Positions 1-64,000 of a stretch of 64,000 bases of DNA are shown one piece after another; positions within the stretch are counted from its first letter, which is position 1, and each line of letters starts with the position of its first letter. The position numbers were made by a program, and so were the translations under genes. The notes under the pieces are model-generated. The model was given only the letters and a program-made list of their open reading frames with translations. It had not been told where the DNA came from and did not search any database. Source of the DNA: Candidatus Poribacteria bacterium (lineage in GTDB: Bacteria; Poribacteria; WGA-4E; UBA9662); NCBI GenBank assembly GCA_046582655.1, contig JAYGDX010000073.1, forward strand, positions 31,746 through 95,745, given 5' to 3'.

Positions 1-205
1 AAACAGGAAAACAAACCACATTTTCTTCATGTTTTTTATTTGAATTTTAAAAAAAATTATGATATATTTGACGACTCGTAAGTGAATTTTCATCATGTTT
101 CTGGTGGATTGTCCTTATGAGAAAGATGTTGGATTTGCAATAGAGCAATAACATATTTGAAACTGCTATTCTGTTAAAGTAAAGAGGAACGATAGTTACT
201 ACAGC

Positions 206-919
206 ATGAACGAAAACCCAGATGCGCAAGCGTATCGCGAGAAATTTAACGCTATATGGAACCATTTCCAAAATGGTTATAATCCAGCAGTTTATGACCC
301 CGAACGCGCTGCAGGATTTGAGGGAAGAAAGACCAGTTTAGCGCTTGCAATTTTGATCAAAAACTCTGAGATTCTCTCCCAAATAGCTGAAGTGGCCGAT
401 ACTGTCAGCAGGATTGCCGATGTCTACGTCATGCCTCCAGATTATTATCATATCACTGTCAAATGGCTTGGGTTTCTAACCGATCAGAAGGTGCTTGAAT
501 GTGATATAGAAACTTATATGCTGGAGCAGATTCTGGAGCAGGCTGAACAGATCATTTCACGTATTCAGGTTTTCCAAATCCGCTTAGGAAGGATTAATGG
601 TCTTGAAGGCTATATTGTTTTAGAAGCCGAAGATAACGGTGCAATTGCTCAGATTCAAGGTCACTTTCATTCTGAGGCAACAGCGATTCCTAAATATCCA
701 CTTGAGGGGGAAAGATGGTTACCACATATGAGCATAGCTGGTGTTAAAAGCAAGCATCAACTTGGCGAATTGAAAGAGAAAATCAAAAAGATCCGCAACA
801 TCGAAGTTGGTACCATCGAAGTGACTCATATTGATTTGTTACAGGCAGTCCTAAAAAAACCATACCCGCACTGTCAAATTCTACAATCTTTCCCACTCGC
901 TCCTTCTTCCTCGATCTAG
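206..919 (+). CDS. 2H phosphoesterase superfamily protein (LigT/ThpR-like 2'-5' RNA ligase / cyclic phosphodiesterase)
   Basis: Two H-x-T/S-x motifs (YHITVKW and PHMSIAGV) spaced as in the 2H family. Size is about 237 aa. Confidence 0.5.
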   Translation: MNENPDAQAYREKFNAIWNHFQNGYNPAVYDPERAAGFEGRKTSLALAILIKNSEILSQIAEVADTVSRIADVYVMPPDYYHITVKWLGFLTDQKVLECDIETYMLEQILEQAEQIISRIQVFQIRLGRINGLEGYIVLEAEDNGAIAQIQGHFHSEATAIPKYPLEGERWLPHMSIAGVKSKHQLGELKEKIKKIRNIEVGTIEVTHIDLLQAVLKKPYPHCQILQSFPLAPSSSI

Positions 920-1062
920 GATCACAAAGTAACCTGCTTTATCCCAGTTCTGGCTGCCTATAACCCATTTGACATCTTGAGGATGATCCTTTTATATTTG
1001 AAGATTAACCATAAATAGAATATAATGTCGCTTGCGAACTAACGAAAATTAAGGGTGTAAGT

Positions 1063-2112
1063 ATGGTAAGAATTGGAATTATCGGCATCGGCTTTATGGG
1101 AATGATTCATTACTATGGCATACAAAAAGTCCTAGGTGGTAAAGTCACAGCTATCTGTACGAGAAACCCGGAAAAATTGGATGGAGACTGGACATCAATC
1201 CAAGGCAATTTTGGGCCGAGAGGATCATTGGAAGATCTATCAGATATTAAGACTTATGACGATATTGATGTCATCCTCGCAGATCCAGAAATAGATCTAA
1301 TTGATATATGTTTGCCAACTCATCGTCACAAAGATGTTACCATTTCAGCACTTAAATCAGGAAAGCATGTCTTGGTTGAAAAACCAATTGCGATTGATCT
1401 CGACTCTGCAAATGAAATGACACGGGTTGCAGATGAAACCGGCAACAGATTGATGGTGGCTCATGTCCTACCATTCTTTGCAGAATTCAGTTACGCACTT
1501 GAAGCAGTTAAAAATGGTGAATACGGTGAACTATTGAGTGCAAACCTAAAACGCATAACCTCAAAATCTGCCGATCCCCCTAGTGCCGCTGACGTAGAAA
1601 AGAGCGGTGGCCCGGGCATTGATCTACATATCCATGACACACATTTTATTCAGTTATTGAATGGTATGCCGGACGCTGTCTTCTCACAGGGAAAACTCAT
1701 TGGTGAGAAATATACTAACTACCTGACGACTCAATATATCTATAAAGATAATCCAGTCACAATTAGTTGTTCCTCTGGTTCTATATCACAAAAGGGGAGA
1801 GCTTTTTCACATGGATTCGAGATTTTCTTGCAGAAAGCTACACTACTTTTCGAATCCGCAACGCTGGGTGGCCAACCAGTTATTTCACAACCGCTTACAA
1901 TCATTACTGATGATGGCGAAGTAGAACAGGTAAATCTAGGCGATACCAATCCGGTTGACGCATTTACCAATGAAATACATCATGCTGTTGACGCTATCAA
2001 TAGCAATTCAGACCCTGCCTTGCTTTCCGGTGATAAAGCTAGAGATGCACTACTTCTCTGCTATAAAGAAGCTGAATCTGTCCGTACTGGGGAGATCATC
2101 ACAGTCGAATGA
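1063..2112 (+). CDS. Gfo/Idh/MocA family NAD(P)-dependent oxidoreductase
   Basis: N-terminal Rossmann motif MVRIGIIGIGFMG. EKP motif (LVEKPIA). Length typical for the family. Confidence 0.8.
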   Translation: MVRIGIIGIGFMGMIHYYGIQKVLGGKVTAICTRNPEKLDGDWTSIQGNFGPRGSLEDLSDIKTYDDIDVILADPEIDLIDICLPTHRHKDVTISALKSGKHVLVEKPIAIDLDSANEMTRVADETGNRLMVAHVLPFFAEFSYALEAVKNGEYGELLSANLKRITSKSADPPSAADVEKSGGPGIDLHIHDTHFIQLLNGMPDAVFSQGKLIGEKYTNYLTTQYIYKDNPVTISCSSGSISQKGRAFSHGFEIFLQKATLLFESATLGGQPVISQPLTIITDDGEVEQVNLGDTNPVDAFTNEIHHAVDAINSNSDPALLSGDKARDALLLCYKEAESVRTGEIITVE

Positions 2113-2996
2113 GAGTCGCAATTATCTCTCGTGGCAATCAAGTATATTCAACTCGCAGATTAATGGAGGCCGCCGAGCTTTCAGGACATCAAACGCAAAT
2201 TCTTGACCCATTCGGTTTCTCACTACATGTTCAAAATGATAATATCCGAATATTTTACAATGGATACGTTGCGGAAAATTTTGACCTGATTATTCCTCGT
2301 TTTAGTGCGGCAACAGCAGAATTTGGGTTCGAAATTCTATCACATTTCGCCTCACTTCACACTGCATGTATTATCAACTCACCAGATGCCATTCAGAACG
2401 CACGCCATAAATTTAGATCCCTGCGCATTCTTGCTGAACATAATATTCCTATACTACCTAGTTTCACTACTGGGACCACCGAATCACTAGAGCAATCGGT
2501 TTCTTATATAGGTGCTGAATATCCTGTTATAGCCAAGCCTTTCATCGGTACACATGGCAAGGGTATTATGCTGCTTGACACTCTCATCTCACTGCAATCA
2601 GCGATCGGTGCAATGTGTGATGTTAATCGGAACTATGTTGTGCAAAAGTATGTCGACCTCAATTCAAGTGGGGATGTCCGGGTAATCGTTGTTGGCGATA
2701 AGGCGGTCGCTGGTATGAAACGTGTTCCCCAAAACGGTGAATTTCGCTCTAACGTTCATCGGGGCGGAATTGGTCACCAGCTCATCATTGGTCATGAATT
2801 GAGAGATATCGCTGTTGGTGCGGTGAAAACCCTCAATTTGGAGGTGGCAGGCGTTGATTTAGTAGAAACAGAAGGTGGGTATGCTGTACTTGAAGTCAAT
2901 CCATCACCTGGTTTTGAGGAGATTGAGGCAGTGACAAGCATACATGTCGCTGAAGCGATTATCGCATTTGCTATAGAAGCAACCAAAGAAGAATGA
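2109..2996 (+). CDS. RimK-type ATP-grasp ligase (alpha-L-glutamate ligase family)
   Basis: N-terminus MRVAIISR...STRRL resembles RimK. ATP-grasp C-terminal motifs are present (EVNPSPGF). The start overlaps the previous gene by 4 nt (ATGA). Confidence 0.65.
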   Translation: MRVAIISRGNQVYSTRRLMEAAELSGHQTQILDPFGFSLHVQNDNIRIFYNGYVAENFDLIIPRFSAATAEFGFEILSHFASLHTACIINSPDAIQNARHKFRSLRILAEHNIPILPSFTTGTTESLEQSVSYIGAEYPVIAKPFIGTHGKGIMLLDTLISLQSAIGAMCDVNRNYVVQKYVDLNSSGDVRVIVVGDKAVAGMKRVPQNGEFRSNVHRGGIGHQLIIGHELRDIAVGAVKTLNLEVAGVDLVETEGGYAVLEVNPSPGFEEIEAVTSIHVAEAIIAFAIEATKEE

Positions 2997-4606
2997 ATGA
3001 TTCAGAAGACTTACAAGATGTAATGCGAAGCGTTGGTATTGTCAGCATAGCCATAATGGTTTCGCGGGTCTTAGGCCTTGTACGAGAGCAAGTCGTGGCC
3101 TACTTCTTTGGATCAACTGCTGTCACTGACGCTTTTTATGCTGCGTTCCGTATCCCAAATTTGATGCGGGATCTATTTGGTGAAGGGGTTCTGAGCAAGG
3201 CGTTTATCACGACTTTCAAAATAACGGAAGCTGAAGATGGCGAAGAATCTGCTTGGCATTTATCGAACCGGATTTTTAACAGTGTGGCTGTGGTTCTTGT
3301 TATCCTGACAATGATTGGTATTTTGATTGCACCAATCATTGTTGATCTCATGTTTATGGGGCGAGGTTTTGATGTTCACCTCAATCCCTCCGATCATTTT
3401 GGTTTCACCAATAAGCGTGATCTTACCGTTTATCTGACCCGAATCATGTTTCCTTTCTTGTTGCTAGTTTCATTTGCCGCTATAGCCATGGGGATTTTAA
3501 ATGGTAGAGGTAAATTTGGCGTTCCAGCAATGGCATCCTCCTTTTTCAATATTTCAACAATTATTATTGGTGTTTTGGGTTATCATCTCGGTCCAAAAGC
3601 CGGGTTTCATCCGGTCACTGGTTTAGCTGTTGGAACCTTGGTTGGAGGAGGAACACAGTTTTTTATCCAGTTGCCGTCAATGTGGTGTGTTGGATTCCGT
3701 TACCGGTTGCTAATCAGTTTTAAAGATAAACGTGTCAAGCAGGTGTTTTTTTTAGTCGTTCCTGCAATCTTAGGGGTGGCAGCAGTACAAATCAATGTTT
3801 TGGTTAATGGTATGTTCGCCTCGGCAGGTGAAAACTGGCTTTCATGGATTGCGTGGGCCTTTCGGTTGATGCATCTTCCGATCGGCATTTTTGGTGTGGC
3901 CATATCAACCGTTGCATTGCCGAACTTGGCTGGATTTGTGTCAAGAGGTGAAATCGAAGAGTTTCGTGAATCGTTCTCGTTTGCTTTGCGGCTGGTTTTT
4001 CTCTTAACAATTCCTGCTTCGGTTGGATTAATGGTTTTATCCAAACCCATCTGCCAATTAATTTATGGGATTGGTAAGAATTTTGAGAACACCGATCCGA
4101 TTGCGGTAACCTTATTCTTTTACTCTTTTGGATTGTGTGGTTATTCGGCTGTCAAGATTGTAACTGACGGCTTTTACGCTTTTAATGACACGAAAACGCC
4201 TGTCAAAGTTAGTTTATTAGCAGTCGGGCTCAACATTGTCCTTAACTATTTTTTTATCTTTAAATTGGGGTTGGAATACAGATCCCTTGCGCTTTCAACT
4301 TCCTGTACGATAACGCTAAATTTTTTACTTTTGCTGATCTTACTACGCAGAAAAATTGGGAGTCTTGCCTTAGAAGGTATTTGGCATTTCTTAATTAAAC
4401 TTGGGTTCGCCAGTACTATTATGGGAATTAGTTGCTGGATCACGAGTTCAATCATTAAAAACCAGATGAGCGCTGACAGTTTGATCGGCCGTTTGCTTGA
4501 AGTATTTCTGCCCATAAGTACTGGGTTGTTGGTTCTAGTTGTGATGTATAAACTGTTGAAAATCCGGGAACTGGATCAGTTGCTCAATGGCATCCTGCGG
4601 TGCTAG
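2993..4606 (+). CDS. murJ: lipid II flippase MurJ (MviN)
   Basis: Classic MurJ N-terminus (VSRVLGLVREQVVAYFFG, FYAAFRIPNLMRDLFGEG). About 14 predicted TM segments. ATGA overlap with the upstream gene. Confidence 0.85.
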   Translation: MNDSEDLQDVMRSVGIVSIAIMVSRVLGLVREQVVAYFFGSTAVTDAFYAAFRIPNLMRDLFGEGVLSKAFITTFKITEAEDGEESAWHLSNRIFNSVAVVLVILTMIGILIAPIIVDLMFMGRGFDVHLNPSDHFGFTNKRDLTVYLTRIMFPFLLLVSFAAIAMGILNGRGKFGVPAMASSFFNISTIIIGVLGYHLGPKAGFHPVTGLAVGTLVGGGTQFFIQLPSMWCVGFRYRLLISFKDKRVKQVFFLVVPAILGVAAVQINVLVNGMFASAGENWLSWIAWAFRLMHLPIGIFGVAISTVALPNLAGFVSRGEIEEFRESFSFALRLVFLLTIPASVGLMVLSKPICQLIYGIGKNFENTDPIAVTLFFYSFGLCGYSAVKIVTDGFYAFNDTKTPVKVSLLAVGLNIVLNYFFIFKLGLEYRSLALSTSCTITLNFLLLLILLRRKIGSLALEGIWHFLIKLGFASTIMGISCWITSSIIKNQMSADSLIGRLLEVFLPISTGLLVLVVMYKLLKIRELDQLLNGILRC

Positions 4607-4986
4607 CTGAAAGTCGATTGACAGTATTCAGTCACCATGATATGATTTGCGCCGTGGAACTTACGTTGAAAAATTGTCAGAAACTGGTCGACGACTGGGT
4701 GCAAACAATTGGTCTTCGTTATTTCTCAGAATTGACCAATACCGCGATTTTGATGGAAGAGGTGGGTGAGGTGGCCAGAATCATGTCCCGTCGTTTCGGC
4801 GATCAAAGCTTCAAGAAATCCGATTTGGAGGTCGATTTAGCAGAAGAGATGGCCGATGTTCTCTTTGTTTTGATTTGTTTGGCAAATCAGACCCACATAG
4901 ATCTCGAATCAGCGTTTCGGCAGTCAATTAAAAAGAAGACAAAACGGGACGAACAACGGCATCTCGACAACCCAAAATTAAACTAA
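4600..4986 (+). CDS. MazG-like nucleotide pyrophosphohydrolase domain protein
   Basis: MazG core motifs EEVGEVAR and EEMADVLFVL. The true start may be the internal Met at 4642. Confidence 0.6.
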   Translation: MLAESRLTVFSHHDMICAVELTLKNCQKLVDDWVQTIGLRYFSELTNTAILMEEVGEVARIMSRRFGDQSFKKSDLEVDLAEEMADVLFVLICLANQTHIDLESAFRQSIKKKTKRDEQRHLDNPKLN

Positions 4987-4999
4987 GGCTAACAAGAAA

Positions 5000-5818
5000 A
5001 TGGATCAAGAAACAGTCAGCTTAATGGTATCGCAACGTCTGCATTTTGATATTTACGGGTATGTTTTATTGAAAAACGTGTTGGCACCAGATGAGATTGA
5101 ACGGATGAAGTCTGCTCTTCATCGGGCTGACAAGGACCCAAATCTGGATGCCGACACCCAGGTATATGTGAGACGGAATAGTGATCATTATGTGTTACTC
5201 GGCAATTTGGTAGAGTATGATTCAGCATTACTGGAATATGCGGTTCATCCCAAGCTCGTTCCCTTAGTAGAGGAGGTTGTTGGTGGCAAGGTACGATTGG
5301 AAGAAACGGAAGCGATCATCAATAGCCGCGATCCGGATACCGATCTGCAGGAATTGGAGAAACGATGTTATAATCCAATTGGGTTTCATCGTGGAACCCA
5401 ACACGGTTGGGGAACTTATATTGAACAAAACAAGTTTCACTGTGTTTTCGTCAAAACCCTTGCTTACCTGACGAATGTTGGACCGGACGATGGCGGAACA
5501 GCTTTTATTCCAGGTAGTCATCGTTTGACTTGGGACCGGAGTGAAATGATTGAGGCAGCTATGTCGGATGACAGCCTCGTTTGTCAAGTAGAAGCTGAGG
5601 CTGGAGATATCCTGTTGTTTCCTGAATCATTAATTCACAGTACAACTGCAATCAAATCTGATAGGGAGCGAACGATTCTGATTGCTGGTTATACACCAAC
5701 TATGTTCCAACCTTGGCCTGGAAATGAAGTCAATCCCGAGTTCGTCAAAACTTTGCCTGACGAGATGCGCGCATTAATATCTGGCAGTGAAAGCTGGATC
5801 TGGCAACGTAAGTACTAA
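5000..5818 (+). CDS. phytanoyl-CoA dioxygenase (PhyH) family Fe(II)/2-oxoglutarate oxygenase
   Basis: PhyH-like N-terminus (FDIYGYVLLKNVL). His/Asp facial-triad context (FIPGSH). About 270 aa. Confidence 0.7.
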   Translation: MDQETVSLMVSQRLHFDIYGYVLLKNVLAPDEIERMKSALHRADKDPNLDADTQVYVRRNSDHYVLLGNLVEYDSALLEYAVHPKLVPLVEEVVGGKVRLEETEAIINSRDPDTDLQELEKRCYNPIGFHRGTQHGWGTYIEQNKFHCVFVKTLAYLTNVGPDDGGTAFIPGSHRLTWDRSEMIEAAMSDDSLVCQVEAEAGDILLFPESLIHSTTAIKSDRERTILIAGYTPTMFQPWPGNEVNPEFVKTLPDEMRALISGSESWIWQRKY

Positions 5819-5950
5819 ATATCTGACCTTCTTGCAGAGGGTTGGTAATGTCATTTAGATTGGAATGGGAAATCCCCTCATTGATAGTTGATGTGGCGCG
5901 TTTTACCATTTACGCGTGGAATCTATTAAAAATTTCAGGAGAATAGCAAC

Positions 5951-7414
5951 TTGCAAAAAGCGGATATTGGTCTAATAGGGCTAGCCGTAATGGGTGAAAA
6001 CCTGGCTTTGAATATAGAAAGTAAGGGCTTTTCAATTGCCGTTTTTAACCGTACTGTTTCAAAGGTAGATGATCTTATCAACGGACGTGCCAAAGGTAAA
6101 AATTTTATCGGGGCAAAATCGATTGAGGAATTCATCGATTCACTTTCGAGGCCGCGAAAGATCATCCTGTTGGTCAAAGCCGGCGATCCTGTTGATCAAT
6201 TTATTGATATACTAGTTCCCCATCTGGAGAAAGGTGATCTAGTTATTGATGGTGGTAACTCGAATTATATGGACACTATCCGTCGTTCCAAATCACTGAT
6301 GGAAAAAGGATTTCTTTTTATTGGTACGGGAGTTTCAGGTGGTGAGGAAGGTGCGTTAAAAGGACCGGCAATGATGCCTGGTGGATCAGCAGAAGCGTAT
6401 TCGCTTGTTGAATCGATTTTCACCAAAATTGCCGCTCAAGTAGAGGGTGTGCCGTGTTGCTCCTACATCGGTGACAACGGTGCTGGACACTATGTGAAAA
6501 TGGTACATAACGGAATTGAATATGGTGATATGCAGCTTATTTGTGAAGCTTATGACCTGATGACACAAGCACTTGGTATGGATGCCCAGCAGATCCACCA
6601 AGCCTTTGATGAATGGAATCAGGGAGAATTGGGATCATATCTGATTGAAATCACCGCCGATATTTTCACCCAAATCGATCAATCTGGCGTTCCACTAGTC
6701 GATCAAATTCTCGATCAAGCTGGTCAGAAAGGGACAGGTAAGTGGACAGGGATCTCTGCCTTGACACTTGGTGTTTCGGTTCCCACCATCGTGGAAGCCG
6801 TTTTTGCCCGTTGTATTTCTGCCATTAAAAGCGAGCGGGTTGAAGCTTCAAAGATCCTCAGTGGACCAAAAGTTGAGTTTGAGGGAGATAAGGGGGAATT
6901 CCTGAAAGCTATTCGTGACGCACTGTATGCGGCTAAAATATGTTCATATGCTCAAGGGTTTGGCTTGATGCGCCAAGCCAGTTTTAACTATAACTGGAAC
7001 CTCGATTTTGGTCAAATCAGTCTGGGGTGGCGTGGTGGATGTATTATCCGGGCGAAGTTTCTATATCGAATTGCGGAAGCTTTTGACCGCAATCCAAACC
7101 TGCCGAATCTGCTTCTCGACGACTATTTTCAGAATATAATTGGATCCACCCAGCCGAATTGGCGTCGTGTAATTATAACAGCTATCCAACTTGGCATACC
7201 AGTCCCAGCCTTCAGTTCAGCCTTGGCATACTTTGATAGCTACCGTAGTGCTAGAGTTCCGGCCAACCTGATTCAGGCACAACGTGATTATTTTGGCGCA
7301 CACACCTACCACAAGATTAACACCGATGGAAATACCATTGTTGATCAAGTTGGGGAACCAGTCATCTTTCATACTGAGTGGATGCTTAAAGACAGACCAG
7401 AAATCGAAGTATAG
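5951..7414 (+). CDS. gnd: 6-phosphogluconate dehydrogenase, decarboxylating (TTG start)
   Basis: N-terminal Rossmann motif ADIGLIGLAVMGENLALN. Full-length 487 aa with conserved Gnd blocks (GHYVKMVHNGIEYGDMQLI). Confidence 0.9.
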   Translation: MQKADIGLIGLAVMGENLALNIESKGFSIAVFNRTVSKVDDLINGRAKGKNFIGAKSIEEFIDSLSRPRKIILLVKAGDPVDQFIDILVPHLEKGDLVIDGGNSNYMDTIRRSKSLMEKGFLFIGTGVSGGEEGALKGPAMMPGGSAEAYSLVESIFTKIAAQVEGVPCCSYIGDNGAGHYVKMVHNGIEYGDMQLICEAYDLMTQALGMDAQQIHQAFDEWNQGELGSYLIEITADIFTQIDQSGVPLVDQILDQAGQKGTGKWTGISALTLGVSVPTIVEAVFARCISAIKSERVEASKILSGPKVEFEGDKGEFLKAIRDALYAAKICSYAQGFGLMRQASFNYNWNLDFGQISLGWRGGCIIRAKFLYRIAEAFDRNPNLPNLLLDDYFQNIIGSTQPNWRRVIITAIQLGIPVPAFSSALAYFDSYRSARVPANLIQAQRDYFGAHTYHKINTDGNTIVDQVGEPVIFHTEWMLKDRPEIEV

Positions 7415-7424
7415 GAGGAACGGT

Positions 7425-8327
7425 ATGGGCCAAGATCTACAAGCTGAGCTGAAAGCATTTGAGCCTCAGCACGATTTTTTTGTCGGCATCGATTCCGATG
7501 GCTGTGCTTTCAATTCCATGGAAGTCAAGCACAATGACAGCTTCAGTGTCAATTTGATTAAATACTTCGGACTAGCGGCTATTTCTCGACAGGTTCATCA
7601 GGTTTGGGATTTTGTCAATTTGTACTCTAAAACACGTGGTATTAATCGTTTCAAAGCTATTATTCTAGCCTTTGATTTCTTGAGTCAGATGCCGAAAGTC
7701 AAACGGGCTGGGGTGCAGATTCCCGACTTACCTTATTTGCGGGAATGGACAGAGACTGAAACTAAACTTGGTAATCCTGCTCTTGATCAAATCATTAAGA
7801 ATGCAACTGGTGCGCGGTTGGAAGAATTGAGCAAGATCATGGAGTGGAGTCTTGATGTTAATAAGACTATCTCCGAAATTGTCTACAACCTACCCCCTTT
7901 TCCTTATGTTTGCCAAAGTCTCCAGAAATTGGAGGGGCAAGCTGACATGATTGTCGTATCAGCAACACCCTATGAAGCTCTCAAACGGGAATGGGATGAA
8001 CACAACATAAGCCAGTATGTCGCTTTAATCGCAGGTCAGGAGATGGGATCAAAAGCCGAACATCTGGCTATTTCGGCCAAGGGAAAATACGCTGTCGATC
8101 AGATTATCATGATTGGGGATTCGCCCGGCGACCTGAAAGCGGCTCAAAGTATCAATGCTCTTTTCTTCCCTGTCAACCCAGGATATGAAGAGGAATCATG
8201 GCAGCAATTCCTTGATCAGGGAATTGATAAGTTTCTCGGTAGCACATATAAAGGAGCGTATCAGGATCAGTTAATTACTAGATTCGATGCTCTTCTGCCA
8301 GAAGATCCACCTTGGTGTCTAGGCTGA
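7425..8327 (+). CDS. HAD-superfamily hydrolase
   Basis: Motif I-like GIDSDGC and motif IV-like MIGDSPGDL. AGGAGG RBS 8 nt upstream of ATG 7425. The longer ORF from 7284 overlaps gnd and is rejected. Confidence 0.5.
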   Translation: MGQDLQAELKAFEPQHDFFVGIDSDGCAFNSMEVKHNDSFSVNLIKYFGLAAISRQVHQVWDFVNLYSKTRGINRFKAIILAFDFLSQMPKVKRAGVQIPDLPYLREWTETETKLGNPALDQIIKNATGARLEELSKIMEWSLDVNKTISEIVYNLPPFPYVCQSLQKLEGQADMIVVSATPYEALKREWDEHNISQYVALIAGQEMGSKAEHLAISAKGKYAVDQIIMIGDSPGDLKAAQSINALFFPVNPGYEEESWQQFLDQGIDKFLGSTYKGAYQDQLITRFDALLPEDPPWCLG

Positions 8328-8423
8328 GAATTGCATCCTAATTCTGGGTGGATTACAAGATCATGGCTAATTCCAGTTTGGAATAAAGTTTCCAACTACT
8401 TGTTCTGATATATAGCAAGCGGA

Positions 8424-10181
8424 CTAATTCTTGGCTTTGCGCAGATGGTGGATAATCCGATGTGCACTCATCCACCAGGTTGCGGGCTGAATAAAATTGT
8501 TTCTTGCCGTTGGCCATCCTACCCAGTAAGTGGTATCAAAAGGCACGAGTTGAACAGCTTGCGTCAGTGGGATAGTGACCTGTTCAGACATATAGATCTC
8601 CATTGCTTCAGCAAACAGTGGATCAATAGTAGGATCACCTAGAGGAAGAATGCCGATTTGACTGACGATTTGACTGTATGTCTCGGCCTTTGGTCCAGTC
8701 CAACGGACAAAGTTATTGAGGCTGGGCACACGCTCATCAATTGTTCGATAAAATTGGGTTGTATAACGGTTCATGGTGATCCACGGTTCATTGACTGACC
8801 CGCAAGCATCCCAGTCTATAACGGCTTCGAAATTACCAAAGGCCTTATTGTCATTCCAAGTTGAACCAGCAATGGCACGCGTCGTAGCATGAACACCTGC
8901 TATTCGTAACTGCTCAACAATCACATCCGCAACTCGACGTAGCTCAATACCTGCTTCATGAGTTTGGATATTGATCGAGAGTAATTTGCCGTTCTTCTGG
9001 TAAAATCCATCAGCATTGATCCGCCAACCGTTTGTTTCAATTAACATCTGTCCGGACTTCACGTCTGCAGTTGAATCTATCCAGAGGTTCTTGATTACGC
9101 TAATGTAGGGCTCCATCCCAGCATATTCAACAAAGATAGTCTTAGACGGAATCGATGTTCCTTCATAAGCAATTTCAACAATCTGCTGGCGATCGATAAT
9201 TAGACTAAGTGCCTTCCGCATGTCAGGGCTATTCCAAGGTTCAATTGTATGGTTCAAAGACATTTGGCGTGGACAGGGATCTAGCCAGACAAAGGGCATA
9301 CGGTTTTTCCAAGCAATAACATTTCGGTTAATCGCTTGAATTGCTTCGAAAGCACCAAGTGTGATTCCTCCAACACTATCAAGTTGGCTATCAGCAACCA
9401 GCAGTGACCTGTTTTCTTCCACTCCAGTTACGATCCAAATTAATCGTTTGGGAACGGGTAGATCCTGAAAATCTGCTTTAGCTCCCCACCAATCATCACG
9501 CCGATCATATACGAACTCATTCTCGTTGGCACTAACCAGTTGATATGGGCCTGTACCAAAAGGCCAACCTTTCGATGGATCATAGAAATCAAAAGTGAAA
9601 GGATCTTTATCCTTCCAGATATGTTCTGGAAGAATCACAACGTTCCCCCAAACCCGTACCGAGAAGTAATCCAGTTGAAACCGAGGGTTAGGTGATTTCA
9701 AATCAAACTGAACGGTTGAATCATCAATCTTTTTGATGTCTGCTATCCATTGTTGCATATTCGCTGCTTCTGCCAGGGTTTTTGTTCCATCTTTTAATAA
9801 GGTATCGATGGTGAATATAATATCATCGGCATCAAATACTTCACCATCAGCCCACGTTACATCTTTGCGGATTTTAAGTGTCCAGATATCCATATTGTCG
9901 TTCGAGGTGAAACTCCTGCCCAGAAAAGGTTCAATTTGAGTCGTTTCGTAATTTAGTATAAAGAGCGGTTCCCAAACGGTTTGGTGCATACCTTGGCTTC
10001 GAGATGTACCAGGAACCATCCAGTTAAAATTGCGAGGATTAGCCATTTTTCCGTAAGCATCAAAAATAACTGTATCTTCTCTAGGAACATTTTTTAGGGC
10101 AACTACATGGTTGCTAAAAGCTACGGTAAACAGAATGAAAGCTAAAATAAATACAAAATTGTCCTTCATAAAAAAATCCAA
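8424..10181 (-). CDS. ABC transporter substrate-binding protein, family 5 (peptide/nickel/oligosaccharide type)
   Basis: N-terminal signal peptide. SBP_bac_5 size (585 aa) and conserved blocks. No cognate permease is adjacent. Confidence 0.7.
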   Translation of the reverse strand: MDFFMKDNFVFILAFILFTVAFSNHVVALKNVPREDTVIFDAYGKMANPRNFNWMVPGTSRSQGMHQTVWEPLFILNYETTQIEPFLGRSFTSNDNMDIWTLKIRKDVTWADGEVFDADDIIFTIDTLLKDGTKTLAEAANMQQWIADIKKIDDSTVQFDLKSPNPRFQLDYFSVRVWGNVVILPEHIWKDKDPFTFDFYDPSKGWPFGTGPYQLVSANENEFVYDRRDDWWGAKADFQDLPVPKRLIWIVTGVEENRSLLVADSQLDSVGGITLGAFEAIQAINRNVIAWKNRMPFVWLDPCPRQMSLNHTIEPWNSPDMRKALSLIIDRQQIVEIAYEGTSIPSKTIFVEYAGMEPYISVIKNLWIDSTADVKSGQMLIETNGWRINADGFYQKNGKLLSINIQTHEAGIELRRVADVIVEQLRIAGVHATTRAIAGSTWNDNKAFGNFEAVIDWDACGSVNEPWITMNRYTTQFYRTIDERVPSLNNFVRWTGPKAETYSQIVSQIGILPLGDPTIDPLFAEAMEIYMSEQVTIPLTQAVQLVPFDTTYWVGWPTARNNFIQPATWWMSAHRIIHHLRKAKN

Positions 10182-10521
10182 CTTTCAGAATAGGGTAAGA
10201 TTAGTCCAGTATAATTTATTATGTTTCCTTGTCTTAATGCAAGAAAACATGTTGGGAACTGATATGCTTATTTCAGTTGAGTTAATAGTAAGTTTGATGT
10301 GTGTATATTATTTCAGACAGGTTAGTTTTCATAGATATTGAGAGGGTGAACCCCATTTTCGGTCAATGAAAACATGGACCTGCTGGATAAAACAGCAATG
10401 TCGATAGTTAGGTGATTATATTCAAAATAATTAATACCTTTAGCGAAACATCTGCAATAGGTAGCTCGTTATGTATACAAGATATGAAATTTGATCTGAT
10501 AATTACATTGGTGTTGAGTTT

Positions 10522-10740
10522 ATGTGGCTTACATTAGAAGACGCGGCAGAAAAATTAGGCGTTAGTATTGATACTGTCCATGAAGTTCTTGGAACATCAA
10601 TAATACAAATACTGGAATCTCAAGTTGATGAGCTGAGGAACGAGTTAGAGCAGCTACAAAACACATTGCAGCAGAAAGAAACAATGCTATTGTATTTACG
10701 TGAACAACCCTTTGAACTTTGGACTGACAGACGTACATAA
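10522..10740 (+). CDS. small HTH (excisionase/MerR-like) plus coiled-coil protein
   Basis: LTLEDAAEKLGVSIDTVHE helix-turn-helix followed by a heptad-like ELRNELEQLQNTLQQKE. Isolated in a 1.5 kb AT-rich non-coding region. Confidence 0.3.
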   Translation: MWLTLEDAAEKLGVSIDTVHEVLGTSIIQILESQVDELRNELEQLQNTLQQKETMLLYLREQPFELWTDRRT

Positions 10741-11458
10741 AAACACTCGATTCGCCATATTATTCTTGCCATGATATTCCCCGTTTGATGAGAAGAAACA
10801 GCTTGCTGGCCTCTCTGTAGTACGATATTCTGAAATTCTGTCTTTAAACCGACTTAGTTTTTAAAGCAGTTTATCTAGAATGGGCCTGCTAATCTTTGCC
10901 CAGCCTTCCGCTAATTTCGAATTAAATGCACTCATTCTGAATACTCGTTAGCTGCAACCTAATTGTATATTGAGGTTGTAAATGATATTTGAAATACTGG
11001 ATATGAACTGTTCAAAGGAAAAAACATTCAGTATCTAGCCCGCATGTTCAGAGAAATAGGAAGTTCTGCCTATATTCTGCTATTTTACATGTTTGATTTT
11101 ATCTTATTTTTACTTAAATATGTGGATCATGATTAAATGAAACTTGATTCTTTTGTCATAATAACAGGGAGTTTTTGTGGATTTGAGGTGGAACTGAGAC
11201 AAAGGGGGTTGGTGGCGAGAACTGAAACATGGAAGGCCTAGCCCCGTACTCTTAGAGATTCCAGGAGATGTCGCGCTGGAGGGATTCCTAGACGATGCTT
11301 TCGATTATACTCCAGTGAAGGTCCGCAAGTCCAGCGTAGACGCTAGTGGTGTCTGAGAGTTGGTGACATCTCTGCTTGAGACTTCATGTCTTGTCATTAG
11401 TTCGGTGCGGATCTCATCTTCCATTTAGTGTACCATCAATTAATAAGGAGGACGGTCG

Positions 11459-11515
11459 ATGGCGCTACAGATGATAACCAAGACGGAGGAAAATGCCTCA
11501 TGCTACCTGTTGTGA
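11459..11515 (+). other. 18-codon ORF (MALQMITKTEENASCYLL) with a perfect Shine-Dalgarno (AAGGAGG, 7-nt spacer); candidate leader peptide or small protein
   Basis: AAGGAGG at 11445-11451. ATG at 11459. It lies immediately upstream of a promoter-like element and downstream of a GC-rich structured segment. Confidence 0.25.
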
Positions 11516-11517
11516 GG

Positions 11518-11549
11518 ATTTGCAGGTATACTGATCCATGTTAGTATAA
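11518..11549 (+). promoter_or_regulatory. sigma-70-like promoter (TTGCAG-N19-TATAAT) overlapping a conserved 13-mer AGGTATACTGATC
   Basis: -35-like TTGCAG at 11518-23 and -10 TATAAT at 11544-49. The 13-mer at 11524-36 recurs at 18434-46 upstream of the MFS gene. Confidence 0.35.
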
Positions 11550-11712
11550 TATAATTATAGTTTTCTGATAAGGGTGGTTTATTTATGCCGAAAATTCCCG
11601 TAGGAAAGTTAACAAAAATTTATCGGCTAATATCTTCTGCGTTTCAGTTCTATGGTCAGAACTTGCGTCTATTAATTTTTATTTGATTCATTGTTGATCT
11701 AGGAAGGACACT

Positions 11713-13182
11713 GTGTCTAAAATCGTCGTTGCCAATTGTTTTCAGGAAACCAACTCATTTCATCCTAATTCTACCACCTATGAGCATTTTAACGTCCATT
11801 TTGGTCAAGATTTATTCGAGGCTGATCGTCAGGATATTAGTGGCGCCTTAAATGTCTTTTCTCGACAAACTAATATAGAACTTGTACCTACCTATGGAGC
11901 GGGTATGGGGGCAGGTGGGACCATTACCCAAGCGTGCTTCGATCAAATTGCCGAAGAATGTCTTGAAGCTATAGAAAAACACAGTACCAATGCCGAAGCA
12001 CTTTATTTTTCCATGCATGGGGCAATGGCAGCAGAAGAGGAAAAGGATCCAGAAGGCTACCTCCTTGAGGAAACCCGAAAGATTCTGGGACCTAATGTGC
12101 CCATCGTGATTTCATTAGACATGCATGGCACCGTTACTCGTCGCATGTTACAAAACATCAACGGAGCTGCCATTCTACACACTTATCCTCATATCGATTG
12201 GTATCAGTTAGGAAAGCGCGCAGCTAGTATGTTGCTGCGTATTCTGGAGGGGGTGAAGCCTATTATAGCTAGCGTTTACACGCCGACCATGGTGCGTGGT
12301 GACGAACTGAAGACAGCCACCGGCGTCCACGGTACGCTCATACGACACTGCGAACACCTCGAAGAAAGGAACGACGTATTGGCTGCAGGTATTATGCTTG
12401 GCCATCCGCCTACCGATGTACCGGAACAGGGTTCCAGAATTGTTATTGTCACCGATGATAATAGAGAATTGGCTGAACAGGAGGCCTTGAAACTAGGAAC
12501 CGATTTTTGGGCCCTACGGGCACGTATGCAGTGCGTATTGTACAGGGTGGAAGATGCAATTAAAATAGCAAAAAAATCGGATGGGCCTGTTATCTTCTCC
12601 GATGCTGCTGATGCCACCAGTTCTGGAGCACCAGGTACCAGTAACGCTATTCTTAAAGGACTTTTGCAGAGTGATTATGCTGGACGGGTACTTTTCCCAA
12701 TTCGGGATGAGCCTGCTGTTGAGAAAGCGATGGAAGCAGGAATAGGCAGAACCATTACTGTCCCGCTTGGTGGGACCAAAGATCCTCGCTTTATTCCGCT
12801 AGAAGTAGAGGTCACGGTGGAAATGCTATCGACTGGCAAGTATTTCTCTCAAGGAAATGGTATGGGAAATGCTGGTCCTCTAGCTATACTAAGAACCAAT
12901 AATATCACCATCGTTGTCTCAACTCAACCTAGTGTTTTGTGCGATTACTCAATGTATCTCGGTCTGGGACAAGATCCGAAAAAATTCGATATAATTATCG
13001 TTAAATTGCCTCATACTCCGCATCATCTTTATGATGCTTGGGCTGTAAGGAACATGACTATCGATGTTCCAGGTGCTGCCAGTCCCAACATCAAGACATT
13101 GGGACACAAAATTGTCCCGCGCCCCATTTATCCGTTGGATGAAGATATGTCCTTTATACCTAGCGTAGAGGTGTTTTCATAG
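11713..13182 (+). CDS. M81 family metallopeptidase (MlrC/microcystinase C-like, DUF1485+MlrC_C); GTG start
   Basis: N-terminus VVANCFQETNSF and overall 489-aa architecture match the MlrC family. Confidence 0.55.
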   Translation: MSKIVVANCFQETNSFHPNSTTYEHFNVHFGQDLFEADRQDISGALNVFSRQTNIELVPTYGAGMGAGGTITQACFDQIAEECLEAIEKHSTNAEALYFSMHGAMAAEEEKDPEGYLLEETRKILGPNVPIVISLDMHGTVTRRMLQNINGAAILHTYPHIDWYQLGKRAASMLLRILEGVKPIIASVYTPTMVRGDELKTATGVHGTLIRHCEHLEERNDVLAAGIMLGHPPTDVPEQGSRIVIVTDDNRELAEQEALKLGTDFWALRARMQCVLYRVEDAIKIAKKSDGPVIFSDAADATSSGAPGTSNAILKGLLQSDYAGRVLFPIRDEPAVEKAMEAGIGRTITVPLGGTKDPRFIPLEVEVTVEMLSTGKYFSQGNGMGNAGPLAILRTNNITIVVSTQPSVLCDYSMYLGLGQDPKKFDIIIVKLPHTPHHLYDAWAVRNMTIDVPGAASPNIKTLGHKIVPRPIYPLDEDMSFIPSVEVFS

Positions 13183-13402
13183 ATACTATTCTATTGTACT
13201 CGCTTCGCTGAAAGTGTGTGATGGAGATTTTCAGATTGACTGGAACGGTTGACCCTAATTCTACTATACTTTTTTGGAATTATGGTTTTATTTGGGTTGG
13301 AGGTCACTTGGACTTAATGAGGAGTGGTTATAATGTCTCGGATTAATATAATTTTTTCCTCGACGCTTCATTTCTATAATCTTTAATAATGCTATATTTC
13401 AT

Positions 13403-14152
13403 TTGAGGGGGATGGTAATGAGTAGTAAAGAAGAACTCTTCGCTCATCTTGACAAACACGGTTACGTTGTACTGAAGGGGGTTTTGACAGTGAATCAGGT
13501 TGGCGCACTGAGGGAAAGGTCAATCGAGCTGATAAAAAAAGAGCGGGAGTTAGGAGCACAATTATACTTAGATAACAGATCGCAGCGCGTATGGAATTTA
13601 GTGAACAAAGGCAAAATCTTTGCGGACATGATACAGCATCCGTCGGTATTGGAGTTTCAAGAATATTTGTTGGGAAATAATTGTACTTTAAGCAGTTTTA
13701 CAGTCAATCTGATAGGACCGGGGTCTCCCGTTTCCGGGCTACACATTGATTATCCATTGAGTAATCTTCCAACACCACACCCATCCTTTGCTCTTTGTGC
13801 CAACAGCGTTTATCTGCTTGATGATTTCAGTTTGGAAAACGGCGCTACACGGCTTATTCCTGGAAGTCACAAGCGTGGCTATGGTCCTTCACCCGGTGAG
13901 ATGTATGATGATGTTATTCAAGTCACTGGTAAGAAAGGAGACATTATTATTGTTCATGGACATATATGGCACAGTAGTGGCGAAAATCACACTGATCGGG
14001 ATCGCGTTGCTTTACTAGGTTTCTTCTGCCGTTCTTTTATGAAGCCACAGCAAGATCATCTGAAGCTAATTGCAACAGATATTATTGAAGAGGCCTCCCC
14101 CACTTTAAAGCGGTTGCTCGGCATGGATTCACAGCCAAACCTAAATGATTAA
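13403..14152 (+). CDS. PhyH family Fe(II)/2OG dioxygenase
   Basis: LFAHLDKHGYVVLKGVLT N-terminus and HxD...H context (GLHIDYP, HGHIWHSS). Start could be 13418 or 13427. Confidence 0.7.
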   Translation: MRGMVMSSKEELFAHLDKHGYVVLKGVLTVNQVGALRERSIELIKKERELGAQLYLDNRSQRVWNLVNKGKIFADMIQHPSVLEFQEYLLGNNCTLSSFTVNLIGPGSPVSGLHIDYPLSNLPTPHPSFALCANSVYLLDDFSLENGATRLIPGSHKRGYGPSPGEMYDDVIQVTGKKGDIIIVHGHIWHSSGENHTDRDRVALLGFFCRSFMKPQQDHLKLIATDIIEEASPTLKRLLGMDSQPNLND

Positions 14153-14270
14153 ACTCAAGTAGGTTGTGGTGAGAGTCGTATGATAAATTGAGGTTACTTA
14201 ACTCCTTCTCCCTTCCTGATTCCTAATCAAACATGAATATAGGTAAAGGTTGATAACAAACTGCCATCTT

Positions 14271-15155
14271 TCAGTTTGTTCGGTGCATGACAACGCCTTT
14301 AGGGTTTTCGAGGGCATCCATCCATAGTCGACACCACTCAGTGTGGTCTGTTAGTACATTGTCGGAATTGCTTGAACTGCGAACAACAAACGCCGGATGT
14401 CCAGTACGGCCAGTGTGCTGACCGGTCGGTTGGTATCGTAGATCAATTGACCAACGGCATGACTCTGAAAGGTTGAGATTTCCACGGTGGGGCGTGAATC
14501 TATGCATTAGAATTACGTCACCTTTGTAACAGACCATTGGAAGTGGTTCAACATCTGGCACGAGGTCAGGAATGATATGCGTTCCGCCCTCTGGACAATG
14601 GTCAAGATACCCTTTGCTGATGATTCCAGGTAGAATTTCCATACATCCCATTTCAAGTGTCGCATCACCCAGTGGTAGCCAACAAGTGGTTATTTTGGAC
14701 TTTTCAGCTTCTGGCATCATTACTGCCGCATCCTGATGTAAAGGAGCTATGTGAGAAGAAGATTCAGCATCCTGATAATATTTGATTGGTGGTGTAGGAC
14801 GAAGATGTTGTATGGGATTGCAGGTGATTTCAGAACCAACCAGGGATTCTACGACGTCAAGTAGGTTTTTGTTGTGGAGAAATTCAAAGATTGCTGGGCC
14901 GCGGTAATGCATGATATCTAATCCGTGGGCGATCTCTGAAGATTGCTCGAAAATTAGCCCAAAGCACTTCTCAAACGGTTCATTTTCGTATAACTTCCGG
15001 ATTTTCCCTGCCACCTTCAATTCGTGTGCCCGACGATAAATGAAAGCTGATATCTCGTCAATTATTGGTTGCAGGTCTTCATCAGTCAAGGCATTCTTTA
15101 CAATCAGCACCCCTTGTGTATTGAACGTATCGATCTGTTTTTTTGTCAACTTCAT
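14271..15155 (-). CDS. PhyH family Fe(II)/2OG dioxygenase
   Basis: QIDTFNTQGVLIVKNALT N-terminus and HQDAA iron-binding context. 294 aa. Confidence 0.7.
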   Translation of the reverse strand: MKLTKKQIDTFNTQGVLIVKNALTDEDLQPIIDEISAFIYRRAHELKVAGKIRKLYENEPFEKCFGLIFEQSSEIAHGLDIMHYRGPAIFEFLHNKNLLDVVESLVGSEITCNPIQHLRPTPPIKYYQDAESSSHIAPLHQDAAVMMPEAEKSKITTCWLPLGDATLEMGCMEILPGIISKGYLDHCPEGGTHIIPDLVPDVEPLPMVCYKGDVILMHRFTPHRGNLNLSESCRWSIDLRYQPTGQHTGRTGHPAFVVRSSSNSDNVLTDHTEWCRLWMDALENPKGVVMHRTN

Positions 15156-15324
15156 GCCTGTTACCTCCAGTCAGGATTTGCATTTTCCTCTTTTATTCTA
15201 GCATATCCTATAGTTGACTCGATAGACTTATAATCCAAAATCAATAATTGAAAAAACAGTGATGATTTGATAACCTTGACCAGATGATTTAAAACCCGTG
15301 AGTTGTGTGAGATAGGATAGAATC

Positions 15325-16080
15325 ATGGTTTCGCTTAAGTTTAAAGCACGAATTCCTGTTTTTGATGCGAATATTCGCGTTGGCGATTTGCACAACGAGT
15401 TATCCCCCTGCAGAAATCGGAATCAACTGTTGACCGAAATGGATCTACATGGGGTTCAGCAAGCATTGGTTTACCATGTTCAGGCTGAAACCATTAGCCC
15501 TGTTGATGGTAATCGTTACCTAGAATCATGGCTTGATAATGACGGACGTACGTATCCACAGTGGTTGGTTATGCCCTCATCTGATTCCATCTCCCAGATT
15601 CAGACACTTTACGCCAAAGGTAAAGTTCAATCTGTTCGTTTGTATGATACTCAATCAGTAGGTTTGCCTCTGCGACCTTGGGCTTATGACGGACTCCTTT
15701 CTTGGCTTAGTGAAGTTCGTGTTCCGACCTTCATTTCTCTGCCGGATGCTAATTCTGATGAACTGGTAACAACGCTATCGGCCTATCCAGAATTAGTAGC
15801 GGTTTTAGTCGGAGCGCATTATCAACATGCTCTCTGGATACGACCGATTTTAACGGCTTTGCCTAATGCCTATCTGGAGTTGAGTCGTTACGAACCAATC
15901 GGTGAGATAGAAGCGTTGCGCGATGAGTTTGGGGCTAATCGGTTGATCTATGGTTCTTGGTATCCGCGTTATGCTATGGGACCGATGTTGTTTTACCTAC
16001 ACCATACCACCTTGACAGAGGCCGAATTGGCATTGGTTTGTGCTGGTAATCTAACCCGAATTTTAGAGGAGGTGTTATGA
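15325..16080 (+). CDS. amidohydrolase-2 (PF04909-like) paralogue lacking the N-terminal HxH metal ligands
   Basis: C-terminal GANRLIYGSWYP...CAGNLTRIL matches Amidohydro_2. The N-terminus has VFDANIRVGD in place of IDxHxH. 4-nt overlap with the next gene. Confidence 0.45.
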   Translation: MVSLKFKARIPVFDANIRVGDLHNELSPCRNRNQLLTEMDLHGVQQALVYHVQAETISPVDGNRYLESWLDNDGRTYPQWLVMPSSDSISQIQTLYAKGKVQSVRLYDTQSVGLPLRPWAYDGLLSWLSEVRVPTFISLPDANSDELVTTLSAYPELVAVLVGAHYQHALWIRPILTALPNAYLELSRYEPIGEIEALRDEFGANRLIYGSWYPRYAMGPMLFYLHHTTLTEAELALVCAGNLTRILEEVL

Positions 16081-16829
16081 TGATTGAAAGTAGTCGAGTC
16101 ATTGACTTTCACGGCCACGTTGGTCGCTGGGATATATATGGGATGATAGACAATCCAGATCTGATGCTGCAAGCCATGGACGCGGTGGGAATTGACAATG
16201 CCTGTCTATTTCATATTTTCCATCCTGATGGAGTTTCCAGTAATGATTTGACAGCACGCTTTGTCGCACAACATCCAGATCGTTTTGTTGGTTTTGCATA
16301 TGTTTCACCCCTTATGTCTTCTGGTTGTATAGACGAACTAGCGCGAGCAATTGACGAATTGCAATTTTCTGCTATTAAGCTCTATCCACCCTACACTCCT
16401 TGGCCGCTGAATAAACCGCAGTGGAATCCTATCTACGAATTCGCTGACGAGCGAGGATTGACCATCATTTTTCATACTGATAGTGGTCCTCAAAGTCAGC
16501 CCAAGTTTATAGCCGATATCGCACCTCGCTATCCAAACGCCAATTTTGTGGCAGGTCATTCGGGTAACATTGCCGAGCCACGGGGGCAAGCCATCGCAGC
16601 CGCGCGAGCCTATCCAAACGTATATTTGGAAACTTGTTCAACCTTTCGCACCCCTGGAGTGATTGAAGAATTGGTGAATGAAGCGGGTGCAGATCGTGTA
16701 TTGTTCGGTTCGGATATGCCTTTGATGGATCCACGTTCCCAGATTGGTAAGATTATCACTGCCCGTATTTCTGATGAAGCCAAGCAGAAAATTTTGGGCG
16801 GAAATGCCAGCCGTTTGTTAGGAATCTAA
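16077..16829 (+). CDS. amidohydrolase-2 family metal-dependent hydrolase (LigI/LigJ/ACMSD-like)
   Basis: IDFHGHVG, VLFGSDMPL and ILGGNASRLLG motifs. Confidence 0.7.
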   Translation: MMIESSRVIDFHGHVGRWDIYGMIDNPDLMLQAMDAVGIDNACLFHIFHPDGVSSNDLTARFVAQHPDRFVGFAYVSPLMSSGCIDELARAIDELQFSAIKLYPPYTPWPLNKPQWNPIYEFADERGLTIIFHTDSGPQSQPKFIADIAPRYPNANFVAGHSGNIAEPRGQAIAAARAYPNVYLETCSTFRTPGVIEELVNEAGADRVLFGSDMPLMDPRSQIGKIITARISDEAKQKILGGNASRLLGI

Positions 16830-16946
16830 ATTTCCTTAGTTTGTTTGGTTTTGTACGCATTCTAATTTATATCGTAGAAAAGAATTTATATTTAGCATGC
16901 CAGATTGGGCTTAAGGATCAAAGAGGTGATTGTAACGAGTACTCAC

Positions 16947-17633
16947 TTACACTTGGAACTTGAGTTGACTCGCCTTATCGTTTTGGATATTGGCACAATG
17001 CTCCTCAAAATTCAGCATCTCTATAAGGCTAACACCATTGGCCATTGCTTCCAGCAGACGATCTTCATTTCTCTGGATGTCTTCTGCCACTGGTATAAGA
17101 GCATCCAACTCCTCGATGGTTGCAACGACGATACCATCATCGTCACCGAACAGAATATCCCCGGGATTTACGATGATGCTGCCACATATGACCGGAATCT
17201 GGGTTTCAAAAAGCTGGTTTGTCGTGCCAGGCACACAACTTACTGACCGAGCGTAATAAGGAATTTCCATAGTTCGAACAGCTGCGGTGTCTCGACAGGG
17301 GCCATCGTTGATGATACCTGCTAGTCCCTTGCGTGCGGCTTCGGTTGGAAACAACTCACCAGTGAGTGCTTTGTGACTGTTCTGTGAGTCGATGACAATT
17401 ACTTCCCCTGGCATGGCATCGCGTAAGGCCTTAACCACGGTCAAAAAGTCATCATAACAAGTGACCGTGTGTGCGTAACCTACAAGCTTCAGCCCTATGC
17501 AGATCGGTCGTATTCCAGAGTCCATAACGCGCAGATTTAAGTTTAGTACTTTATCCGCATCGCAAATGCATGCTGTATCGAGTTTCAACAAGCGCTGCTT
17601 AATATCATCAAAATTTATCATGTCCTTCTCCAA
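16947..17633 (-). CDS. RraA family protein (4-hydroxy-4-methyl-2-oxoglutarate / 4-carboxy-4-hydroxy-2-oxoadipate aldolase-like)
   Basis: DTACICDA motif and RraA-family length/architecture. Confidence 0.7.
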   Translation of the reverse strand: MEKDMINFDDIKQRLLKLDTACICDADKVLNLNLRVMDSGIRPICIGLKLVGYAHTVTCYDDFLTVVKALRDAMPGEVIVIDSQNSHKALTGELFPTEAARKGLAGIINDGPCRDTAAVRTMEIPYYARSVSCVPGTTNQLFETQIPVICGSIIVNPGDILFGDDDGIVVATIEELDALIPVAEDIQRNEDRLLEAMANGVSLIEMLNFEEHCANIQNDKASQLKFQV

Positions 17634-18433
17634 TTGCAGATTTCAGAATAAGAGTTCGGATTTCGTCAATTTCATGTTTGCAGACGTCCTTCATCCTGAA
17701 ATCTCTTTATTGTATGTATATGCAAGAGCCACCATTTGGTCGTCGTTAGTAAAATCGGATTTTCGCTTTGGGTTAGATTTCTACAAATGTGCGTGATTGA
17801 ACAAAATCACTGGCGATTGTTACAGATATCACTGTTTCATTTGTTGCGTTTCTTCAATAGCAAGGGGTTAGATGAACGTAAAAGGAGGATAATTGTCTTC
17901 AATATTTCACCTACGATAACACGACCAGCCGAAGGGATCAATGGATATATAATATTCGTCATTAACCTCAATGTACAATTGCTATTTTGTTTGTTCTAAT
18001 ATGTTTCTTCTGATAAGATGATGAACCTGAAATGAGGAAGTTTCCACGATTAACAATGATTTATCTTCCAGATCTTTGTAGGCCAATAATCCAAGTTTGG
18101 CTAAAGCCAGACGTCCAATTACAGGAAACTTGTATTAGTAGCCAATCGGTCCAGTCCTATTGGGACTTTTCCTGTCTGTTTTCTGTGAGACCTCGCCCAA
18201 TTTGCGTTGGATTCAATCTCATGGTGCTGGTATGAACAATTTCCTGTTCCCTGGAATCATTGACCAAGATTTTACGGTGACCAATATGGCAGGCCGTCAG
18301 CCAGGAAGCTAGGTACGTCTGAGCATTATTGCTTTCTTTCGTTCGTACACTTTCGACATCGTGTCAATGGCCGGAAATTTTGGCAAATGCTTGCTGTCGA
18401 ACTGACGTGAGGAACGTTTGGAATCGTCGGTCT

Positions 18434-18473
18434 AGGTATACTGATCTAGCTTGTGCAACCTAATTTTCTTCTA
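18434..18473 (+). promoter_or_regulatory. Two conserved motifs (AGGTATACTGATC and TGCAACCTAATT) shared with the region upstream of the M81 peptidase gene
   Basis: Exact 13-mer at 18434-46 matches 11524-36. Exact 12-mer at 18462-73 matches 10947-58. Located 20-60 nt upstream of the MFS start codon. Confidence 0.3.
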
Positions 18474-18492
18474 GTTACGACTAAGGAAGGTT

Positions 18493-19692
18493 ATGCAAAG
18501 ACCGCCTAAAGTTAATCCGAAAAAGTATTTATGGTGGTGTTGTATCCTTCATGTTATCAATGATGGGTATATTGCCAGTTTGTCTCTCTTACTGCCCTTC
18601 ATAGCTAAGGATTTGGATCTTACCTATACCGAATCTGGTTTGCTTAAAACTGCTATCCACGGTGCTATAAGTGTTGCTCAAGTTCCTGCCGGATTCTTAG
18701 CCGAGCGCTTCGGGGACATTGTGATGCTTGGTCTAGGAGGCTTATGGTTCAGCTTTAGCTATATGATTTTGTTCTTGGCATTTAGTTATTCTTTTACGTT
18801 GATCTTGATACTTTCGGCTGGCGTTGGTGGTGGTGTTTATCATCCTGTAGGCACTGCTCTAGTATCCAATGCCTACCTGGATGGGGAGTCTGGTTCAGCT
18901 ATCAGCACATTGAATTTCTTCGGTGATGTTGGTAAAGCGATCTTCCCCTTTCTAGCCGGTGTGTTGGTTGTCAGGTTCGGATGGCGAGTAAATTGCGTGG
19001 TGTTAGGAATGGTTGGATTGGGAACCTCTATTTTATATCTGTTGTTCTTTCGAAGGGAAATCCGCTTAAAAAGACTTTCGTTAGAGGTCTCAGGCGACCA
19101 GTTTGATAAAACAAGTAGGAGGTGGGGGATAGCACAACCGGGCCAATTCACCCTCTATTCTGTCCTCGGGCTTTTGGACAATGGTATTCGATCTGCCGTT
19201 ACGACATTTTTAGGATTTTTGCTCATTGAAAAAAGAGGAATTCAGGAGAGTTCTGTGGGTGGAATGATGTCGTTAGTTTTTTTGGGTGGGGCGTTGGGAA
19301 AACTCTTATGTGGTCTGTCAATCCAGAAATTTGGCGTAAAGAAAATTATTCTGGTAACAGAGATACTGATGGTCCTCGGTTGTTTTGTCCTACCCATGAT
19401 CCCATCAAGATGGATTCTTTTACTTTTTTTGCCGCTATTTGGGTTTATGTTGAATGGTACATCTTCTGTCATCTATGTTGGTGTTGCACCAACGCTTAGG
19501 TCTGAGTTTCGAAGCCGTGGATACGCGTTACACTATACTCTTAGCTTTCTTTCCTCGGCGATTACGCCTTATCTTTTTGGATTGGTTGGCGATGCATACG
19601 GTCTGAATACTATTTTCCATGCGACAGCCATAGTCATGTTACTGGGTTTGCCGTTAGTGTTTTTTTTTGAAAGAAAGAGAGAATTTCGATAA
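18493..19692 (+). CDS. MFS transporter
   Basis: 12 predicted TM helices. MFS_1-like pattern. 399 aa. Confidence 0.75.
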   Translation: MQRPPKVNPKKYLWWCCILHVINDGYIASLSLLLPFIAKDLDLTYTESGLLKTAIHGAISVAQVPAGFLAERFGDIVMLGLGGLWFSFSYMILFLAFSYSFTLILILSAGVGGGVYHPVGTALVSNAYLDGESGSAISTLNFFGDVGKAIFPFLAGVLVVRFGWRVNCVVLGMVGLGTSILYLLFFRREIRLKRLSLEVSGDQFDKTSRRWGIAQPGQFTLYSVLGLLDNGIRSAVTTFLGFLLIEKRGIQESSVGGMMSLVFLGGALGKLLCGLSIQKFGVKKIILVTEILMVLGCFVLPMIPSRWILLLFLPLFGFMLNGTSSVIYVGVAPTLRSEFRSRGYALHYTLSFLSSAITPYLFGLVGDAYGLNTIFHATAIVMLLGLPLVFFFERKREFR

Positions 19693-20070
19693 ATAATCCC
19701 GTTGAAAAACGCTTTTTTCTTTGGAGCCCCGCTTCTAGTTGGAGTTGAATACGATCGTGCTCCTACCCAAAACCTGACTGCTGGGAAACCGACTTCGATT
19801 GGTTGTATAACGCTTCCAAGTTGTCTGAAGTGCTTCATACTGGAACTCGAAGGAACCCAAGCTTGGTGTCTATGGTGAGCTTTTAACCTCGAGTCACGGA
19901 GGGCAAATGTGATGTGACAAGCTAAATGGACAAAAAAATTGGCATCGGAACGCATCTTATTGGAAATCATACCCGATCGAGATTTTCGAAATGAAGATCT
20001 ACTAATGGACGCGATCCAAGTGGTCCGTGTTGAGTTGTGTCCATTTAGTAATAATAGGAGGTTGATCAAT

Positions 20071-21213
20071 ATGGATTCAAGTGTTTATGATTTGATAATT
20101 AATGCTGGGCGTGTTGTCTGTCCGTCCACCGGGCTTGATGGCCCGGGCGCAGTAGCGGTGAAGGGTGATCGAATTGTCTCTGTTGGCAATCGCTTCGAGG
20201 GGACTGCACGACAAACACTAGATTTTCCGAATGATTTGTTGCTTCCGGGTTTGGTGGATATGCACGCTCATCCGGCACGAGAGGGATCTAAGTATGGAAT
20301 TGATCCCGACATCCATATGCTACCGCGGGGAACAACGACTGTGCTTTCTCAGGGGGATGCAGGTGCTAGTAATTGGCCTCGCTACCGTGAATCTGTTGTT
20401 GAAAAGGCTTGTACATGCGTTCGTCTTGCCCTCAATCTGTCCATACGAGGTGAATCCACGGCAGGCGGCTGTTTTGAGAATTTATCAGACATAGATGTAG
20501 ATGCCTGTGTTGCTGCGGTTGAAGATGGAGGCGACGCGATCTGGGGCATTGCTGTCAACATCAGCACAGTCACCAGCGGTGACACAGATCCACACGAGAT
20601 CATGAGACGCGCACTGAGTGCTGCCGATCGGATAGGTTGTCCGCTACTCTTCGGTAGCCGAAGCCAGCCTGATTTCCCTTTGGCACACCAACTGGCGTGG
20701 CTCCGAACTGGCGATGTCGTTACCTACTGTTTCCGCAATGATACCGACCGAATTGTGAATGATAAGTGCGTTATAGATGAAGTCTGGAAAGCCCGTGAGA
20801 AAGGCGTTTTGTTCGATGTTGGACATGGTATGAATTCATTTCATTTTGATGTGGCGGAAACAGCAATTGCCTCAGGATTTCTACCCGACACTATCTCAAC
20901 AGACCTGTACCTTCGCCATGTGGGAAGTCACCCTCAACACGATTTGCCTCGTACGCTTTCTAAGTTGATTGCTGCGGGAATGTCTGAAGCAGATGCCCTG
21001 TCGCGAGTGACTATACGCCCAGCAGAGGTGCTGGGAATGTCTGGAGAGGTTGGCACATTGGCACCCGGCACCTCCGCTGATCTCTCTGTACTACGTTGGA
21101 ATTCAGAGACATTGCCCTTATGTGATGTCACGGGTGCTCCTCGTCCTGGAGGTTGCTGGGAACCAATCCTGACGGTGCGAGCTGGTCAGCTCATTGATAC
21201 TGTAGTCTCATAG
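20071..21213 (+). CDS. metal-dependent amidohydrolase (Amidohydro_1/3, dihydroorotase/D-aminoacylase-like)
   Basis: PGLVDMHAH motif. AGGAGG RBS before ATG 20071. The ORF-track start at 19939 is upstream read-through. Confidence 0.6.
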   Translation: MDSSVYDLIINAGRVVCPSTGLDGPGAVAVKGDRIVSVGNRFEGTARQTLDFPNDLLLPGLVDMHAHPAREGSKYGIDPDIHMLPRGTTTVLSQGDAGASNWPRYRESVVEKACTCVRLALNLSIRGESTAGGCFENLSDIDVDACVAAVEDGGDAIWGIAVNISTVTSGDTDPHEIMRRALSAADRIGCPLLFGSRSQPDFPLAHQLAWLRTGDVVTYCFRNDTDRIVNDKCVIDEVWKAREKGVLFDVGHGMNSFHFDVAETAIASGFLPDTISTDLYLRHVGSHPQHDLPRTLSKLIAAGMSEADALSRVTIRPAEVLGMSGEVGTLAPGTSADLSVLRWNSETLPLCDVTGAPRPGGCWEPILTVRAGQLIDTVVS

Positions 21214-21340
21214 TGCGCGATGTTGTTCATATCGCTTTTAGATGGTTTAAACGCTTGGCTGACTTTATCAATTGCTACCAGTGCAACATTGCCTCAGCAG
21301 TCCATGGAATATGCCACCTCTGAATAACAGAACGATAATG

Positions 21341-22179
21341 TTACACCAAACCGACAAGTTGTTTCATCTGGTCATCTATCATCTTTAGATGATCAGAGTT
21401 GAAACGTTCATGAATGGTCTGGCGAGCGTTTAACTCTTTTTCCTGATTCCCTTTTTGAGTGAAATTATATAAACAAACAAGTCGGGGTTGTTGCCGCAGA
21501 TTATCCGAAGCACTGTGTATTACCTGCCCATCATAAAAAAAAACACCTCCGGCTTTGAGGGCGATTTCCTCTGGATTCCAATCGAGTCCATCAAGATTGT
21601 CCTTGGCAGTATATGCATTGTTCTTTTCCTTTTCTGCTCGGAATTGTGGATCGGCTGCCGCTTTTTCGATAAGGTAGTGACTGCCTGGGACTGCCGTCAT
21701 GGCCCCGCCCGAAGGTTCAATATCAGCAAAAGTTAGCCAGGCGTTAGCGAAACTTCCTTCTCTCTCAAGAAAAGGCGTGTTAGAGAACCCATCAGTATGA
21801 CTCCGCCAGTTCCCATTTTTTAAACATCCACACACTTTTCCGAAAAAAGTAACAACGGGTATAGGTTCGGCTGAGAGCCGAAATGAACCATCAATCATGT
21901 GTGAAATCACCTCCAGCAATTTTGGATGTGTGGCAAATCGAGCGATTTCAGGAATACTGTGCTGAGGGGTCTTGAGTTGCCGTCGTGTTCCCCAGATATG
22001 GGCATAAGACTCTGGGGATTCGGGTCGAATTTTGTCAAGCAGAATGGCAGCTCCTTCTTTTGCTTCTCCTGTGGTAAGAACATTCTCAATAGTTGCGTAC
22101 CCTTGGGCAATAAATTGCTGGCGAAAGTCTTTAATATTTTGTTTTGGCAGAGGACTTCTCCTGAGAGTATTTTTATCAT
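21341..22179 (-). pseudogene. PhyH family dioxygenase interrupted by a 1-nt frameshift near the N-terminus (ORFs 21341..21919 and 21907..22179)
   Basis: Minus-strand frame shows a clean PhyH N-terminus NIKDFRQQFIAQGYATIENVL...HPKLLEVISHMIDG continuous with the 192-aa ORF but with no start codon. The ATG at 22179 lies in the adjacent frame. The frames meet in an A-rich tract (caaaacaaaatattaaag). Confidence 0.5.
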
Positions 22180-22188
22180 ATTAACGGA

Positions 22189-23172
22189 CTATGGAACTTG
22201 AGCACCCTGTGTTTCCACATAAAGAGCGTAAAGAGACTGGCTTCCGGCCATGAAAACTCGGTTCCTTTTAACACCACCGAAACATAAGTTAGCACAAACC
22301 TCAGGAAGATGAATCTTGCCAATTAGATCACCATCGGGTGCAAAAATGTGGACACCGTCATATCCTTCACCTACCCAGCCTGCGCTTGACCAGAGATTCC
22401 CATCAACATCGCAGCGGATACCATCTGCTAATCCCGGTGACATGTCGCAAAAAAAACGCCCGCTTTTCAGTCGGGCATTGTCAGCCACGTCATAGACGCG
22501 AATGTGACGTGGATGATCTGGTTTATGTGTGGCTCCAGTATCGACAATATATAACTTGGAATAGTCAGGCGAGAAGCAGAGGCCGTTGGGTTTTTCAAGC
22601 TCGTCTGCAACCACCGTGGCTTCACCCGTATCTGGGTTAAGTCGGTAAACGTTGGTTGGTAATTCAAAGTCAGCTCTCTCTCCTTCATAGTGAAGGAGAA
22701 TCCCATAGCCAGGATCAGTGAACCAAATATGTCCATCCGGGTGAACCACCACATCGTTGGGGGCGTTTAATGGTTTACCTTCGAAACTCTCCATTAACAC
22801 GGTGATGCGACCATCATATTCCGTTCGAGTCACGCGACGTGTCAGATGTTCACAGGTAACTAACCTACCTTGCTTATCACGGGTATTGCCGTTACTGTTA
22901 TTGGCAGGTTGCCGAAAGACGGTGACCTGACCGGTTTCCTCTATCCAGCGCATTATCCTGTTGTTGGGAATATCACTCCAGATCAGGCAACGTGCATCCC
23001 CAAACCAGACTGGGCCTTCCGACCATCGAGCGCCAGTCCATAATCGTTCCACCACAGCGTTACCAATTAGATACTTGGCAAACCGTTGATCAACTATCTC
23101 AATGGCTGGATCGGGATACCTGGTGATCCCTTGATCCCATTTTCTATTGACACTTGAAATGTTACTCATCAT
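22189..23172 (-). CDS. SMP-30/gluconolactonase/LRE-like six-bladed beta-propeller protein (lactonase)
   Basis: SGL-family length and motifs (RFNDG-like, repeated D-x-x-G-N-L-W blades). Confidence 0.65.
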   Translation of the reverse strand: MMSNISSVNRKWDQGITRYPDPAIEIVDQRFAKYLIGNAVVERLWTGARWSEGPVWFGDARCLIWSDIPNNRIMRWIEETGQVTVFRQPANNSNGNTRDKQGRLVTCEHLTRRVTRTEYDGRITVLMESFEGKPLNAPNDVVVHPDGHIWFTDPGYGILLHYEGERADFELPTNVYRLNPDTGEATVVADELEKPNGLCFSPDYSKLYIVDTGATHKPDHPRHIRVYDVADNARLKSGRFFCDMSPGLADGIRCDVDGNLWSSAGWVGEGYDGVHIFAPDGDLIGKIHLPEVCANLCFGGVKRNRVFMAGSQSLYALYVETQGAQVP

Positions 23173-24029
23173 CTCTCCTTGATATACAAATACAAAAAAT
23201 AATAGGGTTAGACCAGTTTATATGGTCATTATTTTTAATTTATAGCAATAGTTTATATAAATTCTGTTTGCTTAAGATGAAATTACTTCAGAATTACCGT
23301 CTTCCGTGTGTTCGTAATCGATAAAAAATAGACTCTACTGGTCACTTGTTCTCCAACTTGATTCCGTTCATCTTTAAAGTTAAAGTAGATAATAGTCATG
23401 ATTTCCTTTACCTCAGCCTTGGCCTGAATCTTGTAAGTAGAAAACGACTGAATCGATCGGGGAACGGTAGTTTTGGTTCGGATGGTCGGTCAGAATAAGA
23501 CTGAACATTCGGGGCCAACCAGTAGGTGTGGAAGTAAACTGGAGAACCTAAGGTGGAAAGTTTCCCAGGTGGAACAGAACGATCCAACTCATCAAGCTCA
23601 TTACTGACTAATGTTGATATTCCTACAGCTAATTTGAGTAGGCTAACGTCATCCTTTGTAACTTTGTAAACGGTTTCCAGCTTAGGCCTGAGTTCTGGGA
23701 GAGGCGGGCTTGGTCGGGAATATTAGCCGAACCCTCCACGTCCTGAGCCCTCATTTGTCCAGTGCTTATGATAGTCTTTATCTTCTAAATCGGACGCTGC
23801 CATTGGAATTACAAACTTTATACTGGAAAAAATATCCTTATTAGGCGACCCCTAGTTCGCGACTGCATCCTTGAAATAACTACTTGGGAAAGTTGCCTTG
23901 GCTCAGCGAAGTGCCGATAGTAGCTTACGTTGCCGAATCATAACGGGGAATAGTAACATCATTGGGAGTGGTCTCACTGTAAGCACGTTAGCATGACTTT
24001 ATTCTCATCTTTGACCAGTTGAATTAGCT

Positions 24030-25043
24030 TTAACTGGCAAGCCGGTTTGAAACCCACCCAACTTGGTGAACGTGATTTCTGATTTCCTCAATAATTTGAT
24101 GTATTCCTTCAACATGATCGCAAGTCTGCAATCTGATGCGAAATTCTTTCATGTGCGGAATACTTTTAAAATAATTTTTGTAATGACGACGCATTTCTAA
24201 TATTCCTAACCTGTTTCCTTTCCATTTAATTGAAAAATCAAGATGGCGCATCAGCACCCGAATACGTTCTTCGACTGAGGGAGTAGACCGTAGTTTTCCA
24301 GTCGACAAATAATCTTTAATCTCGTTAAAAATCCAAGGATAACCAATACTGGCACGACCAATCATAATTCCGTCAACACCATACTTTCGGCGCATCTCAT
24401 CAGCCTTTTGCGGGCTATCAACATCACCATTACCAAAAACAGGAATTGTCATGCGAGGATTATCCTTAATTTTACCGATCAATTCCCATTCAGCCGAACC
24501 TTTGTACATTTGCTTTCGTGTTCGACCGTGAATCGATATGGCTTTGATACCGACACCTTGTAGACGCTCAGCAACTTCGATAACATACATGGTATTTCGG
24601 TCCCAGCCCAGCCTGGTTTTTACAGTTACAGGAAGGCGCGTCGCTTTCACAATCTCAGCGGTCATCTTTACCATCTTTGGAATATCTTTGAGAATCCCGG
24701 CACCAGCACCTTTGGATGCAACTTTCTTCACAGGGCACCCATAGTTAATGTCAATAATATCGGGTCTAGCCTGTTCAGCAATTTCTGTTGCTTGGCGCAT
24801 CGATTCTATTTCATTACCGAAGATTTGGATTCCTATAGGATGTTCATATTCGAAAATATCAAGTTTAGCAACACTCTTAGCTGCATGACGGATCAAACCT
24901 TCCGAGGAAATGAATTCGGTAAACATTAAATCCGCACCATTTTCCTTGCAGGCAATACGAAATGGGGGATCACTCACGTCCTCCATTGGAGCTAATAAAA
25001 GAGGGAACTCTGAGATCTTGATATCACCTATTTTTACCATCAC
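24030..25043 (-). CDS. dus: tRNA-dihydrouridine synthase
   Basis: LAPMEDVSDPPFR and INYGCPVKKV motifs with the catalytic Cys context. Confidence 0.85.
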   Translation of the reverse strand: MMVKIGDIKISEFPLLLAPMEDVSDPPFRIACKENGADLMFTEFISSEGLIRHAAKSVAKLDIFEYEHPIGIQIFGNEIESMRQATEIAEQARPDIIDINYGCPVKKVASKGAGAGILKDIPKMVKMTAEIVKATRLPVTVKTRLGWDRNTMYVIEVAERLQGVGIKAISIHGRTRKQMYKGSAEWELIGKIKDNPRMTIPVFGNGDVDSPQKADEMRRKYGVDGIMIGRASIGYPWIFNEIKDYLSTGKLRSTPSVEERIRVLMRHLDFSIKWKGNRLGILEMRRHYKNYFKSIPHMKEFRIRLQTCDHVEGIHQIIEEIRNHVHQVGWVSNRLAS

Positions 25044-25106
25044 GCCATCTTTCAGATGCTAGATATAAATCAATAAGACTTCAAACCAATCGTATTACTG
25101 AAACAT

Positions 25107-26072
25107 TTATAACTGAACAGCTTTACCAGTTCGGGCAGATTCATAGATCGCCATATTCAGTTCAATAGATCTCTTTCCTTCATACCCATCCACAGCAGCT
25201 TGCTTACCATTATTGATAACCTGAATTGCATCTTCAATCGTGTTCTTTGGATAATGGGGCAATTCAATTTCTGGTTCGTCTTCTTTGAAATCCCAAATGT
25301 TTGGTCCAAGTCCCACAACCCCTTTTGTGCCATGTATCTGAATCATTGAAACATTATTGCTTGGAAAAGTAGTTGTCGTGTATACAGTTCCAATCGCACC
25401 ATTCTTGAATTGCAAGATAGCAGTGGCCAAGTCTTCTGTTTCACAATTTTCATGAGAGTACACACCGAAGTGGGCACCAATCACCTTATCAACGTCTCCC
25501 ATAAACCATAGCATCAAGTCAACGTAGTGCACACCCTGATTCATAATGGATCCGCCACCGTCAAATTCCCATGTACCATGCCAGCCAACATAATAGCTGT
25601 CAGCACGGAACCATTTCATGCGTAACTCACAGTGGATTGGCTTGCCAATTACCTCGTTTTGGACAGCGTGTTGTATTCGTCGGTTATGTTCACCGTAACG
25701 TTCCTGAAAATCAACCAGCAGCTTAACCTCATTTTTCTCGCAAGCATCGATTAAAGCATCACAATTCTCAATACTTACATCCATTGGTTTAGTGGTGATA
25801 ACATGTGTTCCACGATTGGCCGCTTCTATTCCGATCTTGGCATGTAATCCACTTGGCAACATGATCATTCCAACATCAATATCGTCCCGATCAAACATCT
25901 CATTTGCTTCTGTGTAAGTATCACATCCAAATTTCTCGGCTGCATTATTACATCTGTCTTCATCGAGATCGGCCACCGCAACCAGTTTTGCCCCGTCTGT
26001 ATTAGCAATTTGATTTGCTCGGTTCATTCCCATTCCCAGACCAACAACACCAAAACCTAATTCTATGCTCAT
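25107..26072 (-). CDS. Gfo/Idh/MocA family oxidoreductase
   Basis: GFGVVGLGMG Rossmann motif and TKPMD (EKP-like) motif. Confidence 0.75.
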   Translation of the reverse strand: MSIELGFGVVGLGMGMNRANQIANTDGAKLVAVADLDEDRCNNAAEKFGCDTYTEANEMFDRDDIDVGMIMLPSGLHAKIGIEAANRGTHVITTKPMDVSIENCDALIDACEKNEVKLLVDFQERYGEHNRRIQHAVQNEVIGKPIHCELRMKWFRADSYYVGWHGTWEFDGGGSIMNQGVHYVDLMLWFMGDVDKVIGAHFGVYSHENCETEDLATAILQFKNGAIGTVYTTTTFPSNNVSMIQIHGTKGVVGLGPNIWDFKEDEPEIELPHYPKNTIEDAIQVINNGKQAAVDGYEGKRSIELNMAIYESARTGKAVQL

Positions 26073-26162
26073 ATAATAACTCCCAACATCAAAAAATGCT
26101 TAATTTAACAGATAGCACAGAATTATGTGAAAATGTAGTATTGATGTCAAGACATATCTAAT

Positions 26163-27512
26163 TTATATGCCTGACAAATAGGTTTCAAGATCGATTATCG
26201 CGCGTTCAGCGTAAGCTTTTGCCCGAACTCGTTTGCGCATTTTCTTCCCTGATTCTAATTCTAATGGAGGTAGCAGGCCAAAATTAGCCTTCATTGGCTG
26301 AAAATCCGCTAAACTTGCGTGTGTAACGTAGTGGCAAAGCGAACCCAGAATTGTTGTTCTTGGTAGAGTAATTAATTCTTTTCCATTTAACAGTCGTACT
26401 AAGTTCCAACCAGCTAGTAATCCAGTAGCAAAATTTCCAACGTAGCCTTCGACGCCCGTAATCTGACCAGCAAAAAAAAGATCCTCACGACGACGAAATT
26501 GCATGGTGGGTTTCAGCAATTTGGGTGCCGAGATAAATGTGTTACGATGCATTTGACCATACCTCGCAAATTCTGCATTTGCCAAGCCTGGAACCGATTG
26601 AAACACACGTTTCTGCTCAGGAAATTTTAGATTCGTCTGAAATCCAACCATATTGTAAAGTGTTCCGGCAATATTATCTCTCCGCAACTGCACAACGGCA
26701 TATGCACGACGGTTTGTTTTAGGATCTATTAATCCAACAGGTCGCATCGGTCCATAAGCCAGAGTGTCGCGTCCTCGCTGAGCGATAATTTCTACTGGCA
26801 GGCATCCTTCGAAAAATTTGTGTGCCCCAGCTTTAACTCCTGATTCAATAGCAGACTCAAACGAATGTAGTTCGATACGTTCGGCGTCCTTGACATTATT
26901 AACAAACTCTTCATATTGATCACGATTAAGCGGACAATTGATATAATCACCTTCTTCAAATTCGCCTTTACCATACCGGGATCCAAAAAAAGCAACATCC
27001 ATATTAATTGATTCAAAACCCACTATTGGCGAAATGGCATCAAAGAAGTAGAGATGTTCTTCACCACTCACGGCTGTAATCGAATTCGCCAGATTCATTG
27101 ATGTTAACGGACCAGATGCTATGATTGTTGGTCCTATTGGGATTTCGGTGATTTCTTGGTGTATAACTTCAATTTTTGGGTGTTCCTTAATTCGCTTAGT
27201 AATGAGTTGTGAAAAAGCCTGCCGGTCGACAGCTAGTGCTCCGCCGGCAGGCACTGCCGTTTGATCGGCACATTCCATCAATAGCGATCCAAGTTGTCTT
27301 AGCTCCGTTTTCAGTACACCAGAGGCACGGTCGGGCAGGTTTGATCCAAGCGAATTTGAGCAGACCAGTTCACCCAAATCGGCAGTAACATGCGCCCCCG
27401 TTTCGACTGTCGGTCTCATTTCGTAAAGTCTCACGTTGACATCTCGTTCCGCTATTTGCCAAGCGGCTTCGCTTCCAGCCAAACCTCCACCGATAATGAC
27501 AACCTGTTTCAT
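26163..27512 (-). CDS. trmFO: methylenetetrahydrofolate--tRNA-(uracil54-C5)-methyltransferase TrmFO (Gid)
   Basis: VVIIGGGLAGSEAAWQ FAD-binding N-terminus. 449 aa. Conserved GIDA/TrmFO blocks. Confidence 0.85.
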   Translation of the reverse strand: MKQVVIIGGGLAGSEAAWQIAERDVNVRLYEMRPTVETGAHVTADLGELVCSNSLGSNLPDRASGVLKTELRQLGSLLMECADQTAVPAGGALAVDRQAFSQLITKRIKEHPKIEVIHQEITEIPIGPTIIASGPLTSMNLANSITAVSGEEHLYFFDAISPIVGFESINMDVAFFGSRYGKGEFEEGDYINCPLNRDQYEEFVNNVKDAERIELHSFESAIESGVKAGAHKFFEGCLPVEIIAQRGRDTLAYGPMRPVGLIDPKTNRRAYAVVQLRRDNIAGTLYNMVGFQTNLKFPEQKRVFQSVPGLANAEFARYGQMHRNTFISAPKLLKPTMQFRRREDLFFAGQITGVEGYVGNFATGLLAGWNLVRLLNGKELITLPRTTILGSLCHYVTHASLADFQPMKANFGLLPPLELESGKKMRKRVRAKAYAERAIIDLETYLSGI

Positions 27513-27515
27513 CTT

Positions 27516-29285
27516 TTATCCCTGCTTCCATTCTTGAAATTCATCTCTTGTAAAAGTATTGATCACATTCTTTTTTTCCAACCAACCGCGTCGTGCCACA
27601 TTAATGCCCAACCACATGCGATCAAGATCTTTTGCCGCGTGAGCATCGGTATTAATGGAGATCATAGCTCCCTTTTCCCTAGCATTTTTAACGATATCCG
27701 GTTCAAGATCAAGGCGACTTGGTGAGGCGTTGATTTCTAATGCTACTCCATTGTCAACTGCGGCATCAATAACCGCTGATGAGTTGATTGCATATCCCGG
27801 CCTTCGCATCAAAAGACGTCCAGTTGGATGACCAAGAACATCCACAAATGGATTCTCTATCGCTCGGACCAACCGTTTGGTCATGTCTGCCTCATTCATT
27901 TCAAAATTGCTGTGCACACTTGCCACAACAACGTCGAGTTTGGACAAAACCTGATCACTGAAATCGAGCCGACCATCTTTTAAGATATCAACCTCCAAAC
28001 CTGCCAGAATCTCCAATCCGTCAATGCGTTCGTTTAAATCACGGATCTGTTCGATCTGGGCAAACAACCGAGTTGAATCAAGACCATTAGCTATTCTGGA
28101 TGACTGTGAGTGATCGGTAATAGCAATAAAATTATATCCAATTTCAAGGGCAATCTTAGCCATTTCCCCGACCGTGTTGAGGCCATCACTCCAACTTGTA
28201 TGCATGTGAAGATCGGACCGAACGTCGCTCAATTCAATAAGTTCAGGAATTTCATCTGTGAGTGCAAGATCAGTAATTTCCTTTGATTTTCGCAACTCAG
28301 GGACAATATACGGTAAATCAAGTTGGGCGTAAATTTCAGTTTCTGTCTTACCGTACATCCACTCTTCCTTGGAGAGCCCCCTGTCACTGGCAAGATCGTG
28401 AATACTTTGAAGATGCTCAGGCGCAGCGGTTGTTGAGAATAATAATTGGCCATATGTATCTGGAGTTGCGTTATGGATCTCCACAGGGAATCCATCGGGA
28501 ATCTCCATCAGCACACACGAATCTTTGATTTCAAGTGCCTCAATTTGATCCAAGGGAGATAAAACTGGCAGCAGAACCGACAGATCGTCACACATAATTA
28601 CTAACTCGAGACTTTGGAGGACCTCCTCATACCGACGAAGATCACCAGTGAAATCGATTTGTTTTACTAGACCACACTCCTTCAAGGCCTCAACAATCTC
28701 GTCTGCGATTGGAAGTACTTGACCTAGGAGACGCTTGCCTTCAAACGACTCAATATGCTGAAGACTGTGATTAATCGTTTGAATCGTCTTTTGCCCGAAA
28801 CCACTGACATTCTTCAGTAACCCCTCATTAACTGCACGACGTAAGTCAACAAGGGTTTTTATGCCAGCATCATGGTACAAACGTGCTGCGCTCTTTACTC
28901 CAATACCACGTACCTGAAGTAGACTAAGCGCATCCTCACCAATCTCACGCTTCAGTCCTTCATAAAATTCACAGGTGCCAGTTTCCAAGATTTCAACTGT
29001 TTTTGACTCGATTGCCTGACCAATGCCGGGAATTGTCCTCAAATTACCTTCAACAGCCAATTGTGCTATGGATTGAGGAAGTTCTTCAATCAGAGTTGCT
29101 GCGCGCTCGTAGCTTCGTTGGCGGTAAGAGCTTTCACCTTTAATCTGTAAAAGATTACTGATATTCTTAAAAACCTGACTAATTTCTTCGTTCGTCACCG
29201 GATCACTTACCTCAAGGTTTGCCAATTTTCCTGTTTTTTCGATCACGTCGTTTATCGTATACGCAAAATGAAATCCAATTCGCAC
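27516..29285 (-). CDS. polX: DNA polymerase family X with C-terminal PHP phosphoesterase domain (PolX)
   Basis: HhH/pol-beta-like N-terminal blocks. PHP motif DLHMHTSWSDG. 589 aa. 3-nt gap to trmFO. Confidence 0.8.
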   Translation of the reverse strand: MRIGFHFAYTINDVIEKTGKLANLEVSDPVTNEEISQVFKNISNLLQIKGESSYRQRSYERAATLIEELPQSIAQLAVEGNLRTIPGIGQAIESKTVEILETGTCEFYEGLKREIGEDALSLLQVRGIGVKSAARLYHDAGIKTLVDLRRAVNEGLLKNVSGFGQKTIQTINHSLQHIESFEGKRLLGQVLPIADEIVEALKECGLVKQIDFTGDLRRYEEVLQSLELVIMCDDLSVLLPVLSPLDQIEALEIKDSCVLMEIPDGFPVEIHNATPDTYGQLLFSTTAAPEHLQSIHDLASDRGLSKEEWMYGKTETEIYAQLDLPYIVPELRKSKEITDLALTDEIPELIELSDVRSDLHMHTSWSDGLNTVGEMAKIALEIGYNFIAITDHSQSSRIANGLDSTRLFAQIEQIRDLNERIDGLEILAGLEVDILKDGRLDFSDQVLSKLDVVVASVHSNFEMNEADMTKRLVRAIENPFVDVLGHPTGRLLMRRPGYAINSSAVIDAAVDNGVALEINASPSRLDLEPDIVKNAREKGAMISINTDAHAAKDLDRMWLGINVARRGWLEKKNVINTFTRDEFQEWKQG

Positions 29286-29391
29286 TTCTGGGAGCCGAAT
29301 TAAAATTTGATGTTAGGCTACTAACTGAAAATCGTGAAATTAGAACAGAAAAGAGTAAAATTCAAGTGAGTGTTCTCGGGAACATCTCACT

Positions 29392-29991
29392 TTACTGCCG
29401 TTTAGCAAGAGTGTAGACTTCAATTTCACGCAGGCTGGCATAGGATGGCTGTAATACTCGGAAGTAAGTAACTAGGCGGCCATAAAAATTCTTCCGGATC
29501 TTATTGACAATCTTATCATTCGGGTCTGGATCGGTTTTTGAAATAACTCGATCGTCTACTGTTCGTCGTACTTTAAGACGCAGCATATTGGTTTGAAAAT
29601 TTAATCGATCAATCACATATTTCGGCTGAACTCGCCTGCCGTCAAGATTGCGGCGTTGTAGAACTGTATGCGCTTGTTTCCATTCCTGATTTTCGAGATC
29701 CCAATAATCAAGGTCGAAACGGAAAAGGTTGACGTTGTAGACAATAACTTTCCGTACTTTATAAATCTGGGGAAATTTGAGCCCAAACACCCTGTGGTTT
29801 GCAGGATCAACAACCGCAATAGTCCCTAGTTTGCCATCGTTAACAGCGGGATCAGAGGCTTCTGTTTCGTTAGATGCTAATGCCAGATTTTCACTCCACT
29901 GCGTTGATAGCATGCTGGTTGACAAACAACCGAATAAGCTGATGCAAAATAGGATCATGCAGATAGCAGATATACTTTGTGATACATTCAT
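29392..29991 (-). CDS. lipoprotein with a probable F5/8 type C (discoidin-like) domain
   Basis: Signal peptide with LFGC lipobox. C-terminal SLREIEVY resembles the discoidin terminal motif. 2-nt gap to the rhomboid gene. Confidence 0.4.
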   Translation of the reverse strand: MNVSQSISAICMILFCISLFGCLSTSMLSTQWSENLALASNETEASDPAVNDGKLGTIAVVDPANHRVFGLKFPQIYKVRKVIVYNVNLFRFDLDYWDLENQEWKQAHTVLQRRNLDGRRVQPKYVIDRLNFQTNMLRLKVRRTVDDRVISKTDPDPNDKIVNKIRKNFYGRLVTYFRVLQPSYASLREIEVYTLAKRQ

Positions 29992-29993
29992 AT

Positions 29994-30743
29994 TCAGACC
30001 TCTGTGTTGCGAACTGCTAAGTGAATTGGGGGCTTTTTATAAGCTGCGTCGACCAGTGACGGCTCCACCCACTGATTTTTGGGTTGGACATCCTCAATTC
30101 TACCATAGTCTCGTACGAATATCATTCCCAGGAAAAACCCGGCAATGTGTGCTACCCAAGCGATGGGTGTTCCTTGCGGTGAGATGTAAGCATAAAAGAT
30201 TTGGGTCCCAATCCATGGTAGAAGAACAACAGTTGTTCGTAGTGAGACAACGTAAATTAGGAGAAGGCTTCGAACACGCGCTTGGGGGAAAATGACTAAA
30301 TGGGCTCCCATCACGCCAGCGATAGCAGCACTCGCACCAATAACGGGAACATCCGATTGATGATGAAAAACAGAGTAAATAAACGTTGCCAAGATACCAC
30401 AAGCGAAATAAAAAAGGAGGAACCGGATTCGCCCAATATGATATTCAAGGATTGGTCCAAAGACAGCGAGATACAGCATATTGGTGATTAAATGTAGAAA
30501 TCCCATCTTCCAACGAACGTCATGTAAAAAAAGTGAACATATAAAATCTCGACTATGGCTGAAAAAAGATGGAAAGAGTTCAGATGGGATAACACTATAT
30601 ATTGGAATTAAATCAATGCCATCGATTATAAAGAGAATCTGATAAGTAAACACAATGAGATTTAGGCTGATGAGGAAGTGGACCACTAAGGGGCGTTTAG
30701 AACTTTGGGCTGAAGGCAAAACACTTCGCAAAGGAATAAGCAT
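29994..30743 (-). CDS. rhomboid family intramembrane serine protease
   Basis: 6 TM helices. GxSG-type catalytic motif IGASAAIAG and catalytic His in AHIAGFFLG. Confidence 0.7.
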   Translation of the reverse strand: MLIPLRSVLPSAQSSKRPLVVHFLISLNLIVFTYQILFIIDGIDLIPIYSVIPSELFPSFFSHSRDFICSLFLHDVRWKMGFLHLITNMLYLAVFGPILEYHIGRIRFLLFYFACGILATFIYSVFHHQSDVPVIGASAAIAGVMGAHLVIFPQARVRSLLLIYVVSLRTTVVLLPWIGTQIFYAYISPQGTPIAWVAHIAGFFLGMIFVRDYGRIEDVQPKNQWVEPSLVDAAYKKPPIHLAVRNTEV

Positions 30744-30755
30744 GGCTATCTTCCC

Positions 30756-31037
30756 CTAGACTTCAGGATAGGTAACATCAAATCGATCAACAACGCCCAC
30801 AATCAATTCTCGAATTGGAGCTCTTTCAATGTCGAAAACCTCTTGTGCTACTCCTGGAGCAGAACCGACCAAGACAGTATCTCCTTCTCCAGCACCAACG
30901 TAGTCAACTGCAATTGTTGGGGTTCTCACCACCTTACCTTGTAAACTAATAGGCTGAACAAGCAGTAGAGTTCGTGCGTCGTAAGCCGAATGTTTAACGA
31001 CTGATACGACTTTCCCAATTACTTTCGCTAGGTACAT
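30756..31037 (-). CDS. EutN/CcmL/PduN family microcompartment vertex protein (BMC-P)
   Basis: KVIGKVVSVVKH N-terminus and IAVDYVGAGEGDTVLVGSA core. 93 aa. Confidence 0.7.
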   Translation of the reverse strand: MYLAKVIGKVVSVVKHSAYDARTLLLVQPISLQGKVVRTPTIAVDYVGAGEGDTVLVGSAPGVAQEVFDIERAPIRELIVGVVDRFDVTYPEV

Positions 31038-31039
31038 TG

Positions 31040-31324
31040 CTATTCATTTGTCTCCGGTGTCATGGTAATGGAGTCAACAAGCCCGACAATTGCTATATCA
31101 GTAGGGATTTCTCGATCCGCATGGGCAAAAGCAGCATCACCACCACTAACGACGTATACTATATCATCGATACCAGCAATACCCTCAATGTCAACGGCAA
31201 CAATGGGAGATCCAACTGGTTCATGATTTTGTAATATCCGCTGCACAACAAAAAGCCGTAGCCCCACTAGATTGGGATCTTTTACCGTTGTAACAACCGT
31301 GCCAATGATTTTACCTATATCCAT
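31040..31324 (-). CDS. EutN/CcmL/PduN family microcompartment vertex protein (BMC-P), second tandem copy
   Basis: KIIGTVVTTVKD N-terminus and IVAVDIEGIAGIDDIVYVVSG core. 94 aa. 2-nt gap to the next gene. Confidence 0.7.
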   Translation of the reverse strand: MDIGKIIGTVVTTVKDPNLVGLRLFVVQRILQNHEPVGSPIVAVDIEGIAGIDDIVYVVSGGDAAFAHADREIPTDIAIVGLVDSITMTPETNE

Positions 31325-31332
31325 AAATTCTT

Positions 31333-32766
31333 TTAGACCTCAATCCCATATTCCTCAATTTTAACATGTAACGTGTTTCTGTTAATACCGAGGATCTCCG
31401 CTGCTTTGCTACGATTTCCTCCTGCTTTTATCAACACGATTTCAAAAAGCGGCTTTTCCATCGTTTCTCGTATGTGTTGATAAAGGGATCTGTCATCCAC
31501 TCCTGAATCTAAGTAACTCTCCACTTTGCTTTTGATTATTCGGCGTACGTGAATCTCCTGGTCTGATTCAACCGGCGTCGTAAATTTAAACTGCTCACCT
31601 AGTAGTTGAGGACAGTGTTCTGGTAATAGTGCAGTACCTGAACACATAACCAGTCCCTGTTTTATGATATTTTCCAGTTCGCGAACATTACCTGGCCAAC
31701 TGTGGTTCATCAGTAGTTCGCAGGTTTGATCAGATATAGCTACCTTCAGCTGTTTATACTCATTGGCAAATTGTGTAGTGAATAGATCTACAAGATCAGG
31801 AATATCTTCTTTCCGGTCACGAAGAGGTGGGATATGAATTGGTATGACATTCAAGCGATAATAGAGATCTTCACGAAAAGCATTCTCTTTTACATCCTGT
31901 TGGAGTTGACGGTTCGTAGCTGCAACCACGCGGACGTCTATTTTTCGAGACTGGTTTGCTCCGACCGGTTCCACTTCGCGTTCCTGCAAAACACGCAACA
32001 GTTTCATTTGTGTGTCAGCCGACAATTCACCAACTTCATCCAGAAAGATCGTGCCGCCGTTACTTTGTTCAAATTTACCTTGGCGGGATGAGTCTGCTCC
32101 AGTGAATGCGCCCTTAACATGACCGAACAATGCACTTTCGATTAGATTAGCTGGGATTGCGCTACAGTCAAAAACCACGAATGCTTGATCTGCACGATTA
32201 CTGTTTTGGTGAATTGCACGCGCTACTAATTCTTTACCTGTACCACTTTCACCCATAACTAAGACAGTCTCATTGCTAGTTGCGGCCCGACCGATGATTT
32301 GGTATACACGGCGCATTTCCAAACTCTGGCCAACAATTTTGCTGCCTTGTGACTTGGGACTGTCAGCATCAGAAAAGTCCTGACTCTCTTTTATCTGTTT
32401 GGTAGCATTGACGGCACGTTTTGCCGTAGCCGCGACTTCTTTGATATCGAATGGTTTGGTAATATAATCATACGCCCCTTGTTTTGCTGACTCGATAGCT
32501 GTTTGCGTGTCGCCATGTGCCGTAATTACCACAATCGAAACAGAATTTTGGATTTCAAGTATTTCAGGGATTAGATCTAAACCGTTAATATCCGGCATGA
32601 AAATATCAAGGAAGACAGCACTAACTGGATCTAATTCAAGTAGTTTTATTGTCTCTTTACCATCACGAGCAGGAAGCGGCAGATATCCCTCTTTTTCCAA
32701 GGCTTTCGATAGAACGAAACGGATGCTTTCGTCGTCATCGGCAATAAGAATTTTGTGTTCTGTCAT
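31333..32766 (-). CDS. sigma-54-dependent response regulator (NtrC family: REC + AAA+ + Fis HTH)
   Basis: Receiver Asp context ([10 protein letters not shown]). Walker [15 protein letters not shown] motif. C-terminal HTH. Confidence 0.85.
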
Positions 32767-32902
32767 TTTACCAACTTTGTTAGATTGACTGATATTGGCG
32801 GCTAACGGTAAGTTCCTTCACTTCAAGTTAGCTATGGTGTTGAATGTAGTACAAGGTTGTGTCAAGTTAATTGGCTAGCTTTCTGGAAATGGACTTAGCC
32901 CA

Positions 32903-34444
32903 TTAAATCGGCATCGTAATAAGAAACGCCGCCCCTTTTGGCGATGTTACATCAACTTCAATTGTACCATTGTGATCTTCAATTATCTGTTGGCTAATAG
33001 CAAGACCAAGCCCTGTGCCTTTTGGTTTCGTAGTGTAAAATGGATCGAAAAGTTTGTGGGTAATTTCCGGATGTATTCCACGCCCAGTATCTTCGATACG
33101 TAGTTCTATGACTGATTTTTCGAGATCAAAAGTCGCGTTGATAGTTAAAGTGCCATCGTTTTCTATAGACTCAATAGCATTCCGAAAGAGATTGAGCAAA
33201 ATCTGTTCTATAGCTTCTGGATTTACTTTAACCTTTGGCAGATATTGTTGATAATTTTGTTTAACTTCAACTTGGTGTTGTTTGAGTTCGGGGTCACAGA
33301 CTTTGAGCACATCAAATACAAGCGATTTCAAATCACACAACTCAAAATTAACGGCCTGAGATTTGCCAAAAGTGAGTAATTGCTCAATAACACGATTGAG
33401 GCGGTCAACTTCTTTTAAAATCACATCAATATAATCTCGACTGTTGGCATCAAAATTCTCTTCGAGTTGGAGGAGTTGTGCCGCACCGCGAATTCCTCCG
33501 AGAGGATTCCGTACCTCGTGAGCAACGGTCGTCGCCATTTTTCCCAATGTCGCTAGGCGTTCTGATTGAACGAGCGAATCAATCATCTGCTGGATTTTTA
33601 CGCGCTGGGCTGTAATTGAAGCAACAACGGTGAGAATCCGAAGTTCATCTTCAGCAGAAAATTCATCAGAACCTTTGTCAATTGCCAGAGTACCAACGAC
33701 CTTTTCATCGACAATTAGGGGTAAACACCAGAAAGCAATTGGGTTCTTCGACTCAACTGAATCTGCAAATGGAAAGCTATCATCACCTCTTCTCATCCAT
33801 TTGTGTGGAACACCGATTGGTCGACCATACTTTAATACTTTTTCTTGAATGACATCGATCTGCTTCCGATCTCGAATTTCTGCTTCTGTTAAGCCGAATG
33901 CCGCGTCAAGGTATTGATTCTGTTGATCTTTATCGTAGATATTAAGATGTGCTTGGTACAACCCCATGCGATTTGCTAAAATCTTAATAATCTGCTGGAA
34001 AAAACTTTCAAGATCATGGGCAGAATTTGCTGATGCACTGACATCGAAGAGTGTCGACATATCCCGAATTCTCTTCTCAAGATCTCGGTTGTCTTGATCG
34101 GTTCTCAGAAATTGATTTTTTACTTCCGTTTCCTTTGTTTTGAACTTTTGTATTGTTTGCAGAATGCAAAGAGAAATGAAAGGATAAATCATCACCGAAA
34201 CAGTAAAATGGTCCCAATTGTAGACAAAAGCAAGATAAATAAAGTTAATGATTGTTGTGAGTGCAAGAATCGTGAATTGCCCAGGACGATTATCGTATCG
34301 ACCTGAGAGAGCTATCAGGGCATAATATAGATGGATTGCAACATAATAATTTTGGAGATTGTCAGAACCATAGATAAAAATATTAATTAGAAAAATCAAA
34401 AACGTAAGACAGATCGTTTTCACTTCTGTTTCACTCAGTTCCAA
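32903..34444 (-). CDS. sensor histidine kinase with N-terminal multi-TM region and GAF domain
   Basis: H-box ATTVAHEVRNPLGGI. HATPase_c G-boxes (DTGRGI, GTGLGLAI). GAF-like segment upstream. Confidence 0.8.
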   Translation of the reverse strand: MELSETEVKTICLTFLIFLINIFIYGSDNLQNYYVAIHLYYALIALSGRYDNRPGQFTILALTTIINFIYLAFVYNWDHFTVSVMIYPFISLCILQTIQKFKTKETEVKNQFLRTDQDNRDLEKRIRDMSTLFDVSASANSAHDLESFFQQIIKILANRMGLYQAHLNIYDKDQQNQYLDAAFGLTEAEIRDRKQIDVIQEKVLKYGRPIGVPHKWMRRGDDSFPFADSVESKNPIAFWCLPLIVDEKVVGTLAIDKGSDEFSAEDELRILTVVASITAQRVKIQQMIDSLVQSERLATLGKMATTVAHEVRNPLGGIRGAAQLLQLEENFDANSRDYIDVILKEVDRLNRVIEQLLTFGKSQAVNFELCDLKSLVFDVLKVCDPELKQHQVEVKQNYQQYLPKVKVNPEAIEQILLNLFRNAIESIENDGTLTINATFDLEKSVIELRIEDTGRGIHPEITHKLFDPFYTTKPKGTGLGLAISQQIIEDHNGTIEVDVTSPKGAAFLITMPI

Positions 34445-34552
34445 GATATGGCGAGGTTACCTTTGGATTGTACTAGCAACTGTAACCTTTTTTCGGGTGA
34501 CGCATTGAGCCCACCTGCAAATCTCACAATCAATGTAAATTTTTATCGCCTT

Positions 34553-35158
34553 TTAATCCTTTTCCAGGAAATTGTTGAGCATTTTAAGCCCAATTCGACC
34601 GCTTTTTTCAAGATGGAATTGCGTGGCAATTAAATTTTTGTGCGCAATTGTGCTGCAAAACTCTACGCCGTAATGAGTCCTACCAATTATGATTTCTGAA
34701 TCCTCAGGAACCGGATAGTACGAATTGACAAAGTAGAAATATCCTGAATTTGGTACATCATTAAAGATCCAATGATCGTTAATTTGCTGCACTTGATTCC
34801 AGCCGATTTGTGGAACCTTTATCATTGGTATGGGTTTAAATTTCTTTACTTGGCCAGAAAGAACACCTAGGCAGTCTGTACCGTCTTCTTCACTATAATC
34901 AAATAAGATCTGGATGCCAATACAAATACCCAGCATCAGTTTGCCAGATTCATAGGACTCAATCAGTATCTGGGAAAGTCCTGTTTCATGGAGTGTATCC
35001 ATTGTGGCCTTAGCCGCACCAACACCAGGAAAAATAACTTTCTGAGATGCTAGGATTTTTTGCGGATTTGCTGTGATTTCGCATTGATAACCCAAAAAAT
35101 TTACGGCATGGGCGACACTCGTCAAGTTTCCGGCGTTATAATCAATAATAGCAATCAC
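34553..35158 (-). CDS. hisH: imidazole glycerol phosphate synthase glutaminase subunit HisH (class I GATase)
   Basis: GICIGIQIL catalytic Cys. QFHLEKS His/Glu motif. About 201 aa. Confidence 0.65.
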   Translation of the reverse strand: MIAIIDYNAGNLTSVAHAVNFLGYQCEITANPQKILASQKVIFPGVGAAKATMDTLHETGLSQILIESYESGKLMLGICIGIQILFDYSEEDGTDCLGVLSGQVKKFKPIPMIKVPQIGWNQVQQINDHWIFNDVPNSGYFYFVNSYYPVPEDSEIIIGRTHYGVEFCSTIAHKNLIATQFHLEKSGRIGLKMLNNFLEKD

Positions 35159-35206
35159 GATATTTCTTACAGTTTGTCCTTTCCTTCAATTGATTTGAAT
35201 TGTAGT

Positions 35207-35680
35207 TCATAACTGATCTATTTGTTTATACAAGTTGGTTATTTCGATTGCCGCTGCAGCCGCTTCGGATCCTTTGTTGCCCGCTTTTGTTCCAGCACGT
35301 TCAATTGCTTGATTAACGGTGTCAGTGGTGATAACCCCAAAAATTGTTGGGACGCCAGTTGCATACGAAACTTGTGCAATACCGGAAGCACTCTCACCTG
35401 CAACATAATCGAAATGGGGAGTAGCTCCCCGGATTACAGCACCAAGACAGATAATAGCATTGAACTTACCTGTATCTGCGAGTCGTTTAGCAGTGGAAGG
35501 GATTTCATACGAGCCGGGTGTGCGGAACACAGAGACATCATCCATATTTACACCATGACGTTTGAGTGTGTCAAGCGCGCCCTCAAGCAACCCATCAGTA
35601 ACGAAACTGTTAAATCGGCTGACAACAATTGCAAATATTAGCCCACTCCCAATTAGATCTCCTTCATAAATTTTTGTCAT
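35207..35680 (-). CDS. ribH: 6,7-dimethyl-8-ribityllumazine synthase
   Basis: Lumazine synthase length and conserved blocks ([14 protein letters not shown]). Confidence 0.85.
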
Positions 35681-35700
35681 GTTTCCTTGCCCTTTACCTA

Positions 35701-36933
35701 TTAATTGTCTATTTTCTGAAGAATCAGGTGACCCAGCTTCGATCGTTTTGTCTCAAGATACCGACAGTTGAATTGTTGAGGCGGGACCTCAATCGGCACG
35801 CGTTCGACAACTTCAAGGTTATACCCATCAAGACCACTAATCTTGCGTGGATTATTTGTCATTAGATACATCTTACTAATGCCAAGATCAGATAAAATTT
35901 GAGCCCCTATCCCATAGTCTCTGAGATCCGGTGGGAACCCAAGTTTTTCGTTAGCTTCGACTGTGTCAAGTCCCTCTCTATCCTGGAGTTGGTAGGCGCG
36001 TATCTTATTGCCGAGTCCCATCCCACGGCCTTCCTGACGCATGTAAAGTATGACGCCGCTACCTGCTTCCTCAATAGCTTTCATCGCGTATTCTAATTGT
36101 TGACCACAATCACAGCGTAGCGACCCAAAAATATCACCTGTCAGGCATTGTGAGTGAACTCGGACTAAAATTGGTTCACCGGAAAGAATTTCACCTTTAA
36201 CCAACGCAACATGCGTTTTTGCATCGTTTATGCTTTCGTAGGTGTAAAGTCTGAACTCACCATTTCGAGTTGGCAGATCAGCTTCAGCGACAAGCTTAAC
36301 TAGTGATTCCTTTTGGTGTCGGTACGCAATTAAATCAGCAATAGTAACAATTTTAAGGTTATGCAGAGAAGCAAAATCAAGAAGTTCAGGAGTGCGTGCC
36401 ATTGTGCCATCATCATTTAAAATTTCACAGACAACACCGGCGGGATATAAGCCAGCAAAATGTGCGAGATCAACAGCGGCTTCTGTATGGCCAGCACGTC
36501 TGAGAACTCCACCTTCGGTTGCTTGAAGCGGAAATATATGACCGGGTCGCATGAAGTCAGCCGCAGTTGCATCTGGTTCAATGAATCTTCTTATCGTCAT
36601 AGCACGTTCATAGGCCGAGATGCCTGTTTTAACGCCTTTAACATCAATTGTAACTGAAAAGGCAGTGCGCATAGTTTCGTTATTTTGATTTACCATTAAT
36701 GGTAAACTTAGCTCTGACAACCGTGCCGTCGTTGCAGGCAGGCAAATCATTCCCCGACCATGCTTTAACATGAAATTTATGGCTTCTGATGTAACCTTTT
36801 CAGCCGCCATAACCAGATCCCCCTCGTTTTCACGATCAGGATCATCCACAACGATAATAATCTCACCGTTTTGGATCGCATCAACTGCTTCTGGAATAGT
36901 GTTAAATCCACTCATTTTCGCATGTGTACTCAA
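35701..36933 (-). CDS. ribBA: bifunctional 3,4-dihydroxy-2-butanone-4-phosphate synthase / GTP cyclohydrolase II
   Basis: DHBP synthase N-half (DRENEGDL) and GCH-II C-half with Cys triad (CLTGD...CDCG). Confidence 0.9.
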
Positions 36934-36952
36934 GCATTAACCAAATAATTGA

Positions 36953-37552
36953 TTAGTTTTTGTGTTGACAAGCCAACAACCGTTCAACATAGCGACCAAT
37001 AAGATCTACTTCAATGTTGACCTGATCTTCTACTCGTTTCTGGCCCATGGTTGTTACTTCTTTGGTGTGAGGAATTAGTGATATTTCAAAAGAGTCATCT
37101 AACAAGTTGGCAATTGTTAAGCTCACCCCATCAACAGTAATTGAACCTTTATAAACAATGTATGGCATCGATTTTAGTGAAATTGACACACGCATAAGAG
37201 ACGAATCGCCTTCGTCTTTCCAGTCAATGATTTTGCCAACTTCATCAATGTGCCCTTGAACAAGATGCCCGTTAACACGATCAACGAGTCGAACAGATCT
37301 CTCTAAATTTACCGGTGATCCAACCTTGAGATCACCCAAATTTGTTAGCCGTAATGTTTCAGCAGTGATATCCGCATTGAACCTGTCCGAAGTGAGATTT
37401 GTAACCGTCAGACAAACGCCGTTAACGGCAATGCTGTCGCCGACTTTGCTGTTCGCTAAGGTCCTTTTTGCCTCAACTTCGATTCTGGCAGATTGGGGCA
37501 ATCTGTCAATTAGCTGAACTATTCCAACTTCCTCTACAATCCCGGTAAACAT
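36953..37552 (-). CDS. ribE: riboflavin synthase alpha subunit
   Basis: MFTGIVEEVG start. Duplicated lumazine-binding halves (VNGVCLTV / VDGVSLTI). Confidence 0.85.
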   Translation of the reverse strand: MFTGIVEEVGIVQLIDRLPQSARIEVEAKRTLANSKVGDSIAVNGVCLTVTNLTSDRFNADITAETLRLTNLGDLKVGSPVNLERSVRLVDRVNGHLVQGHIDEVGKIIDWKDEGDSSLMRVSISLKSMPYIVYKGSITVDGVSLTIANLLDDSFEISLIPHTKEVTTMGQKRVEDQVNIEVDLIGRYVERLLACQHKN

Positions 37553-37556
37553 AGGC

Positions 37557-38663
37557 TTAGTTCAGATATCCTTCAATGAGAAAGTCCTCACCAATTTTTG
37601 TGAATTCCCAATTGTGAATATCAATTGCTTCCGACAAATTCGTGATTCCGTTACCTCCGATCACTCCAGGGGCACTTTGACCGCCAATCAATTTTGGAGC
37701 AACGAAGAACATAACCTTATCAACAATACCTGCATCTAATGCAGAAGCGTGGATTTCGCTGCCTCCTTCGATAAGTATACTGGTTATACCGAGTTCTATT
37801 AATCTATTCATCAAGGATGTCAAACAAACCCGCTTATCATTGGAATCTACAATCAGTACGTCTGCACCTGCAGATTCAAGCTCTTCCATTTTCGTTCTGG
37901 GCGCAAATTCGGTTGTAGCAATGATAACCTTTGCACGACTTTCGGGATTGAAAATTTTGGCTTTGATTGGTGTACGGCAGCATGAATCAACAATGATCCG
38001 AATCGGGTCCTGACTGTCTCGATTGAGCAATCGCGTGGTCAAAGATGGATTATCTCGAAATACAGTACCAATGCCAACAAGGATAGCATCGACCATATCC
38101 CGAAGTCCATGTCCCTTTTGTCGAGCTGCCGGTGAGGTGATCCATTGAGAGTCTCCAGTTACAGTCGCAATTTTTCCATCAAGGCTAGTAGCCGCTTTCA
38201 GTATTACAAACGGCTGTTTCTTCACCATGTTTTTAATAAAAATTTCGTTCAACTGATATGCTTCATCGTGGCACAGACCAACTTCCACCTCTATTCCCGC
38301 TTGACGGATTTGTTCTATACCCTTACCCGCTACTATTGGATTGGGATCTTCGATCGCAACAAATATCTTGCTAATTCCTGATTGAACGATTATGTCAGTG
38401 CAGGGAGGCGTTTGTCCCCAATGGCAACATGGTTCGAGTGTTACATACATCGTAGCACCACGAGCAAATCCTTTTGCCTGATTCAAAGCCTGCGGTTCGG
38501 CATGCGGTGTGCCAGCTTGTTTGTGATAACCCTCACCAACGATTTGACTTGTATTAACGATTACCGCTCCTACCATTGGATTAGGGCTTGTTCTCCCACT
38601 GGCTTTGGCCGCTAGGTCTATGGCTCGATGCATGAAACACTGGTCTACTTCTGAAAACCCCAT
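37557..38663 (-). CDS. ribD: bifunctional diaminohydroxyphosphoribosylaminopyrimidine deaminase / 5-amino-6-(5-phosphoribosylamino)uracil reductase
   Basis: CMP/dCMP deaminase zinc motif HAEPQAL...PCCHWG plus C-terminal reductase domain. Confidence 0.85.
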   Translation of the reverse strand: MGFSEVDQCFMHRAIDLAAKASGRTSPNPMVGAVIVNTSQIVGEGYHKQAGTPHAEPQALNQAKGFARGATMYVTLEPCCHWGQTPPCTDIIVQSGISKIFVAIEDPNPIVAGKGIEQIRQAGIEVEVGLCHDEAYQLNEIFIKNMVKKQPFVILKAATSLDGKIATVTGDSQWITSPAARQKGHGLRDMVDAILVGIGTVFRDNPSLTTRLLNRDSQDPIRIIVDSCCRTPIKAKIFNPESRAKVIIATTEFAPRTKMEELESAGADVLIVDSNDKRVCLTSLMNRLIELGITSILIEGGSEIHASALDAGIVDKVMFFVAPKLIGGQSAPGVIGGNGITNLSEAIDIHNWEFTKIGEDFLIEGYLN

Positions 38664-38709
38664 TTCAGCATATTATATCATAGCCGATTTTTCGAATCAA
38701 AACAGAGTT

Positions 38710-39816
38710 CTAATCATTTTGAACAGCGTGCTTTACTTGGTTATATATCGATTCCCAGTCTTGGCGCGAGTGGCTGATAAGAATTAGCCGATCTGTCTCC
38801 TGTAGTTCGAGGTCTGCAGCAGGATTGATCCAAGGTTGATTGTCACGAATAATGCCAACCAGAACAATTTGTATCTTAAGTTCAACCAGAAGAGACTGAA
38901 GACCGTTAACAGTCATGGGTCTAAGTTTAACGATTCCTTCAATTGATTCACTGTAAAGTTCGCTGCCTTCTGCTTGTGTCAGTAATTCTGATACTGCTGG
39001 TGCAAGTCCTCGATCTCGGATTTCTTGTGCCAGCAACTTTGCTCCGATATTTTGCGTCGGAATAACTGCGGAACAACGAAGTGGGTCAAAAAGAGTCAAG
39101 TGCTCAACACTACTGCATTCAGCAATTACACGGATCTCGGAATTAATTTGTTCAATCATTGAAACGGTTGCTGCCGTCAAGGCGTCAGCAGATCGACGAT
39201 CCGAAGTGGGCGAAAGGACAAGAGCGACGTAAGCTTCCTCGACATTTGCGCGTAGAAGTGTATCTATTTGCATTGATGATCCATGAACAAAATGAACTGC
39301 TTCTCTGTTAAATGGAAGTTCTTGAAGAGTATCTGCAATGATGACGATTTCTTTGTCTGCACATAATGGATCTGATGATAGTTGATCAATGATGGCATCC
39401 ACAGTTAGCTCATCTGGGAAGTTGACAACGATGATATGTTCCCTTAAAGAGTCTCGCAAGTCCGCAAATCCGCGGCGTCGTTCATTAGCCCCTTCAACGG
39501 TTAAATCAACGACTTGAGTAACTAGATAAGGGAAGGAGGCTAATCCAATAAAATACAGCAAGATCATGGTGGCTAATCTGCCTTGAATTGTCTTGGCCGA
39601 AATATCACCATAGCCAACTGTGGTGATGGTAGTAAAACTGAGCCAAAACGAATCCCAAATGCTAATGTTTTGCACTTGTTTTTCAAAGTAGTAGAAGGTA
39701 CCGGAATTAATCACGATGCAAATTATCACGATACCGATGGTAATCATAACGCGTCGAATATGCCGGTTTTGGAACCGGCGATGCAAACGTCGCAACGTTT
39801 GTAGGATAAAAAACAT
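38710..39816 (-). CDS. two-TM potassium channel with RCK/TrkA-N domain
   Basis: Selectivity filter TTVGYGD followed by a cytoplasmic RCK domain. Confidence 0.75.
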   Translation of the reverse strand: MFFILQTLRRLHRRFQNRHIRRVMITIGIVIICIVINSGTFYYFEKQVQNISIWDSFWLSFTTITTVGYGDISAKTIQGRLATMILLYFIGLASFPYLVTQVVDLTVEGANERRRGFADLRDSLREHIIVVNFPDELTVDAIIDQLSSDPLCADKEIVIIADTLQELPFNREAVHFVHGSSMQIDTLLRANVEEAYVALVLSPTSDRRSADALTAATVSMIEQINSEIRVIAECSSVEHLTLFDPLRCSAVIPTQNIGAKLLAQEIRDRGLAPAVSELLTQAEGSELYSESIEGIVKLRPMTVNGLQSLLVELKIQIVLVGIIRDNQPWINPAADLELQETDRLILISHSRQDWESIYNQVKHAVQND

Positions 39817-39915
39817 TTCGATCTATTACTCCTAATTGGTCTAATACCAGTTTTTGACTTGACGATTTTATGTAGTGTCAAGTATATTCTTGAAATTATG
39901 CTGGTGAAAAAAGAA

Positions 39916-41340
39916 ATGACGTCTGTCCAACTGTCGGCTTTGCGACGTATTCCTGCCATCGAAAAGCTACTAGCTTCCCAATCCTTTCTTACCATTCAGA
40001 ACGAGTTTTCGCGGAATCTGATAACAGAAGTCTTGCGATCAGTTATTTTAGATATCCGTCAGCAGATAGGATGTACGCCGGGAGCAGTGAATCTGCCGGA
40101 TGAGTCAATGATTGCGGAGACGGTTCAAGAACGACTTAAATCAATCATGACTCCAAACTTACGGTCGATCGTCAACGTAACCGGTACGATCACACATACA
40201 AATTTTGGGAGGTCGATACTTAGCGATGTGGCCTGTGAGAGTTTGATTCAAGCGGCAAAGAACTGTGTTAACTTGGAATTTGATCTTGCCTCTGGTAAAA
40301 GAGGGCACCGAGACCAAATTACAGAACCGCTTCTGCAGAAACTTACCGGATGCCAAGCCTCAACAGTTGTTAATAACAACGCAGCGGCAGTTTTTCTGGT
40401 GCTTAACACCTTTGCACACGGTAAAGAAGTGGTTGTTTCACGCGGCGAATTAATAGAAATTGGTGGGGCATTCAGAATCCCGGATGTTATGGAATCCAGT
40501 GGAGTTATTCTAAAAGAGGTTGGTACAACCAATCGAACCCATCTGGAGGATTACGAAAAAGCTATTAATGAAAATACTGCTTTGCTTTTAAAAGTCCATC
40601 CCAGCAACTATCAAATTGTTGGGTTCACAGAAATGCCGGAGATGCATGAAATTGTCGAACTCGGAAAGCAATATAACATTCCAACAGTAGAAGATTTGGG
40701 TAGTGGATCACTTATTGATTTAAGTGAATACGGTTTGCCAAGTGAGCCGATTGTGCGTGACCGGATTGATGCAGGCGTCGATCTCGTCTTGTTTAGTGGG
40801 GATAAATTGCTAGGCGGGGCCCAGGCTGGCATCATTGTTGGAAAAGGTGGAATGATCAAGAAAATCCGCAAGAACCCAATCATGCGTACCTTGCGAGTTG
40901 GAAAACTGACAATCGCTGCTTTGGAAACCACACTGAGATTGTATCTCAACGACTTCAACCTAGATAAGAAACTGCCGATGCTTCACTGGTACACGCGTTC
41001 GTTGGACGAACTCCAACAAGTAGGGAATCATCTGCTAAGACAACTGGGTGAAACTTTAGGAGATGAAATCCAAGTTACCATTGAGGAAAGCCTCGCTCAA
41101 ATTGGCAGCGGATCTTTACCTGTTGCTAATTTGCCGAGTTTGGCAATCGTATTGAAATCGGAGCGACTGACTGCAAGCTCAATCGCCAAATGCTTTCGCA
41201 ACCAGCCAAGACCAATTGTTGGTCGGGTCCAAGACGACTGTTTTTGGATTGATCTCCGGACAGTCAACAACCAAGAAATTCAGTGGATCTGCGAAGCCGC
41301 AAGGTCAATCAGCCAAAAGGGTAACACAGAAAATTCATGA
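39916..41340 (+). CDS. selA: L-seryl-tRNA(Sec) selenium transferase (selenocysteine synthase)
   Basis: PLP-lysine block FSGDKLLGGAQAGIIVGKGGMIKKIRKNPIMRTLRVGKLTIAALETTLRLYL. N-terminus MTSVQLSALRRIPAIEKLL. The ORF-track start 39859 is trimmed to ATG 39916. Confidence 0.85.
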   Translation: MTSVQLSALRRIPAIEKLLASQSFLTIQNEFSRNLITEVLRSVILDIRQQIGCTPGAVNLPDESMIAETVQERLKSIMTPNLRSIVNVTGTITHTNFGRSILSDVACESLIQAAKNCVNLEFDLASGKRGHRDQITEPLLQKLTGCQASTVVNNNAAAVFLVLNTFAHGKEVVVSRGELIEIGGAFRIPDVMESSGVILKEVGTTNRTHLEDYEKAINENTALLLKVHPSNYQIVGFTEMPEMHEIVELGKQYNIPTVEDLGSGSLIDLSEYGLPSEPIVRDRIDAGVDLVLFSGDKLLGGAQAGIIVGKGGMIKKIRKNPIMRTLRVGKLTIAALETTLRLYLNDFNLDKKLPMLHWYTRSLDELQQVGNHLLRQLGETLGDEIQVTIEESLAQIGSGSLPVANLPSLAIVLKSERLTASSIAKCFRNQPRPIVGRVQDDCFWIDLRTVNNQEIQWICEAARSISQKGNTENS

Positions 41341-41702
41341 TAATCGACTGGTTCTATTTTCGACGATCTTGAACTTCCTGCCAGAAAGCGCAAGAGGTTC
41401 TTGACGTAAACAATTTTCAAGTTACACAGTATAGCTATGCAAACAAGGAAAAATTTGACCGCGAATTCACATGGAAGTTAATTCAAGAGGCTTCGCGAGT
41501 CTATGTTGCCAAGGGTAAAAAAATCGAGGTTTTTACACCGAGGCAACGCGATAGATCGATAATCCTAATGGCTTCGATTGGTCGCAGCGGTAATTTGCGA
41601 GCACCTACATTACAAATTGGTCAAATATTTTGCATCGGATATAGTCAAGAACTGTATCGGATGATCAGTAGGGATACCCTGAGCGCAATAGAATCGAACT
41701 GA
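41337..41702 (+). CDS. Spx/ArsC-fold thiol oxidoreductase-like protein with in-frame TGA (Sec) at 41370..41372; U-T-S-C motif (putative selenoprotein)
   Basis: Conceptual translation MIIDWFYFRRS-U-TSCQKAQEVLD...NLRAPTLQIGQIFCIGYSQELYRMI parallels Spx (SCTSCRKA...[22 protein letters not shown]). ATG overlaps the selA stop (ATGA). A stem-loop follows the TGA. No start codon exists downstream of the TGA in this frame until an internal Met. Confidence 0.55.
41389..41406 (+). promoter_or_regulatory. candidate bacterial SECIS-like hairpin (CGCAAG-AGGUU-CUUG(A)CG) 17 nt downstream of the in-frame UGA
   Basis: 6-bp stem with one bulged A. Apical loop AGGUU places G and U about 26-28 nt after the UGA, similar to E. 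coli fdhF SECIS geometry. Confidence 0.35.
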
Positions 41703-41712
41703 ACTGGTTGGA

Positions 41713-43911
41713 TTAGACCAAACCTTTCCATTTGCGCAAAAACCATTCGGTTCCGAGCAATCCCGCAGCAAGAATTAATATAATTGGACTATCCCAGAGA
41801 TCTTTTTCCTCGGTGACAAAAATTGATTCTCGAGAGTTTTTAATTTGACCAGGTAGTGACCTCGCTTCTGCGATAGGTAAGTACATACCTCCTGTCTGTT
41901 CTGCTAGTGATGTTAGTAATCCTTGGTTGAGTTGTGGATTCTCAAATTCAGCAACTTGTTGCTCAGCAAAAACTGTCACCTTGTCTTCTCCGATAGACGC
42001 ACCACCAAAAGTGCCTGATACTGTTAGCGTATATTTACCTTCCTGATCTACCAAGAATTCCGCTATATATCTGCCGGATACTGAATCATCTTGATTAGTT
42101 CGAATTCGGAAAACTTTTTTGTCTGGAAGTGCAACATCAACCTTAAGCCTTGCATTATCAAAGGGTTGATAGTTTTTATCATAAGTGTAAATGGTTACTT
42201 TAATCTTTTCACCAATTAGATACGTGTTTTTATCAGCAATAATATGGATCTGTTTAGTAGAAGGTTGGCTTGCCAGCCACCGTATTGCCTGCCCCCAAAA
42301 GCGAGAATAGCTGTCATCTTCATCTTTGAAATCCCATACTCCAAACCCCCAGTTCCAAAGGCCTTCAGCGGCAATTAACAAACTCTTCCCAAGGCCATGC
42401 GGCTGAAAAACAATGATTGGTTCGGGTGATTTTGATTGGTGAAATTCAGCTAGCGTTGTTGCCCCACTCCGGAGTTGAAACCCACCAATTCGTCTTGGGA
42501 GCGGAGGCAAATCCCGCCAGATAGCATCGTTTAATTTGCTTGTTTCTCCAAGTTGCATAATGGGATGGAATTTACCTTGTGTTGTTAAACGGAGTGAGAA
42601 ATCTTGATCCCGAAAACGGCAACCAATTGGTGGTGAAACGATTGGCAGTAAATCAGCTATCTCTGAACGTCCTAAACCGTTTCTGCCTAGCGAATTTTTC
42701 CCACCTAAAAACACAATTGACTTGCCGTGCTCTTCAACAAAACTCTTAATTATTTGTTGTTGATTTGAAGTAAGTTCATTTGCTTTAATATCACCAATAA
42801 TTAGCACATCATAAGCTAGTAATTCCGCTTCATTTTTTGGAAACTCTGGCTGGATTCGTGTATTCCTTTTTTTTAGCGATAAGACCAAACAGGTTGCTTC
42901 TATGTTTGGATCTCTTTCCAATACGCGTTTTAAGAAAGCGTAATCCCAGCGTGGCTGCCCATCGGTATAAAGGACACGGAGTTTTGACCTGACAACTTTA
43001 AGTGTGAATGTTTTCTGGTTGTTGTCGGTTGTCACCTCATTTTCTAGTGTAGGTAGCGAAACAAGGTATTGAAGCACTCCCTCCTCTCTTGGGGTAATAG
43101 TGAACGTAACAGTTTGATTCTCCTGATTTGACAAGGTAGTTGTTTCTGTGCCTATAACGCGGTCGTCCTGTTTAAGCATCAAGCGAATTTTCTTCCCCAT
43201 ATAGCCGATACTACGTATAGTTACCTTGATTTCTGCATTATGATCAGTGTAATTCACAGGACTGACTTCGATTTTGGTAATTCCTAGATCGTTCGGTGGG
43301 ACGGGGTCACCGACACCAATTGGGTAGATTGGCACCTTTAGACCCACAAATTGGTCGACCTCGAATTTTGACACATTGTGCCCGCCATCAGTAATTAATA
43401 CGACACCAGCGATTGTTTGCCCACGCCATTCATTTATGGCAGTTTGAATAGATCCAGTAATGTCAGTTAATCCTATGCCCGTTTGGATTTCAGGAGTTTT
43501 GTGAGGGACCTGTTTAAGGTCTTGATCAAACTGGTAAATATGCGTAGCGAAACGATTACTCAGCTGCTGAACGAAATCACTATCTCGACTGAATAGCAAA
43601 TGGTTCACCGGAAACATACGGTCAATTTTCTTACCGTTATGCAATACATCTTGAATTTCCATACTTTCCGATCTATCAGCTAAAATGAGTAGGTTATTCG
43701 GTGGGGTAATATCTATCTGCTGGACTAGAACTGGTTCAAGCAGACAAGTGAGAAGGATAGTTGCAGCCAAGATTCTTAGACAGATGAGGATTGCACGTAC
43801 TCTTGAAGAGACTGGACTTTTGAGCCGAATATAAACGAATGATGTTATACCGACAACCACTGCCAAGGCTAGGATTACCTGCCACAACTGCCAGAAATAA
43901 GTAAACCGCAT
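41713..43911 (-). CDS. large membrane-anchored protein: N-terminal double-TM (TIGR02226-like), vWA-like region (DRSESM) and C-terminal GATase1/ThuA-like domain
   Basis: N-terminal two TM helices, LILADRSESMEI MIDAS-like motif, and C-terminal ...YDVLIIGDI...IVFLGG resembling class-I GATase-like folds. Confidence 0.5.
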   Translation of the reverse strand: MRFTYFWQLWQVILALAVVVGITSFVYIRLKSPVSSRVRAILICLRILAATILLTCLLEPVLVQQIDITPPNNLLILADRSESMEIQDVLHNGKKIDRMFPVNHLLFSRDSDFVQQLSNRFATHIYQFDQDLKQVPHKTPEIQTGIGLTDITGSIQTAINEWRGQTIAGVVLITDGGHNVSKFEVDQFVGLKVPIYPIGVGDPVPPNDLGITKIEVSPVNYTDHNAEIKVTIRSIGYMGKKIRLMLKQDDRVIGTETTTLSNQENQTVTFTITPREEGVLQYLVSLPTLENEVTTDNNQKTFTLKVVRSKLRVLYTDGQPRWDYAFLKRVLERDPNIEATCLVLSLKKRNTRIQPEFPKNEAELLAYDVLIIGDIKANELTSNQQQIIKSFVEEHGKSIVFLGGKNSLGRNGLGRSEIADLLPIVSPPIGCRFRDQDFSLRLTTQGKFHPIMQLGETSKLNDAIWRDLPPLPRRIGGFQLRSGATTLAEFHQSKSPEPIIVFQPHGLGKSLLIAAEGLWNWGFGVWDFKDEDDSYSRFWGQAIRWLASQPSTKQIHIIADKNTYLIGEKIKVTIYTYDKNYQPFDNARLKVDVALPDKKVFRIRTNQDDSVSGRYIAEFLVDQEGKYTLTVSGTFGGASIGEDKVTVFAEQQVAEFENPQLNQGLLTSLAEQTGGMYLPIAEARSLPGQIKNSRESIFVTEEKDLWDSPIILILAAGLLGTEWFLRKWKGLV

Positions 43912-44022
43912 AAGGGTTCTTTATTATGTTAAGGTAGGATAGTTAGTGAATTATTATACAACAAGGATTCCCTCTCAAAAAATAAAAAGAGAATTAAAAG
44001 GAGAGAGTAAGCAATCGTTTAT

Positions 44023-44361
44023 CTATACGCTAAAAGATTCACCACAACCACATGTCGAATTCGCGTTTGGATTCGTGATTTTGAAGCCGGACTCCATTAA
44101 ACCATCATTGAAATCGAGGGTTGATCCGGCAAGATAAAGCAGGCTGCGCGGATCGATCAAAACTTTTAATCCGTTGTGCTCAGTGATTTTATCATTGCTC
44201 TTTCGCTCATCAAAGCCGAGTTCATACTGAAAACCAGAGCATCCACCACCGACAACTTTCATTCGTAAGCCGTGTTCTTTGTCCTCTTCAAGATTGTCTT
44301 GCATCGACTGTTCCAATAGTAAGACTGCCTTTGCCGCAGCAGTATCTGTTACCGTAATCAT
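44023..44361 (-). CDS. iscA: iron-sulfur cluster insertion protein, HesB/IscA/ErpA family
   Basis: C-terminal NPNANSTCGCGESFSV signature. Start trimmed to the Met preceded by a GAAAAGGGG RBS. Confidence 0.75.
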   Translation of the reverse strand: MITVTDTAAAKAVLLLEQSMQDNLEEDKEHGLRMKVVGGGCSGFQYELGFDERKSNDKITEHNGLKVLIDPRSLLYLAGSTLDFNDGLMESGFKITNPNANSTCGCGESFSV

Positions 44362-44521
44362 AATAGCCCCTTTTCGTTTCTCCATTTGAAGAAACATTCT
44401 GATCATAAATTATAGTTAAGTTATGGACAAATGTCAAACTTAATAAAGAATTTACATTATCGTGCGACTGATGTATAATCTGGATTAATCCAAAAAGCTA
44501 ATATAGAACCGAAAAACGTGT

Positions 44522-45526
44522 ATGGCATCAGAAAATAATGTCGAAATTTCTATCGTTGTTCCTTTATTGAACGAGGTTGAGAACCTACCTGAGCTTTATG
44601 ATCGGCTTCATGATGCACTATCGAAGCTCAAGAGAACTTACGAAATTATTTTTATTGATGATGGTAGTATTGACAACAGTTTCTGCATTTTGAAAGAGAT
44701 TGCTTCTGTTGATGTAAACGTGCAAATCATCCGTTTCAGACGTAACTTTGGGCAGACTGCAGCCATGAGTGCGGGCTTCGACCATTCACAAGGTAGCGTC
44801 ATTATACCGATAGATGCGGATCTGCAAAATGACCCCAACGATATCGAAATGTTGCTTAACAAGATCGAAGAAGGTTACGATATTGTCAGTGGCTGGCGTG
44901 CGAACCGAAAGGATGGATTCGTTCTTAGACGATTACCATCAATACTTGCCAATCGGTTGATAGTTTGGCTAACTGGTGTCAAACTTCACGACTTCGGGTG
45001 CACACTCAAGGCTTATCGGCGTGATGTAATTGAAAATATCCGTCTCTATGGTGAACTCCACCGCTTCATTCCCGTGCTTGGAAAACTCATCGGTGCAAAG
45101 ATCACGGAAATCAAGGTTAACCACTATCCTCGCACACGCGGTCAATCGAAATACGGAATCTCTCGTGCTATGCGCGTGATATTGGATTTGATTATGATTC
45201 GGTTTCTGATGAGCTACTCGACGAGGCCAATCCAAATCTTTGGATTGATGGGAATTCTCTCCTTCTGTGCCGGGTTTGTGATCTCAGCTTACCTTTCAGT
45301 CGGCAAGCTCTTTTTTCCTGGCGGGAAGAAGGAAGGATGGCTCTCCTACTTCTTCTCTGAAACAAGCTTAAATGAGCGCATGCCGATGTTAATCCTTAGT
45401 GTGCTCTTATTGTTTACAGGTGTTCAACTGATCTCAATAGGACTTATCGGAGAACTCGTTATTCGTACCTACCATGAATCTCAAAGCAAACCAATCTATG
45501 TAATTCGCGAAATCATCAAGCATTAA
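44522..45526 (+). CDS. GT2 polyprenyl-phosphate glycosyltransferase (ArnC/GtrB/DPM1-like) with C-terminal TM helices
   Basis: IDDGSID (DxD) and PIDADLQNDP motifs. Two C-terminal TM segments. Confidence 0.75.
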   Translation: MASENNVEISIVVPLLNEVENLPELYDRLHDALSKLKRTYEIIFIDDGSIDNSFCILKEIASVDVNVQIIRFRRNFGQTAAMSAGFDHSQGSVIIPIDADLQNDPNDIEMLLNKIEEGYDIVSGWRANRKDGFVLRRLPSILANRLIVWLTGVKLHDFGCTLKAYRRDVIENIRLYGELHRFIPVLGKLIGAKITEIKVNHYPRTRGQSKYGISRAMRVILDLIMIRFLMSYSTRPIQIFGLMGILSFCAGFVISAYLSVGKLFFPGGKKEGWLSYFFSETSLNERMPMLILSVLLLFTGVQLISIGLIGELVIRTYHESQSKPIYVIREIIKH

Positions 45527-45537
45527 AATGGTGAAGG

Positions 45538-45906
45538 ATGAGAGACTATATTTTATTGATACTCAACGTTTTACTGACGGTAATTGGACAAATTCTCATG
45601 AAGCAGGGGATGATTAAAGTTGGTAGGATCGATGGTTCGTTGATAGATGTAGCACCCAAACTCATCCAAGCTTTCACAAACCCATTTGTCATTGGTGGTA
45701 TCAGCATTTACGGGTTCACCACTATGCTTTGGTTAGTTATTCTCTCGCGTGTTAAACTTAGTATTGCCTACCCAATGCTTAGCCTTGGTTATATCTTCTC
45801 AATATTCTTTGCTTGGTTGTTGTTCAAAGAATCTGTGCCAAAAACGCGGATTCTTGGCGCAATTATTATCTGTTTGGGAGTGTATCTTGTGACCAGTGGC
45901 GAGTGA
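45538..45906 (+). CDS. small 4-TM DMT/SMR-like membrane protein (ArnE/ArnF-like flippase subunit)
   Basis: 122 aa with four TM helices. Adjacent to the ArnC-like GT2 gene. Confidence 0.5.
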   Translation: MRDYILLILNVLLTVIGQILMKQGMIKVGRIDGSLIDVAPKLIQAFTNPFVIGGISIYGFTTMLWLVILSRVKLSIAYPMLSLGYIFSIFFAWLLFKESVPKTRILGAIIICLGVYLVTSGE

Positions 45907-46074
45907 CCTGGTTCGCATGGAAGTCACATCCACGTATGCAGAATCCAACCATCCAGTTTGTTAATCCCTTCAGAATTTGAACTACATGACCGTACTCGAA
46001 AACAATGAGAGGTGAAATGACAAAAGTCATCCAATTTAAACTATTATATAGGAAACTTAACAAGGAAAAGCCAA

Positions 46075-46593
46075 ATGATCGACTTTTCAGAATATATTCG
46101 CGATATTCCGGATTTCCCAGAAAAAGGTATTGTTTTTAAAGACATCACTCCATTGCTTGGAGATGCTGAAGCATTCCGAGCTGTTATTGATGTCTTTGTC
46201 GAAGAATATAGAGATCAAAATATAGACATGGTTGCTGGTATTGATGCACGTGGGTTCATTTTAGGCAGCGTTTTGGCATACCAACTTGGGATTGGTTTTG
46301 TACCGATTCGAAAAAGTGGGAAATTGCCATACAAAACTTACGAAGAGAGTTACCAACTCGAGTATGGTAGCAGTAGTACACTAGCAATTCACCAAGATGC
46401 CTTTTCTCATGGAAGCCGAGTCGTTATTTGCGACGATGTGATTGCTACCGGAGGGACACTTGCAGCAACGATTAATCTGGTTAAAAAGCTTGGTGGAGAT
46501 TTAGTCGGAATCGCTGTGCTGATTGAGCTGGCCTTTCTTAACGGCCGTGAAAAATTTATTCACGAGAACATCTTTTCTCTAATTGAATTTTAG
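46075..46593 (+). CDS. apt: adenine phosphoribosyltransferase
   Basis: PRTase motif VVICDDVIATGGTL and FKDITPLL N-terminal block. 172 aa. Confidence 0.85.
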   Translation: MIDFSEYIRDIPDFPEKGIVFKDITPLLGDAEAFRAVIDVFVEEYRDQNIDMVAGIDARGFILGSVLAYQLGIGFVPIRKSGKLPYKTYEESYQLEYGSSSTLAIHQDAFSHGSRVVICDDVIATGGTLAATINLVKKLGGDLVGIAVLIELAFLNGREKFIHENIFSLIEF

Positions 46594-46645
46594 AGGGTGA
46601 TATGATATACTTATGGCTTGATAATTTTCAGGCAAACAGTTTTGC

Positions 46646-46718
46646 ACGCCTGTAGCTCAGCGGATAGAGCAGGGGCTTCCTAAGCCTCGTGTCGGGGGTT
46701 CAAATCCTCTCAGGCGTA
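46646..46718 (+). tRNA. tRNA-Arg (anticodon CCU)
   Basis: Manual cloverleaf: acceptor ACGCCUG/CAGGCGU. D-arm GCUC-AGCGGAUA-GAGC. Anticodon stem GGGGC/GCCUC with loop UUCCUAA. T-loop GUUCAAAUC. Discriminator A. No encoded CCA. Confidence 0.8.
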
Positions 46719-46739
46719 TATTATTTATTGGAGAAATTA

Positions 46740-48944
46740 ATGTACAATTTTAGTGCTTGGAAGCTAGCTTTAGTTCTAACCGTGCTTTTGTTTTCGATTT
46801 TGTATCTGCTTCCAACACCGAATCAATCTTATGACAAGCTATATGGCTACCTTCCTCTCTGGATGCAGGAAAGACTGCCCGCGTTTGATGTTACCGACGA
46901 CCATACACTAAAAATCAGTCTGCAAGAAACTGATGAAGTTAGGTATCCTGAAGGAATGAATTATAGGAAAGTGGTAAATCAACTTTCCGATATCTTACGT
47001 AGTCAACTCAATGAAATTGGGTTATCTGAAGAGGAAGAAGATTACATCTTTGAAACCACGGAGAATCGTGAATTTCACATAAAATTTCTCTCTGAAAAGG
47101 CAAAAACCAATAAAATCGACGATCTAAACCTTTATGGCAGTATGCCTGCTGCTCTGCGTCGTATACTTCCTGATAAGCGCCTTAAACTGGGACTAGACTT
47201 GAGAGGAGGTGTTCATCTTGTACTGGCAGTCGACATTGAACAGTCAATGGAAGCCATGATTAGAAGCCGTATGAATATAATACCGAGCAGAATGCGTGCT
47301 GAAAAAATTCGTTGCCGTAATGTTGATGGTGGTATCAGTATTCAAGCCACATTTGATAAACAGGTAGATCAAGCTGATTTAAAAGATCAGCTTACCGAAC
47401 TTGGATTGGGTTTGTACCGATTCGAAAAAGTGGGAAACAAAACTATTATCTCCGTGCAATACACGAATGCGGCGGATTCAGAAGGTAGTTCCAGCACCAG
47501 TCAAATTATCAGTAGACGCCTGCGAGATGAAAAAACACTGTGGAAAGTTTCACCGGGCAGTATTGAAGTTACCGATTACTGGCTGAAAGCATTCGTTAAT
47601 ATCCCCAACCGTATTGCAATTGATAGTGTTAAGAAAGAAGAATATCTCGCCACTGCTAAAGAAATCCTCAATAGTCTACAGTATTTTAATGAACCAAGTG
47701 AAGAAGGCTCATCTTCAGACACTCAGATTGTTTATGGAATCCGCATAGATCCGGATCAAATAACTGAGTATAAAAATGAATCAATAGACCAGGTCTTAAC
47801 AGTTTTGAGGAACCGTGTGGATGCCTTTGGAGTTTCCGAGCCATCGATTCGACGTGAAGCGAATCGGCCCCGTATTGTGGTAGAGTTACCGGGAGCTAAA
47901 GACTCTTCTGGACCGCTCAGAATTGTTAAGACAATGGGACTGCTGGAATTCAAACTGGTCGAAAAAAATCCAAGTGGTGGGAATATTTGGGCCGGATCGG
48001 CCAATACACCACCTCCCGACAAGATTCCTGAAAATACAAAAATCTACTATGGGAAAGTAGGTAGTACTGAAGAATCTGACGGCTGGTATGTTCTAAAAGA
48101 CCAAGTTTTGCTGACAGGCGATCGAATTGCCGATGCTTACCCTGACACGGGGGCAACGGGTTTTGAGAGAGTCGTTGCGCTTCGACTAGATCGAGATGGA
48201 AGAAGAAAATTTGCTGAAGTTACAACGGATCATGTTGGTGAGAACTTGGCCATTTTGCTTGATGGAAGAGTACAATCTGCACCTACAATCCGAGAACCGA
48301 TTCCATCAGGAAGTGCTCAGATCTCCGGCAACTTCACTTTCGAGGAAGCCAGTTATCTGGCTAATATTTTGAAATCAGGGGCGTTTCCGGTGGGTGTCAA
48401 GATCGCTGAAGAACGGACCGTAGGACCGACACTTGGAAAACAGTCAATTGAAAATGGTATTAAAGCTGGCCTTTTGGGAATGATATTGGTTGTGATATTT
48501 ATCTTAGTTTACTACAAAATGTCTGGCTTGGTTGCTGTAATCGCTTTGGCTTTCAATATGCTGATTGTTCTTAGCGCTCTCGCTGGGCTTGGTGCTGCAC
48601 TGACCCTACCGGGAATTGCCGGCTTAGTACTAACCATTGGTATGTCGGTTGATGCAAATGTCCTGATTTTTGAGCGAATTCGCGAAGAATTACGTGCAGA
48701 TAAATCAGTTTGGTCAGCGATTGAAAATGGCTATCAACGTGCATTTTGGACGATTCTGGATGCTAACCTGACAACGCTTGCAGTCGCCATAGTTTTATAT
48801 AATTTTGGTACTGGACCAATTAAAGGATTTGCCATTACACTCAGTATCGGAATTCTTGCTAGCATGTTTACCGCCATTGTGGTAACACGGGAAATTTATG
48901 GCTGGACAATTGGGAAAAAACAATTGGAAAAACTAAGTATTTAA
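46740..48944 (+). CDS. secD: protein translocase subunit SecD
   Basis: N-terminal TM, large periplasmic domain and C-terminal 5-TM block with SecD/SecF signature. The ORF-track start 46689 overlaps the tRNA and is trimmed to ATG 46740. Confidence 0.85.
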   Translation: MYNFSAWKLALVLTVLLFSILYLLPTPNQSYDKLYGYLPLWMQERLPAFDVTDDHTLKISLQETDEVRYPEGMNYRKVVNQLSDILRSQLNEIGLSEEEEDYIFETTENREFHIKFLSEKAKTNKIDDLNLYGSMPAALRRILPDKRLKLGLDLRGGVHLVLAVDIEQSMEAMIRSRMNIIPSRMRAEKIRCRNVDGGISIQATFDKQVDQADLKDQLTELGLGLYRFEKVGNKTIISVQYTNAADSEGSSSTSQIISRRLRDEKTLWKVSPGSIEVTDYWLKAFVNIPNRIAIDSVKKEEYLATAKEILNSLQYFNEPSEEGSSSDTQIVYGIRIDPDQITEYKNESIDQVLTVLRNRVDAFGVSEPSIRREANRPRIVVELPGAKDSSGPLRIVKTMGLLEFKLVEKNPSGGNIWAGSANTPPPDKIPENTKIYYGKVGSTEESDGWYVLKDQVLLTGDRIADAYPDTGATGFERVVALRLDRDGRRKFAEVTTDHVGENLAILLDGRVQSAPTIREPIPSGSAQISGNFTFEEASYLANILKSGAFPVGVKIAEERTVGPTLGKQSIENGIKAGLLGMILVVIFILVYYKMSGLVAVIALAFNMLIVLSALAGLGAALTLPGIAGLVLTIGMSVDANVLIFERIREELRADKSVWSAIENGYQRAFWTILDANLTTLAVAIVLYNFGTGPIKGFAITLSIGILASMFTAIVVTREIYGWTIGKKQLEKLSI

Positions 48945-48957
48945 GGAGACTCAAGAG

Positions 48958-49887
48958 TTGGAATTACTAAAGGACACAGAAATTGATTTTCTCGGAAGAA
49001 GAAACATCGGTTTTATGTTATCTATGGTATTAATCCTTGCTGGCATCATCTCGCTAATTTCTCATGGAGGCCCTCGTTTTGGAATAGATTTTAGTGGGGG
49101 AGTAAAAATTCGCGCCAAATTTGATCAGGTAACTAAAGACCAACTGAAGAGCAAACTAACTGAACTCGGTTATCCCCTAGCATCGATTCAACTCGATCTA
49201 ACGAAAAAAGAAGCTATTATTTCTGTAACTGAAACAAATGTTGAAAAAGGTGATATCAGTGTTGGTCAGACAATAGCCACCGGGTTACTTTCAGCTAATG
49301 ATAGTTCGTTGAAAGTTGTTGCTGGCGGACTTAATATTTCCGAGGTTGGACCAAGTGTTGGAAAAGATTTAGAGTGGGCAGCATTATGGTCAATTTTGAC
49401 TTCAATCTTAATTCTGCTTGCATATATTTCTTTTCGATTTCAGTTTCAATTCGGCGTCGGAGCAATTGTCGCGCTCATTCATGATGTGTTGATTACACTC
49501 GGTATTTTCTCTCTACTAAAAATTGAGATTAATCTTCCAACTGTCGCTGCTTTTTTGACTATTATTGGTTACTCATTGAATGACACGATTGTTGTTTTTG
49601 ATCGAATACGTGAAAATCAGAAGATAATGAAGGGTGCAGACGATCTACACATTTTAAATAAGAGCATCAATCAATCACTCAGTCGAACAGTTATTACATC
49701 ACTGACAACACTAACTGTTGTGTTGCTGATTTATTTCTTCTCAACTGCCGGTGAGGAAATAAATACGTTCGCGCTTGCATTGATTATCGGAGTCCTAATT
49801 GGCACTTATTCATCGATTTTCGTTGCAAGTCCAATAGTTCATATTTGGAAGCAAAAATTTCAAATAAACACACCTCAGACTTCCTAA
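48958..49887 (+). CDS. secF: protein translocase subunit SecF (TTG start)
   Basis: SecF architecture (GIDFSGG, VFDRIREN). Immediately downstream of secD. Confidence 0.85.
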   Translation: MELLKDTEIDFLGRRNIGFMLSMVLILAGIISLISHGGPRFGIDFSGGVKIRAKFDQVTKDQLKSKLTELGYPLASIQLDLTKKEAIISVTETNVEKGDISVGQTIATGLLSANDSSLKVVAGGLNISEVGPSVGKDLEWAALWSILTSILILLAYISFRFQFQFGVGAIVALIHDVLITLGIFSLLKIEINLPTVAAFLTIIGYSLNDTIVVFDRIRENQKIMKGADDLHILNKSINQSLSRTVITSLTTLTVVLLIYFFSTAGEEINTFALALIIGVLIGTYSSIFVASPIVHIWKQKFQINTPQTS

Positions 49888-49888
49888 G

Positions 49889-49907
49889 GTAACGCACGTT
49901 GCGTTTT
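49889..49907 (+). terminator. weak hairpin (ACGCA-CGU-UGCGU) plus UUUU after secF
   Basis: 5-6 bp stem with 3-nt loop followed by a TTTT tract. Weak. Confidence 0.3.
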
Positions 49908-49942
49908 AGTGAATCTGTGTAAACAGCATCCGTGATGTACCC

Positions 49943-50767
49943 ATGGCTCCCGAACTGACATTTACCAGAATTATATCTCTTTTGATTCCGGGATTTACGC
50001 AACTTATTGATCGTCGCCTTCCTAAAGCTATTGACATTATTCTAATCCAAGCCTTTTTGATTTATCCGATATATCATCAGATTGACACATTAAGCGTTAT
50101 TGGATTGATTGCCTTTCCTGTATTGTGGATCTACAGTGCCGTCGATGCCATCAGTACGCACAATTTTCCAATCGCAGCAAAAGATGAAACTGTGTTTTTG
50201 TACAGCCAAATCGTCAGCCTCATTTTGATCTTTGGTATCCTGCTTGAAATTGCGATTCTTCTCACGTTTCTGTTTACTACCTTAAGTTCACAACCAGATC
50301 AACAATTGGCACAAGCCTTTCCTATGAATCAACCGGACCAACCGATTATCAAAAACCCAGAAAAACCGAAAATTGAGAAAATTGAATCGGAATACGAAAA
50401 TCCAGTTGCAGACAATTCGCAACCCGACAAGGTAGCAACAACCTCAGATGTGGATTTGACACAAGCGGAAGAAGAGGAAAACGTTTCCAATGAGTTTAAT
50501 ACCGAGACTAAGAAAGAGAACTTAGGCTACGTTGTAGTAGTCGCTACATTTGATCGTAGACAAAGAGCGGAAAGGCAAAAGCAAGATCTGGCAGAAAATT
50601 CAAACACAGAAATTAAGGAGGTCGGAGAAAAATATCTGGTCATTATCACCGGATTTGATACTATCGATGAGGCACGTGAGGAACAGAAAAAACATTTAAA
50701 AAAATTCACGGATTGCTACATCGCAACATCCAAAAATCCTGCCGTCATAAAATTATCTCCTGATTGA
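49943..50767 (+). CDS. membrane protein with C-terminal SPOR (peptidoglycan-binding) domain
   Basis: N-terminal TM helices. Acidic/Pro linker. C-terminal YVVVVATFDRRQRAE...KYLVIITGFDTIDEA SPOR-like fold pattern. Confidence 0.5.
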   Translation: MAPELTFTRIISLLIPGFTQLIDRRLPKAIDIILIQAFLIYPIYHQIDTLSVIGLIAFPVLWIYSAVDAISTHNFPIAAKDETVFLYSQIVSLILIFGILLEIAILLTFLFTTLSSQPDQQLAQAFPMNQPDQPIIKNPEKPKIEKIESEYENPVADNSQPDKVATTSDVDLTQAEEEENVSNEFNTETKKENLGYVVVVATFDRRQRAERQKQDLAENSNTEIKEVGEKYLVIITGFDTIDEAREEQKKHLKKFTDCYIATSKNPAVIKLSPD

Positions 50768-50771
50768 TACC

Positions 50772-51560
50772 ATGGAAAACATCTTGTGGTTTGCTATGCT
50801 GGGATGTCTTTTTGTAGGAGTGGGAATTGGGATTCTGATTACAAGACGAAGTAAGCAAATTCACAAACAACCTTGGCAAACACAAACAGAGCAGGCGCAA
50901 ATTGGTGTTCTGACCCAAAAGCTAGTTCACGAAATTCGGAACCCACTGAACAGCATTAGCATGAATCTGCAACTTTTAGAAGAGGATTTCTCGCAAAGTC
51001 ATGGAAATGATGTTAATTTAGCCAATAGAATTCATCGTGTTCATACAGAAGTTGACCGGCTTGATTTAATATTAACAAATTTTCGTCGATACACAAAGTT
51101 ACCCCCGCCAAACTTTGAGCTATCCAAACCGATAGAATTAATTGAGGAAGTTCTTGACTTCAACGAGCCAGAAATCCAAAGTCAGAATATTGAGATTAGC
51201 CGTGATATTGAGAATCTGCCACCTGTTGAGCTTGACCCGATCCAATTCAAACAGGTATTTCTTAACTTGATTATCAATGCCAGTCAATCAATGAAAAACG
51301 GCGGGGTATTGACTATTAGAGCTAAAGACTTAACCAATAAACTGCAAATCGAAGTTCAAGACACTGGTGATGGCATTGAGCCAGTTTATATCGATAAAAT
51401 CTTCGATCTTTTCTTCTCAACAAAGGAGGAAGGAACAGGAGTGGGGCTCGCAATTGTAAAGCAAATAGTCGAATCGCACGGTGGTTCCATCAATGTTAAG
51501 AGCCGTCCTGGGCACGGTGCAAATTTTTCAATTCAAATCCCTGTAACCCAAAACACATGA
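50772..51560 (+). CDS. sensor histidine kinase (TM + HisKA + HATPase_c)
   Basis: H-box LVHEIRNPLNSI. G-boxes QDTGDGIE and GTGVGLAIV. Confidence 0.75.
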   Translation: MENILWFAMLGCLFVGVGIGILITRRSKQIHKQPWQTQTEQAQIGVLTQKLVHEIRNPLNSISMNLQLLEEDFSQSHGNDVNLANRIHRVHTEVDRLDLILTNFRRYTKLPPPNFELSKPIELIEEVLDFNEPEIQSQNIEISRDIENLPPVELDPIQFKQVFLNLIINASQSMKNGGVLTIRAKDLTNKLQIEVQDTGDGIEPVYIDKIFDLFFSTKEEGTGVGLAIVKQIVESHGGSINVKSRPGHGANFSIQIPVTQNT

Positions 51561-52936
51561 GCGCAAAAATTCTGGTTGTAGATGATGAAAAATCAAGTGT
51601 AGAAGCAACAGTGGAAGTCCTTGAACGTGAAGGGTATGATCTCTATGCCGCAGCGGGTGGTCGAGAGGCCTTGAAAACACTTGATGAAGAAAGGATTGAC
51701 GTTGTCATCACTGACCTGAAGATGCCAGATCTAAGCGGAATTGAGCTTTTGACCCATATCCGTGATAGAGCGCCAGACACACAGGTCATTATCTTAACTG
51801 GTTATGGAACAGTTGACAGTGCGGTTAAGGCGATGCATGCTGGTGCAATATCGTATCTGCAAAAACCAGTGAATATTGATATTCTCCGTCAAACCGTTCG
51901 AAACGCGTTAGAAAAATGGGCACTCTTCATTCAAAATGTGAACCTGCGCGAGCAACTTGATGATAAGTTTGGATTCGATAACATTATCGGACGTTCAAAG
52001 CCGATGATTGAGCTTTTTCGCCTGACCCGGCAAGTAGCACCAACAAATGCGACAGTACTTATTACAGGCGAAAATGGTGTTGGTAAAGAACTGATTGCTA
52101 AAGCGATACATAATCATAGTCGTCGAACAGATAAGCCATATAAGGTGATTAACTGTGCAGCCCTGACGCCAACGTTGCTTGAAAGTGAGCTTTTTGGGCA
52201 TGAACGGGGCGCATTCACTGGCGCGACAAGCAGAAAATTGGGTATCTTTGAACAGAGTCATAATGGTACACTTGTCCTTGATGAGATTGGTGAAATGGGA
52301 CTTGAAGCCCAAGTTCGATTCCTCCGCGTCTTGGAACAGGGCGAATTTACCAGAGTTGGTGGTGACAAAACAATCACAGTTGATGTTCGCATTATTGCCG
52401 CTACCAATAGAGACCTGGAAGAAGCAGTGACGAACAAGGATTTCCGACCGGACTTGTATCACCGCATCAATAGATTTCGACTGAGAGTGCCACCGCTCCG
52501 TGAAAGGCGAGAGGATATTCCGTTGTTGGTTGACGTCTTCATCAAGGAGTTAAGCCGTGAGCATGTTAAACCAATCTCAGAAATCACGGTTAAAGCAATG
52601 GATTACCTCAAAAAGCAAGATTGGTCAGGCAACATTCGTGAGTTGCGTAATACAATCGAAACCGCCGTTATCCTGACGACGACAGAGTCAATTTCGATTG
52701 AAGATTTTTTTACTGATACTCAGAAGGTACCACAGCAAACAGAAGGTCCGGCTGGAGATTCTGTCGGCACAATTGGTATGACAATGGAAGAAATTGAGAA
52801 AGAGGCAATTCACAAAACTCTTGAGCAAACTAGCGGAAATAAAAAACAGGCAGCTGAAATCTTGGGAATTGGCCTTCGAACACTTTATCGAAAACTTGAG
52901 TCTTACGGTTGGATAAATGCTGAAAGAGAACTGTAA
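51557..52936 (+). CDS. sigma-54-dependent response regulator (NtrC family)
   Basis: REC domain. Walker A GENGVGKE. ERGAFTGA. C-terminal Fis-type HTH. ATGA overlap with the kinase gene. Confidence 0.85.
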   Translation: MSAKILVVDDEKSSVEATVEVLEREGYDLYAAAGGREALKTLDEERIDVVITDLKMPDLSGIELLTHIRDRAPDTQVIILTGYGTVDSAVKAMHAGAISYLQKPVNIDILRQTVRNALEKWALFIQNVNLREQLDDKFGFDNIIGRSKPMIELFRLTRQVAPTNATVLITGENGVGKELIAKAIHNHSRRTDKPYKVINCAALTPTLLESELFGHERGAFTGATSRKLGIFEQSHNGTLVLDEIGEMGLEAQVRFLRVLEQGEFTRVGGDKTITVDVRIIAATNRDLEEAVTNKDFRPDLYHRINRFRLRVPPLRERREDIPLLVDVFIKELSREHVKPISEITVKAMDYLKKQDWSGNIRELRNTIETAVILTTTESISIEDFFTDTQKVPQQTEGPAGDSVGTIGMTMEEIEKEAIHKTLEQTSGNKKQAAEILGIGLRTLYRKLESYGWINAEREL

Positions 52937-52961
52937 ATTGAATAATAAAGGAGAAAAGTAA

Positions 52962-53636
52962 ATGCAATTGAATTTTCAGAAGGTTATTGATCTCTCCTAC
53001 CAAGTAGATGAAAACAGCCCGCGTGAGCTTCCAATCGATCCGGTTAGAATTTACGATACGGCAACGATTGAAAAAGACGGCTACTTTGAAAGTCGTGTAG
53101 ATCTATCTGGTCACTGCGCAACTCATATTGATGTGCCATGCTTGATGTATGCAGATGGTTACACGGTTGCAGAGATTCCAATTGACAAACTCACTGGTGA
53201 AGCGGTCTTGATTGATCTATCCAACAGTAAGCAACCTGGTGACCAAGTAACAGCAGAAGATCTGCAGAATTGGGTTTCTGAAAACGGTGACATTGGTGTA
53301 GAAAGTATCGTCTTTCTTCGAACTGGAATGGACCGCTTGGTTAACGAGGAAATCTTTAACCAAAAGTGGATTGGATATAGCAAAGATGCTGCTGAGTTAC
53401 TTGTAGAAAAGGAAATAAAAGTTGTGGGAACTGATGCATGTAGCATTGATGCGTTAGCCGGCCATCAAGAGGACGGACTGCCTCCGGCTCATCTTGCTTT
53501 TCTCGGAGTGGGAATTCCACAAATCGAAGATCTAAAAAATCTGGGTAATTTGCCTAAACATTTTTATGTTGTTATTGCACCAATGAAGTTAGCCAGAAGT
53601 TCTGCGGCGCCTGCCCGAGTTTTGGCTTTCATCTAG
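52962..53636 (+). CDS. cyclase family protein (kynurenine formamidase-like, PF04199)
   Basis: Cyclase-family motif context (HCATHIDVPC, metal-binding His/Asp pattern). 224 aa. Confidence 0.6.
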   Translation: MQLNFQKVIDLSYQVDENSPRELPIDPVRIYDTATIEKDGYFESRVDLSGHCATHIDVPCLMYADGYTVAEIPIDKLTGEAVLIDLSNSKQPGDQVTAEDLQNWVSENGDIGVESIVFLRTGMDRLVNEEIFNQKWIGYSKDAAELLVEKEIKVVGTDACSIDALAGHQEDGLPPAHLAFLGVGIPQIEDLKNLGNLPKHFYVVIAPMKLARSSAAPARVLAFI

Positions 53637-53653
53637 AAAAAAAAATAGATGAG

Positions 53654-54364
53654 GTGTTAGTTATGAAACCGTTTTTTTTCGTTGTATGGTCGTTATTGAT
53701 ATCAGGTATTTGCGTGGCTGGTATTTGGCGTGATGACTTTGAAGACAAAAATACCAAGGAATGGAAAATATTCAACGAGGATCCAAAAGTCGAGAAATGG
53801 TGGATTGATAGTGGGGAAGCAGTTGGAGAAATCTTCCTTGAAGGCTTTATGAGTCTCTGGACTACAGGAGATTTGGATTGGTTAGACTATTCGATGTCAT
53901 GTCGAGCTAAACTAGGAAAAGAGAAAAATATTTTCGACACCCCATATCTCGGAATGACGATTTTCGATCGGGGCGAAGAAGATACACGCTACCTGTTCTT
54001 CATTGAATACGCCAATGAAAGGGCAACTATTGCCAAAGCAACTCCAGAGAATTGGTCCATCATACCTTTCCCTTTTGTAGCAGAGAAGGATAAATGGTAT
54101 AACCTTCGAGCAACTGTTAACGGCGATCTGCTTGAATTCCAAATTGACGATCAGGTATTCTCAGCCATTGATCCGGACCCACTCGAGTCCGGTCAAGCCG
54201 GCTTAATTGTTTCAGATGCGCAAGCCCGTTTTGATGATGTCGAAATCAGGGGGGATGATATCCGAGATGGTGGGCCGGGCAAACCCCGCCCGGTCGAATT
54301 AAAGCATAAGCTTACAACAACTTGGTCAAAGGTTAAGATTGGCCAACTCAATCGATTTGAGTGA
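53654..54364 (+). CDS. secreted DUF1080 (LamG-like jellyroll, 3-keto-disaccharide hydrolase family) protein
   Basis: Signal peptide. DUF1080-like conserved Trp/Tyr pattern (KWYNLRATVNGDLLEFQIDDQ). Confidence 0.45.
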   Translation: MLVMKPFFFVVWSLLISGICVAGIWRDDFEDKNTKEWKIFNEDPKVEKWWIDSGEAVGEIFLEGFMSLWTTGDLDWLDYSMSCRAKLGKEKNIFDTPYLGMTIFDRGEEDTRYLFFIEYANERATIAKATPENWSIIPFPFVAEKDKWYNLRATVNGDLLEFQIDDQVFSAIDPDPLESGQAGLIVSDAQARFDDVEIRGDDIRDGGPGKPRPVELKHKLTTTWSKVKIGQLNRFE

Positions 54365-54377
54365 TTTCGGTCTTGGT

Positions 54378-55730
54378 CTAGAAATCCAATTTTACACCAA
54401 TTTCGAACGATGTTGTTTTAATTGGTTTGAATGATTTTTCACCGTCATCATCTACCGTTTGCTGGAAGGTATATTGGTGGATAATGCCAAACTCAAGCGG
54501 TATGCCTGCGGAAATGATCTCGTATCCCAATCGCACTGTAAAAGCTGACTTCTCGTCAAGCCGAGCTATATCCTCAAAAAAGTCGGGATCTACTTCTTTC
54601 CCGTCATTATCTATATACTTTTGTCCGATATTTCGTTTGGTGTAGAAAGCACGAAGCGATAGTTTGTCGATTAGCCCGTCCTCAGAAACGCCCAAATACA
54701 TCTTCGGATCGCTATCGCTATAGCCCTCAAAAGTACCAATCAAATTAACCTTAGGAAGTATGTGGGATGTAATTAGTGAGTAAAACCCGTTTATGGAAAC
54801 TCCATCCTTTTTCTCATCTAATCCAAGAAATGTTGGTGCTGACACATCATAATTGTGATCAAATATCGTTGGAAGAAACTTTTCACCGAGAATTCGATAC
54901 TCTAATTTGAAGATTGACTTAAAAGCTGAAAGTCCTATGCCTGTGGAATTTCCTTGTGCCAACTCTGTTTCACCATTTGGCCCAACCTTGGTATTCAAAA
55001 AGACAAGATCGTTATAGAGGTCTACTTGTAAGGTATCACTGCTCACAATCGATATCCCCGCATCAACCCCCATTGCTACAAGTGGGTCTTCATCTGTTTT
55101 GGGATCATTATCCAAATCCAAATCGGGATTTGTATCGGTTAGATATGTACCCCCTAACTCAAAACGACCTAACGGTCGGTAATAAACACGTCCACCCAAA
55201 ACAGAAGGGGATCCCATATCGTTGATGATTGTTTCAATACCGAACTTATTCTGTAACCGCGCGTTTAAACGCAACCCACGCCGATCATGGTTTGAGTAAC
55301 CCGACATGATGAAACCGTGACCGATAGTTACGTAGTCAAAGGCACCGAAATGGGCGTAAAATGGCTCAGCCGGTTGACCATACCGAACGAAACGAAGCGC
55401 ACGCAGATAGTTGCTTAGGCTATTCCACTCTTCACCATTTTCAGCCAATACTTTGAACTCATTTTCACCAGTTTCTTCGTTGGCTACATTGCCAAGAAGG
55501 AGAACCAGGTCAAGCCCTATACCAATTTTTCCAAAGGTGGTTTCCGGCTGCAGTTGCGTACGAAAATACGGCGTTCCATCAATCCACGTAAATCCACCAC
55601 CTGTCAACCCAAGTTGCTCCATTGCCACCATCTGCATGTCTAAACCACCAACTTCTTGTGCCTGTGACAGGCACACACTCACAAACAGTAAAATGACAAA
55701 CAAACTACCAGTCAAGCTTTTAACTCTCAT
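54378..55730 (-). CDS. outer-membrane beta-barrel protein (porin-like)
   Basis: Signal peptide. Alternating amphipathic beta strands. C-terminal ...GVKLDF ending in Phe. Confidence 0.5.
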   Translation of the reverse strand: MRVKSLTGSLFVILLFVSVCLSQAQEVGGLDMQMVAMEQLGLTGGGFTWIDGTPYFRTQLQPETTFGKIGIGLDLVLLLGNVANEETGENEFKVLAENGEEWNSLSNYLRALRFVRYGQPAEPFYAHFGAFDYVTIGHGFIMSGYSNHDRRGLRLNARLQNKFGIETIINDMGSPSVLGGRVYYRPLGRFELGGTYLTDTNPDLDLDNDPKTDEDPLVAMGVDAGISIVSSDTLQVDLYNDLVFLNTKVGPNGETELAQGNSTGIGLSAFKSIFKLEYRILGEKFLPTIFDHNYDVSAPTFLGLDEKKDGVSINGFYSLITSHILPKVNLIGTFEGYSDSDPKMYLGVSEDGLIDKLSLRAFYTKRNIGQKYIDNDGKEVDPDFFEDIARLDEKSAFTVRLGYEIISAGIPLEFGIIHQYTFQQTVDDDGEKSFKPIKTTSFEIGVKLDF

Positions 55731-55750
55731 CGATTTCCCTCTTATAAAAT

Positions 55751-56413
55751 TCAGATAATTTTTCCATCTTTCATGTGTATTACTCGATCAGCATTTTTCC
55801 TTAATTCCTGATAGTGTGTTACGATGGCTATGGTGGTCTGACCATCCTGACGGAGTTCTCGCACTAGCTCCATCAAATTCTGACTCTGTCGACTGTCAAG
55901 GTTGGCCGTGGGTTCATCGGCGAAGATAATCTTGGGTTGATTAGCCAAGGCGCGTGCAAAAGAAACCCTCTGTTTTTCACCACCTGATAGTTGCCCAGGA
56001 CGGTGGCTTAAGCGATGTTCCAGACCAACACGTGTGAGCAAATTTTTAGCCCGTTTTTCTGCTTCGAAACCTCTGGTATTTGATATATCCATGGCAAGCA
56101 TCACGTTTTCTAATGCTGTCAAGTAGGGTATGAGATTGAACAATTGAAATACAAATCCAACATCTCTACGGCGAATTAACGATAGATCGTCATTTTCATA
56201 GTCAACTAATTTTTGATTGATGCGAAGTTCCCCTTCGTCAGGGGTCAGAATACAACCGAGAAGACTGATCAAGGTGGTTTTGCCGCATCCGCTATCTCCC
56301 ATGATCATGACAAGCTCACCCATCTTAATACTAATATCAACTTGGTTGACAGCTACAATTTCTGCGGCTGATTGACCGAATTTTTTGGTTAAGCCTTTGG
56401 CTTCAATAATCAT
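55751..56413 (-). CDS. ABC transporter ATP-binding protein (MacB/LolD/FtsE-like)
   Basis: Walker A GDSGCGKTT, signature LSGGEKQRV and Walker B IIFADEPT. Confidence 0.85.
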   Translation of the reverse strand: MIIEAKGLTKKFGQSAAEIVAVNQVDISIKMGELVMIMGDSGCGKTTLISLLGCILTPDEGELRINQKLVDYENDDLSLIRRRDVGFVFQLFNLIPYLTALENVMLAMDISNTRGFEAEKRAKNLLTRVGLEHRLSHRPGQLSGGEKQRVSFARALANQPKIIFADEPTANLDSRQSQNLMELVRELRQDGQTTIAIVTHYQELRKNADRVIHMKDGKII

Positions 56414-57543
56414 CAGATCTCTCCTCTGAACGCAACCATTGGGTCAACGAGGGTTGCCCGAAGCCCTGCGCCAATCCCTCCAGCGCAACAAACCACGAAA
56501 CTGATGGCTGATACCACAACCGATTCAACAGGATCTATTCTTACGAAGATTGGTGCGAATAGTGCGAAAAGATAGGATAGGATCAGTCCAAAGACAACAC
56601 CGATGACAGAGGTAAGCGCGACTTGCTTTAAGATCAGTAACATCACATAATGATTAGATGCTCCAATTGCTTTCAAAATACCGATTTCCTGTGTTTTCTC
56701 AAGTGTGGTTACGTAAGTAATCATTGTTACCAGAACAAGAGCCGTAAACCAGAGCATAACTTCCAGGAACATGACTGCTTTCATCGGTTCATCAACGTAG
56801 GTATCAATAATGTCAGCGAGTGTTTGGTCAAGTGTTCGTACTTCAATTAAACCTTGCTGATCTAGATCTGTAGCAATTTCTGATACGTTGTGGTTGTCCT
56901 TGCTTTTGGCAATCATCATATTGACGTGCAGATAATTATCAAGTAACACATCTTGGGCTGTTCGGATATCCATAAAAAGAAGTGGTGTGTCAAGAACGAA
57001 CATTAGACTTTTTGTTTTACCAACAACTTTTAGCTCTTTCCCGCCAATCATGATTCTTTCACCGATAGTGAGATCCATCTTTTCGTCGACGACAACTTCT
57101 GCTAGCGGGAGATCTTGTGGCCGATAATCCTCAAATTCGCTTGGTGTGAACATTCTGCCTACAATTGCGTGGCGAGGTCCACCAAGTTTGTCGCGTTTAT
57201 AACCGACAACAATGGCTTTTTGGGCCTTTCCTCTGATGATTGGTCGCGCTTGGGCAAAAACGAGAGGAGACACAGAATTGGCCGCCAGTCTTTTGTCATG
57301 TCTGAGGAAAGCAAGGTATTCCGGTACCAGAAGGGAAAAACCAATAAATGCACCTCCTGATCCTTTAGCAGAAATCCAAATGTCTGCGCCAGTTGAGTCC
57401 ACATATTGACGGGCCTGAATCTTCATCCCATTCATAATACCGCCTAAGAATAGGATGAGCGCAATCAAGAGGGTGATACCAATTATCGTCAAGACAACTC
57501 GTGCTTGACGATATGCCATATCTTTGAGGAAGATTTTACTCAT
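56413..57543 (-). CDS. ABC transporter permease, FtsX/MacB-type with periplasmic domain
   Basis: N-terminal TM, periplasmic MacB_PCD-like domain and C-terminal FtsX 3-TM block. 1-nt overlap with the ATPase gene. Confidence 0.8.
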   Translation of the reverse strand: MSKIFLKDMAYRQARVVLTIIGITLLIALILFLGGIMNGMKIQARQYVDSTGADIWISAKGSGGAFIGFSLLVPEYLAFLRHDKRLAANSVSPLVFAQARPIIRGKAQKAIVVGYKRDKLGGPRHAIVGRMFTPSEFEDYRPQDLPLAEVVVDEKMDLTIGERIMIGGKELKVVGKTKSLMFVLDTPLLFMDIRTAQDVLLDNYLHVNMMIAKSKDNHNVSEIATDLDQQGLIEVRTLDQTLADIIDTYVDEPMKAVMFLEVMLWFTALVLVTMITYVTTLEKTQEIGILKAIGASNHYVMLLILKQVALTSVIGVVFGLILSYLFALFAPIFVRIDPVESVVVSAISFVVCCAGGIGAGLRATLVDPMVAFRGEI

Positions 57544-57610
57544 TCTGGCTAACAGGACAGATTTTTATTTAAAGACTGGGAGCCTTTAGTAAACGAATCA
57601 GCAAATATCT

Positions 57611-58396
57611 CTATTGGCCTTCACTATCAGCTTTTCGTTGCCCGCTGTTTTCTTTTGGTGATTCAGTCTCGTCTTTCTCGAATTTCTCAAGATCTATTTG
57701 ATGTCTGAACCGGGGCTCACGAAGATAATCAATTGTAAATTTTCGGACAGATAAAATGGGATACGAGCCGTCAAACCCCGCGATTTCCCCGCGAATCCGG
57801 ACTATGTGTTCGCCTTTTCCCGCTTCCATTCGCAACAAATCAAACTGGTCATTATCACTGAAAACGAACTTCTGTTCAAATAATCCTGGGGTGACCAGCG
57901 CATGATTAACAGCAGAGGTCTCTCCACGCCAGTTGCGCCAGAACGGAACATTTCGAATGTAACTGCGAGACCAACCAGCATGTGCAAACATAACTCCAGA
58001 TACAGTTGCATTAGACTTGACAACGTAATTTTTGCTGATGGCACCAATACCACGAAAACGGTGGTCGTTTAATTGGCGTATGATGCGATGGACATGAACG
58101 TATCGCCCTTTTTTGGGAGTAATTTCAACAAGCGTAGTATGATGGCTTTTTCGACCATGAACATCGATGAAATCACGAAAATTCACGTTTTCCGGTTCAA
58201 CATAGGGACGAAGTAATCGGCGGATTTGTAAGGCATCAGCATTACTGACGTGACTAAAAATTTGAACTTCAATCTTTTCTACTGGATTCGGTTCTGTTTC
58301 TGCGGAATCTAGTTCCGCTGATGTTGATACGGGCAAAAACAATATTCCGATAAAAGCTGCCATCCAAATATAAATCGGAAACCTTTGTGAAAACAT
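57611..58396 (-). CDS. secreted hypothetical protein (signal peptide), first gene of the ABC exporter operon
   Basis: Signal peptide MAAFIGILFLPVSTSA. No recognisable domain. Confidence 0.4.
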   Translation of the reverse strand: MFSQRFPIYIWMAAFIGILFLPVSTSAELDSAETEPNPVEKIEVQIFSHVSNADALQIRRLLRPYVEPENVNFRDFIDVHGRKSHHTTLVEITPKKGRYVHVHRIIRQLNDHRFRGIGAISKNYVVKSNATVSGVMFAHAGWSRSYIRNVPFWRNWRGETSAVNHALVTPGLFEQKFVFSDNDQFDLLRMEAGKGEHIVRIRGEIAGFDGSYPILSVRKFTIDYLREPRFRHQIDLEKFEKDETESPKENSGQRKADSEGQ

Positions 58397-58570
58397 TTTT
58401 TATCTCCTGCTTTGATCGTAAGTTAACAGAAAGAATAAACCTCCAACAAATCAACCTGAAATTCAAATCGCATATTAACCAACACGGATGTAATTATACC
58501 TCAGATACGCTTTGGATTCAACTTTTGCCAGTGAGCGTGGTTATGTTATAATCCCAGATTATCATTAAAT

Positions 58571-59596
58571 TTGTGGGACGGTATTTGGATGGAGAATTTT
58601 GGAATTGGTCTAGTTGGTGCTGGCGGCATGGGCAGAAGTTTGGTGCTGGAAGCCAACCAAATTGAAGGTGTTGAAATTATATTTGTGAGTGATCTTAATG
58701 AAAACAGGGCAAAGAGTTTGGCAGAGGAAGTCAATGCATCTTATACACTTGATTATCATAGATTGCTTAGTGATGACCGGATTCATGCTGTATTTGTCGC
58801 CTCTCCACCATTCTTGCACGCACCCATATCAATTGATGCCATGAATTCAGGTAAGCACGTCTTTTGCGAAAAACCGATGGCGACTACGCTTACAGACTGC
58901 GATGCCATGATCAAAACCGCAGAACAAAGGCAAGTGAGCTTGGGTATCGGTTTGGTTTGCAGATTTCACGCAACTCACTCAAAAGTGAGGGATGTTGTTG
59001 TAAGTGGACAGATGGGAAAGCCAATTAGCATACACGTGCATCGTATTGGTGGACCATGGCAAGGTGGTAGCTATCATACCGATTGGCGGATGCAACGCGA
59101 AAAATGCGGTGGATTTTTGATGGAGGTTAACGCACACGAACTCGACTTTATGCGTTGGACATGCGGGGAGGTCAAGAAAGTTTATGCCGCTGGAGGCATC
59201 TATATCCAGCACGAAGCAGACTATGCCGATCTTGTCGTCGCTTCTCTGAATTTCGAAAGTGGCGCCATTGGCCTCCTACACTCCGGTCAGGTTTCAGCTA
59301 TCGGGGGTTATGGCGGACGTGTTGATTGTGAGAAGGGATCTGTTTTTTTCCCGCAGATCTGGGATGGGGATTCGAAGATTCAAATTAAGAGATTTGATGG
59401 AAGCAGCGAAGATATCCCTATTTCCTCAATTGAAGTGGAAAGTCCAGTACGAGCTGAAATACGTGCATTCATTGATGCTGTCGTCAATGGAACACCACCA
59501 CCAGTCACTGGTGCCGATGGCCGAGCGGCCACAGAAATTGCGCTGGCCGCATACGAATCTATTGAAACCGGGGATCCTGTTAATCTGCCGATGTGA
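58571..59596 (+). CDS. Gfo/Idh/MocA family oxidoreductase
   Basis: GIGLVGAGGMG Rossmann and CEKPMA motif. Start may be Met 58589. Confidence 0.75.
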   Translation: MWDGIWMENFGIGLVGAGGMGRSLVLEANQIEGVEIIFVSDLNENRAKSLAEEVNASYTLDYHRLLSDDRIHAVFVASPPFLHAPISIDAMNSGKHVFCEKPMATTLTDCDAMIKTAEQRQVSLGIGLVCRFHATHSKVRDVVVSGQMGKPISIHVHRIGGPWQGGSYHTDWRMQREKCGGFLMEVNAHELDFMRWTCGEVKKVYAAGGIYIQHEADYADLVVASLNFESGAIGLLHSGQVSAIGGYGGRVDCEKGSVFFPQIWDGDSKIQIKRFDGSSEDIPISSIEVESPVRAEIRAFIDAVVNGTPPPVTGADGRAATEIALAAYESIETGDPVNLPM

Positions 59597-59605
59597 TCTG
59601 TCTCA

Positions 59606-60316
59606 CTACATCAATGGTGTCCGAATTATGGCTTCTGAAATGTGCGCTTGTCTCGGTTGGGTGACCAGAAAAAGAATCAAATTCGCAACATCTTCTGGTT
59701 GAATCAAGTGCTCTATGACATCATCAGGGTGGTTATCCCTACGCATTTTAGTATCAGTTGCTCCAGGACAGACAGCGTAAGCCTTCACCCCATGTCGTCG
59801 CCCCTCAGCGTATGTAACTTCAGTCAAACCGACCACACCAAATTTTGCCGCACTATAGGCGCCGAAGCTCGGTGGTCCAACTTTCCCTGCTCCCGATGAA
59901 ACATTGACAATATGACCGTATTTCTGGTCACACATTTGCCTAAAAACCGCCTGTGTACATAAGAAGGTGCCTTTTAGGTTCACGGCAATCTGATCATCCC
60001 AATCCTGTTCCTCGATATTGGGAATCAGGTTATGTTTGGCTAAACCTGCGTTGTTAACCAAGATGTCCACTTTCCCAAACGCGTCATAGGTTTTTTGCGC
60101 CATGCTTTCAACCTGTGACTTCTGTGTCACATCAGTTGGGATTGCCAACGCCTTTCGTCCAAGAGCACGTACTTCATCAGCAACCACCTCAATTTCTGAT
60201 ACAGATCGTGCAGCTAAGGTGAGATCCACTCCTTCCTTAGCCAATACCAAAGCCGTTTTTCTACCAATACCACGTCCAGCGCCAGTAACGATAGCAACAT
60301 GGTTCGCAAGTTTCAT
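59606..60316 (-). CDS. SDR family oxidoreductase (FabG-like)
   Basis: TGAGRGIG cofactor motif, NNAG and YSAAK catalytic motif. Confidence 0.8.
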   Translation of the reverse strand: MKLANHVAIVTGAGRGIGRKTALVLAKEGVDLTLAARSVSEIEVVADEVRALGRKALAIPTDVTQKSQVESMAQKTYDAFGKVDILVNNAGLAKHNLIPNIEEQDWDDQIAVNLKGTFLCTQAVFRQMCDQKYGHIVNVSSGAGKVGPPSFGAYSAAKFGVVGLTEVTYAEGRRHGVKAYAVCPGATDTKMRRDNHPDDVIEHLIQPEDVANLILFLVTQPRQAHISEAIIRTPLM

Positions 60317-60327
60317 TCCTTATTCCT

Positions 60328-61455
60328 TTATATTTTGACATCCCTAAGGTCTGCGTCATCCAAATTATTTGTTCCGAGCTTCGCCTTGGACGCAGACCGA
60401 ATGTGTTTGGCAATCGTTTTGATAGAAGAAAGTCCCATTTCTGTCCGTTTCTCATCGATCGCTTCAAGCGCGATTTGATCAAGAATCACCGGATCGGTAC
60501 TGGCAAAGATTCGACCATGCTTCCAAACCCCATTGGGATCATAGATGGGACCACCGTCAAATCCCGCTAGAAGCGCGTCAACAATGTTTAAAACCAGTTT
60601 ATCTTTAATCACTTTGTGGGCAAAAATCTCACTAACAGCTGGATCACAGTTCAATGGATTAGAATGAAATCGTCGCGTATTATCCACACCGCCAAACGTA
60701 ATATTCTTTAAGCATCCACTCACACCTGTTATGGCGTGGTGCTTCATGACCGGGACATTGATGATGACTGTAGCTATCTGCGTTAGGATTTTGCTGTAGT
60801 TTGAGCGTGTGCTTTGGCCTTCACGCCGTATTTCGATGTCGTTTTCAGTTTCATAAAAGACTGCTTCATCATAACCGATCTCATCACTGTCAGAAGCGAA
60901 ATGTCGTACATCTTTGTCACTCTGGTTAATCTGATAACCAGCATTGACAAGATGTTTCTCAAATCGATCCCAGACGATAATCTGGTTTTCTAAAACCCCA
61001 ACACCGTAAAGCCCTTCTACGATCTTATCGATGATAACATGGTGCGTACTGAAATCCTTGCCACCAATCGGATTTATTTTAATGGCGACAATATCATCCG
61101 GTAGAACAAAGTCTTTCCAAGCTTCCTTGGCTGATTGACGATCAGTGAGTTTTATCATCGCCTGATCTATCATGTCACCGACAATTTGTGGGTCTAGAAG
61201 ACCTTCCTTCCACACATTATCACTCATAGCTTCTACAACCGGTACAGGCGGTTCTTCATCCATCTTAATTTGTTTACTTGACTGTGCATGAGCTAAATTG
61301 CTTATAGCTGTGACAGCACTTGCTGCTATACCGGTAGCAATAACACTCTTGGTAGTATCCTGTAGAAAGTTACGCCGATTAATCATACCCTGCGTAACCT
61401 CGTTGCAATCAGCCTGAATTTGTTCAATTATTAGGTCTTTAGGTTGATCTTTCAT
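60328..61455 (-). CDS. DUF362 domain protein with twin-arginine (Tat) signal
   Basis: RRNFLQ Tat motif followed by a hydrophobic stretch. DUF362-like body. Confidence 0.55.
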   Translation of the reverse strand: MKDQPKDLIIEQIQADCNEVTQGMINRRNFLQDTTKSVIATGIAASAVTAISNLAHAQSSKQIKMDEEPPVPVVEAMSDNVWKEGLLDPQIVGDMIDQAMIKLTDRQSAKEAWKDFVLPDDIVAIKINPIGGKDFSTHHVIIDKIVEGLYGVGVLENQIIVWDRFEKHLVNAGYQINQSDKDVRHFASDSDEIGYDEAVFYETENDIEIRREGQSTRSNYSKILTQIATVIINVPVMKHHAITGVSGCLKNITFGGVDNTRRFHSNPLNCDPAVSEIFAHKVIKDKLVLNIVDALLAGFDGGPIYDPNGVWKHGRIFASTDPVILDQIALEAIDEKRTEMGLSSIKTIAKHIRSASKAKLGTNNLDDADLRDVKI

Positions 61456-61898
61456 TCATTCTGTTTCCATTTCAATTTGCAAATTATAGTCTGACCATAT
61501 CTGATAGATTCAACTTCAACGGAGGTGTTGCACATTCCATTCACTTGAACCGAGTTATATTAGTATTTGTACTTATGCTAGCGAAATCTTTCGCTAGCAC
61601 TTAACCCAAAGCAACTTGAAATCTATGACGAGTTGTTGAGCTATATCTTGTAGGGCAATGGATCGCATCCTAATAGATGTCGATCAAGATTACGCAAGAC
61701 GTATCGACCGCGTCGGCCAGTGCTGATGGTTGGCGATAAACGTCCGCCTGAAAATAGCTGTACTTTCGCTTTGATCTTAGCCGGATGAAGACTTCCGCAC
61801 ACCTTAGCCAGATTAGAAGCGATTTCTTCAACTTCGAATGGAACTTCTCACATGCTGGTAGTAACAAACAAGTTAAGATCCTACGTAATAAACGCATT

Positions 61899-62825
61899 TC
61901 AACTTCTTATGCAGATGGTACCATGAGCACCAACGATACAGGATATCTTTTTACTCACATGGACATCCAGCAAGTGTTCAGTTACGTTAACCTGTTCAAC
62001 CTGCCAGTTTTGCCCACCATCGTTGGTGAAAAGAACGAGACCATCTTCACCAACCACCCATCCATTTTGAGAATCTAAAAACACAACATCACGGAGTGTC
62101 TTTCGAGTTACATGACTCTGACTAAGCCAATTTCGTCCCCCGTCATTTGTACGCAGCATCAATCCGTTCACACCAACAATCCATCCACTCTGCAACTTAG
62201 TAAAATGGCAAGCTAAAAGTGGTTGATCCGTGCCACTCTCCTGATGTACCCATGTCTCTCCTCCGTCATTAGTATGAAGGATTATTCCGTCTTTACCTAC
62301 TGTCCATCCATTTTTGTTATCTACAAAGTGTACGCTCCACAAATGTCCCATCGAAGGTCCTCTCTGTTGTTCCCATCGGCCACCGCCATTGATTGTGTGT
62401 AGAATTTTGCCGTTACCGCCAACAATCCACCCTTCTGACTCACTGGTAAAAAAGAGATCCAGCAATCCTGATTGCAAATTACTATTTTGCTTTACCCATG
62501 ACCTACCGCCATTTGCTGTGTAAAGGATCTTTCCCTGCAGACCAATCACCCAACCATGGTTTCGACTAGAAAAATATACTTTGTTAATCGAACCAAAGGT
62601 TAAAGCATTCGGTTTCGATATCGTTCGCCATTTCAATCCACCGTCATCTGTTCTCAATATGATACTGTTACCGCCAACTGCCCAACCGTGTTTTTTATCA
62701 AAAAAATGGATGCTATACAGGTGGTCGGTTGTATCAGTGTTGACGATCCTCCAGCTTTTTGCTGTTTCATTGACGTTACAGCCAAAGTAGAAAAAACTGA
62801 TATTGAGCAAGAAAAAAAAACGCAT
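61899..62825 (-). CDS. BNR/Ycf48-like beta-propeller lipoprotein
   Basis: Repeated S-x-D-x-G-x-T/W BNR-like blades (TDDGGLKW, ANGGRSW, INGGGRW, NDGGETW, NDGGRNW, NDGGQNW). Signal peptide with YFGC lipobox. Start trimmed to ATG 62825. Confidence 0.55.
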   Translation of the reverse strand: MRFFFLLNISFFYFGCNVNETAKSWRIVNTDTTDHLYSIHFFDKKHGWAVGGNSIILRTDDGGLKWRTISKPNALTFGSINKVYFSSRNHGWVIGLQGKILYTANGGRSWVKQNSNLQSGLLDLFFTSESEGWIVGGNGKILHTINGGGRWEQQRGPSMGHLWSVHFVDNKNGWTVGKDGIILHTNDGGETWVHQESGTDQPLLACHFTKLQSGWIVGVNGLMLRTNDGGRNWLSQSHVTRKTLRDVVFLDSQNGWVVGEDGLVLFTNDGGQNWQVEQVNVTEHLLDVHVSKKISCIVGAHGTICIRS

Positions 62826-62908
62826 GGATCGAAGTAATCTCAATTGCCCTCGATGGAACGAGCGTGATAGGATAGAATATTCGTAATTTTAACTGATGTT
62901 GGAATTAA

Positions 62909-63829
62909 GTGTCAATGAACTATGTAATTGGAATCGACGGAGGCGGCTCAAAGACTGTTGGACTCTTTGCTAAGCCCGATGGAACAATACTCAGCCGCGC
63001 AGAAGCTGATGGTTCCAATTACCATGTTGTTGGTGCTGATCGCACTAAACAAATACTAGCTGATTTAATCGTCGCTTTGTTAGATCAAGCCGATGTAGCG
63101 CCTGACAGTCAAATTGCATATTGTCTGGGTATGGCAGGTCTCGGTCGGGAATCAGATCAAGCTGTGATCAATAATATATGTGACGGTATAGGTCTGGACC
63201 GTCGCCGTATCCTGACACATGATGCCGAAATTGCTTTAGTTGGTGGACTGGGCAAGCTTGAGGGAGTGATTCTGATTTCAGGCACTGGGGCAATTGCCTA
63301 CGGCCAGACCGCTGATGGACGAAGTGCTCGGTCCAATGGATGGGGACATCTACTTGGTGACGAAGGAAGTGGCTACTTTATTGGGTTGCAAGCACTTCGA
63401 GCAGTTGTACGTGCCGAAGATGGGAGAACCCAGCCAACTAAAATCAGAGATTTGGTTCTCTCTGAAATTGGGTTGTCAACTCCCAAGGATCTTGTTGCTT
63501 GGACACACGGCATATCCAAAGGTCAGATCGCATATCTGTCAAGAATTGTCTTTGAGGTAATGGAGTCGGGCGATGAAGTTGCCAAGCAAATTATCACTCG
63601 CGCGGCTGACGAACTGGCGCGTTCAGCCCAAGTTGTGATTGATAAATTAAACCTGAACCCGACACCGGAAGTGGTATTAAGTGGCGGCGTTATGCTAAAT
63701 CAACCTGTCTTAGTCAAGATGATTCAAGATCGGTGTCCAGGCATACAAACTCGTCTGGCAACAAATGAGCCTGCATATGGAGCAATTCTACTGGCTATAA
63801 GCGCATATTTTAGCGATTCAGGAAACTAG
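62909..63829 (+). CDS. BadF/BadG/BcrA/BcrD-type ATPase (N-acetylglucosamine kinase-like)
   Basis: IGIDGGGSKT phosphate-1 motif. LISGTGAIAYG. ASKHA fold blocks. Confidence 0.65.
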   Translation: MSMNYVIGIDGGGSKTVGLFAKPDGTILSRAEADGSNYHVVGADRTKQILADLIVALLDQADVAPDSQIAYCLGMAGLGRESDQAVINNICDGIGLDRRRILTHDAEIALVGGLGKLEGVILISGTGAIAYGQTADGRSARSNGWGHLLGDEGSGYFIGLQALRAVVRAEDGRTQPTKIRDLVLSEIGLSTPKDLVAWTHGISKGQIAYLSRIVFEVMESGDEVAKQIITRAADELARSAQVVIDKLNLNPTPEVVLSGGVMLNQPVLVKMIQDRCPGIQTRLATNEPAYGAILLAISAYFSDSGN

Positions 63830-64000
63830 AATTGTGTTGTTACTCTTTAGCAGATTCCCAATTCACGGCCAACTCGGTTTGCTATTAGTGCTGATATTTT
63901 GGATATTAAATTGGTCGCTAAGTGGTTTACTACAGGGATCTCCTAATCCGACCTTAACATCACATGCCGGTTTTTTCCCGCTATGGCTTGGATATAGTTT

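Follow-up and report, generated by a model that had tools for sequence, protein, structure and literature searches.

A conserved two-barrel amidohydrolase-2 pair in a catabolic gene neighbourhood of Candidatus Poribacteria

Gene content and genomic setting

Do the enzyme genes at positions 11713-23172 of a 64,000-nt window from Candidatus Poribacteria (i.e., the whole stretch of DNA analysed) serve one pathway, and which of them form a functional unit? A preliminary description had interpreted this region as an accessory catabolic island with a LigI/LigJ/LigK-like trio and several PhyH oxygenases. Its gene list is confirmed: based on ORF calls, Pfam and NCBIfam, the M81 peptidase, three PhyH genes, a fourth PhyH outside the region, two overlapping amidohydrolase-2 genes, the RraA-family gene, the MFS transporter, a further amidohydrolase and the SMP-30 gene are all present at or near the coordinates given for them. 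The respective features, together with a nearby binding protein, are as follows.

5000-5818, plus strand: PhyH no. 1 (Pfam PhyH 2e-16), outside the region, between MazG and 6-phosphogluconate dehydrogenase genes
8424-10181, minus strand: family-5 (peptide/nickel/opine type) periplasmic solute-binding protein (Pfam SBP_bac_5 3.9e-47)
11713-13182, plus strand: M81-family metallopeptidase, MlrC-like fold (Pfam DUF1485 2.4e-73, MlrC_C 7.7e-33)
13403-14152, plus strand: PhyH no. 2, Fe(II)/2-oxoglutarate oxygenase (Pfam PhyH 2.9e-26)
14271-15155, minus strand: PhyH no. 3 (Pfam PhyH 1.6e-12)
15325-16080, plus strand: subunit A, amidohydrolase-2, TIM barrel without canonical metal ligands (Pfam Amidohydro_2 1.9e-09)
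16077-16829, plus strand: subunit B, amidohydrolase-2, metal-binding barrel (Pfam Amidohydro_2 1.8e-40)
16947-17633, minus strand: RraA-fold protein, aldolase/decarboxylase type (Pfam RraA-like 6e-37)
18493-19692, plus strand: MFS transporter (Pfam MFS_1 4.8e-41), conserved in NP41
19939-21213, plus strand: cog3964-type amidohydrolase/deacetylase (PRK09237-type; NCBIfam PRK09237 2.8e-78)
21341-22150, minus strand: PhyH no. 4 (Pfam PhyH 6.5e-12 on the 269-aa product)
22189-23172, minus strand: SMP-30/gluconolactonase/LRE-family protein, six-bladed propeller lactonase type (Pfam SGL 3.5e-52), conserved in NP41

Clustering of catabolic-type enzyme genes, with no ring-cleavage dioxygenase among them, is supported, and an amide-, peptide- or lactone-containing substrate, as proposed earlier, is still plausible. 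The label of an accessory island is not. GC content is 0.42-0.48 both within the region and outside, the tRNA search found no tRNA near it, and no mobility gene is among the ORFs scanned in or adjoining it. Furthermore, window positions 5849-28413 are collinear with the Ca. Poribacteria MAG NP41 (blastn, 81-87% nucleotide identity), housekeeping flanks included. A mobile island was rejected on these grounds. The layout is also kept in several independent marine contigs. We consider the region to be a stable chromosomal neighbourhood, made up of around six small transcription units, in a pelagic/marine Poribacteria-like genome; this forms part of our main reading given below and shares its probability.

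Gene content besides A and B varies even between close relatives. The cog3964 gene is missing from the otherwise collinear NP41, where the blastn alignment to the respective locus (L016) is gapped at window positions 19714-21342. Conversely, close relatives (87-91%) carry a DgaE-family ammonia-lyase gene, placed between two PhyH genes, that is absent from the window. GFO/IDH/MocA dehydrogenase genes are found on the flanks of the region.

Peptidase, transport and oxygenase genes

The M81 gene was rejected as a microcystinase proper (NCBIfam MlrC, 122.7 bits vs. a cut-off of 999). The MFS transporter has sub-threshold NCBIfam matches only, the best one to an aromatic acid/H+ symporter family (67.6 vs. 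418 bits). For the family-5 binding protein, which carries a hydrophobic, signal-like segment at its N-terminus and is syntenic in relatives L010, L011 and L016, all NikA/DppA/Opp-type NCBIfam matches are weak, and no permease genes lie beside its gene. The gene previously called DHOase-like is indeed an amidohydrolase, its type being corrected to cog3964/EF0837 (PRK09237, 263 vs. 371 bits; EF_0837 family, 9.6e-52; PDB matches 8je0 'Amidase' at 1e-43, 2ics (EF0837) and 2ogj (Atu3266)). It probably starts at ATG 20071, since its NCBIfam match does not start until residue 50.

For PhyH no. 2, a start at ATG 13415 is probable given that its relatives have 245 aa. Its translation shows an H-I-D ... 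H motif; among proteins of solved structure, SptF (5e-15) and KanJ (2e-11) match it best, with PHYHD1 at only 3.5e-4. PhyH no. 3 (H-Q-D ... H motif; best solved relative PtlH, 3e-6) is divergent from the A/B pair with a spacer of 169 nt. It shares a similarity cluster of 17 loci with sponge Poribacteria PhyH genes located 2-3 genes upstream of the pair, the similarity being distant (about 1e-10). PhyH no. 4 follows the lactonase gene in the same orientation after 38 nt (best solved relative SnoN, 1.2e-8). Its family was correctly described before, whereas its boundary at 22179 was not, because the ATG there is in another frame. The frame of the gene is open over 21341-22180, the first ATG, GTG or TTG in it being an internal TTG at 21919. 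In NP41, the orthologue is intact and begins with ATG (MSKQNIKDY); at this point the window has LPKQNIKDF, with CTG at 22150-22148.

In Poribacteria, PhyH genes are reported to account for over 1.9% of all genes (PMC3909097). Compared to this rate, the enrichment is real but modest, i.e., 3 of 11 genes in the region (P about 1e-3) and 4 of about 55 in the window (P about 0.02), where no further PhyH was found in the 24-64 kb part. Given how common the family is, some of these genes may lie together by chance.

The amidohydrolase-2 pair

The genes of A and B overlap by 4 nt (ATGA), the two products are paralogous (hhalign probability 96%), and neither has an NCBIfam family. They are thus a translationally coupled paralogous pair and not, as had been suggested, a LigI plus a LigJ. 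The pair is conserved at 62-78% identity over at least six phyla. Homologues of A are 61-74% identical across phyla; those of B (69-78%) are found in Poribacteria, Chloroflexota, Latescibacterota, Gemmatimonadota, Zixibacteria, Cellvibrionaceae and a Nitrososphaerales archaeon. In practically all loci examined, A and B lie side by side: simple ORF calling finds A preceding B in 74 of 81 loci, the remaining ones being masked by antisense ORFs, and the two genes mostly overlap by 4 or 8 nt. Fused proteins of about 510-550 aa also occur, both in Caldilineaceae loci and among the 150 best library representatives (more than 25). They combine an N-terminal F-D-x-N barrel with a C-terminal D-x-H-x-H barrel, one of them in reverse order.

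The two barrels differ in their metal ligands. B retains the complete ACMSD-type set (HxH, His, His, Asp), its invariant residues being H12, H14, K101, H133, H161, E185 and D213. In A, the ligands are replaced under equally strong constraint, with an invariant D14-A15-N16 in place of HxH, R105 for Lys and W212 for the strand-8 Asp. The AF2 model of A (pLDDT 87.8) has 3irs as its best fold match in Foldseek, with LigI at rank 25. For B (pLDDT 88.2), the fold matches are a gamma-resorcylate decarboxylase, 3nur, LigW and ACMSD, with LigJ at rank 11.

From these sequence features we infer that A and B form a heterodimer in which A is inactive and the single metal site belongs to B. There, a carboxylate substrate would be decarboxylated, hydrated or hydrolysed in a non-redox step. 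By analogy, A may contribute structure and possibly residues in trans. The closest precedent is the heteromeric AibH1H2, which belongs to the same Pfam family and has a structural subunit (PMC12141560), AibH1 playing this part for AibH2; in ACMSD, the neighbouring subunit's arginines are essential according to the title of entry 4ifk. Alternatively, the invariant D14, N16, H51, R105 and E185 of A could constitute a metal-free active site. This highly conserved, uncharacterised two-barrel enzyme, with one barrel metal-binding and one without metal ligands, is the notable part of the region.

The RraA-like gene and the Lig pathway

The RraA-like protein probably starts at ATG 17621, which results in 224 aa. 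As had been presumed, it is not RraA sensu stricto (72.6 bits vs. a cut-off of 136): its best PDB match is the HMG/CHA aldolase 3noj (8.5e-21), and G92, R114, D115 and E190, invariant in 121 homologues, correspond to 3noj G101, R123, D124 and E199, i.e., to the catalytic and metal-binding residues of that aldolase (PMC5065237). An assignment as LigK does not hold either, given 84 bits for LigK/PcmE vs. a cut-off of 304.5, and the pocket residues N71, H75, K147 and R195 are not conserved. The best NCBIfam match is PRK06201 (117 vs. 231 bits). The gene is convergent with the A/B pair and not co-transcribed with it, adjoins it in only 2 of 81 loci (the window lineage), and its orthologues (69-75% identical) are found in unrelated gene contexts.

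This bears on the pathway model of the preliminary description, where A and B act as LigI-like lactonase and LigJ/GalB-like hydratase and the RraA-like protein as LigK/GalC-like aldolase in a lower pathway of the pyrone/oxaloadipate type that is supplied by PhyH oxygenases rather than by an extradiol dioxygenase. What fits are the Pfam families (PF04909 for LigI/LigJ, PF03737 for LigK), the aldolase residues and the presence of LigJ among the matches of B (2gwg, 5e-11; 6dwv/6dxq, about 6e-07). However, 2gwg ranks under 3nur, 3irs, LigW, 3cjp and a gamma-resorcylate decarboxylase, and 6dwv/6dxq under ACMSD, such that LigJ is no nearer to B than ACMSD/LigW-type decarboxylases; LigJ also exceeds B in length by about 90 residues. 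None of the sequence searches returned LigI (4D8L), which is seen only in the Foldseek result for A, at 14% identity, and A lacks both HxH and the strand-8 Asp. Two subunits of one unit, fused elsewhere, are not two pathway steps, and scanning ORFs in the region and on its flanks, together with large ORFs elsewhere in the window, revealed no ligAB/ligC-type gene. The individual LigI, LigJ and LigK assignments and their linkage as a set thus mostly fail. Measured by the family placement and synteny that the preliminary description itself had named, the model is largely refuted, and we regard it as highly improbable.

Gene neighbours of the pair in other genomes

For 78 loci, we counted the gene families around the pair (SBP_bac_5 within 5 genes). 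Aminotran_3 and DegT (PseC/LegC-like) genes are each found in 29 loci, PhyH in 23, M14-like peptidases and SBP_bac_5 each in 21, and a DHDPS-family lyase in 20, in 17 of them immediately upstream of A. Lower counts are observed for BNR_2 (14), GFO/IDH/MocA (12), AKR (12), heparinase II/III (8), PIG-L (5) and M81 (4). The M81 genes of loci L017 and L072, both from Chloroflexota, directly follow the pair and are about 31% identical to that of the window. Since the neighbour families vary widely between phyla (sugar-type vs. peptide-type), the pair may serve different pathways.

Possible function of the region

Our main reading, to which we assign a probability of roughly 0.5 as a whole, is that several small operons degrade an imported N-containing carboxylate, peptide-like or amino-sugar-acid-like, with the two-barrel enzyme as conserved core. 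The family-5 binding protein and the MFS transporter would provide uptake, the M81 peptidase and the cog3964 amidohydrolase would cleave amides or esters, and the SMP-30 enzyme would open a lactone. Hydroxylation or oxidative dealkylation might be due to the PhyH oxygenases, and the RraA-fold protein, as a metal-dependent lyase, may cleave or decarboxylate the resulting 2-oxo acid. Against this reading stand the alternating orientation of the units, which may thus not be co-regulated, as well as the lack of a regulator gene in the region, the variable content besides A/B and the lineage-specific linkage of the RraA-like gene.

A more specific route would lead from a sugar or amino sugar to a lactone, its opening by SMP-30, deacylation (cog3964; PIG-L in other lineages) and deamination (the DgaE-like enzyme of close relatives) to a 2-keto-3-deoxy acid, which is cleaved or dehydrated/decarboxylated by RraA-like or DHDPS-type enzymes while A/B and PhyH act on side groups. 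The lactonase and cog3964 genes, the DgaE-family gene of the relatives, the GFO/IDH/MocA genes on the flanks and, around the pair elsewhere, the DegT, DHDPS, BNR_2, GFO/IDH/MocA, AKR, heparinase II/III and PIG-L genes are in accordance with it. Both the RraA and DHDPS families include 2-keto-3-deoxy-glucarate dehydratase/decarboxylases, namely FlDet (PMC8563752) and KdgD (NCBIfam match). However, the RraA-like protein is just 30% identical to FlDet (over 152 aa), the window itself has no DgaE-like, DHDPS, BNR_2 or DegT gene, no sugar kinase and no sugar-type transporter, the M81 peptidase and family-5 binding protein suggest peptides, and every family match is under its equivalog cut-off. We thus consider this route unlikely. 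Also unlikely, though slightly less so, is that the genes share no pathway, i.e., that they are unrelated catabolic singletons brought together by PhyH- and hydrolase-crowded Poribacteria genomes, with A/B as sole functional unit. The alternating units without a regulator, the high poribacterial PhyH rate, the scattered RraA-like orthologues, the cog3964 and DgaE-like genes present or absent by turns and the low M81 identity argue for this. On the other hand, the layout is preserved in NP41 and the marine contigs, three PhyH among 11 genes are unlikely at the background rate, and PhyH, lyase, peptidase and binding-protein genes recur by the pair in other phyla.

Gene content and organization of the region

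Based on the ORF listing and on Pfam/NCBIfam scans, every gene family that the preliminary description had named for positions 11713-23172 is present. Here, A and B denote the two amidohydrolase-2 (Pfam PF04909) genes, i.e., the pair.

Genes of the region and its vicinity (window coordinates, strand, family)
5000-5818, plus strand, further PhyH gene outside the region
11713-13182, plus strand, M81 peptidase
13403-14152, plus strand, PhyH
14271-15155, minus strand, PhyH
15325-16080, plus strand, Amidohydro_2 gene A
16077-16829, plus strand, Amidohydro_2 gene B (4-nt overlap with A)
16947-17633, minus strand, RraA-like (PF03737)
18493-19692, plus strand, MFS transporter
19939-21213, plus strand, PRK09237/EF_0837-type amidohydrolase
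21341-22150, minus strand, PhyH
22189-23172, minus strand, SMP-30/gluconolactonase

The genes form about six transcription units whose orientation alternates across the region: M81 with PhyH (plus), PhyH (minus), A with B (plus), RraA-like (minus), MFS with the PRK09237/EF_0837-type gene (plus), and lactonase with PhyH (minus). The gene list as such is ordinary for Poribacteria. Promoter and terminator scans were uninformative (38 promoter-like sites vs. 29 expected; 4 terminator-like sites vs. 11 expected), and Rfam reported neither riboswitches nor other RNA elements in the spacers at 10.2-11.7 kb and 17.6-18.5 kb.

Both Pfam M81 domains of the M81 protein score well above threshold, which makes it a member of this family; its 122.7 bits against the NCBIfam MlrC model (cut-off 999) indicate that it is not the microcystinase MlrC itself. 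The gene that had been called DHOase-like does encode an amidohydrolase, but its group is cog3964. The protein (19939/20071-21213) matches the PDB entries 8je0, 2ics and 2ogj at 1e-35 to 1e-43 as well as the PRK09237/EF_0837 models, the latter below their equivalog cut-offs. Its start is probably at 20071. Enzymes of the cog3964 group are reportedly active on acetyl-(R)-mandelate-type esters. Atu3266 and EF0837 belong to this group (Ornelas et al. 2013, cited in PMC12524618).

The region does not behave as the accessory island it had been taken for. GC content is 0.42-0.48 inside and outside alike, and a compositional island was rejected on this ground. No tRNA borders the region; the sole tRNA of the window is at 46646, and Rfam shows nothing else. 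Furthermore, window positions 5849-28413 are collinear with contig PBXZ01000100.1 of the Candidatus Poribacteria MAG NP41 (L016) at 81-87% nucleotide identity, flanks included. The flanks carry housekeeping genes, i.e., MurJ, MazG, 6-phosphogluconate dehydrogenase, Dus, a GidA/TrmFO-like protein, PolX and riboflavin synthesis genes. Hence, a pelagic genome of Poribacteria type is the most likely origin of the window.

Gene content differs slightly among close relatives. The cog3964 gene (window 19714-21342) is missing in NP41, where about 250 bp are found instead (L016:13711-13959). Three marine contigs with 87-91% protein identity carry an extra 525-aa gene between two PhyH genes (L010:6329-7906, L011:6329-7906, L001:5020-6597), which encodes a PLP enzyme of the DgaE family (D-glucosaminate-6-phosphate ammonia-lyase-like). 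Only about 80 bp (14187-14268) are found at its place in the window.

Conservation and architecture of the A/B pair

Conservation of the pair was assessed for 81 loci (80 GTDB species genomes and the window). By simple ORF calling, A precedes B in 74/81 loci with an overlap of mostly 4 or 8 nt; in most of the remaining loci, the pair is masked by longer antisense ORFs of high-GC genomes. B is 69-78% identical in Poribacteria, Chloroflexota/Caldilineaceae, Latescibacterota, Gemmatimonadota, Zixibacteria, a Cellvibrionaceae MAG and a Nitrososphaerales archaeon (P0168; 74%), with 78% observed for a freshwater Chloroflexota MAG (L017). Homologues of A are 61-74% identical. For both subunits, the identity across phyla (62-78%) equals that within Poribacteria (window 15325-16829 vs. 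L016-L095), which suggests horizontal exchange or extreme constraint. Most carriers of the pair are sponge-associated MAGs.

An hhalign probability of 96% at 22% identity marks A and B as paralogues, and for both the AlphaFold models are confident (pLDDT 88). Among 25 diverse B sequences, H12-x-H14, K101, H133, H161, E185 and D213 are invariant, such that B shows the ACMSD-type ligand set, i.e., HxH on strand 1, His on strands 5 and 6, and Asp on strand 8. A carries the invariant D14-A15-N16 where B has HxH, R105 at the position of the Lys, and W212 at that of the strand-8 Asp. Thus, as for the genes of a heteromeric PF04909 enzyme, two paralogues are adjacent and one of them lacks the catalytic ligand set.

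Using a profile of A, we searched 1.84 billion representatives and obtained 46, 650 and 1251 clusters at E-values of 1e-30, 1e-10 and 1e-3, respectively. More than 25 of the best 150 matches are proteins of 498-554 aa with two matched stretches. We examined eight such fused proteins of about 500-550 aa (P0382, P0389, P0392, P0408, P0413, P0421, P0455, P0484), 7/8 of which have an N-terminal F-D-x-N (one F-D-A-A) followed by a C-terminal D-x-H-x-H; in P0392, the barrel order is reversed. A paralogue of about 510 aa, whose N-terminal barrel is devoid of HxH and whose C-terminal barrel has every ligand of the set, is also found in Caldilineaceae/Chloroflexota (L067:6357-7892, L050:10777-12306 and ~28 other loci), and in Caldilineaceae it is encoded two genes upstream of the split A/B pair. 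Such fusions of A-like and B-like barrels count as Rosetta-stone evidence for joint action of the two barrel types. Along with the translational coupling of A and B, they indirectly support a physical A-B complex, and we infer that the two proteins would form a heterodimer.

No NCBIfam model is matched by A or B. The two-barrel enzyme is widespread and without a curated family and, as far as the literature consulted shows, undescribed.

Relation to known amidohydrolase-2 enzymes

LigI has a strand-1 HxH and a strand-8 Asp in its active site. A has neither (D-A-N, W212); B has both, but this feature is generic to the superfamily. Sequence and profile searches with A, B or the B profile gave no match to LigI (PDB 4D8L), and Foldseek places LigI (4d8l) at rank 25 for A (14% identity) and outside the top 50 for B. 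The top fold match of A is the uncharacterised 3irs. The B profile matches 3nur (4.3e-15), 3irs (9.5e-14), LigW (3.3e-13) and LigJ (2gwg, 5.3e-11; 6dwv, 6.2e-07), and the structural neighbours of B are gamma-resorcylate decarboxylase, 3nur, LigW and ACMSD, with LigJ at rank 11. B, which is also shorter than LigJ (250 aa vs. ~340 aa), is no closer to it than to other PF04909 enzymes. The earlier reading of the two genes as LigI plus LigJ thus gives way to one conserved paralogous unit.

With the clade of ACMSD, gamma-resorcylate decarboxylase, LigW, LigJ and LigY, B shares the fold (Foldseek TM ~0.75-0.81 normalised to B, E 1e-17 to 1e-13) and the HxH, His, His, Asp ligand set, but it has about 250 aa instead of 320-350 and only 16-24% identity. 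To our knowledge, no member of this clade pairs with a ligand-less paralogue. ACMSD is an obligate dimer that uses arginines of the neighbouring subunit (title of PDB 4ifk); because its active site needs these arginines, it may serve as a mechanistic analogy for A/B.

Amidohydrolase-related dinuclear oxygenases (ARO) are marked by D-x-H on strand 1 and D-x-P-H-x-D/E near the C-terminus (PMC13154177). B shows neither motif (H12-G-H14; D213-M-P-L-M-D218 with invariant L216) and was rejected as an ARO; A has D-A-N and no C-terminal motif of this type.

The closest architectural precedent is the heteromeric PF04909 enzyme AibH1H2, the 2-aminoisobutyrate hydroxylase of Rhodococcus (PMC12141560, PMC13154177), which combines a catalytic with a structural subunit (PMC12141560). 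The likeness covers adjacent paralogous subunits of the amidohydrolase-2 fold, one with the catalytic metal centre and the other mainly structural, as well as a catabolic context, where the substrate of AibH1H2 is a small nitrogen-containing acid. However, AibH2 is a dinuclear oxygenase with D-x-H and D-x-P-H-x-D/E, whereas B has H-x-H and D-M-P-L-M-D, i.e., Leu for His. Likewise, AibH1 binds a structural metal according to the review (PMC12141560, PMC13154177), whereas A lacks the ligands. The listed PDB matches of A, B and the B profile do not include any AibH entry. Judging from these motifs, A/B is built like AibH1H2 but would be part of the non-redox branch.

The RraA-like protein

The top solved relative of the RraA-like protein (16947-17633) is the HMG/CHA aldolase 3noj (8.5e-21), and its top NCBIfam match is PRK06201, a "hypothetical protein" subfamily (117 bits vs. 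cut-off 231). An identity with LigK/GalC, as had been proposed, is contradicted by the LigK/PcmE equivalog models TIGR02798 / NF006731 (84.1 bits vs. 304.5; 94.4 vs. 179). The P. putida HMG/CHA aldolase has the catalytic Arg-123, the metal-binding Asp-124 and Glu-199, and Gly-101, while its pocket and phosphate site are formed by Asn-71, His-75, Lys-147 and Arg-195 (PMC5065237). R114, D115 and G92 of the RraA-like protein align with R123, D124 and G101, and its invariant E190 is one position off the column of E199, i.e., the Arg/Asp/Glu/Gly catalytic core is kept. In contrast, N71, H75, K147 and R195 are replaced by D62, V67, T138 and D185. RraA sensu stricto has ~160 aa and no C-terminal extension; the protein studied here has 224-228 aa with a conserved C-terminal helix region and scores low with the respective models (NF006875, 72.6 vs. 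136; TIGR02998, 31.6 vs. 241). By these scores, it is neither RraA proper nor LigK. Given its conserved catalytic residues and the sub-threshold scores, a metal-dependent lyase or decarboxylase acting on 2-oxo acids, from a subfamily not yet characterised, is a plausible identity. FlDet, an RraA-family 2-keto-3-deoxy-glucarate dehydratase/decarboxylase whose orthologues are 63-80% identical (PMC8563752), was rejected as an orthologue, given 30% identity over 152 aa (47 bits; FlDet sequence from the supplement of PMC8563752).

The exact-sequence look-up of the RraA-like ORF returned no match, because the ORF as listed begins too early, at a TTG that precedes the true ATG. More than 300 homologues at 58-88% identity make up the family, and their context is not conserved; e.g., the orthologues with 75% and 69% identity adjoin unrelated genes. 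An RraA-like gene is near A/B in 2/81 loci only, namely those of the window and NP41. Its orientation in the window, convergent with A-B, rules out co-transcription with them.

PhyH oxygenases

All four PhyH (PF05721) genes of the window are within 5-22 kb and score above the Pfam gathering score of 22 bits. According to Kamke et al. 2014 (PMC3909097), no Pfam family is more abundant in Poribacteria than PhyH, which accounts for more than 1.9% of genes. Relative to a background of 1.9%, 3/11 genes of the region correspond to P ~1e-3 and 4/~55 genes of the window to P ~0.02, i.e., PhyH is genuinely, though only modestly, enriched. A Poribacteria-type genome with several PhyH genes that diverge from each other is in line with the known expansion (PMC3909097); what differs here is that three occur among 11 genes and adjoin a conserved amidohydrolase pair.

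The three in-region proteins are mutually divergent, and H-I-D, H-Q-D and H-T-D motifs plus a distal His are readable in their translations. Their closest solved relatives are tailoring enzymes of secondary metabolism, namely SptF and KanJ (13403-14152), PtlH (14271-15155) and SnoN (21341-22150). They are unlike PhnY-type or PHYHD1-type enzymes, whose functions are assigned (PMC12709175). PHYHD1, which demethylates 2'-O-methyl nucleosides (PMC12709175), was rejected as a model: two of the three proteins match its structure (2opw) at no better than 3.5e-4 and 1e-4, and the remaining one does not match it. PhnY-type and ectoine-hydroxylase assignments were dismissed as well, as NCBIfam gave only weak sub-threshold matches.

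The third in-region gene, located on the strand of the lactonase gene and 38 nt downstream of it, had been delimited at 22179. The ATG at that position is in another frame; the PhyH frame is open over 21341-22180 and contains no ATG, GTG or TTG before an internal TTG at 21919. Where the NP41 orthologue starts with ATG (MSKQNIKDY), the window has CTG at 22150-22148 on the minus strand (LPKQNIKDF), and the 269-aa product is still a Pfam PhyH match. Open frame and orthologue alignment show that the gene is intact except for this ATG-to-CTG change, so that a frameshift or pseudogene was rejected. Either the rare start is used or translation was recently lost.

Neighbours of the pair and their interpretation

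To describe the genomic context of A/B, we clustered all ORFs found in the 81 loci and annotated cluster representatives.

Families within five genes of the pair, among the 78 loci with the pair located (counts are not independent of each other, as many loci belong to related species of sponge symbionts)
Aminotran_3, 29/78
DegT (PseC/LegC-like), 29/78
Fused two-barrel paralogue, 28/78
PhyH, 23/78
339-aa Amidohydro_2, 23/78
M14-like, 21/78
SBP_bac_5, 21/78
DHDPS-family, 20/78 (17 immediately upstream of A)
BNR_2, 14/78
EutA/arylmalonate-decarboxylase-like, 12/78
AKR, 12/78
GFO/IDH/MocA, 12/78
CoA-transferase III, 11/78
Heparinase II/III, 8/78
PIG-L, 5/78
M81, 4/78

The most constant direct neighbour of the pair is the DHDPS-family lyase; in the window's lineage, an RraA-fold lyase is nearby instead, which could be a non-orthologous replacement. 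Overall, two themes recur among the neighbours. One is of peptide/amino-acid type (binding protein, peptidases, aminotransferases), the other of amino-sugar/sugar-acid type (DegT, BNR_2, PIG-L, dehydrogenases, heparinase, and the DgaE-like lyase in the window's relatives).

We read the region, with a probability of roughly 0.5, as a set of lineage-stable small catabolic operons around a heteromeric A/B core, which together would act on a nitrogen-containing carboxylate. The core would have a single non-redox metal site, located in B, and would be helped by uptake proteins, amide/ester hydrolases, the lactonase, PhyH oxygenases and the RraA-fold 2-oxo-acid lyase; both the reaction type and the order of steps are, at this point, our conjecture. 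A route for sugar acids or amino-sugar acids, to which the second neighbour theme would belong, is considered unlikely. It is also rather doubtful that no pathway is shared beyond A/B: the alternating units and the scattered RraA-like gene would fit such an arrangement, and the collinearity with NP41 fits lineage-stable operons.

The Lig-like lower pathway proposed earlier is highly improbable. The region does contain the PF04909 and PF03737 families of the LigI-LigJ-LigK route, but LigI similarity is absent, LigJ is not preferred and the LigK equivalog threshold is missed; moreover, the genes are not co-transcribed, their linkage is not conserved, and upstream ring-cleavage genes are absent among the ORFs scanned, as had already been remarked for an extradiol dioxygenase. 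Membership in LigI, LigJ or LigK is not found for any of the three proteins, and co-occurrence of PF04909 and PF03737 should therefore not be annotated as a Lig-type lower pathway.

The interest of the region now lies in the two-barrel enzyme A/B. Large sets of PhyH and 'amidohydrolase family' genes are typical of Poribacteria and of further lineages from sponges or the sea. A/B is recognisable by sequence motifs alone (one barrel with D-x-N, R and W, the other with HxH/H/H/D), unusually conserved across phyla without a curated family, and recurrent beside transport, peptidase, aminotransferase and lyase genes, which makes it a tractable entry point to the diet of these organisms. With A/B, moreover, the 'enzyme plus pseudo-enzyme paralogue' design, represented in this fold by AibH1H2, would reach into the non-redox branch of the superfamily. 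More tentatively, A/B might be an undescribed non-redox amidohydrolase-2 class, composed of a ligand-less D-x-N barrel and a catalytic HxH barrel in split or fused form, that performs a key step, along with PhyH and 2-oxo-acid lyases, on an abundant, unrecognised nitrogen-containing compound of marine or host origin. Given the 62-78% identity across phyla, such a class would have been exchanged horizontally among sponge-associated/marine bacteria and archaea.

Further observations

A quite different but conserved context of the pair is seen in Latescibacterota, Gemmatimonadota and unclassified MAGs (L066, L075-L078, L080, L083, L087, L089, L091, L093-L095). There, M14-like, nucleoside hydrolase, SDR, CoA-transferase III, bicupin and aldo-keto reductase genes are found upstream, and GDSL hydrolase, GFO/IDH/MocA, amino-acid permease and TPP enzyme genes downstream.

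In the window, the gene of a family-5 solute-binding protein (8424-10181, minus strand) has no adjoining ABC permease or ATPase genes. The adjacent 1.5 kb (10181-11713) are free of long ORFs and hold a conserved 72-aa ORF (10522-10740); the by-eye impression of a small DNA-binding protein was dropped, as this ORF has no Pfam match. A HAD-hydrolase ORF (7284-8327) overlaps the 3' end of the 6-phosphogluconate dehydrogenase gene (5951-7414) by ~130 nt; its Pfam match starts only at residue 160, such that the real start is probably further downstream. A gene for SelA (selenocysteine synthase) at 39859-41340 implies selenoprotein synthesis in this organism. The window also contains three GFO/IDH/MocA oxidoreductase genes (1063-2112, 25107-26072, 58571-59596) and two sigma-54 response regulators (31333-32766, 51557-52936).

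What the first reader, a model, noticed from the sequence alone, without database searches (positions are those of the whole stretch)
29392..34444. Sigma-54 two-component system co-operonic with two tandem EutN/CcmL (BMC vertex) genes, a rhomboid protease and a discoidin-like lipoprotein; no shell hexamer genes in 64 kb
What the sequence shows. On the minus strand, the GAF histidine kinase (34444-32903) and the NtrC-type regulator (32766-31333) are followed by two 93-94 aa EutN/CcmL-family genes (8-nt gap, then 2-nt gap). These carry the hallmark VIGxVVSTVK and AVDxxGAGxG...VLVxxG motifs. Next come a rhomboid protease (12-nt gap) and a lipobox lipoprotein with a discoidin-like C-terminus (2-nt gap). 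None of the roughly 60 ORFs in this window looks like a BMC-H (PF00936) or BMC-T shell protein, nor like a signature BMC enzyme. Established knowledge. EutN/CcmL pentamers cap the vertices of microcompartment shells and are normally encoded inside BMC loci alongside hexamer genes. Inference. This is either a satellite BMC-P locus under dedicated sigma-54 control, or an undescribed non-BMC use of the EutN fold linked to a membrane protease and a secreted carbohydrate-binding-like protein.
Basis: partly seen in the sequence, partly recalled or inferred. Interest (0 to 1): 0.75.

Follow-up and report, generated by a model that had tools for sequence, protein, structure and literature searches.

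The report
Known poribacterial satellite microcompartment-vertex gene locus
The six genes are real and sit exactly as described, but this is the Poribacteria "BMC group B" / FRAG2 locus already published in 2014 and 2021: two microcompartment vertex-protein genes kept apart from the hexamer genes, whose purpose is still unknown.

Summary
On the minus strand lie a GAF histidine kinase, an NtrC-type regulator, two PF03319 (EutN/CcmL) genes, an active rhomboid protease and a 199-aa lipoprotein, separated by gaps of 136/8/2/12/2 nt. The lipoprotein's predicted fold is discoidin/CBM32-like. No PF00936 gene and no signature BMC enzyme occurs in the 64 kb or about 7-10 kb beyond each end.

The organism is a pelagic Candidatus Poribacteria. 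The same gene order (rib genes, HK, sigma-54 regulator, tandem PF03319, rhomboid, hypothetical) was published for sponge Poribacteria as "BMC group B" (Kamke 2014). The Kerfeld catalog (Sutter 2021) files poribacterial shell genes as the fragmented "FRAG2" type: a BMC-P triplet plus two BMC-H at separate sites.

In 80 species-level genomes, HK-RR-EutN1-EutN2-lipoprotein is kept in 68. The rhomboid is present in only 28. No hexamer gene lies within +/-10 kb in any of them. EutN1 and EutN2 are ancient paralogues (36% identity).

No sigma-54 promoter is detectable, so "dedicated sigma-54 control" is unsupported.

I could not test whether this MAG itself has hexamer genes. New here: the lipoprotein's fold, the phylum-wide counts and the missing promoter. 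Interest is low to moderate.

The parts
32903..34444 (-). Sensor histidine kinase. It has four predicted N-terminal transmembrane helices with very short loops and no periplasmic domain, followed by GAF, HisKA and HATPase_c.
   Evidence: ORF; Pfam GAF 39 bits, HisKA 62 bits, HATPase_c 82 bits. The TM helices are read directly from the translation (inference). Orthologue present in 71 of 80 loci.
31333..32766 (-). NtrC-type sigma-54-dependent response regulator (receiver, AAA+ with GAFTGA, Fis-type HTH).
   Evidence: Pfam Response_reg 91 bits, Sigma54_activat 241 bits, HTH_8 45 bits. It scores below every NCBIfam equivalog cut-off. GAFTGA is read in the translation.
31040..31324 (-). BMC-P paralogue 1 (EutN1, 94 aa), the less conserved clade (mean 70% identity within the phylum).
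   Evidence: PF03319 81.5 bits, full length. Best solved relatives are CcmL 2qw7, GrpN 4i7a and HO shell BMC-P 5v74, E 3e-11 to 2e-10. Monophyletic clade.
30756..31037 (-). BMC-P paralogue 2 (EutN2, 93 aa), the strongly conserved clade (mean 83% identity). It keeps VGAGEGD but has PIREL in place of the usual PxDA motif.
   Evidence: PF03319 74.5 bits. Best solved relative is EutN 2hd3, E 3e-8. It is 39% identical to EutN1. Clade statistics and consensus.
29994..30743 (-). Rhomboid intramembrane serine protease with both catalytic motifs. An optional member of the locus.
   Evidence: PF01694 98 bits. GASAAIAG and AHIAG are read in the translation. The Ser motif is kept in 28/28 orthologues. Present in 28 of 80 loci. 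Not a rhombosortase: TIGR03902 25 bits vs cut-off 84.
29392..29991 (-). Exported lipoprotein (lipobox LFGC, Cys22) with a discoidin/CBM32-like beta-sandwich. The most constant non-shell partner of the BMC-P pair.
34553..38663 (-). Context only: hisH, ribH, ribBA, ribE and ribD upstream on the same strand. Their adjacency is conserved as well as the operon itself, so they serve as a control for inherited synteny.
   Evidence: Pfam annotations. HisH-HK adjacency found in 68 loci, median gap 75 nt.
27516..29285 (-). Context only: PolX (PHP-domain family X DNA polymerase), directly downstream. This adjacency is limited to the pelagic lineage.
   Evidence: Pfam. PolX is adjacent only in L009 and L010. 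Kamke Table S5 shows RR-rhomboid-PolX near BMC-H in SAG 4E.

Best explanation
This is the pelagic-Poribacteria orthologue of the published poribacterial 'BMC group B' locus, which is one fragment of the FRAG2-type fragmented microcompartment gene set. The two small genes encode two anciently diverged BMC-P (pentamer/vertex) paralogues. They most likely correspond to the two extra members of the BMC-P 'triplet' that always co-occur (inferred; the clade colours were not tested). They are expected to form pentamers that dock onto shells built from BMC-H hexamers encoded elsewhere in the genome, next to PduL in sponge Poribacteria. In this window they are probably transcribed together with the kinase and regulator genes rather than from a sigma-54 promoter of their own. 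The kinase has no periplasmic domain. It is flanked by genes for an exported sugar-binding-like lipoprotein and, in some lineages, a rhomboid. My inferred working model is that these envelope proteins feed a cell-surface or periplasmic glycan signal to the kinase, and that the regulator then activates sigma-54 promoters at other loci. Shown here: the gene identities, the paralogy, the synteny, the lipoprotein fold, and the absence of hexamer genes and of a sigma-54 promoter locally. Inferred: shell incorporation, co-transcription and the signalling link.
For: Both genes are full-length PF03319 well above threshold and are homologous to solved vertex pentamers. The organism is Candidatus Poribacteria. 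The gene order is identical to Kamke 2014 Table S3/Text S1. Poribacteria are the main phylum of FRAG2, described as a BMC-P triplet plus two BMC-H with scattered genes. [quoted passage not shown] EutN1 and EutN2 are separate monophyletic clades, 36% identical, as far from each other as from CcmL, GrpN or EutN. The tandem pair is tightly coupled everywhere (median gap 3 nt). HK-RR-pair-lipoprotein is kept in 68 of 80 species-level genomes down to 43% HK identity. BMC-H+PduL lie elsewhere in sponge SAGs and the BMC-H is transcribed and detected by antibody. The lipoprotein is exported and has a CBM32/discoidin-like fold.
Against: No hexamer gene lies within +/-10 kb of the pair in any of 88 loci. 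No sigma-54 promoter was found, so the regulator's link to the pair is adjacency only. The housekeeping rib and hisH genes are syntenic to the same degree, so synteny in this single phylum is weak evidence of functional coupling. Four poribacterial genomes keep pair+rhomboid without the kinase, regulator or lipoprotein, and two loci from MAGs labelled only 'bacterium' keep only the pair. A periplasmic lipoprotein cannot touch a cytoplasmic shell. Nobody has seen polyhedral bodies in Poribacteria, and the BMC-H antibody signal was at the membrane.
Confidence: 0.6

Rival explanations
1. The adjacency is inherited synteny with no shared function. The BMC-P pair serves the fragmented microcompartment. 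The kinase/regulator, rhomboid and lipoprotein form an unrelated envelope-signalling module that has simply stayed next to it within one phylum.
For: The rib and hisH housekeeping genes are conserved next to the kinase as often as the operon itself (68 loci). All strongly syntenic loci come from a single phylum. In two related loci from MAGs labelled only 'bacterium' (L008, L071) only the pair persists, next to a GDPD gene and efflux genes. Four poribacterial genomes lack the kinase, regulator and lipoprotein at the pair. The RR-EutN1 spacer varies from 6 to 2277 nt and carries a sigma-70-like TTGACA-N17-TACTAT in L022 and L032. No sigma-54 promoter was found.
Against: The order HK-RR-pair-lipoprotein survives to 43% kinase identity and about 45% lipoprotein identity in 68 of 80 species. 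Gaps in the window are 2-12 nt. A second sigma-54 regulator-rhomboid pair lies about 10 genes from BMC-H-PduL in SAG 4E, so the regulator/rhomboid-shell association recurs.
Confidence: 0.25
2. The two EutN-fold proteins have a role that is not shell capping, for example a membrane-proximal scaffold or adaptor working with the intramembrane kinase, the rhomboid and the lipoprotein.
For: BMC-P paralogues outnumber what 12 vertices require. [quoted passage not shown] The pair is never near hexamer genes. EutN2 is unusually conserved (83%) and replaces the PxDA motif with PIREL. The poribacterial BMC-H antibody signal was ring-shaped at the cell membrane. FRAG loci lack identifiable enzymes or encapsulation peptides.
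Against: Both proteins keep the full PF03319 domain and most hallmark motifs. Sponge Poribacteria do encode BMC-H and PduL. Gray/orange-type pairs also occur inside complete BMC loci such as HO type II and SPU. No direct evidence exists for any membrane association of BMC-P.
Confidence: 0.12
3. The shell gene set is decaying and non-functional in this lineage; the pair is a relic.
For: Kamke 2014 raised this possibility because of the low PF00936 copy number and nearby transposases. No enzymes or hexamers are linked to the pair.
Against: Both ORFs are intact in essentially all loci. EutN2 is 83% and EutN1 70% identical on average across a phylum in which the adjacent kinase has drifted to 43%. 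That pattern indicates strong purifying selection.
Confidence: 0.03

Closest known systems
Poribacterial 'BMC group B' region (Kamke et al. 2014, PLoS One, PMC3909097, Text S1 and Table S3)
   Same: Same phylum and same gene order: ribD/E/BA/H, histidine kinase, sigma-54 Fis-family response regulator, two tandem PF03319 genes, rhomboid, hypothetical protein. PF00936 is at a different locus.
   Different: The window comes from a free-living pelagic / hydrothermal-plume lineage rather than a sponge symbiont. PolX and TrmFO follow the hypothetical gene here. SAG 4E has an extra hypothetical gene between the regulator and the kinase.
FRAG2 fragmented BMC type (Sutter et al. 2021, Nat Commun, PMC8217296, Supplementary Data 2)
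   Same: Poribacteria make up 21 of its 33 loci. Shell genes are scattered over several genomic sites, there is a BMC-P triplet plus two BMC-H, no identifiable enzymes and no known function.
   Different: Only two of the three BMC-P and none of the BMC-H are in this window. I could not assign the catalog's clade colours to these two proteins.
Haliangium ochraceum type I HO satellite locus (two BMC-P plus an aldolase)
   Same: A tandem pair of extra BMC-P paralogues encoded away from the hexamer-containing main locus.
   Different: The HO pair sits next to a class II aldolase and the genome has a proper main locus with AldDh. Here the neighbours are a two-component system, a rhomboid and a lipoprotein, and no main locus is known.
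CsoS4A/CsoS4B of alpha-carboxysomes
   Same: Two adjacent BMC-P paralogues that always co-occur.
   Different: They lie inside a complete carboxysome operon with hexamers, Rubisco and carbonic anhydrase. NCBIfam carboxysome models score far below cut-off here: 27-29 bits vs cut-offs of 120 (TIGR02703) and 88.9 (TIGR02704).
CBM32 / F5-F8 type C (discoidin) carbohydrate-binding modules
   Different: There is no significant Pfam match for the window protein. It is a stand-alone lipoprotein rather than a module of a glycoside hydrolase, and sugar binding is untested.

Membership tests
BMC-P (PF03319 EutN/CcmL vertex protein) | Single, full-length PF03319 domain of about 80-100 aa scoring above Pfam's gathering threshold | tested here: met
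   81.5 and 74.5 bits vs cut-off 25, covering profile positions 1-83 of 83.
BMC-P (PF03319 EutN/CcmL vertex protein) | Sequence homology to experimentally solved pentameric vertex proteins | tested here: met
   CcmL 2qw7, GrpN 4i7a, HO shell BMC-P 5v74 and EutN 2hd3, E 3e-11 to 1e-5, end-to-end alignments.
BMC-P (PF03319 EutN/CcmL vertex protein) | Forms pentamers that occupy shell vertices | not testable with these tools
   No multimer prediction or experiment was available.
BMC-P (PF03319 EutN/CcmL vertex protein) | BMC-H (PF00936) genes present in the same genome | tested here: inconclusive
   Absent from the window, from about 7-10 kb beyond each end and from +/-10 kb in 88 loci. Literature reports 1-2 PF00936 genes in sponge SAGs and two in FRAG2.
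Specific equivalogs CcmL / EutN / CsoS4 | Score above the NCBIfam equivalog cut-off | tested here: not met
   Best is beta_CO2some_L at 59 and 56 bits vs cut-off 125; EutN 42.5 and 41 vs 118; CsoS4A/B 27-29 vs cut-offs 120 (TIGR02703) and 88.9 (TIGR02704). These are family members but not orthologues of any named vertex protein.
Poribacterial 'BMC group B' locus (Kamke 2014) | Gene order rib genes - HK - sigma-54 RR - two PF03319 - rhomboid - hypothetical, in Poribacteria | tested here: met
   Window ORFs and Pfam compared with Table S3/Text S1. Taxon.
FRAG2 BMC type (Sutter 2021) | Shell genes dispersed; BMC-P genes not adjacent to BMC-H; no typical BMC enzymes nearby | tested here: met
FRAG2 BMC type (Sutter 2021) | BMC-P triplet drawn from the gray, orange and green clades | tested here: inconclusive
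   There are two deeply diverged paralogue clades in tandem. Clade colours could not be assigned because the reference tree and sequences are truncated in the stored supplement. The third (green, 95 aa) paralogue is not in the window.
Satellite locus sensu Axen 2014 | Only one shell protein type, shell genes contiguous, and a separate complete BMC locus elsewhere in the genome | tested here: inconclusive
   The first two criteria are met. The third was not testable here. The literature says Poribacteria have no complete main locus, hence the term 'satellite-like'.
Sigma-54-dependent two-component control of the adjacent genes | NtrC-type regulator with receiver, AAA+ GAFTGA and HTH domains | tested here: met
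   GAFTGA is read in the translation.
Sigma-54-dependent two-component control of the adjacent genes | A -24 GG / -12 GC promoter upstream of the controlled genes | tested here: not met
   The window has 16 sites at >=9/12 vs 14.1 expected, none upstream of HK, RR or EutN1. There is no conserved site in 80 loci. The apparent enrichment inside EutN2 is a codon artefact.
Rhomboid protease (PF01694) | Domain match plus the catalytic GxSxxxxG serine and the downstream histidine | tested here: met
   98 bits. GASAAIAG and AHIAG are present. The Ser motif is kept in 28/28 orthologues.
Rhombosortase (TIGR03902) | Score above the equivalog cut-off | tested here: not met
   25.1 bits vs cut-off 84.
Discoidin / F5-F8 type C / CBM32 domain | Sequence match to PF00754 | tested here: not met
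   No hit for the window protein. Distant family member P0218 reaches 27.8 bits vs cut-off 28.2.
Discoidin / F5-F8 type C / CBM32 domain | Galactose-binding-domain-like beta-sandwich fold | tested here: met
Bacterial lipoprotein | Signal peptide ending in a lipobox with an invariant Cys | tested here: met
   LFGC with Cys22 in the window. About 70 of 71 orthologues keep [L/F/M]x[A/G]C before the conserved mature N-terminus. No dedicated predictor was available.

The most novel reading that the evidence does not exclude
The strongly conserved EutN1/EutN2 pair of Poribacteria does not cap microcompartment shells. It acts instead as a cytoplasmic, membrane-proximal partner of an envelope-sensing module (intramembrane GAF kinase, NtrC regulator, discoidin-like lipoprotein, sometimes a rhomboid). 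That would be a first defined non-shell function for the unexplained 'extra' BMC-P paralogues found in many phyla.
Probability: 0.1. Interest if true: 0.7.

Novelty: already known. Interest (0 to 1): 0.27.

Why it matters
Why many bacteria keep three BMC-P paralogues when 12 pentamers suffice, and what the enzyme-less fragmented (FRAG) microcompartments do, are open questions in the field. Poribacteria are abundant sponge symbionts with a pelagic sister lineage. This locus keeps two of the three paralogues beside a signalling system and an exported sugar-binding-like lipoprotein, which makes it a natural starting point for experiments. The locus itself is not a discovery. This analysis adds the phylum-wide counts, the fold of the previously 'hypothetical' partner, the finding that the rhomboid is dispensable, and the absence of a sigma-54 promoter.

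Tried and rejected
1. Searching for poribacterial BMC-H with Salmonella PduA as the query. All 8000 scored candidates matched and the 120 rows listed were enteric or Firmicute sequences, so nothing was learned about this genome.
2. Sutter 2021 supplement for the shell-gene inventory of pelagic Poribacteria. The stored trees are truncated, and only the 95-aa 'fadedGreen1' BMC-P of MAG CMK10 is visible.
3. Jahn 2016 supplement for BMC-H antigen peptides and for expression of the group B genes. There are no peptides. Only the unlinked group C BMC-P is listed, at 0.38x housekeeping level.
4. Sigma-54 promoter scans. One search had an indexing bug and was redone. The apparent enrichment of GG-N10-GC upstream of the rhomboid and lipoprotein genes is caused by the conserved G-x-x-P-G-V-A codons inside EutN2, scores only 8/12 and is absent in the window, so it was rejected.
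5. The idea that the 426-aa protein following the rhomboid in L033-type loci is a long relative of the lipoprotein. Rejected: hhalign probability 0.1%, BLASTP E 5.6.
6. Sigma-70 promoter and terminator scan of the operon. Counts are at or below shuffle expectation, so transcription-unit boundaries cannot be called. One 10/12 site with an extended -10 at 31385-31358, inside the 3' end of the regulator gene, could be an internal promoter, but it is not statistically distinguishable from chance.
7. Rhombosortase identity of the rhomboid. Rejected.


Full report
**1. Observation**

They are a 513-aa histidine kinase (32903-34444), a 477-aa response regulator (31333-32766), two small genes of 94 aa (31040-31324, 'EutN1') and 93 aa (30756-31037, 'EutN2'), a 249-aa membrane protein (29994-30743) and a 199-aa protein (29392-29991). 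The intergenic gaps are 136, 8, 2, 12 and 2 nt.

Pfam confirms each assignment:
- The kinase has GAF, HisKA and HATPase_c.
- The regulator has Response_reg, Sigma54_activat (241 bits) and HTH_8. The GAFTGA loop is visible in its translation.
- Both small proteins match PF03319 over the full profile, at 81.5 and 74.5 bits against a cut-off of 25.
- The membrane protein matches PF01694 (rhomboid) at 98 bits, with the GASAAIAG serine and AHIAG histidine motifs.

NCBIfam places the two small proteins well below the cut-offs for CcmL, EutN and CsoS4. They are therefore family members but not orthologues of any named vertex protein. Both align end to end with solved vertex pentamers: CcmL 2qw7, GrpN 4i7a, the Haliangium shell BMC-P 5v74 and EutN 2hd3.

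**2. No hexamers or BMC enzymes nearby**

tblastn with PduA, CcmK2, EutM and CsoS1A gives only noise, all E>1. A profile HMM built from 119 BMC-H proteins finds nothing at E<=1 in the six-frame translation of the window or of 88 related loci. A BMC-P profile finds exactly the two expected genes. Pfam annotation of the rest of the window, and of about 7-10 kb beyond each end, shows no aldehyde dehydrogenase, PduL, class II or DeoC aldolase, or other signature BMC enzyme.

**3. The 199-aa protein**

- Its N-terminus is a hydrophobic segment ending in LFGC. About 70 of 71 orthologues keep [L/F/M]x[A/G]C immediately before the conserved mature N-terminus. It is therefore an exported lipoprotein.
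- An exhaustive profile search finds only 52 representatives among 1.84 billion, so the family is very small. One distant member almost reaches the PF00754 threshold, 27.8 versus 28.2 bits.

**4. Organism and prior description**

The identical proteins occur on contigs of up to 180 kb. These come from hydrothermal-plume metagenomes (Kilo Moana) and from MAGs GCA_015663955.1 and GCA_012963885.1, annotated Candidatus Poribacteria.

Kamke et al. 2014 (PMC3909097) described the same arrangement in sponge-symbiont single-cell genomes 3G and 4E as 'BMC group B'. It comprises riboflavin genes, a histidine kinase, a sigma-54 Fis-family regulator, tandem PF03319 genes, a rhomboid and a hypothetical protein. 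PF00936 and PduL lie at a separate 'group A' locus and a third PF03319 gene at 'group C'. Axen et al. 2014 classed all poribacterial shell loci as 'satellite-like'.

Sutter et al. 2021 placed them in the fragmented type FRAG2. Poribacteria make up 21 of its 33 loci, which have a BMC-P triplet plus two BMC-H, no identifiable enzymes and unknown function. [quoted passage not shown] A 2024 paper still states that the reason 'remains unknown'. Jahn et al. 2016 showed that the poribacterial BMC-H is transcribed, and its antibody signal localised to the cell membrane.

**5. Comparative analysis**

A scan of one genome per species returned 80 loci, nearly all Poribacteria and many from chromosome-level assemblies.
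- By tblastn, HK-RR-EutN1-EutN2-lipoprotein is present in 68 of the 80. In 24 of those the rhomboid sits between EutN2 and the lipoprotein gene; in 44 it is absent.
- Four genomes have EutN1-EutN2-rhomboid without the kinase, regulator or lipoprotein.
- Most of the remaining exceptions are truncated contigs.
- Two loci from MAGs labelled only 'bacterium' keep only the pair.
- The EutN1-EutN2 gap has a median of 3 nt. The RR-EutN1 spacer ranges from 6 to 2277 nt, with a median of 50.
- EutN1 and EutN2 form separate monophyletic clades that are 36% identical to each other. That is as far apart as either is from CcmL, GrpN or EutN.
- EutN2 is notably conserved, at a mean 83% identity against 70% for EutN1 and about 43-55% for the kinase.

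This pattern argues for ancient paralogy under strong purifying selection and against a decaying relic. One caveat matters. The housekeeping hisH and rib genes are conserved next to the kinase just as often (68 loci). Synteny inside this single phylum is therefore weak evidence of functional coupling.

**6. Regulation**

After I corrected an indexing error, a consensus scan for TGGCACG-N4-TTGCW found 16 sites at >=9/12 in the window against 14.1 expected. None lies upstream of the kinase, regulator or EutN1. Across the 80 loci there is no conserved -24/-12 element upstream of those genes. An apparent enrichment inside EutN2 is explained by the conserved G-x-x-P-G-V-A codons. Long RR-EutN1 spacers carry AT-rich leaders, or in L022 and L032 a TTGACA-N17-TACTAT motif, rather than sigma-54 elements. 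Sigma-70-like and terminator-like sites in the window's operon are at chance level.

The regulator is therefore a genuine sigma-54 activator, but there is no evidence that it drives the adjacent vertex genes. With an 8-nt gap they are more likely co-transcribed with it. Its targets are probably elsewhere.

**7. Most likely mechanism**

The pair most probably encodes the two 'extra' BMC-P paralogues of the poribacterial FRAG2 microcompartment, forming pentamers that dock on shells made of hexamers encoded elsewhere. That step rests on family membership and the literature; it was not shown here.

The kinase has four predicted transmembrane helices with minimal loops, as read from the translation, so it has no periplasmic sensor domain. 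A plausible but untested model is that the exported CBM32-like lipoprotein, and in some lineages the rhomboid, relay a periplasmic or surface glycan signal to it.

Kamke's Table S5 shows a second sigma-54 regulator-rhomboid-PolX trio about 10 genes from BMC-H-PduL in SAG 4E. The regulator/rhomboid-shell association therefore recurs, which is modest support for a real link.

The rival explanations are synteny without shared function, a non-shell role for the pair, and a decaying relic. The last is disfavoured by the conservation pattern.

**8. Limits**

I could not establish whether the window's own genome contains PF00936 genes. I also could not assign the catalog's clade colours to EutN1 and EutN2, or test oligomeric state.

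**9. Verdict**

The locus has been in the literature since 2014 and in the BMC catalog since 2021, so it is not novel. 'Dedicated sigma-54 control' is unsupported. The modest additions here are the phylum-wide quantification, the optional status of the rhomboid, the discoidin/CBM32-like fold of the conserved lipoprotein partner, and the absence of a sigma-54 promoter. The biological puzzle of what the extra BMC-P paralogues and FRAG microcompartments do remains open, which leaves some residual interest.

Noticed in passing
window 50772-52936 (+): A second sigma-54 two-component pair: a short HisKA+HATPase kinase (50772-51560, 262 aa) overlapping an NtrC-type regulator (51557-52936, 459 aa). 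It is followed by a cyclase-family gene and unknowns (coordinates, Pfam).
   Followed up: no
window 5000-5818, 13403-14152, 14271-15155 (-), 21341-21919 (-): At least four PhyH (PF05721) dioxygenase-family genes within 64 kb, plus more just outside the window. This matches the PhyH expansion reported as a poribacterial hallmark by Kamke 2014.
   Followed up: no
L089 2063-6859 (about 1-5 kb beyond the window start on contig KiloMoana_10000008): A large 585-aa rhomboid-domain protein sits between a PKD-domain protein and a 757-aa protein with no Pfam hit. This is a second rhomboid context in the same genome.
   Followed up: no
L034-L087, immediately 5' of EutN1 (e.g. L035, L038, L051): In the rhomboid-less poribacterial clade, a roughly 30-nt AT-rich leader 'AAATGAATTAAATGAAATTGAGATTATACTA' is conserved directly upstream of the EutN1 start codon. 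A sister subclade has 'AAATAAATTGAAGGACAACAAGGAAAAATAAAACTA'. L022 and L032 instead carry TTGACA-N17-TACTAT in that spacer. This could be a translation or regulatory element.
   Followed up: partly
window 27516-29285 (-), and Kamke 2014 Table S5: PolX (PHP domain) directly follows the lipoprotein gene in the pelagic lineage only (L009, L010). In sponge SAG 4E, PolX instead follows a second sigma-54 regulator-rhomboid pair located about 10 genes from BMC-H-PduL-ExbB/D. This suggests rearrangement or duplication of a regulator-rhomboid module between shell-gene fragments.
   Followed up: partly
L033, L046, L048, L049 (10001-12813): Four chromosome-level poribacterial genomes have EutN1-EutN2-rhomboid followed by an unannotated 426-aa protein, with no kinase, regulator or lipoprotein. 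The 426-aa protein is unrelated to the lipoprotein family.
   Followed up: partly
window 39859-41340 (+): A SelA (selenocysteine synthase) gene, implying selenoprotein use by this pelagic poribacterium.
   Followed up: no
L007 11398-16524: In a more distant relative (2.1-Mb contig), the lipoprotein gene is followed by a 1708-aa peptidase C25 (gingipain-like) protein with a FlgD-Ig domain. This is another exported or surface protein next to the module.
   Followed up: no

Follow-up and report, generated by a model that had tools for sequence, protein, structure and literature searches.

With a probability of about 0.9, positions 41337-41702 of the window, the 64-kb stretch of DNA analysed here, encode a selenoprotein of the NF041106 family, 121 residues long with a UxxC motif, which is made by the mechanism proposed below and whose adjacency to selA is specific to its lineage. 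The evidence comes from the reading frame and its TGA codon, from a conserved hairpin behind that codon, and from profile and fold comparisons of the product. The features to which we refer throughout are as follows.

39859..39888, + strand: sigma-70-like promoter match (TTGACG, 18-nt spacer, TATATT; 10/12 consensus), upstream of the likely selA start
39859..41340, + strand: selA, L-seryl-tRNA(Sec) selenium transferase; longest ORF, from TTG 39859
41337..41340, + strand: ATGA overlap, in which the selA stop TGA (41338-41340) shares bases with the selenoprotein ATG (41337-41339)
41337..41702, + strand: predicted ArsC-like (NF041106) selenoprotein CDS, 121 residues, selenocysteine (Sec) at position 12
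41370..41372, + strand: in-frame TGA, proposed Sec codon (residue 12), with TGA at the aligned codon in the best 80/80 related loci
41370..41381, + strand: U-T-S-C redox motif (UxxC; U12-T-S-C15), aligning with Spx C10-T-S-C13
41388..41407, + strand: SECIS-like hairpin, 8-bp stem, bulged A 41404, apical loop GGU 41396-41398
41589..41606, + strand: G-N-L-R-A-P motif, residues 85-90, family signature, invariant in alignments A1 and A3

An open frame behind selA interrupted by TGA

The gene upstream is selA, whose product scores 577.7 bits against TIGR00474 (cutoff 267.9) and 514.8 bits against PF03841; the actual start of the gene is likely to be ATG 39889 or ATG 39907. The promoter match is a weak candidate for driving a two-gene unit of selA and the selenoprotein gene, and in a consensus scan, weak evidence in itself, promoter-like sites were no commoner in this region than in shuffles. 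The frame opened by ATG 41337 holds 121 sense codons and a stop, with TGA as codon 12 and the next stop, TGA, at 41700-41702, and its conceptual translation begins MIIDWFYFRRS-U-TSCQKAQEVL. The same ATGA junction is found in the sister locus L001, and this arrangement may allow termination-reinitiation coupling. After the in-frame TGA the earliest start codon is ATG 41568, which opens an ORF of only 44 aa, and standard ORF callers therefore miss the gene. The original prediction had described the ATGA overlap, the length and stops of the frame, the translation FRRS-U-TSCQKAQEVL around the TGA and the lack of a start before an internal Met, and all of these were reproduced.

TGA occupies the same codon in all 80 of the best related genome loci (the best 80 of 577 or more), with conserved sequence on both sides and the N-terminal consensus M.IDWAYLRKG; a conventional stop with no conservation downstream was not seen, and the call of a selenoprotein holds. 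These loci belong to Poribacteria, Desulfobulbales, SAR324, Desulfuromonas and others, and the carriers of the family include the cultured Desulforhopalus vacuolatus DSM 9700 (L065) and Desulfoprunum benzoelyticum DSM 28570 (L077). Among 132 catalogue entries examined, the Sec column holds Cys in 13 and Trp, from TGA misread by gene callers, in 87, and the remaining 32 are truncated at the N terminus. Orthologues with Cys at the aligned position, a suggested check on the Sec assignment, are thus present; P0006, P0008, P0009, P0076, P0082, P0126 and others carry S/G-C-x-x-C. Within the window, TGA is the ordinary stop of 15 of the 54 main ORFs, and since it ends selA and 14 other genes, the genetic code is standard. 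When TGA-readthrough frames outside the main ORFs were compared, homologues were found for the selenoprotein frame alone (the others were judged by eye), and on that basis the 64-kb window holds no further credible readthrough gene. The frame is more than chance, because TGA is a normal stop elsewhere, homologues turned up for this readthrough frame alone, the others having been judged by eye, and the codon is kept in 80/80 loci. HesB-like selenoproteins exist, and for this reason the HesB/IscA-like gene at 44023-44406 was also inspected as another selenoprotein; it proved to be a regular Cys form with CGCG at its end.

A conserved hairpin downstream of the UGA

In bacteria, Sec insertion depends on SelB with Sec-tRNA(Sec), which acts at the UGA via a hairpin. 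The hairpin at 41388-41407, GCGCAAGA-GGU-UCUUG(A)CGU, is equivalent to a 7-bp stem with an AGGUU loop; it starts 18 nt past the U of the UGA and places the GGU loop at 26-28 nt from that U, and the stretch alone folds at -5.6 kcal/mol in RNAfold. It has the position shortly 3' of the UGA and the G/U in the apical loop that define a bSECIS element. The AGGUU-loop hairpin proposed about 26 nt after the UGA is therefore present, and covariation supports it. Across 78 distinct sequences the core pairs are kept in 91-99%, with AU<->CG and GC<->AU double changes, at least 6 of the 8 pairs are retained in 60 sequences, and the first two loop positions are G in every one. Paired cells amount to 76.9% compared with 24-50% in slid controls, the covariation score is 0.339, where slid controls do not exceed 0.203 and 0/500 shuffles reach it, and the mean MFE of the family hairpins is -7.2 kcal/mol compared with -2.8 for shuffles. 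Between the window and L001 there is no nucleotide difference over nt 31-87 of the gene, and third positions agree at 97% over codons 1-30 and at 54% over codons 31-121. The hairpin also encodes a conserved peptide, KAQEFL, which may explain part of its conservation.

Folding of 41365-41430 alone gave an alternative minimum-energy hairpin that includes the UGA (z -1.3, non-significant); comparative support lies with 41388-41407. Rfam had no family for the hairpin and no SECIS for 41250-41800 at E<=10; at gathering thresholds, a single tRNA (tRNA-Arg) was the one match in the whole window, with no SECIS family. A search of the 64-kb window for selB, selD and tRNA-Sec found none of them.

Family membership and fold of the product

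With U replaced by C, the translation matches NCBIfam NF041106, 'ArsC family (seleno)protein', at 111.5 bits (cutoff 85; E 2.8e-32), with residues 3-107 spanning model positions 1-107 of 107. A family profile search returned 3678 protein clusters at E<=1e-5, two of which carry that same NCBI name. The window protein has all the family-invariant residues (W5, R9, U/C12, G60, G82, G85-N-L-R-A-P90 and G101) and also C15, nearly invariant across the family alignment. It resembles the family in its full-length match above a curated cutoff, in its UxxC with in-frame TGA, in the invariant GNLRAP, in a length within the 110-121 aa range and in having its nearest relatives in the same taxa (Desulfobulbales, Desulfuromonas). 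It differs in reaching 121 aa where 110-115 is usual, with a C-terminal extension of ~10 residues, in reading RRS-U where RKG-U is common before the Sec, and in the position of its gene directly behind selA with the ATGA overlap, shared only by the sister genome L001.

'ArsC-like' or 'distant ArsC homolog' Sec proteins, described in Desulfotalea psychrophila and Desulfuromonas acetoxidans (Zhang 2006, PMC1794560), are probably members of the NF041106 family. The GOS study of 2008 (Zhang & Gladyshev, PMC2398784) listed 'Arsenate reductase 2, UxxC' with 42 Sec and 238 Cys forms, as a family apart from the arsenate reductases with Sec and a UxxS motif, and a 2026 review (PMC13188914) gives NF041106 as 'arsenate reductase-like protein, UxxC'. 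NF041106, 'ArsC_rel_Se_1', is the UxxC family of the latter two papers. The claim of a novel selA-coupled Spx-like selenoprotein was overrated, the family being both in the selenoprotein literature and in a curated NCBI model; what was found is a correct call of an additional member of a catalogued family, whose existence, UxxC motif and Sec/Cys dichotomy have been known since 2006-2008. Its main value is one of annotation: standard ORF callers do not see the gene, and 119 of the 132 public catalogue entries examined are truncated or carry Trp at the Sec position. It also adds one more selenoprotein to the Poribacteria selenoproteome and supports UGA-to-Sec decoding in this lineage.

Pfam searches with the U-to-C window protein gave no PF03960 match even at E<=1 and none to PF00462, and the Pfam match obtained was a weak one to Glrx-like PF05768 (E 0.084). 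Among 43 relatives, 8 reach PF03960 (best 3e-4) and 24 reach Glutaredoxin PF00462 (best 1.6e-5), both at E<=0.01, and the relative P0126 has a precomputed PF03960 match. Judged by sequence, the kinship of the window protein to ArsC/Spx would thus be at superfamily level. The family profile, searched against PDB sequences, matched Spx 1z3e at E 7.8e-6 over 102 positions, along with YffB and ArsC-related chains, and Spx chains were the best matches in both the PDB sequence and the Foldseek searches. By profile and fold comparison the protein belongs to the glutaredoxin/ArsC/Spx/YffB group of thioredoxin folds, with Sec at the position of Spx Cys10, and NCBIfam, the PDB-sequence profile search and the fold search together support this relationship despite the negative PF03960 result. 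Of the assignment to the ArsC/Spx family, a probable ArsC/Spx-type fold and a full-length family match, to NF041106, survive, but PF03960 membership does not; the alignments of the redox motif with Spx and of the C-terminal block with Spx/ArsC were both recovered, and the family profile covers the whole of Spx.

The structural comparison uses an AlphaFold2 (AF2) model of the Cys homologue P0076, which shares 46% identity with the window protein (pLDDT 92.1). In this model the equivalent Cys13 of the redox motif stands immediately before helix 14-25, the GNLRAP loop lies just ahead of strand 91-94, and the middle subdomain consists of a helix and a beta-hairpin. G-N-L-R-A-P aligns with G-L-L-R-R-P of Spx and takes the place of the cis-proline loop that precedes strand beta3 in thioredoxin folds. 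With Spx (Bacillus subtilis; PDB 1z3e, 3gfk, 6gho) the protein shares a predicted thioredoxin-like core, a CxxC at the position of its UxxC, and aligned L-R-x-P loop and V-G-Y/F-N strand. However, it falls far under the Spx/MgsR cutoff, differs in the middle subdomain and in taxonomic range, and has Sec where Spx has Cys. Identity to YffB (PA3664; PDB 1rw1) and to the ArsC-family related chains 3gkx, 2kok and 2m46 is ~20%, with 30/112 residues not superposable, and the window protein differs from these in its second, resolving Cys (UxxC) and its family-specific GNLRAP. Compared with glutaredoxin/NrdH-type redoxins (PF00462), it has ~35 extra residues between beta2 and the second core helix and lacks the CPYC motif.

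Linkage to selA, function and alternative readings

Apart from the window, the sister genome L001 alone has selA directly upstream; 79/80 of the best related loci, 9 of them from other Poribacteria, lack selA within 6 kb. Adjacency to selA is a trait of this lineage and not of the family; of the predicted coupling to selA, the 4-nt ATGA overlap is real but is confined to these two genomes. Across 81 loci, we found no gene partner conserved in a way that suggests a pathway. Neighbour clusters, each in at most 17 of the 81, comprise histidine kinases, ferritin, an FAD oxidoreductase, Asd, an aminotransferase with BioG, and rhodanese, and the poribacterial neighbours all differ (GDSL lipase, MocA-type oxidoreductase, amidohydrolase, ABC permease, ECF sigma factors). 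In 9 Desulfobulbales loci the next gene encodes a rhodanese-domain protein that is itself a Sec/Cys pair. No ars genes occur among the neighbour clusters scanned with Pfam and the Poribacteria neighbours, which together are a minority of the neighbours of the 81 loci.

It is barely credible that the TGA is a real stop, the frame being a pseudogene or open by chance, or that a residue different from Sec is inserted there: sequence comparison is what speaks for Sec at UGA 41370, and 87 catalogue entries do show Trp at this site, but the TGA persists in 80/80 loci from several phyla and both its flanks show purifying conservation, the 11 codons upstream of it differ from those of L001 by two synonymous and no non-synonymous changes, the hairpin is conserved, TGA otherwise serves as a stop under a standard code, and selA is in the same predicted operon. 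The protein is very unlikely to be a redox-sensing regulator of the Spx/MgsR type, binding RNA polymerase at the alpha C-terminal domain and using Sec in place of the sensing Cys10. Spx chains head the PDB sequence and Foldseek matches and UxxC aligns exactly with the CxxC switch of Spx; against this, the protein scores 14.4 bits against TIGR01617 (Spx/MgsR; cutoff 75) and 12.8 against NF002459 (Spx; cutoff 123), the middle subdomain that contacts the alpha C-terminal domain in Spx is built otherwise in the model, and the carriers are Poribacteria, Desulfobulbales and SAR324. We know of no Spx system described outside Firmicutes. The role of a redox-sensing Spx-like protein, suggested in the original prediction, is left unsupported by the TIGR01617 score.

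Just as improbable is a glutaredoxin-coupled arsenate reductase of the R773 ArsC type with Sec as the catalytic nucleophile, to which the family name, the superfamily relation and the Sec at the catalytic Cys position point, as does the existence of Sec-containing arsenate reductases, themselves a separate family with UxxS; the window protein has no match to TIGR00014 at E<=1 or to PF03960, its dithiol-type UxxC differs from the monothiol arrangement of ArsC, and the neighbours scanned contained no ars genes. There is a slim chance that the linkage to selA is functional and that the protein, co-expressed with the Sec machinery, helps to traffic or activate selenium; it might, for instance, reduce selenite or selenodiglutathione, or handle perselenide on behalf of SelD. 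The retention of the ATGA overlap in L001 and the rhodanese-domain neighbour in the 9 Desulfobulbales loci favour such a role, since rhodanese folds serve to transfer sulfur and selenium; the 79/80 related loci without a nearby selA, the unrelated housekeeping genes beside the other poribacterial copies, and a window without selB, selD or tRNA-Sec speak against it.

For the preferred reading, an NF041106-family selenoprotein, we propose the following mechanism. The gene would be co-transcribed with selA, as suggested by their common strand and 4-nt ATGA overlap, and ribosomes ending selA would reinitiate at AUG 41337. The hairpin at 41388-41407 would then recruit SelB and Sec-tRNA(Sec) so that selenocysteine is inserted at UGA 41370, a step proposed because codon and hairpin are conserved and the mechanism of bacterial Sec insertion is established. 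By the profile match and the model of the Cys homologue, the product would adopt a glutaredoxin/ArsC-type thioredoxin fold, with U12 and C15 at the start of helix 1 facing the R88-A-P90 loop. Most probably it alternates between a selenol/thiol and a selenenylsulfide state and would serve as a small reductase whose substrate is a disulfide, a persulfide or something similar; a selenol/thiol oxidoreductase is the most likely function.

The overlap of selA and the selenoprotein gene might itself be functional, although the odds are long, either through recruitment of the protein to selenium handling in this Poribacteria lineage, for instance to reduce or supply selenium in Sec synthesis, or through UGA decoding that ties its output to SelA supply. 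If true, this would be the first physiological role for an uncharacterised selenoprotein family, and a role in chalcogen transfer would agree with the rhodanese selenoprotein that family members have in tandem in Desulfobulbales. Cultured carriers, together with the tandem rhodanese selenoprotein of some Desulfobulbales, offer a practical route to the function of the family.

A UGA-containing frame directly behind selA

The original prediction placed a selenoprotein gene, with its TGA at codon 12, in ATGA overlap with selA, and re-reading the sequence establishes this gene structure, translation and coordinates included:

39859-41340, selA ORF (TIGR00474, 577.7 bits), TGA stop at 41338-41340
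41337 to TGA 41700-41702 (+), selenoprotein frame, 121 sense codons, one internal TGA
41370-41372, internal TGA, codon 12 of the frame opening at ATG 41337

The ATG shares bases with the selA stop, and the conceptual translation begins MIIDWFYFRRS-U-TSCQKAQEVL. Because the first start codon past the in-frame TGA is ATG 41568, table-11 ORF finders return only a 44-aa fragment, which bears out the claimed invisibility of the gene. In this organism TGA serves as a regular stop, terminating 15 of the 54 main ORFs of the window, selA included.

We searched the genomes of species representatives for the invariant motif G[RP][STG]GNLRAP[TAS], confirming at least 577 related loci, and put the UGA to a comparative test on the best 80 of these, which belong to Candidatus Poribacteria, Desulfobulbales, Desulfuromonas, SAR324, Calditrichaeota and others. 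The UGA is conserved: all 80 carry TGA at the codon aligned to residue 12, preceded by 9-11 conserved codons (M.IDWAYLRKG) and followed by a conserved motif (.SC.KAQ). The closest relative, a sister Poribacteria MAG (L001, isolate SP142), encodes a protein 73% identical to that of the window within at least 12 kb of synteny (ribBA to secDF, 70-92% identity), and its 11 codons before the TGA differ by two synonymous changes and zero replacements. Thus, a pseudogene or a chance open frame is excluded by the TGA at 80/80 loci, the conserved codons on both sides and the purely synonymous changes.

A conserved hairpin 3' of the UGA

Bacterial Sec insertion relies on SelB binding to a hairpin that closely follows the UGA on its 3' side. 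The window hairpin (41388-41407, GCGCAAGA-GGU-UCUUG(A)CGU) starts 18 nt past the U of the UGA; it is the element previously described as having an AGGUU loop and lying about 26 nt downstream of the UGA, and it is now supported comparatively. Folding of the window sequence alone gives an unconvincing structure (z -1.3); the hairpin recurs when 81 nucleotide sequences are aligned without gaps over the stretch between the TGA and +47. Among the 78 distinct sequences, each of the four inner core pairs is of a standard type in 91-99%, the loop-closing pair shows an AU/CG exchange in 10 and the adjacent pair a GC/AU exchange in 8, at least six of the eight pairs are kept in 60, and the first two loop positions include G in every one (GUU, GGU, GGC, UGU). 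The lower stem adopts two registers, bulged (GCG...A-CGC) and continuous (GCUC...GAGC); for the bulged one, sliding the 3' side lowers the share of paired cells from 76.9% to 24-50%. The score for covariation, 0.339, compares with at most 0.203 in slid controls and was reached by none of 500 shuffles, and the mean MFE is -7.2 kcal/mol versus -2.8 for shuffles. The window and L001 do not differ at all in nucleotides 31-87 of the gene, and their third codon positions agree at 97% in codons 1-30 versus 54% in the remainder, which argues for a nucleotide-level constraint beyond the protein. No Rfam family matches 41388-41407.

Family identity and fold

Searches with the window protein used a translation in which U was replaced by C. 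The anticipated ArsC/Spx match was not recovered, Pfam giving nothing significant (PF03960 unmatched; Glrx-like E 0.08). NCBIfam NF041106 (ArsC_rel_Se_1, ArsC family (seleno)protein) scores 111.5 bits (cutoff 85; E 2.8e-32), the match spanning all 107 positions of the model. Sixteen relatives came from a first protein search, three with Cys in the column of the Sec (S-C-[AT]-[TS]-C), two with Trp from TGA translated under an alternative code, and the remainder truncated just after the TGA. A profile built from 43 family members retrieved 3678 clusters at E<=1e-5, two bearing the NCBI name 'ArsC family (seleno)protein'. Across 132 catalogue proteins from both searches, the Sec site reads Trp in 87, since gene calling in metagenomes rendered TGA as Trp; 32 begin past the TGA, and only 13 are genuine Cys forms. 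The Cys forms establish the Sec/Cys pairing, and the NF041106-type family is systematically misrepresented in public protein catalogues.

When the 43 members were scanned singly (E<=0.01), 24 matched Glutaredoxin PF00462 and 8 ArsC PF03960, and these sequence matches argue that the family is a distinct branch of the glutaredoxin/ArsC superfamily. The proposed Spx-like redox sensor is not a Spx orthologue (TIGR01617, 14.4 bits versus 75), and an arsenate reductase is not demonstrable, TIGR00014 being without a match and ars genes being absent among the neighbour clusters and Poribacteria neighbours scanned with Pfam. The family profile aligns with Spx chains over nearly the whole length (E about 8e-6, query 6-107 on Spx 5-111), as well as with YffB (3.8e-4) and ArsC-related proteins (2.8e-4 and weaker), reproducing both proposed motif alignments: U/CTSC with Spx C10-T-S-C13, and GNLRAP...VGFN with GLLRRP...VGYN. 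The fold is of the thioredoxin type, and U12 and C15 lie where helix 1 begins. We modeled the Cys homologue P0076 (46% identical to the window protein) from an 82-sequence alignment (pLDDT 92.1, pTM 0.84). In this model, helix 14-25 begins directly behind the active-site Cys13 and strand 91-94 directly behind the R-A-P loop, a predicted layout corresponding to classical thioredoxin-fold geometry. Foldseek places Spx, ArsC-related proteins and YffB on top, at a TM of only about 0.5; the segment from beta2 to the second core helix is modeled as a helix plus beta-hairpin, whereas ArsC/Spx have a helical subdomain there.

'ArsC-like' or 'distant ArsC homolog' selenoproteins were reported in 2006 from Desulfotalea psychrophila and Desulfuromonas acetoxidans (PMC1794560), the GOS study counts 42 Sec and 238 Cys forms under 'Arsenate reductase 2, UxxC' (PMC2398784), and a 2022 review has the entry 'Arsenate reductase-like protein, COG1393, UxxC' (PMC9312934). 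The original observation and interpretation are essentially correct, the window gene being a new member of an already catalogued family.

Genomic context and a possible partner

Given a UxxC motif within a fold of the Grx/ArsC type, the protein would be a small reductase cycling between selenol/thiol and selenenylsulfide. Its gene would be co-transcribed with selA, ribosomes would reinitiate at the ATGA overlap, and Sec insertion at the UGA would depend on SelB. Among the Sec genes sought, selA is present and stands alone, with no selB behind it; selB, selD and tRNA-Sec are absent from the 64-kb window, whose sole tRNA is tRNA-Arg(CCU) at 46646-46718. SelA and SelB have been noted as enriched among the bins of sponge symbionts from various phyla (PMC5649159). 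The opposite strand upstream carries the gene for a K+ channel together with the rib operon:

35207-38663 (-), riboflavin operon ribD, ribE, ribBA, ribH, back-to-back with the K+ channel/selA region

Nowhere in the window does an FMN riboswitch reach the gathering threshold of Rfam. Downstream, a convergent gene for a 732-aa GATase1-like/MG2 protein lies 10 nt past the selenoprotein stop.

Of the proposed coupling to selA, the ATGA overlap recurs in L001, but the family does not share it: selA is absent within 6 kb at the other 79 of the best 80 loci, including nine other Poribacteria, which makes the placement behind selA a recent, lineage-specific arrangement. The overlap is the only unusual feature and is confined to the window lineage, and its reading as a functional link finds no support. 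In the nine other Poribacteria, the neighbours on either side are GDSL lipase, MocA-type oxidoreductase, amidohydrolase, ABC permease and ECF sigma factor genes, and no neighbour is conserved across all 81 loci. In four of these nine, the selenoprotein gene adjoins the gene for a fusion of an ECF-type sigma factor with a large C-terminal domain, which may be coincidence:

L002 2860-5754, L004 6506-8182, L006 6499-8259, L018 6494-8179

At nine Desulfobulbales-type loci the next gene encodes a rhodanese-domain protein (PF00581), starting, where checked, about 5-12 nt past the ArsC-like selenoprotein stop:

L033 6336-7157; also L035, L039, L045, L056, L066, L067, L069, L072

The rhodanese is itself a Sec/Cys pair, with Cys in L035, L056, L066 and L072 (VY-C-HSGVRS) and TGA as the active-site codon in L033, L039, L045 and L067 (VY-U-RSGVRS), so that the latter carry two selenoprotein genes in tandem. 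This suggests the rhodanese as a possible persulfide or chalcogen-transfer partner, and the tandem may hint at the redox partner of the ArsC-like protein.

Elsewhere in the window, a HesB/IscA-type Fe-S carrier gene (44023-44406, -) lies 2.3 kb from the selenoprotein gene; Sec forms of this family are known, and this copy is the ordinary Cys form with a CGCG end and a normal stop. A 1.5-kb stretch (10182-11712) flanked by genes for a solute-binding protein and an M81 peptidase lacks any ORF of at least 110 aa and any Rfam match, its largest ORF being 72 aa (10522-10740) and the others shorter. The window also holds four PhyH (phytanoyl-CoA dioxygenase) paralogues (5000-5818, 13403-14152, 14271-15155, 21341-21919), three GFO/IDH/MocA oxidoreductases (1063-2112, 25107-26072, 58571-59596), several amidohydrolases and two sigma-54 two-component pairs (31333-34444, 50772-52936).
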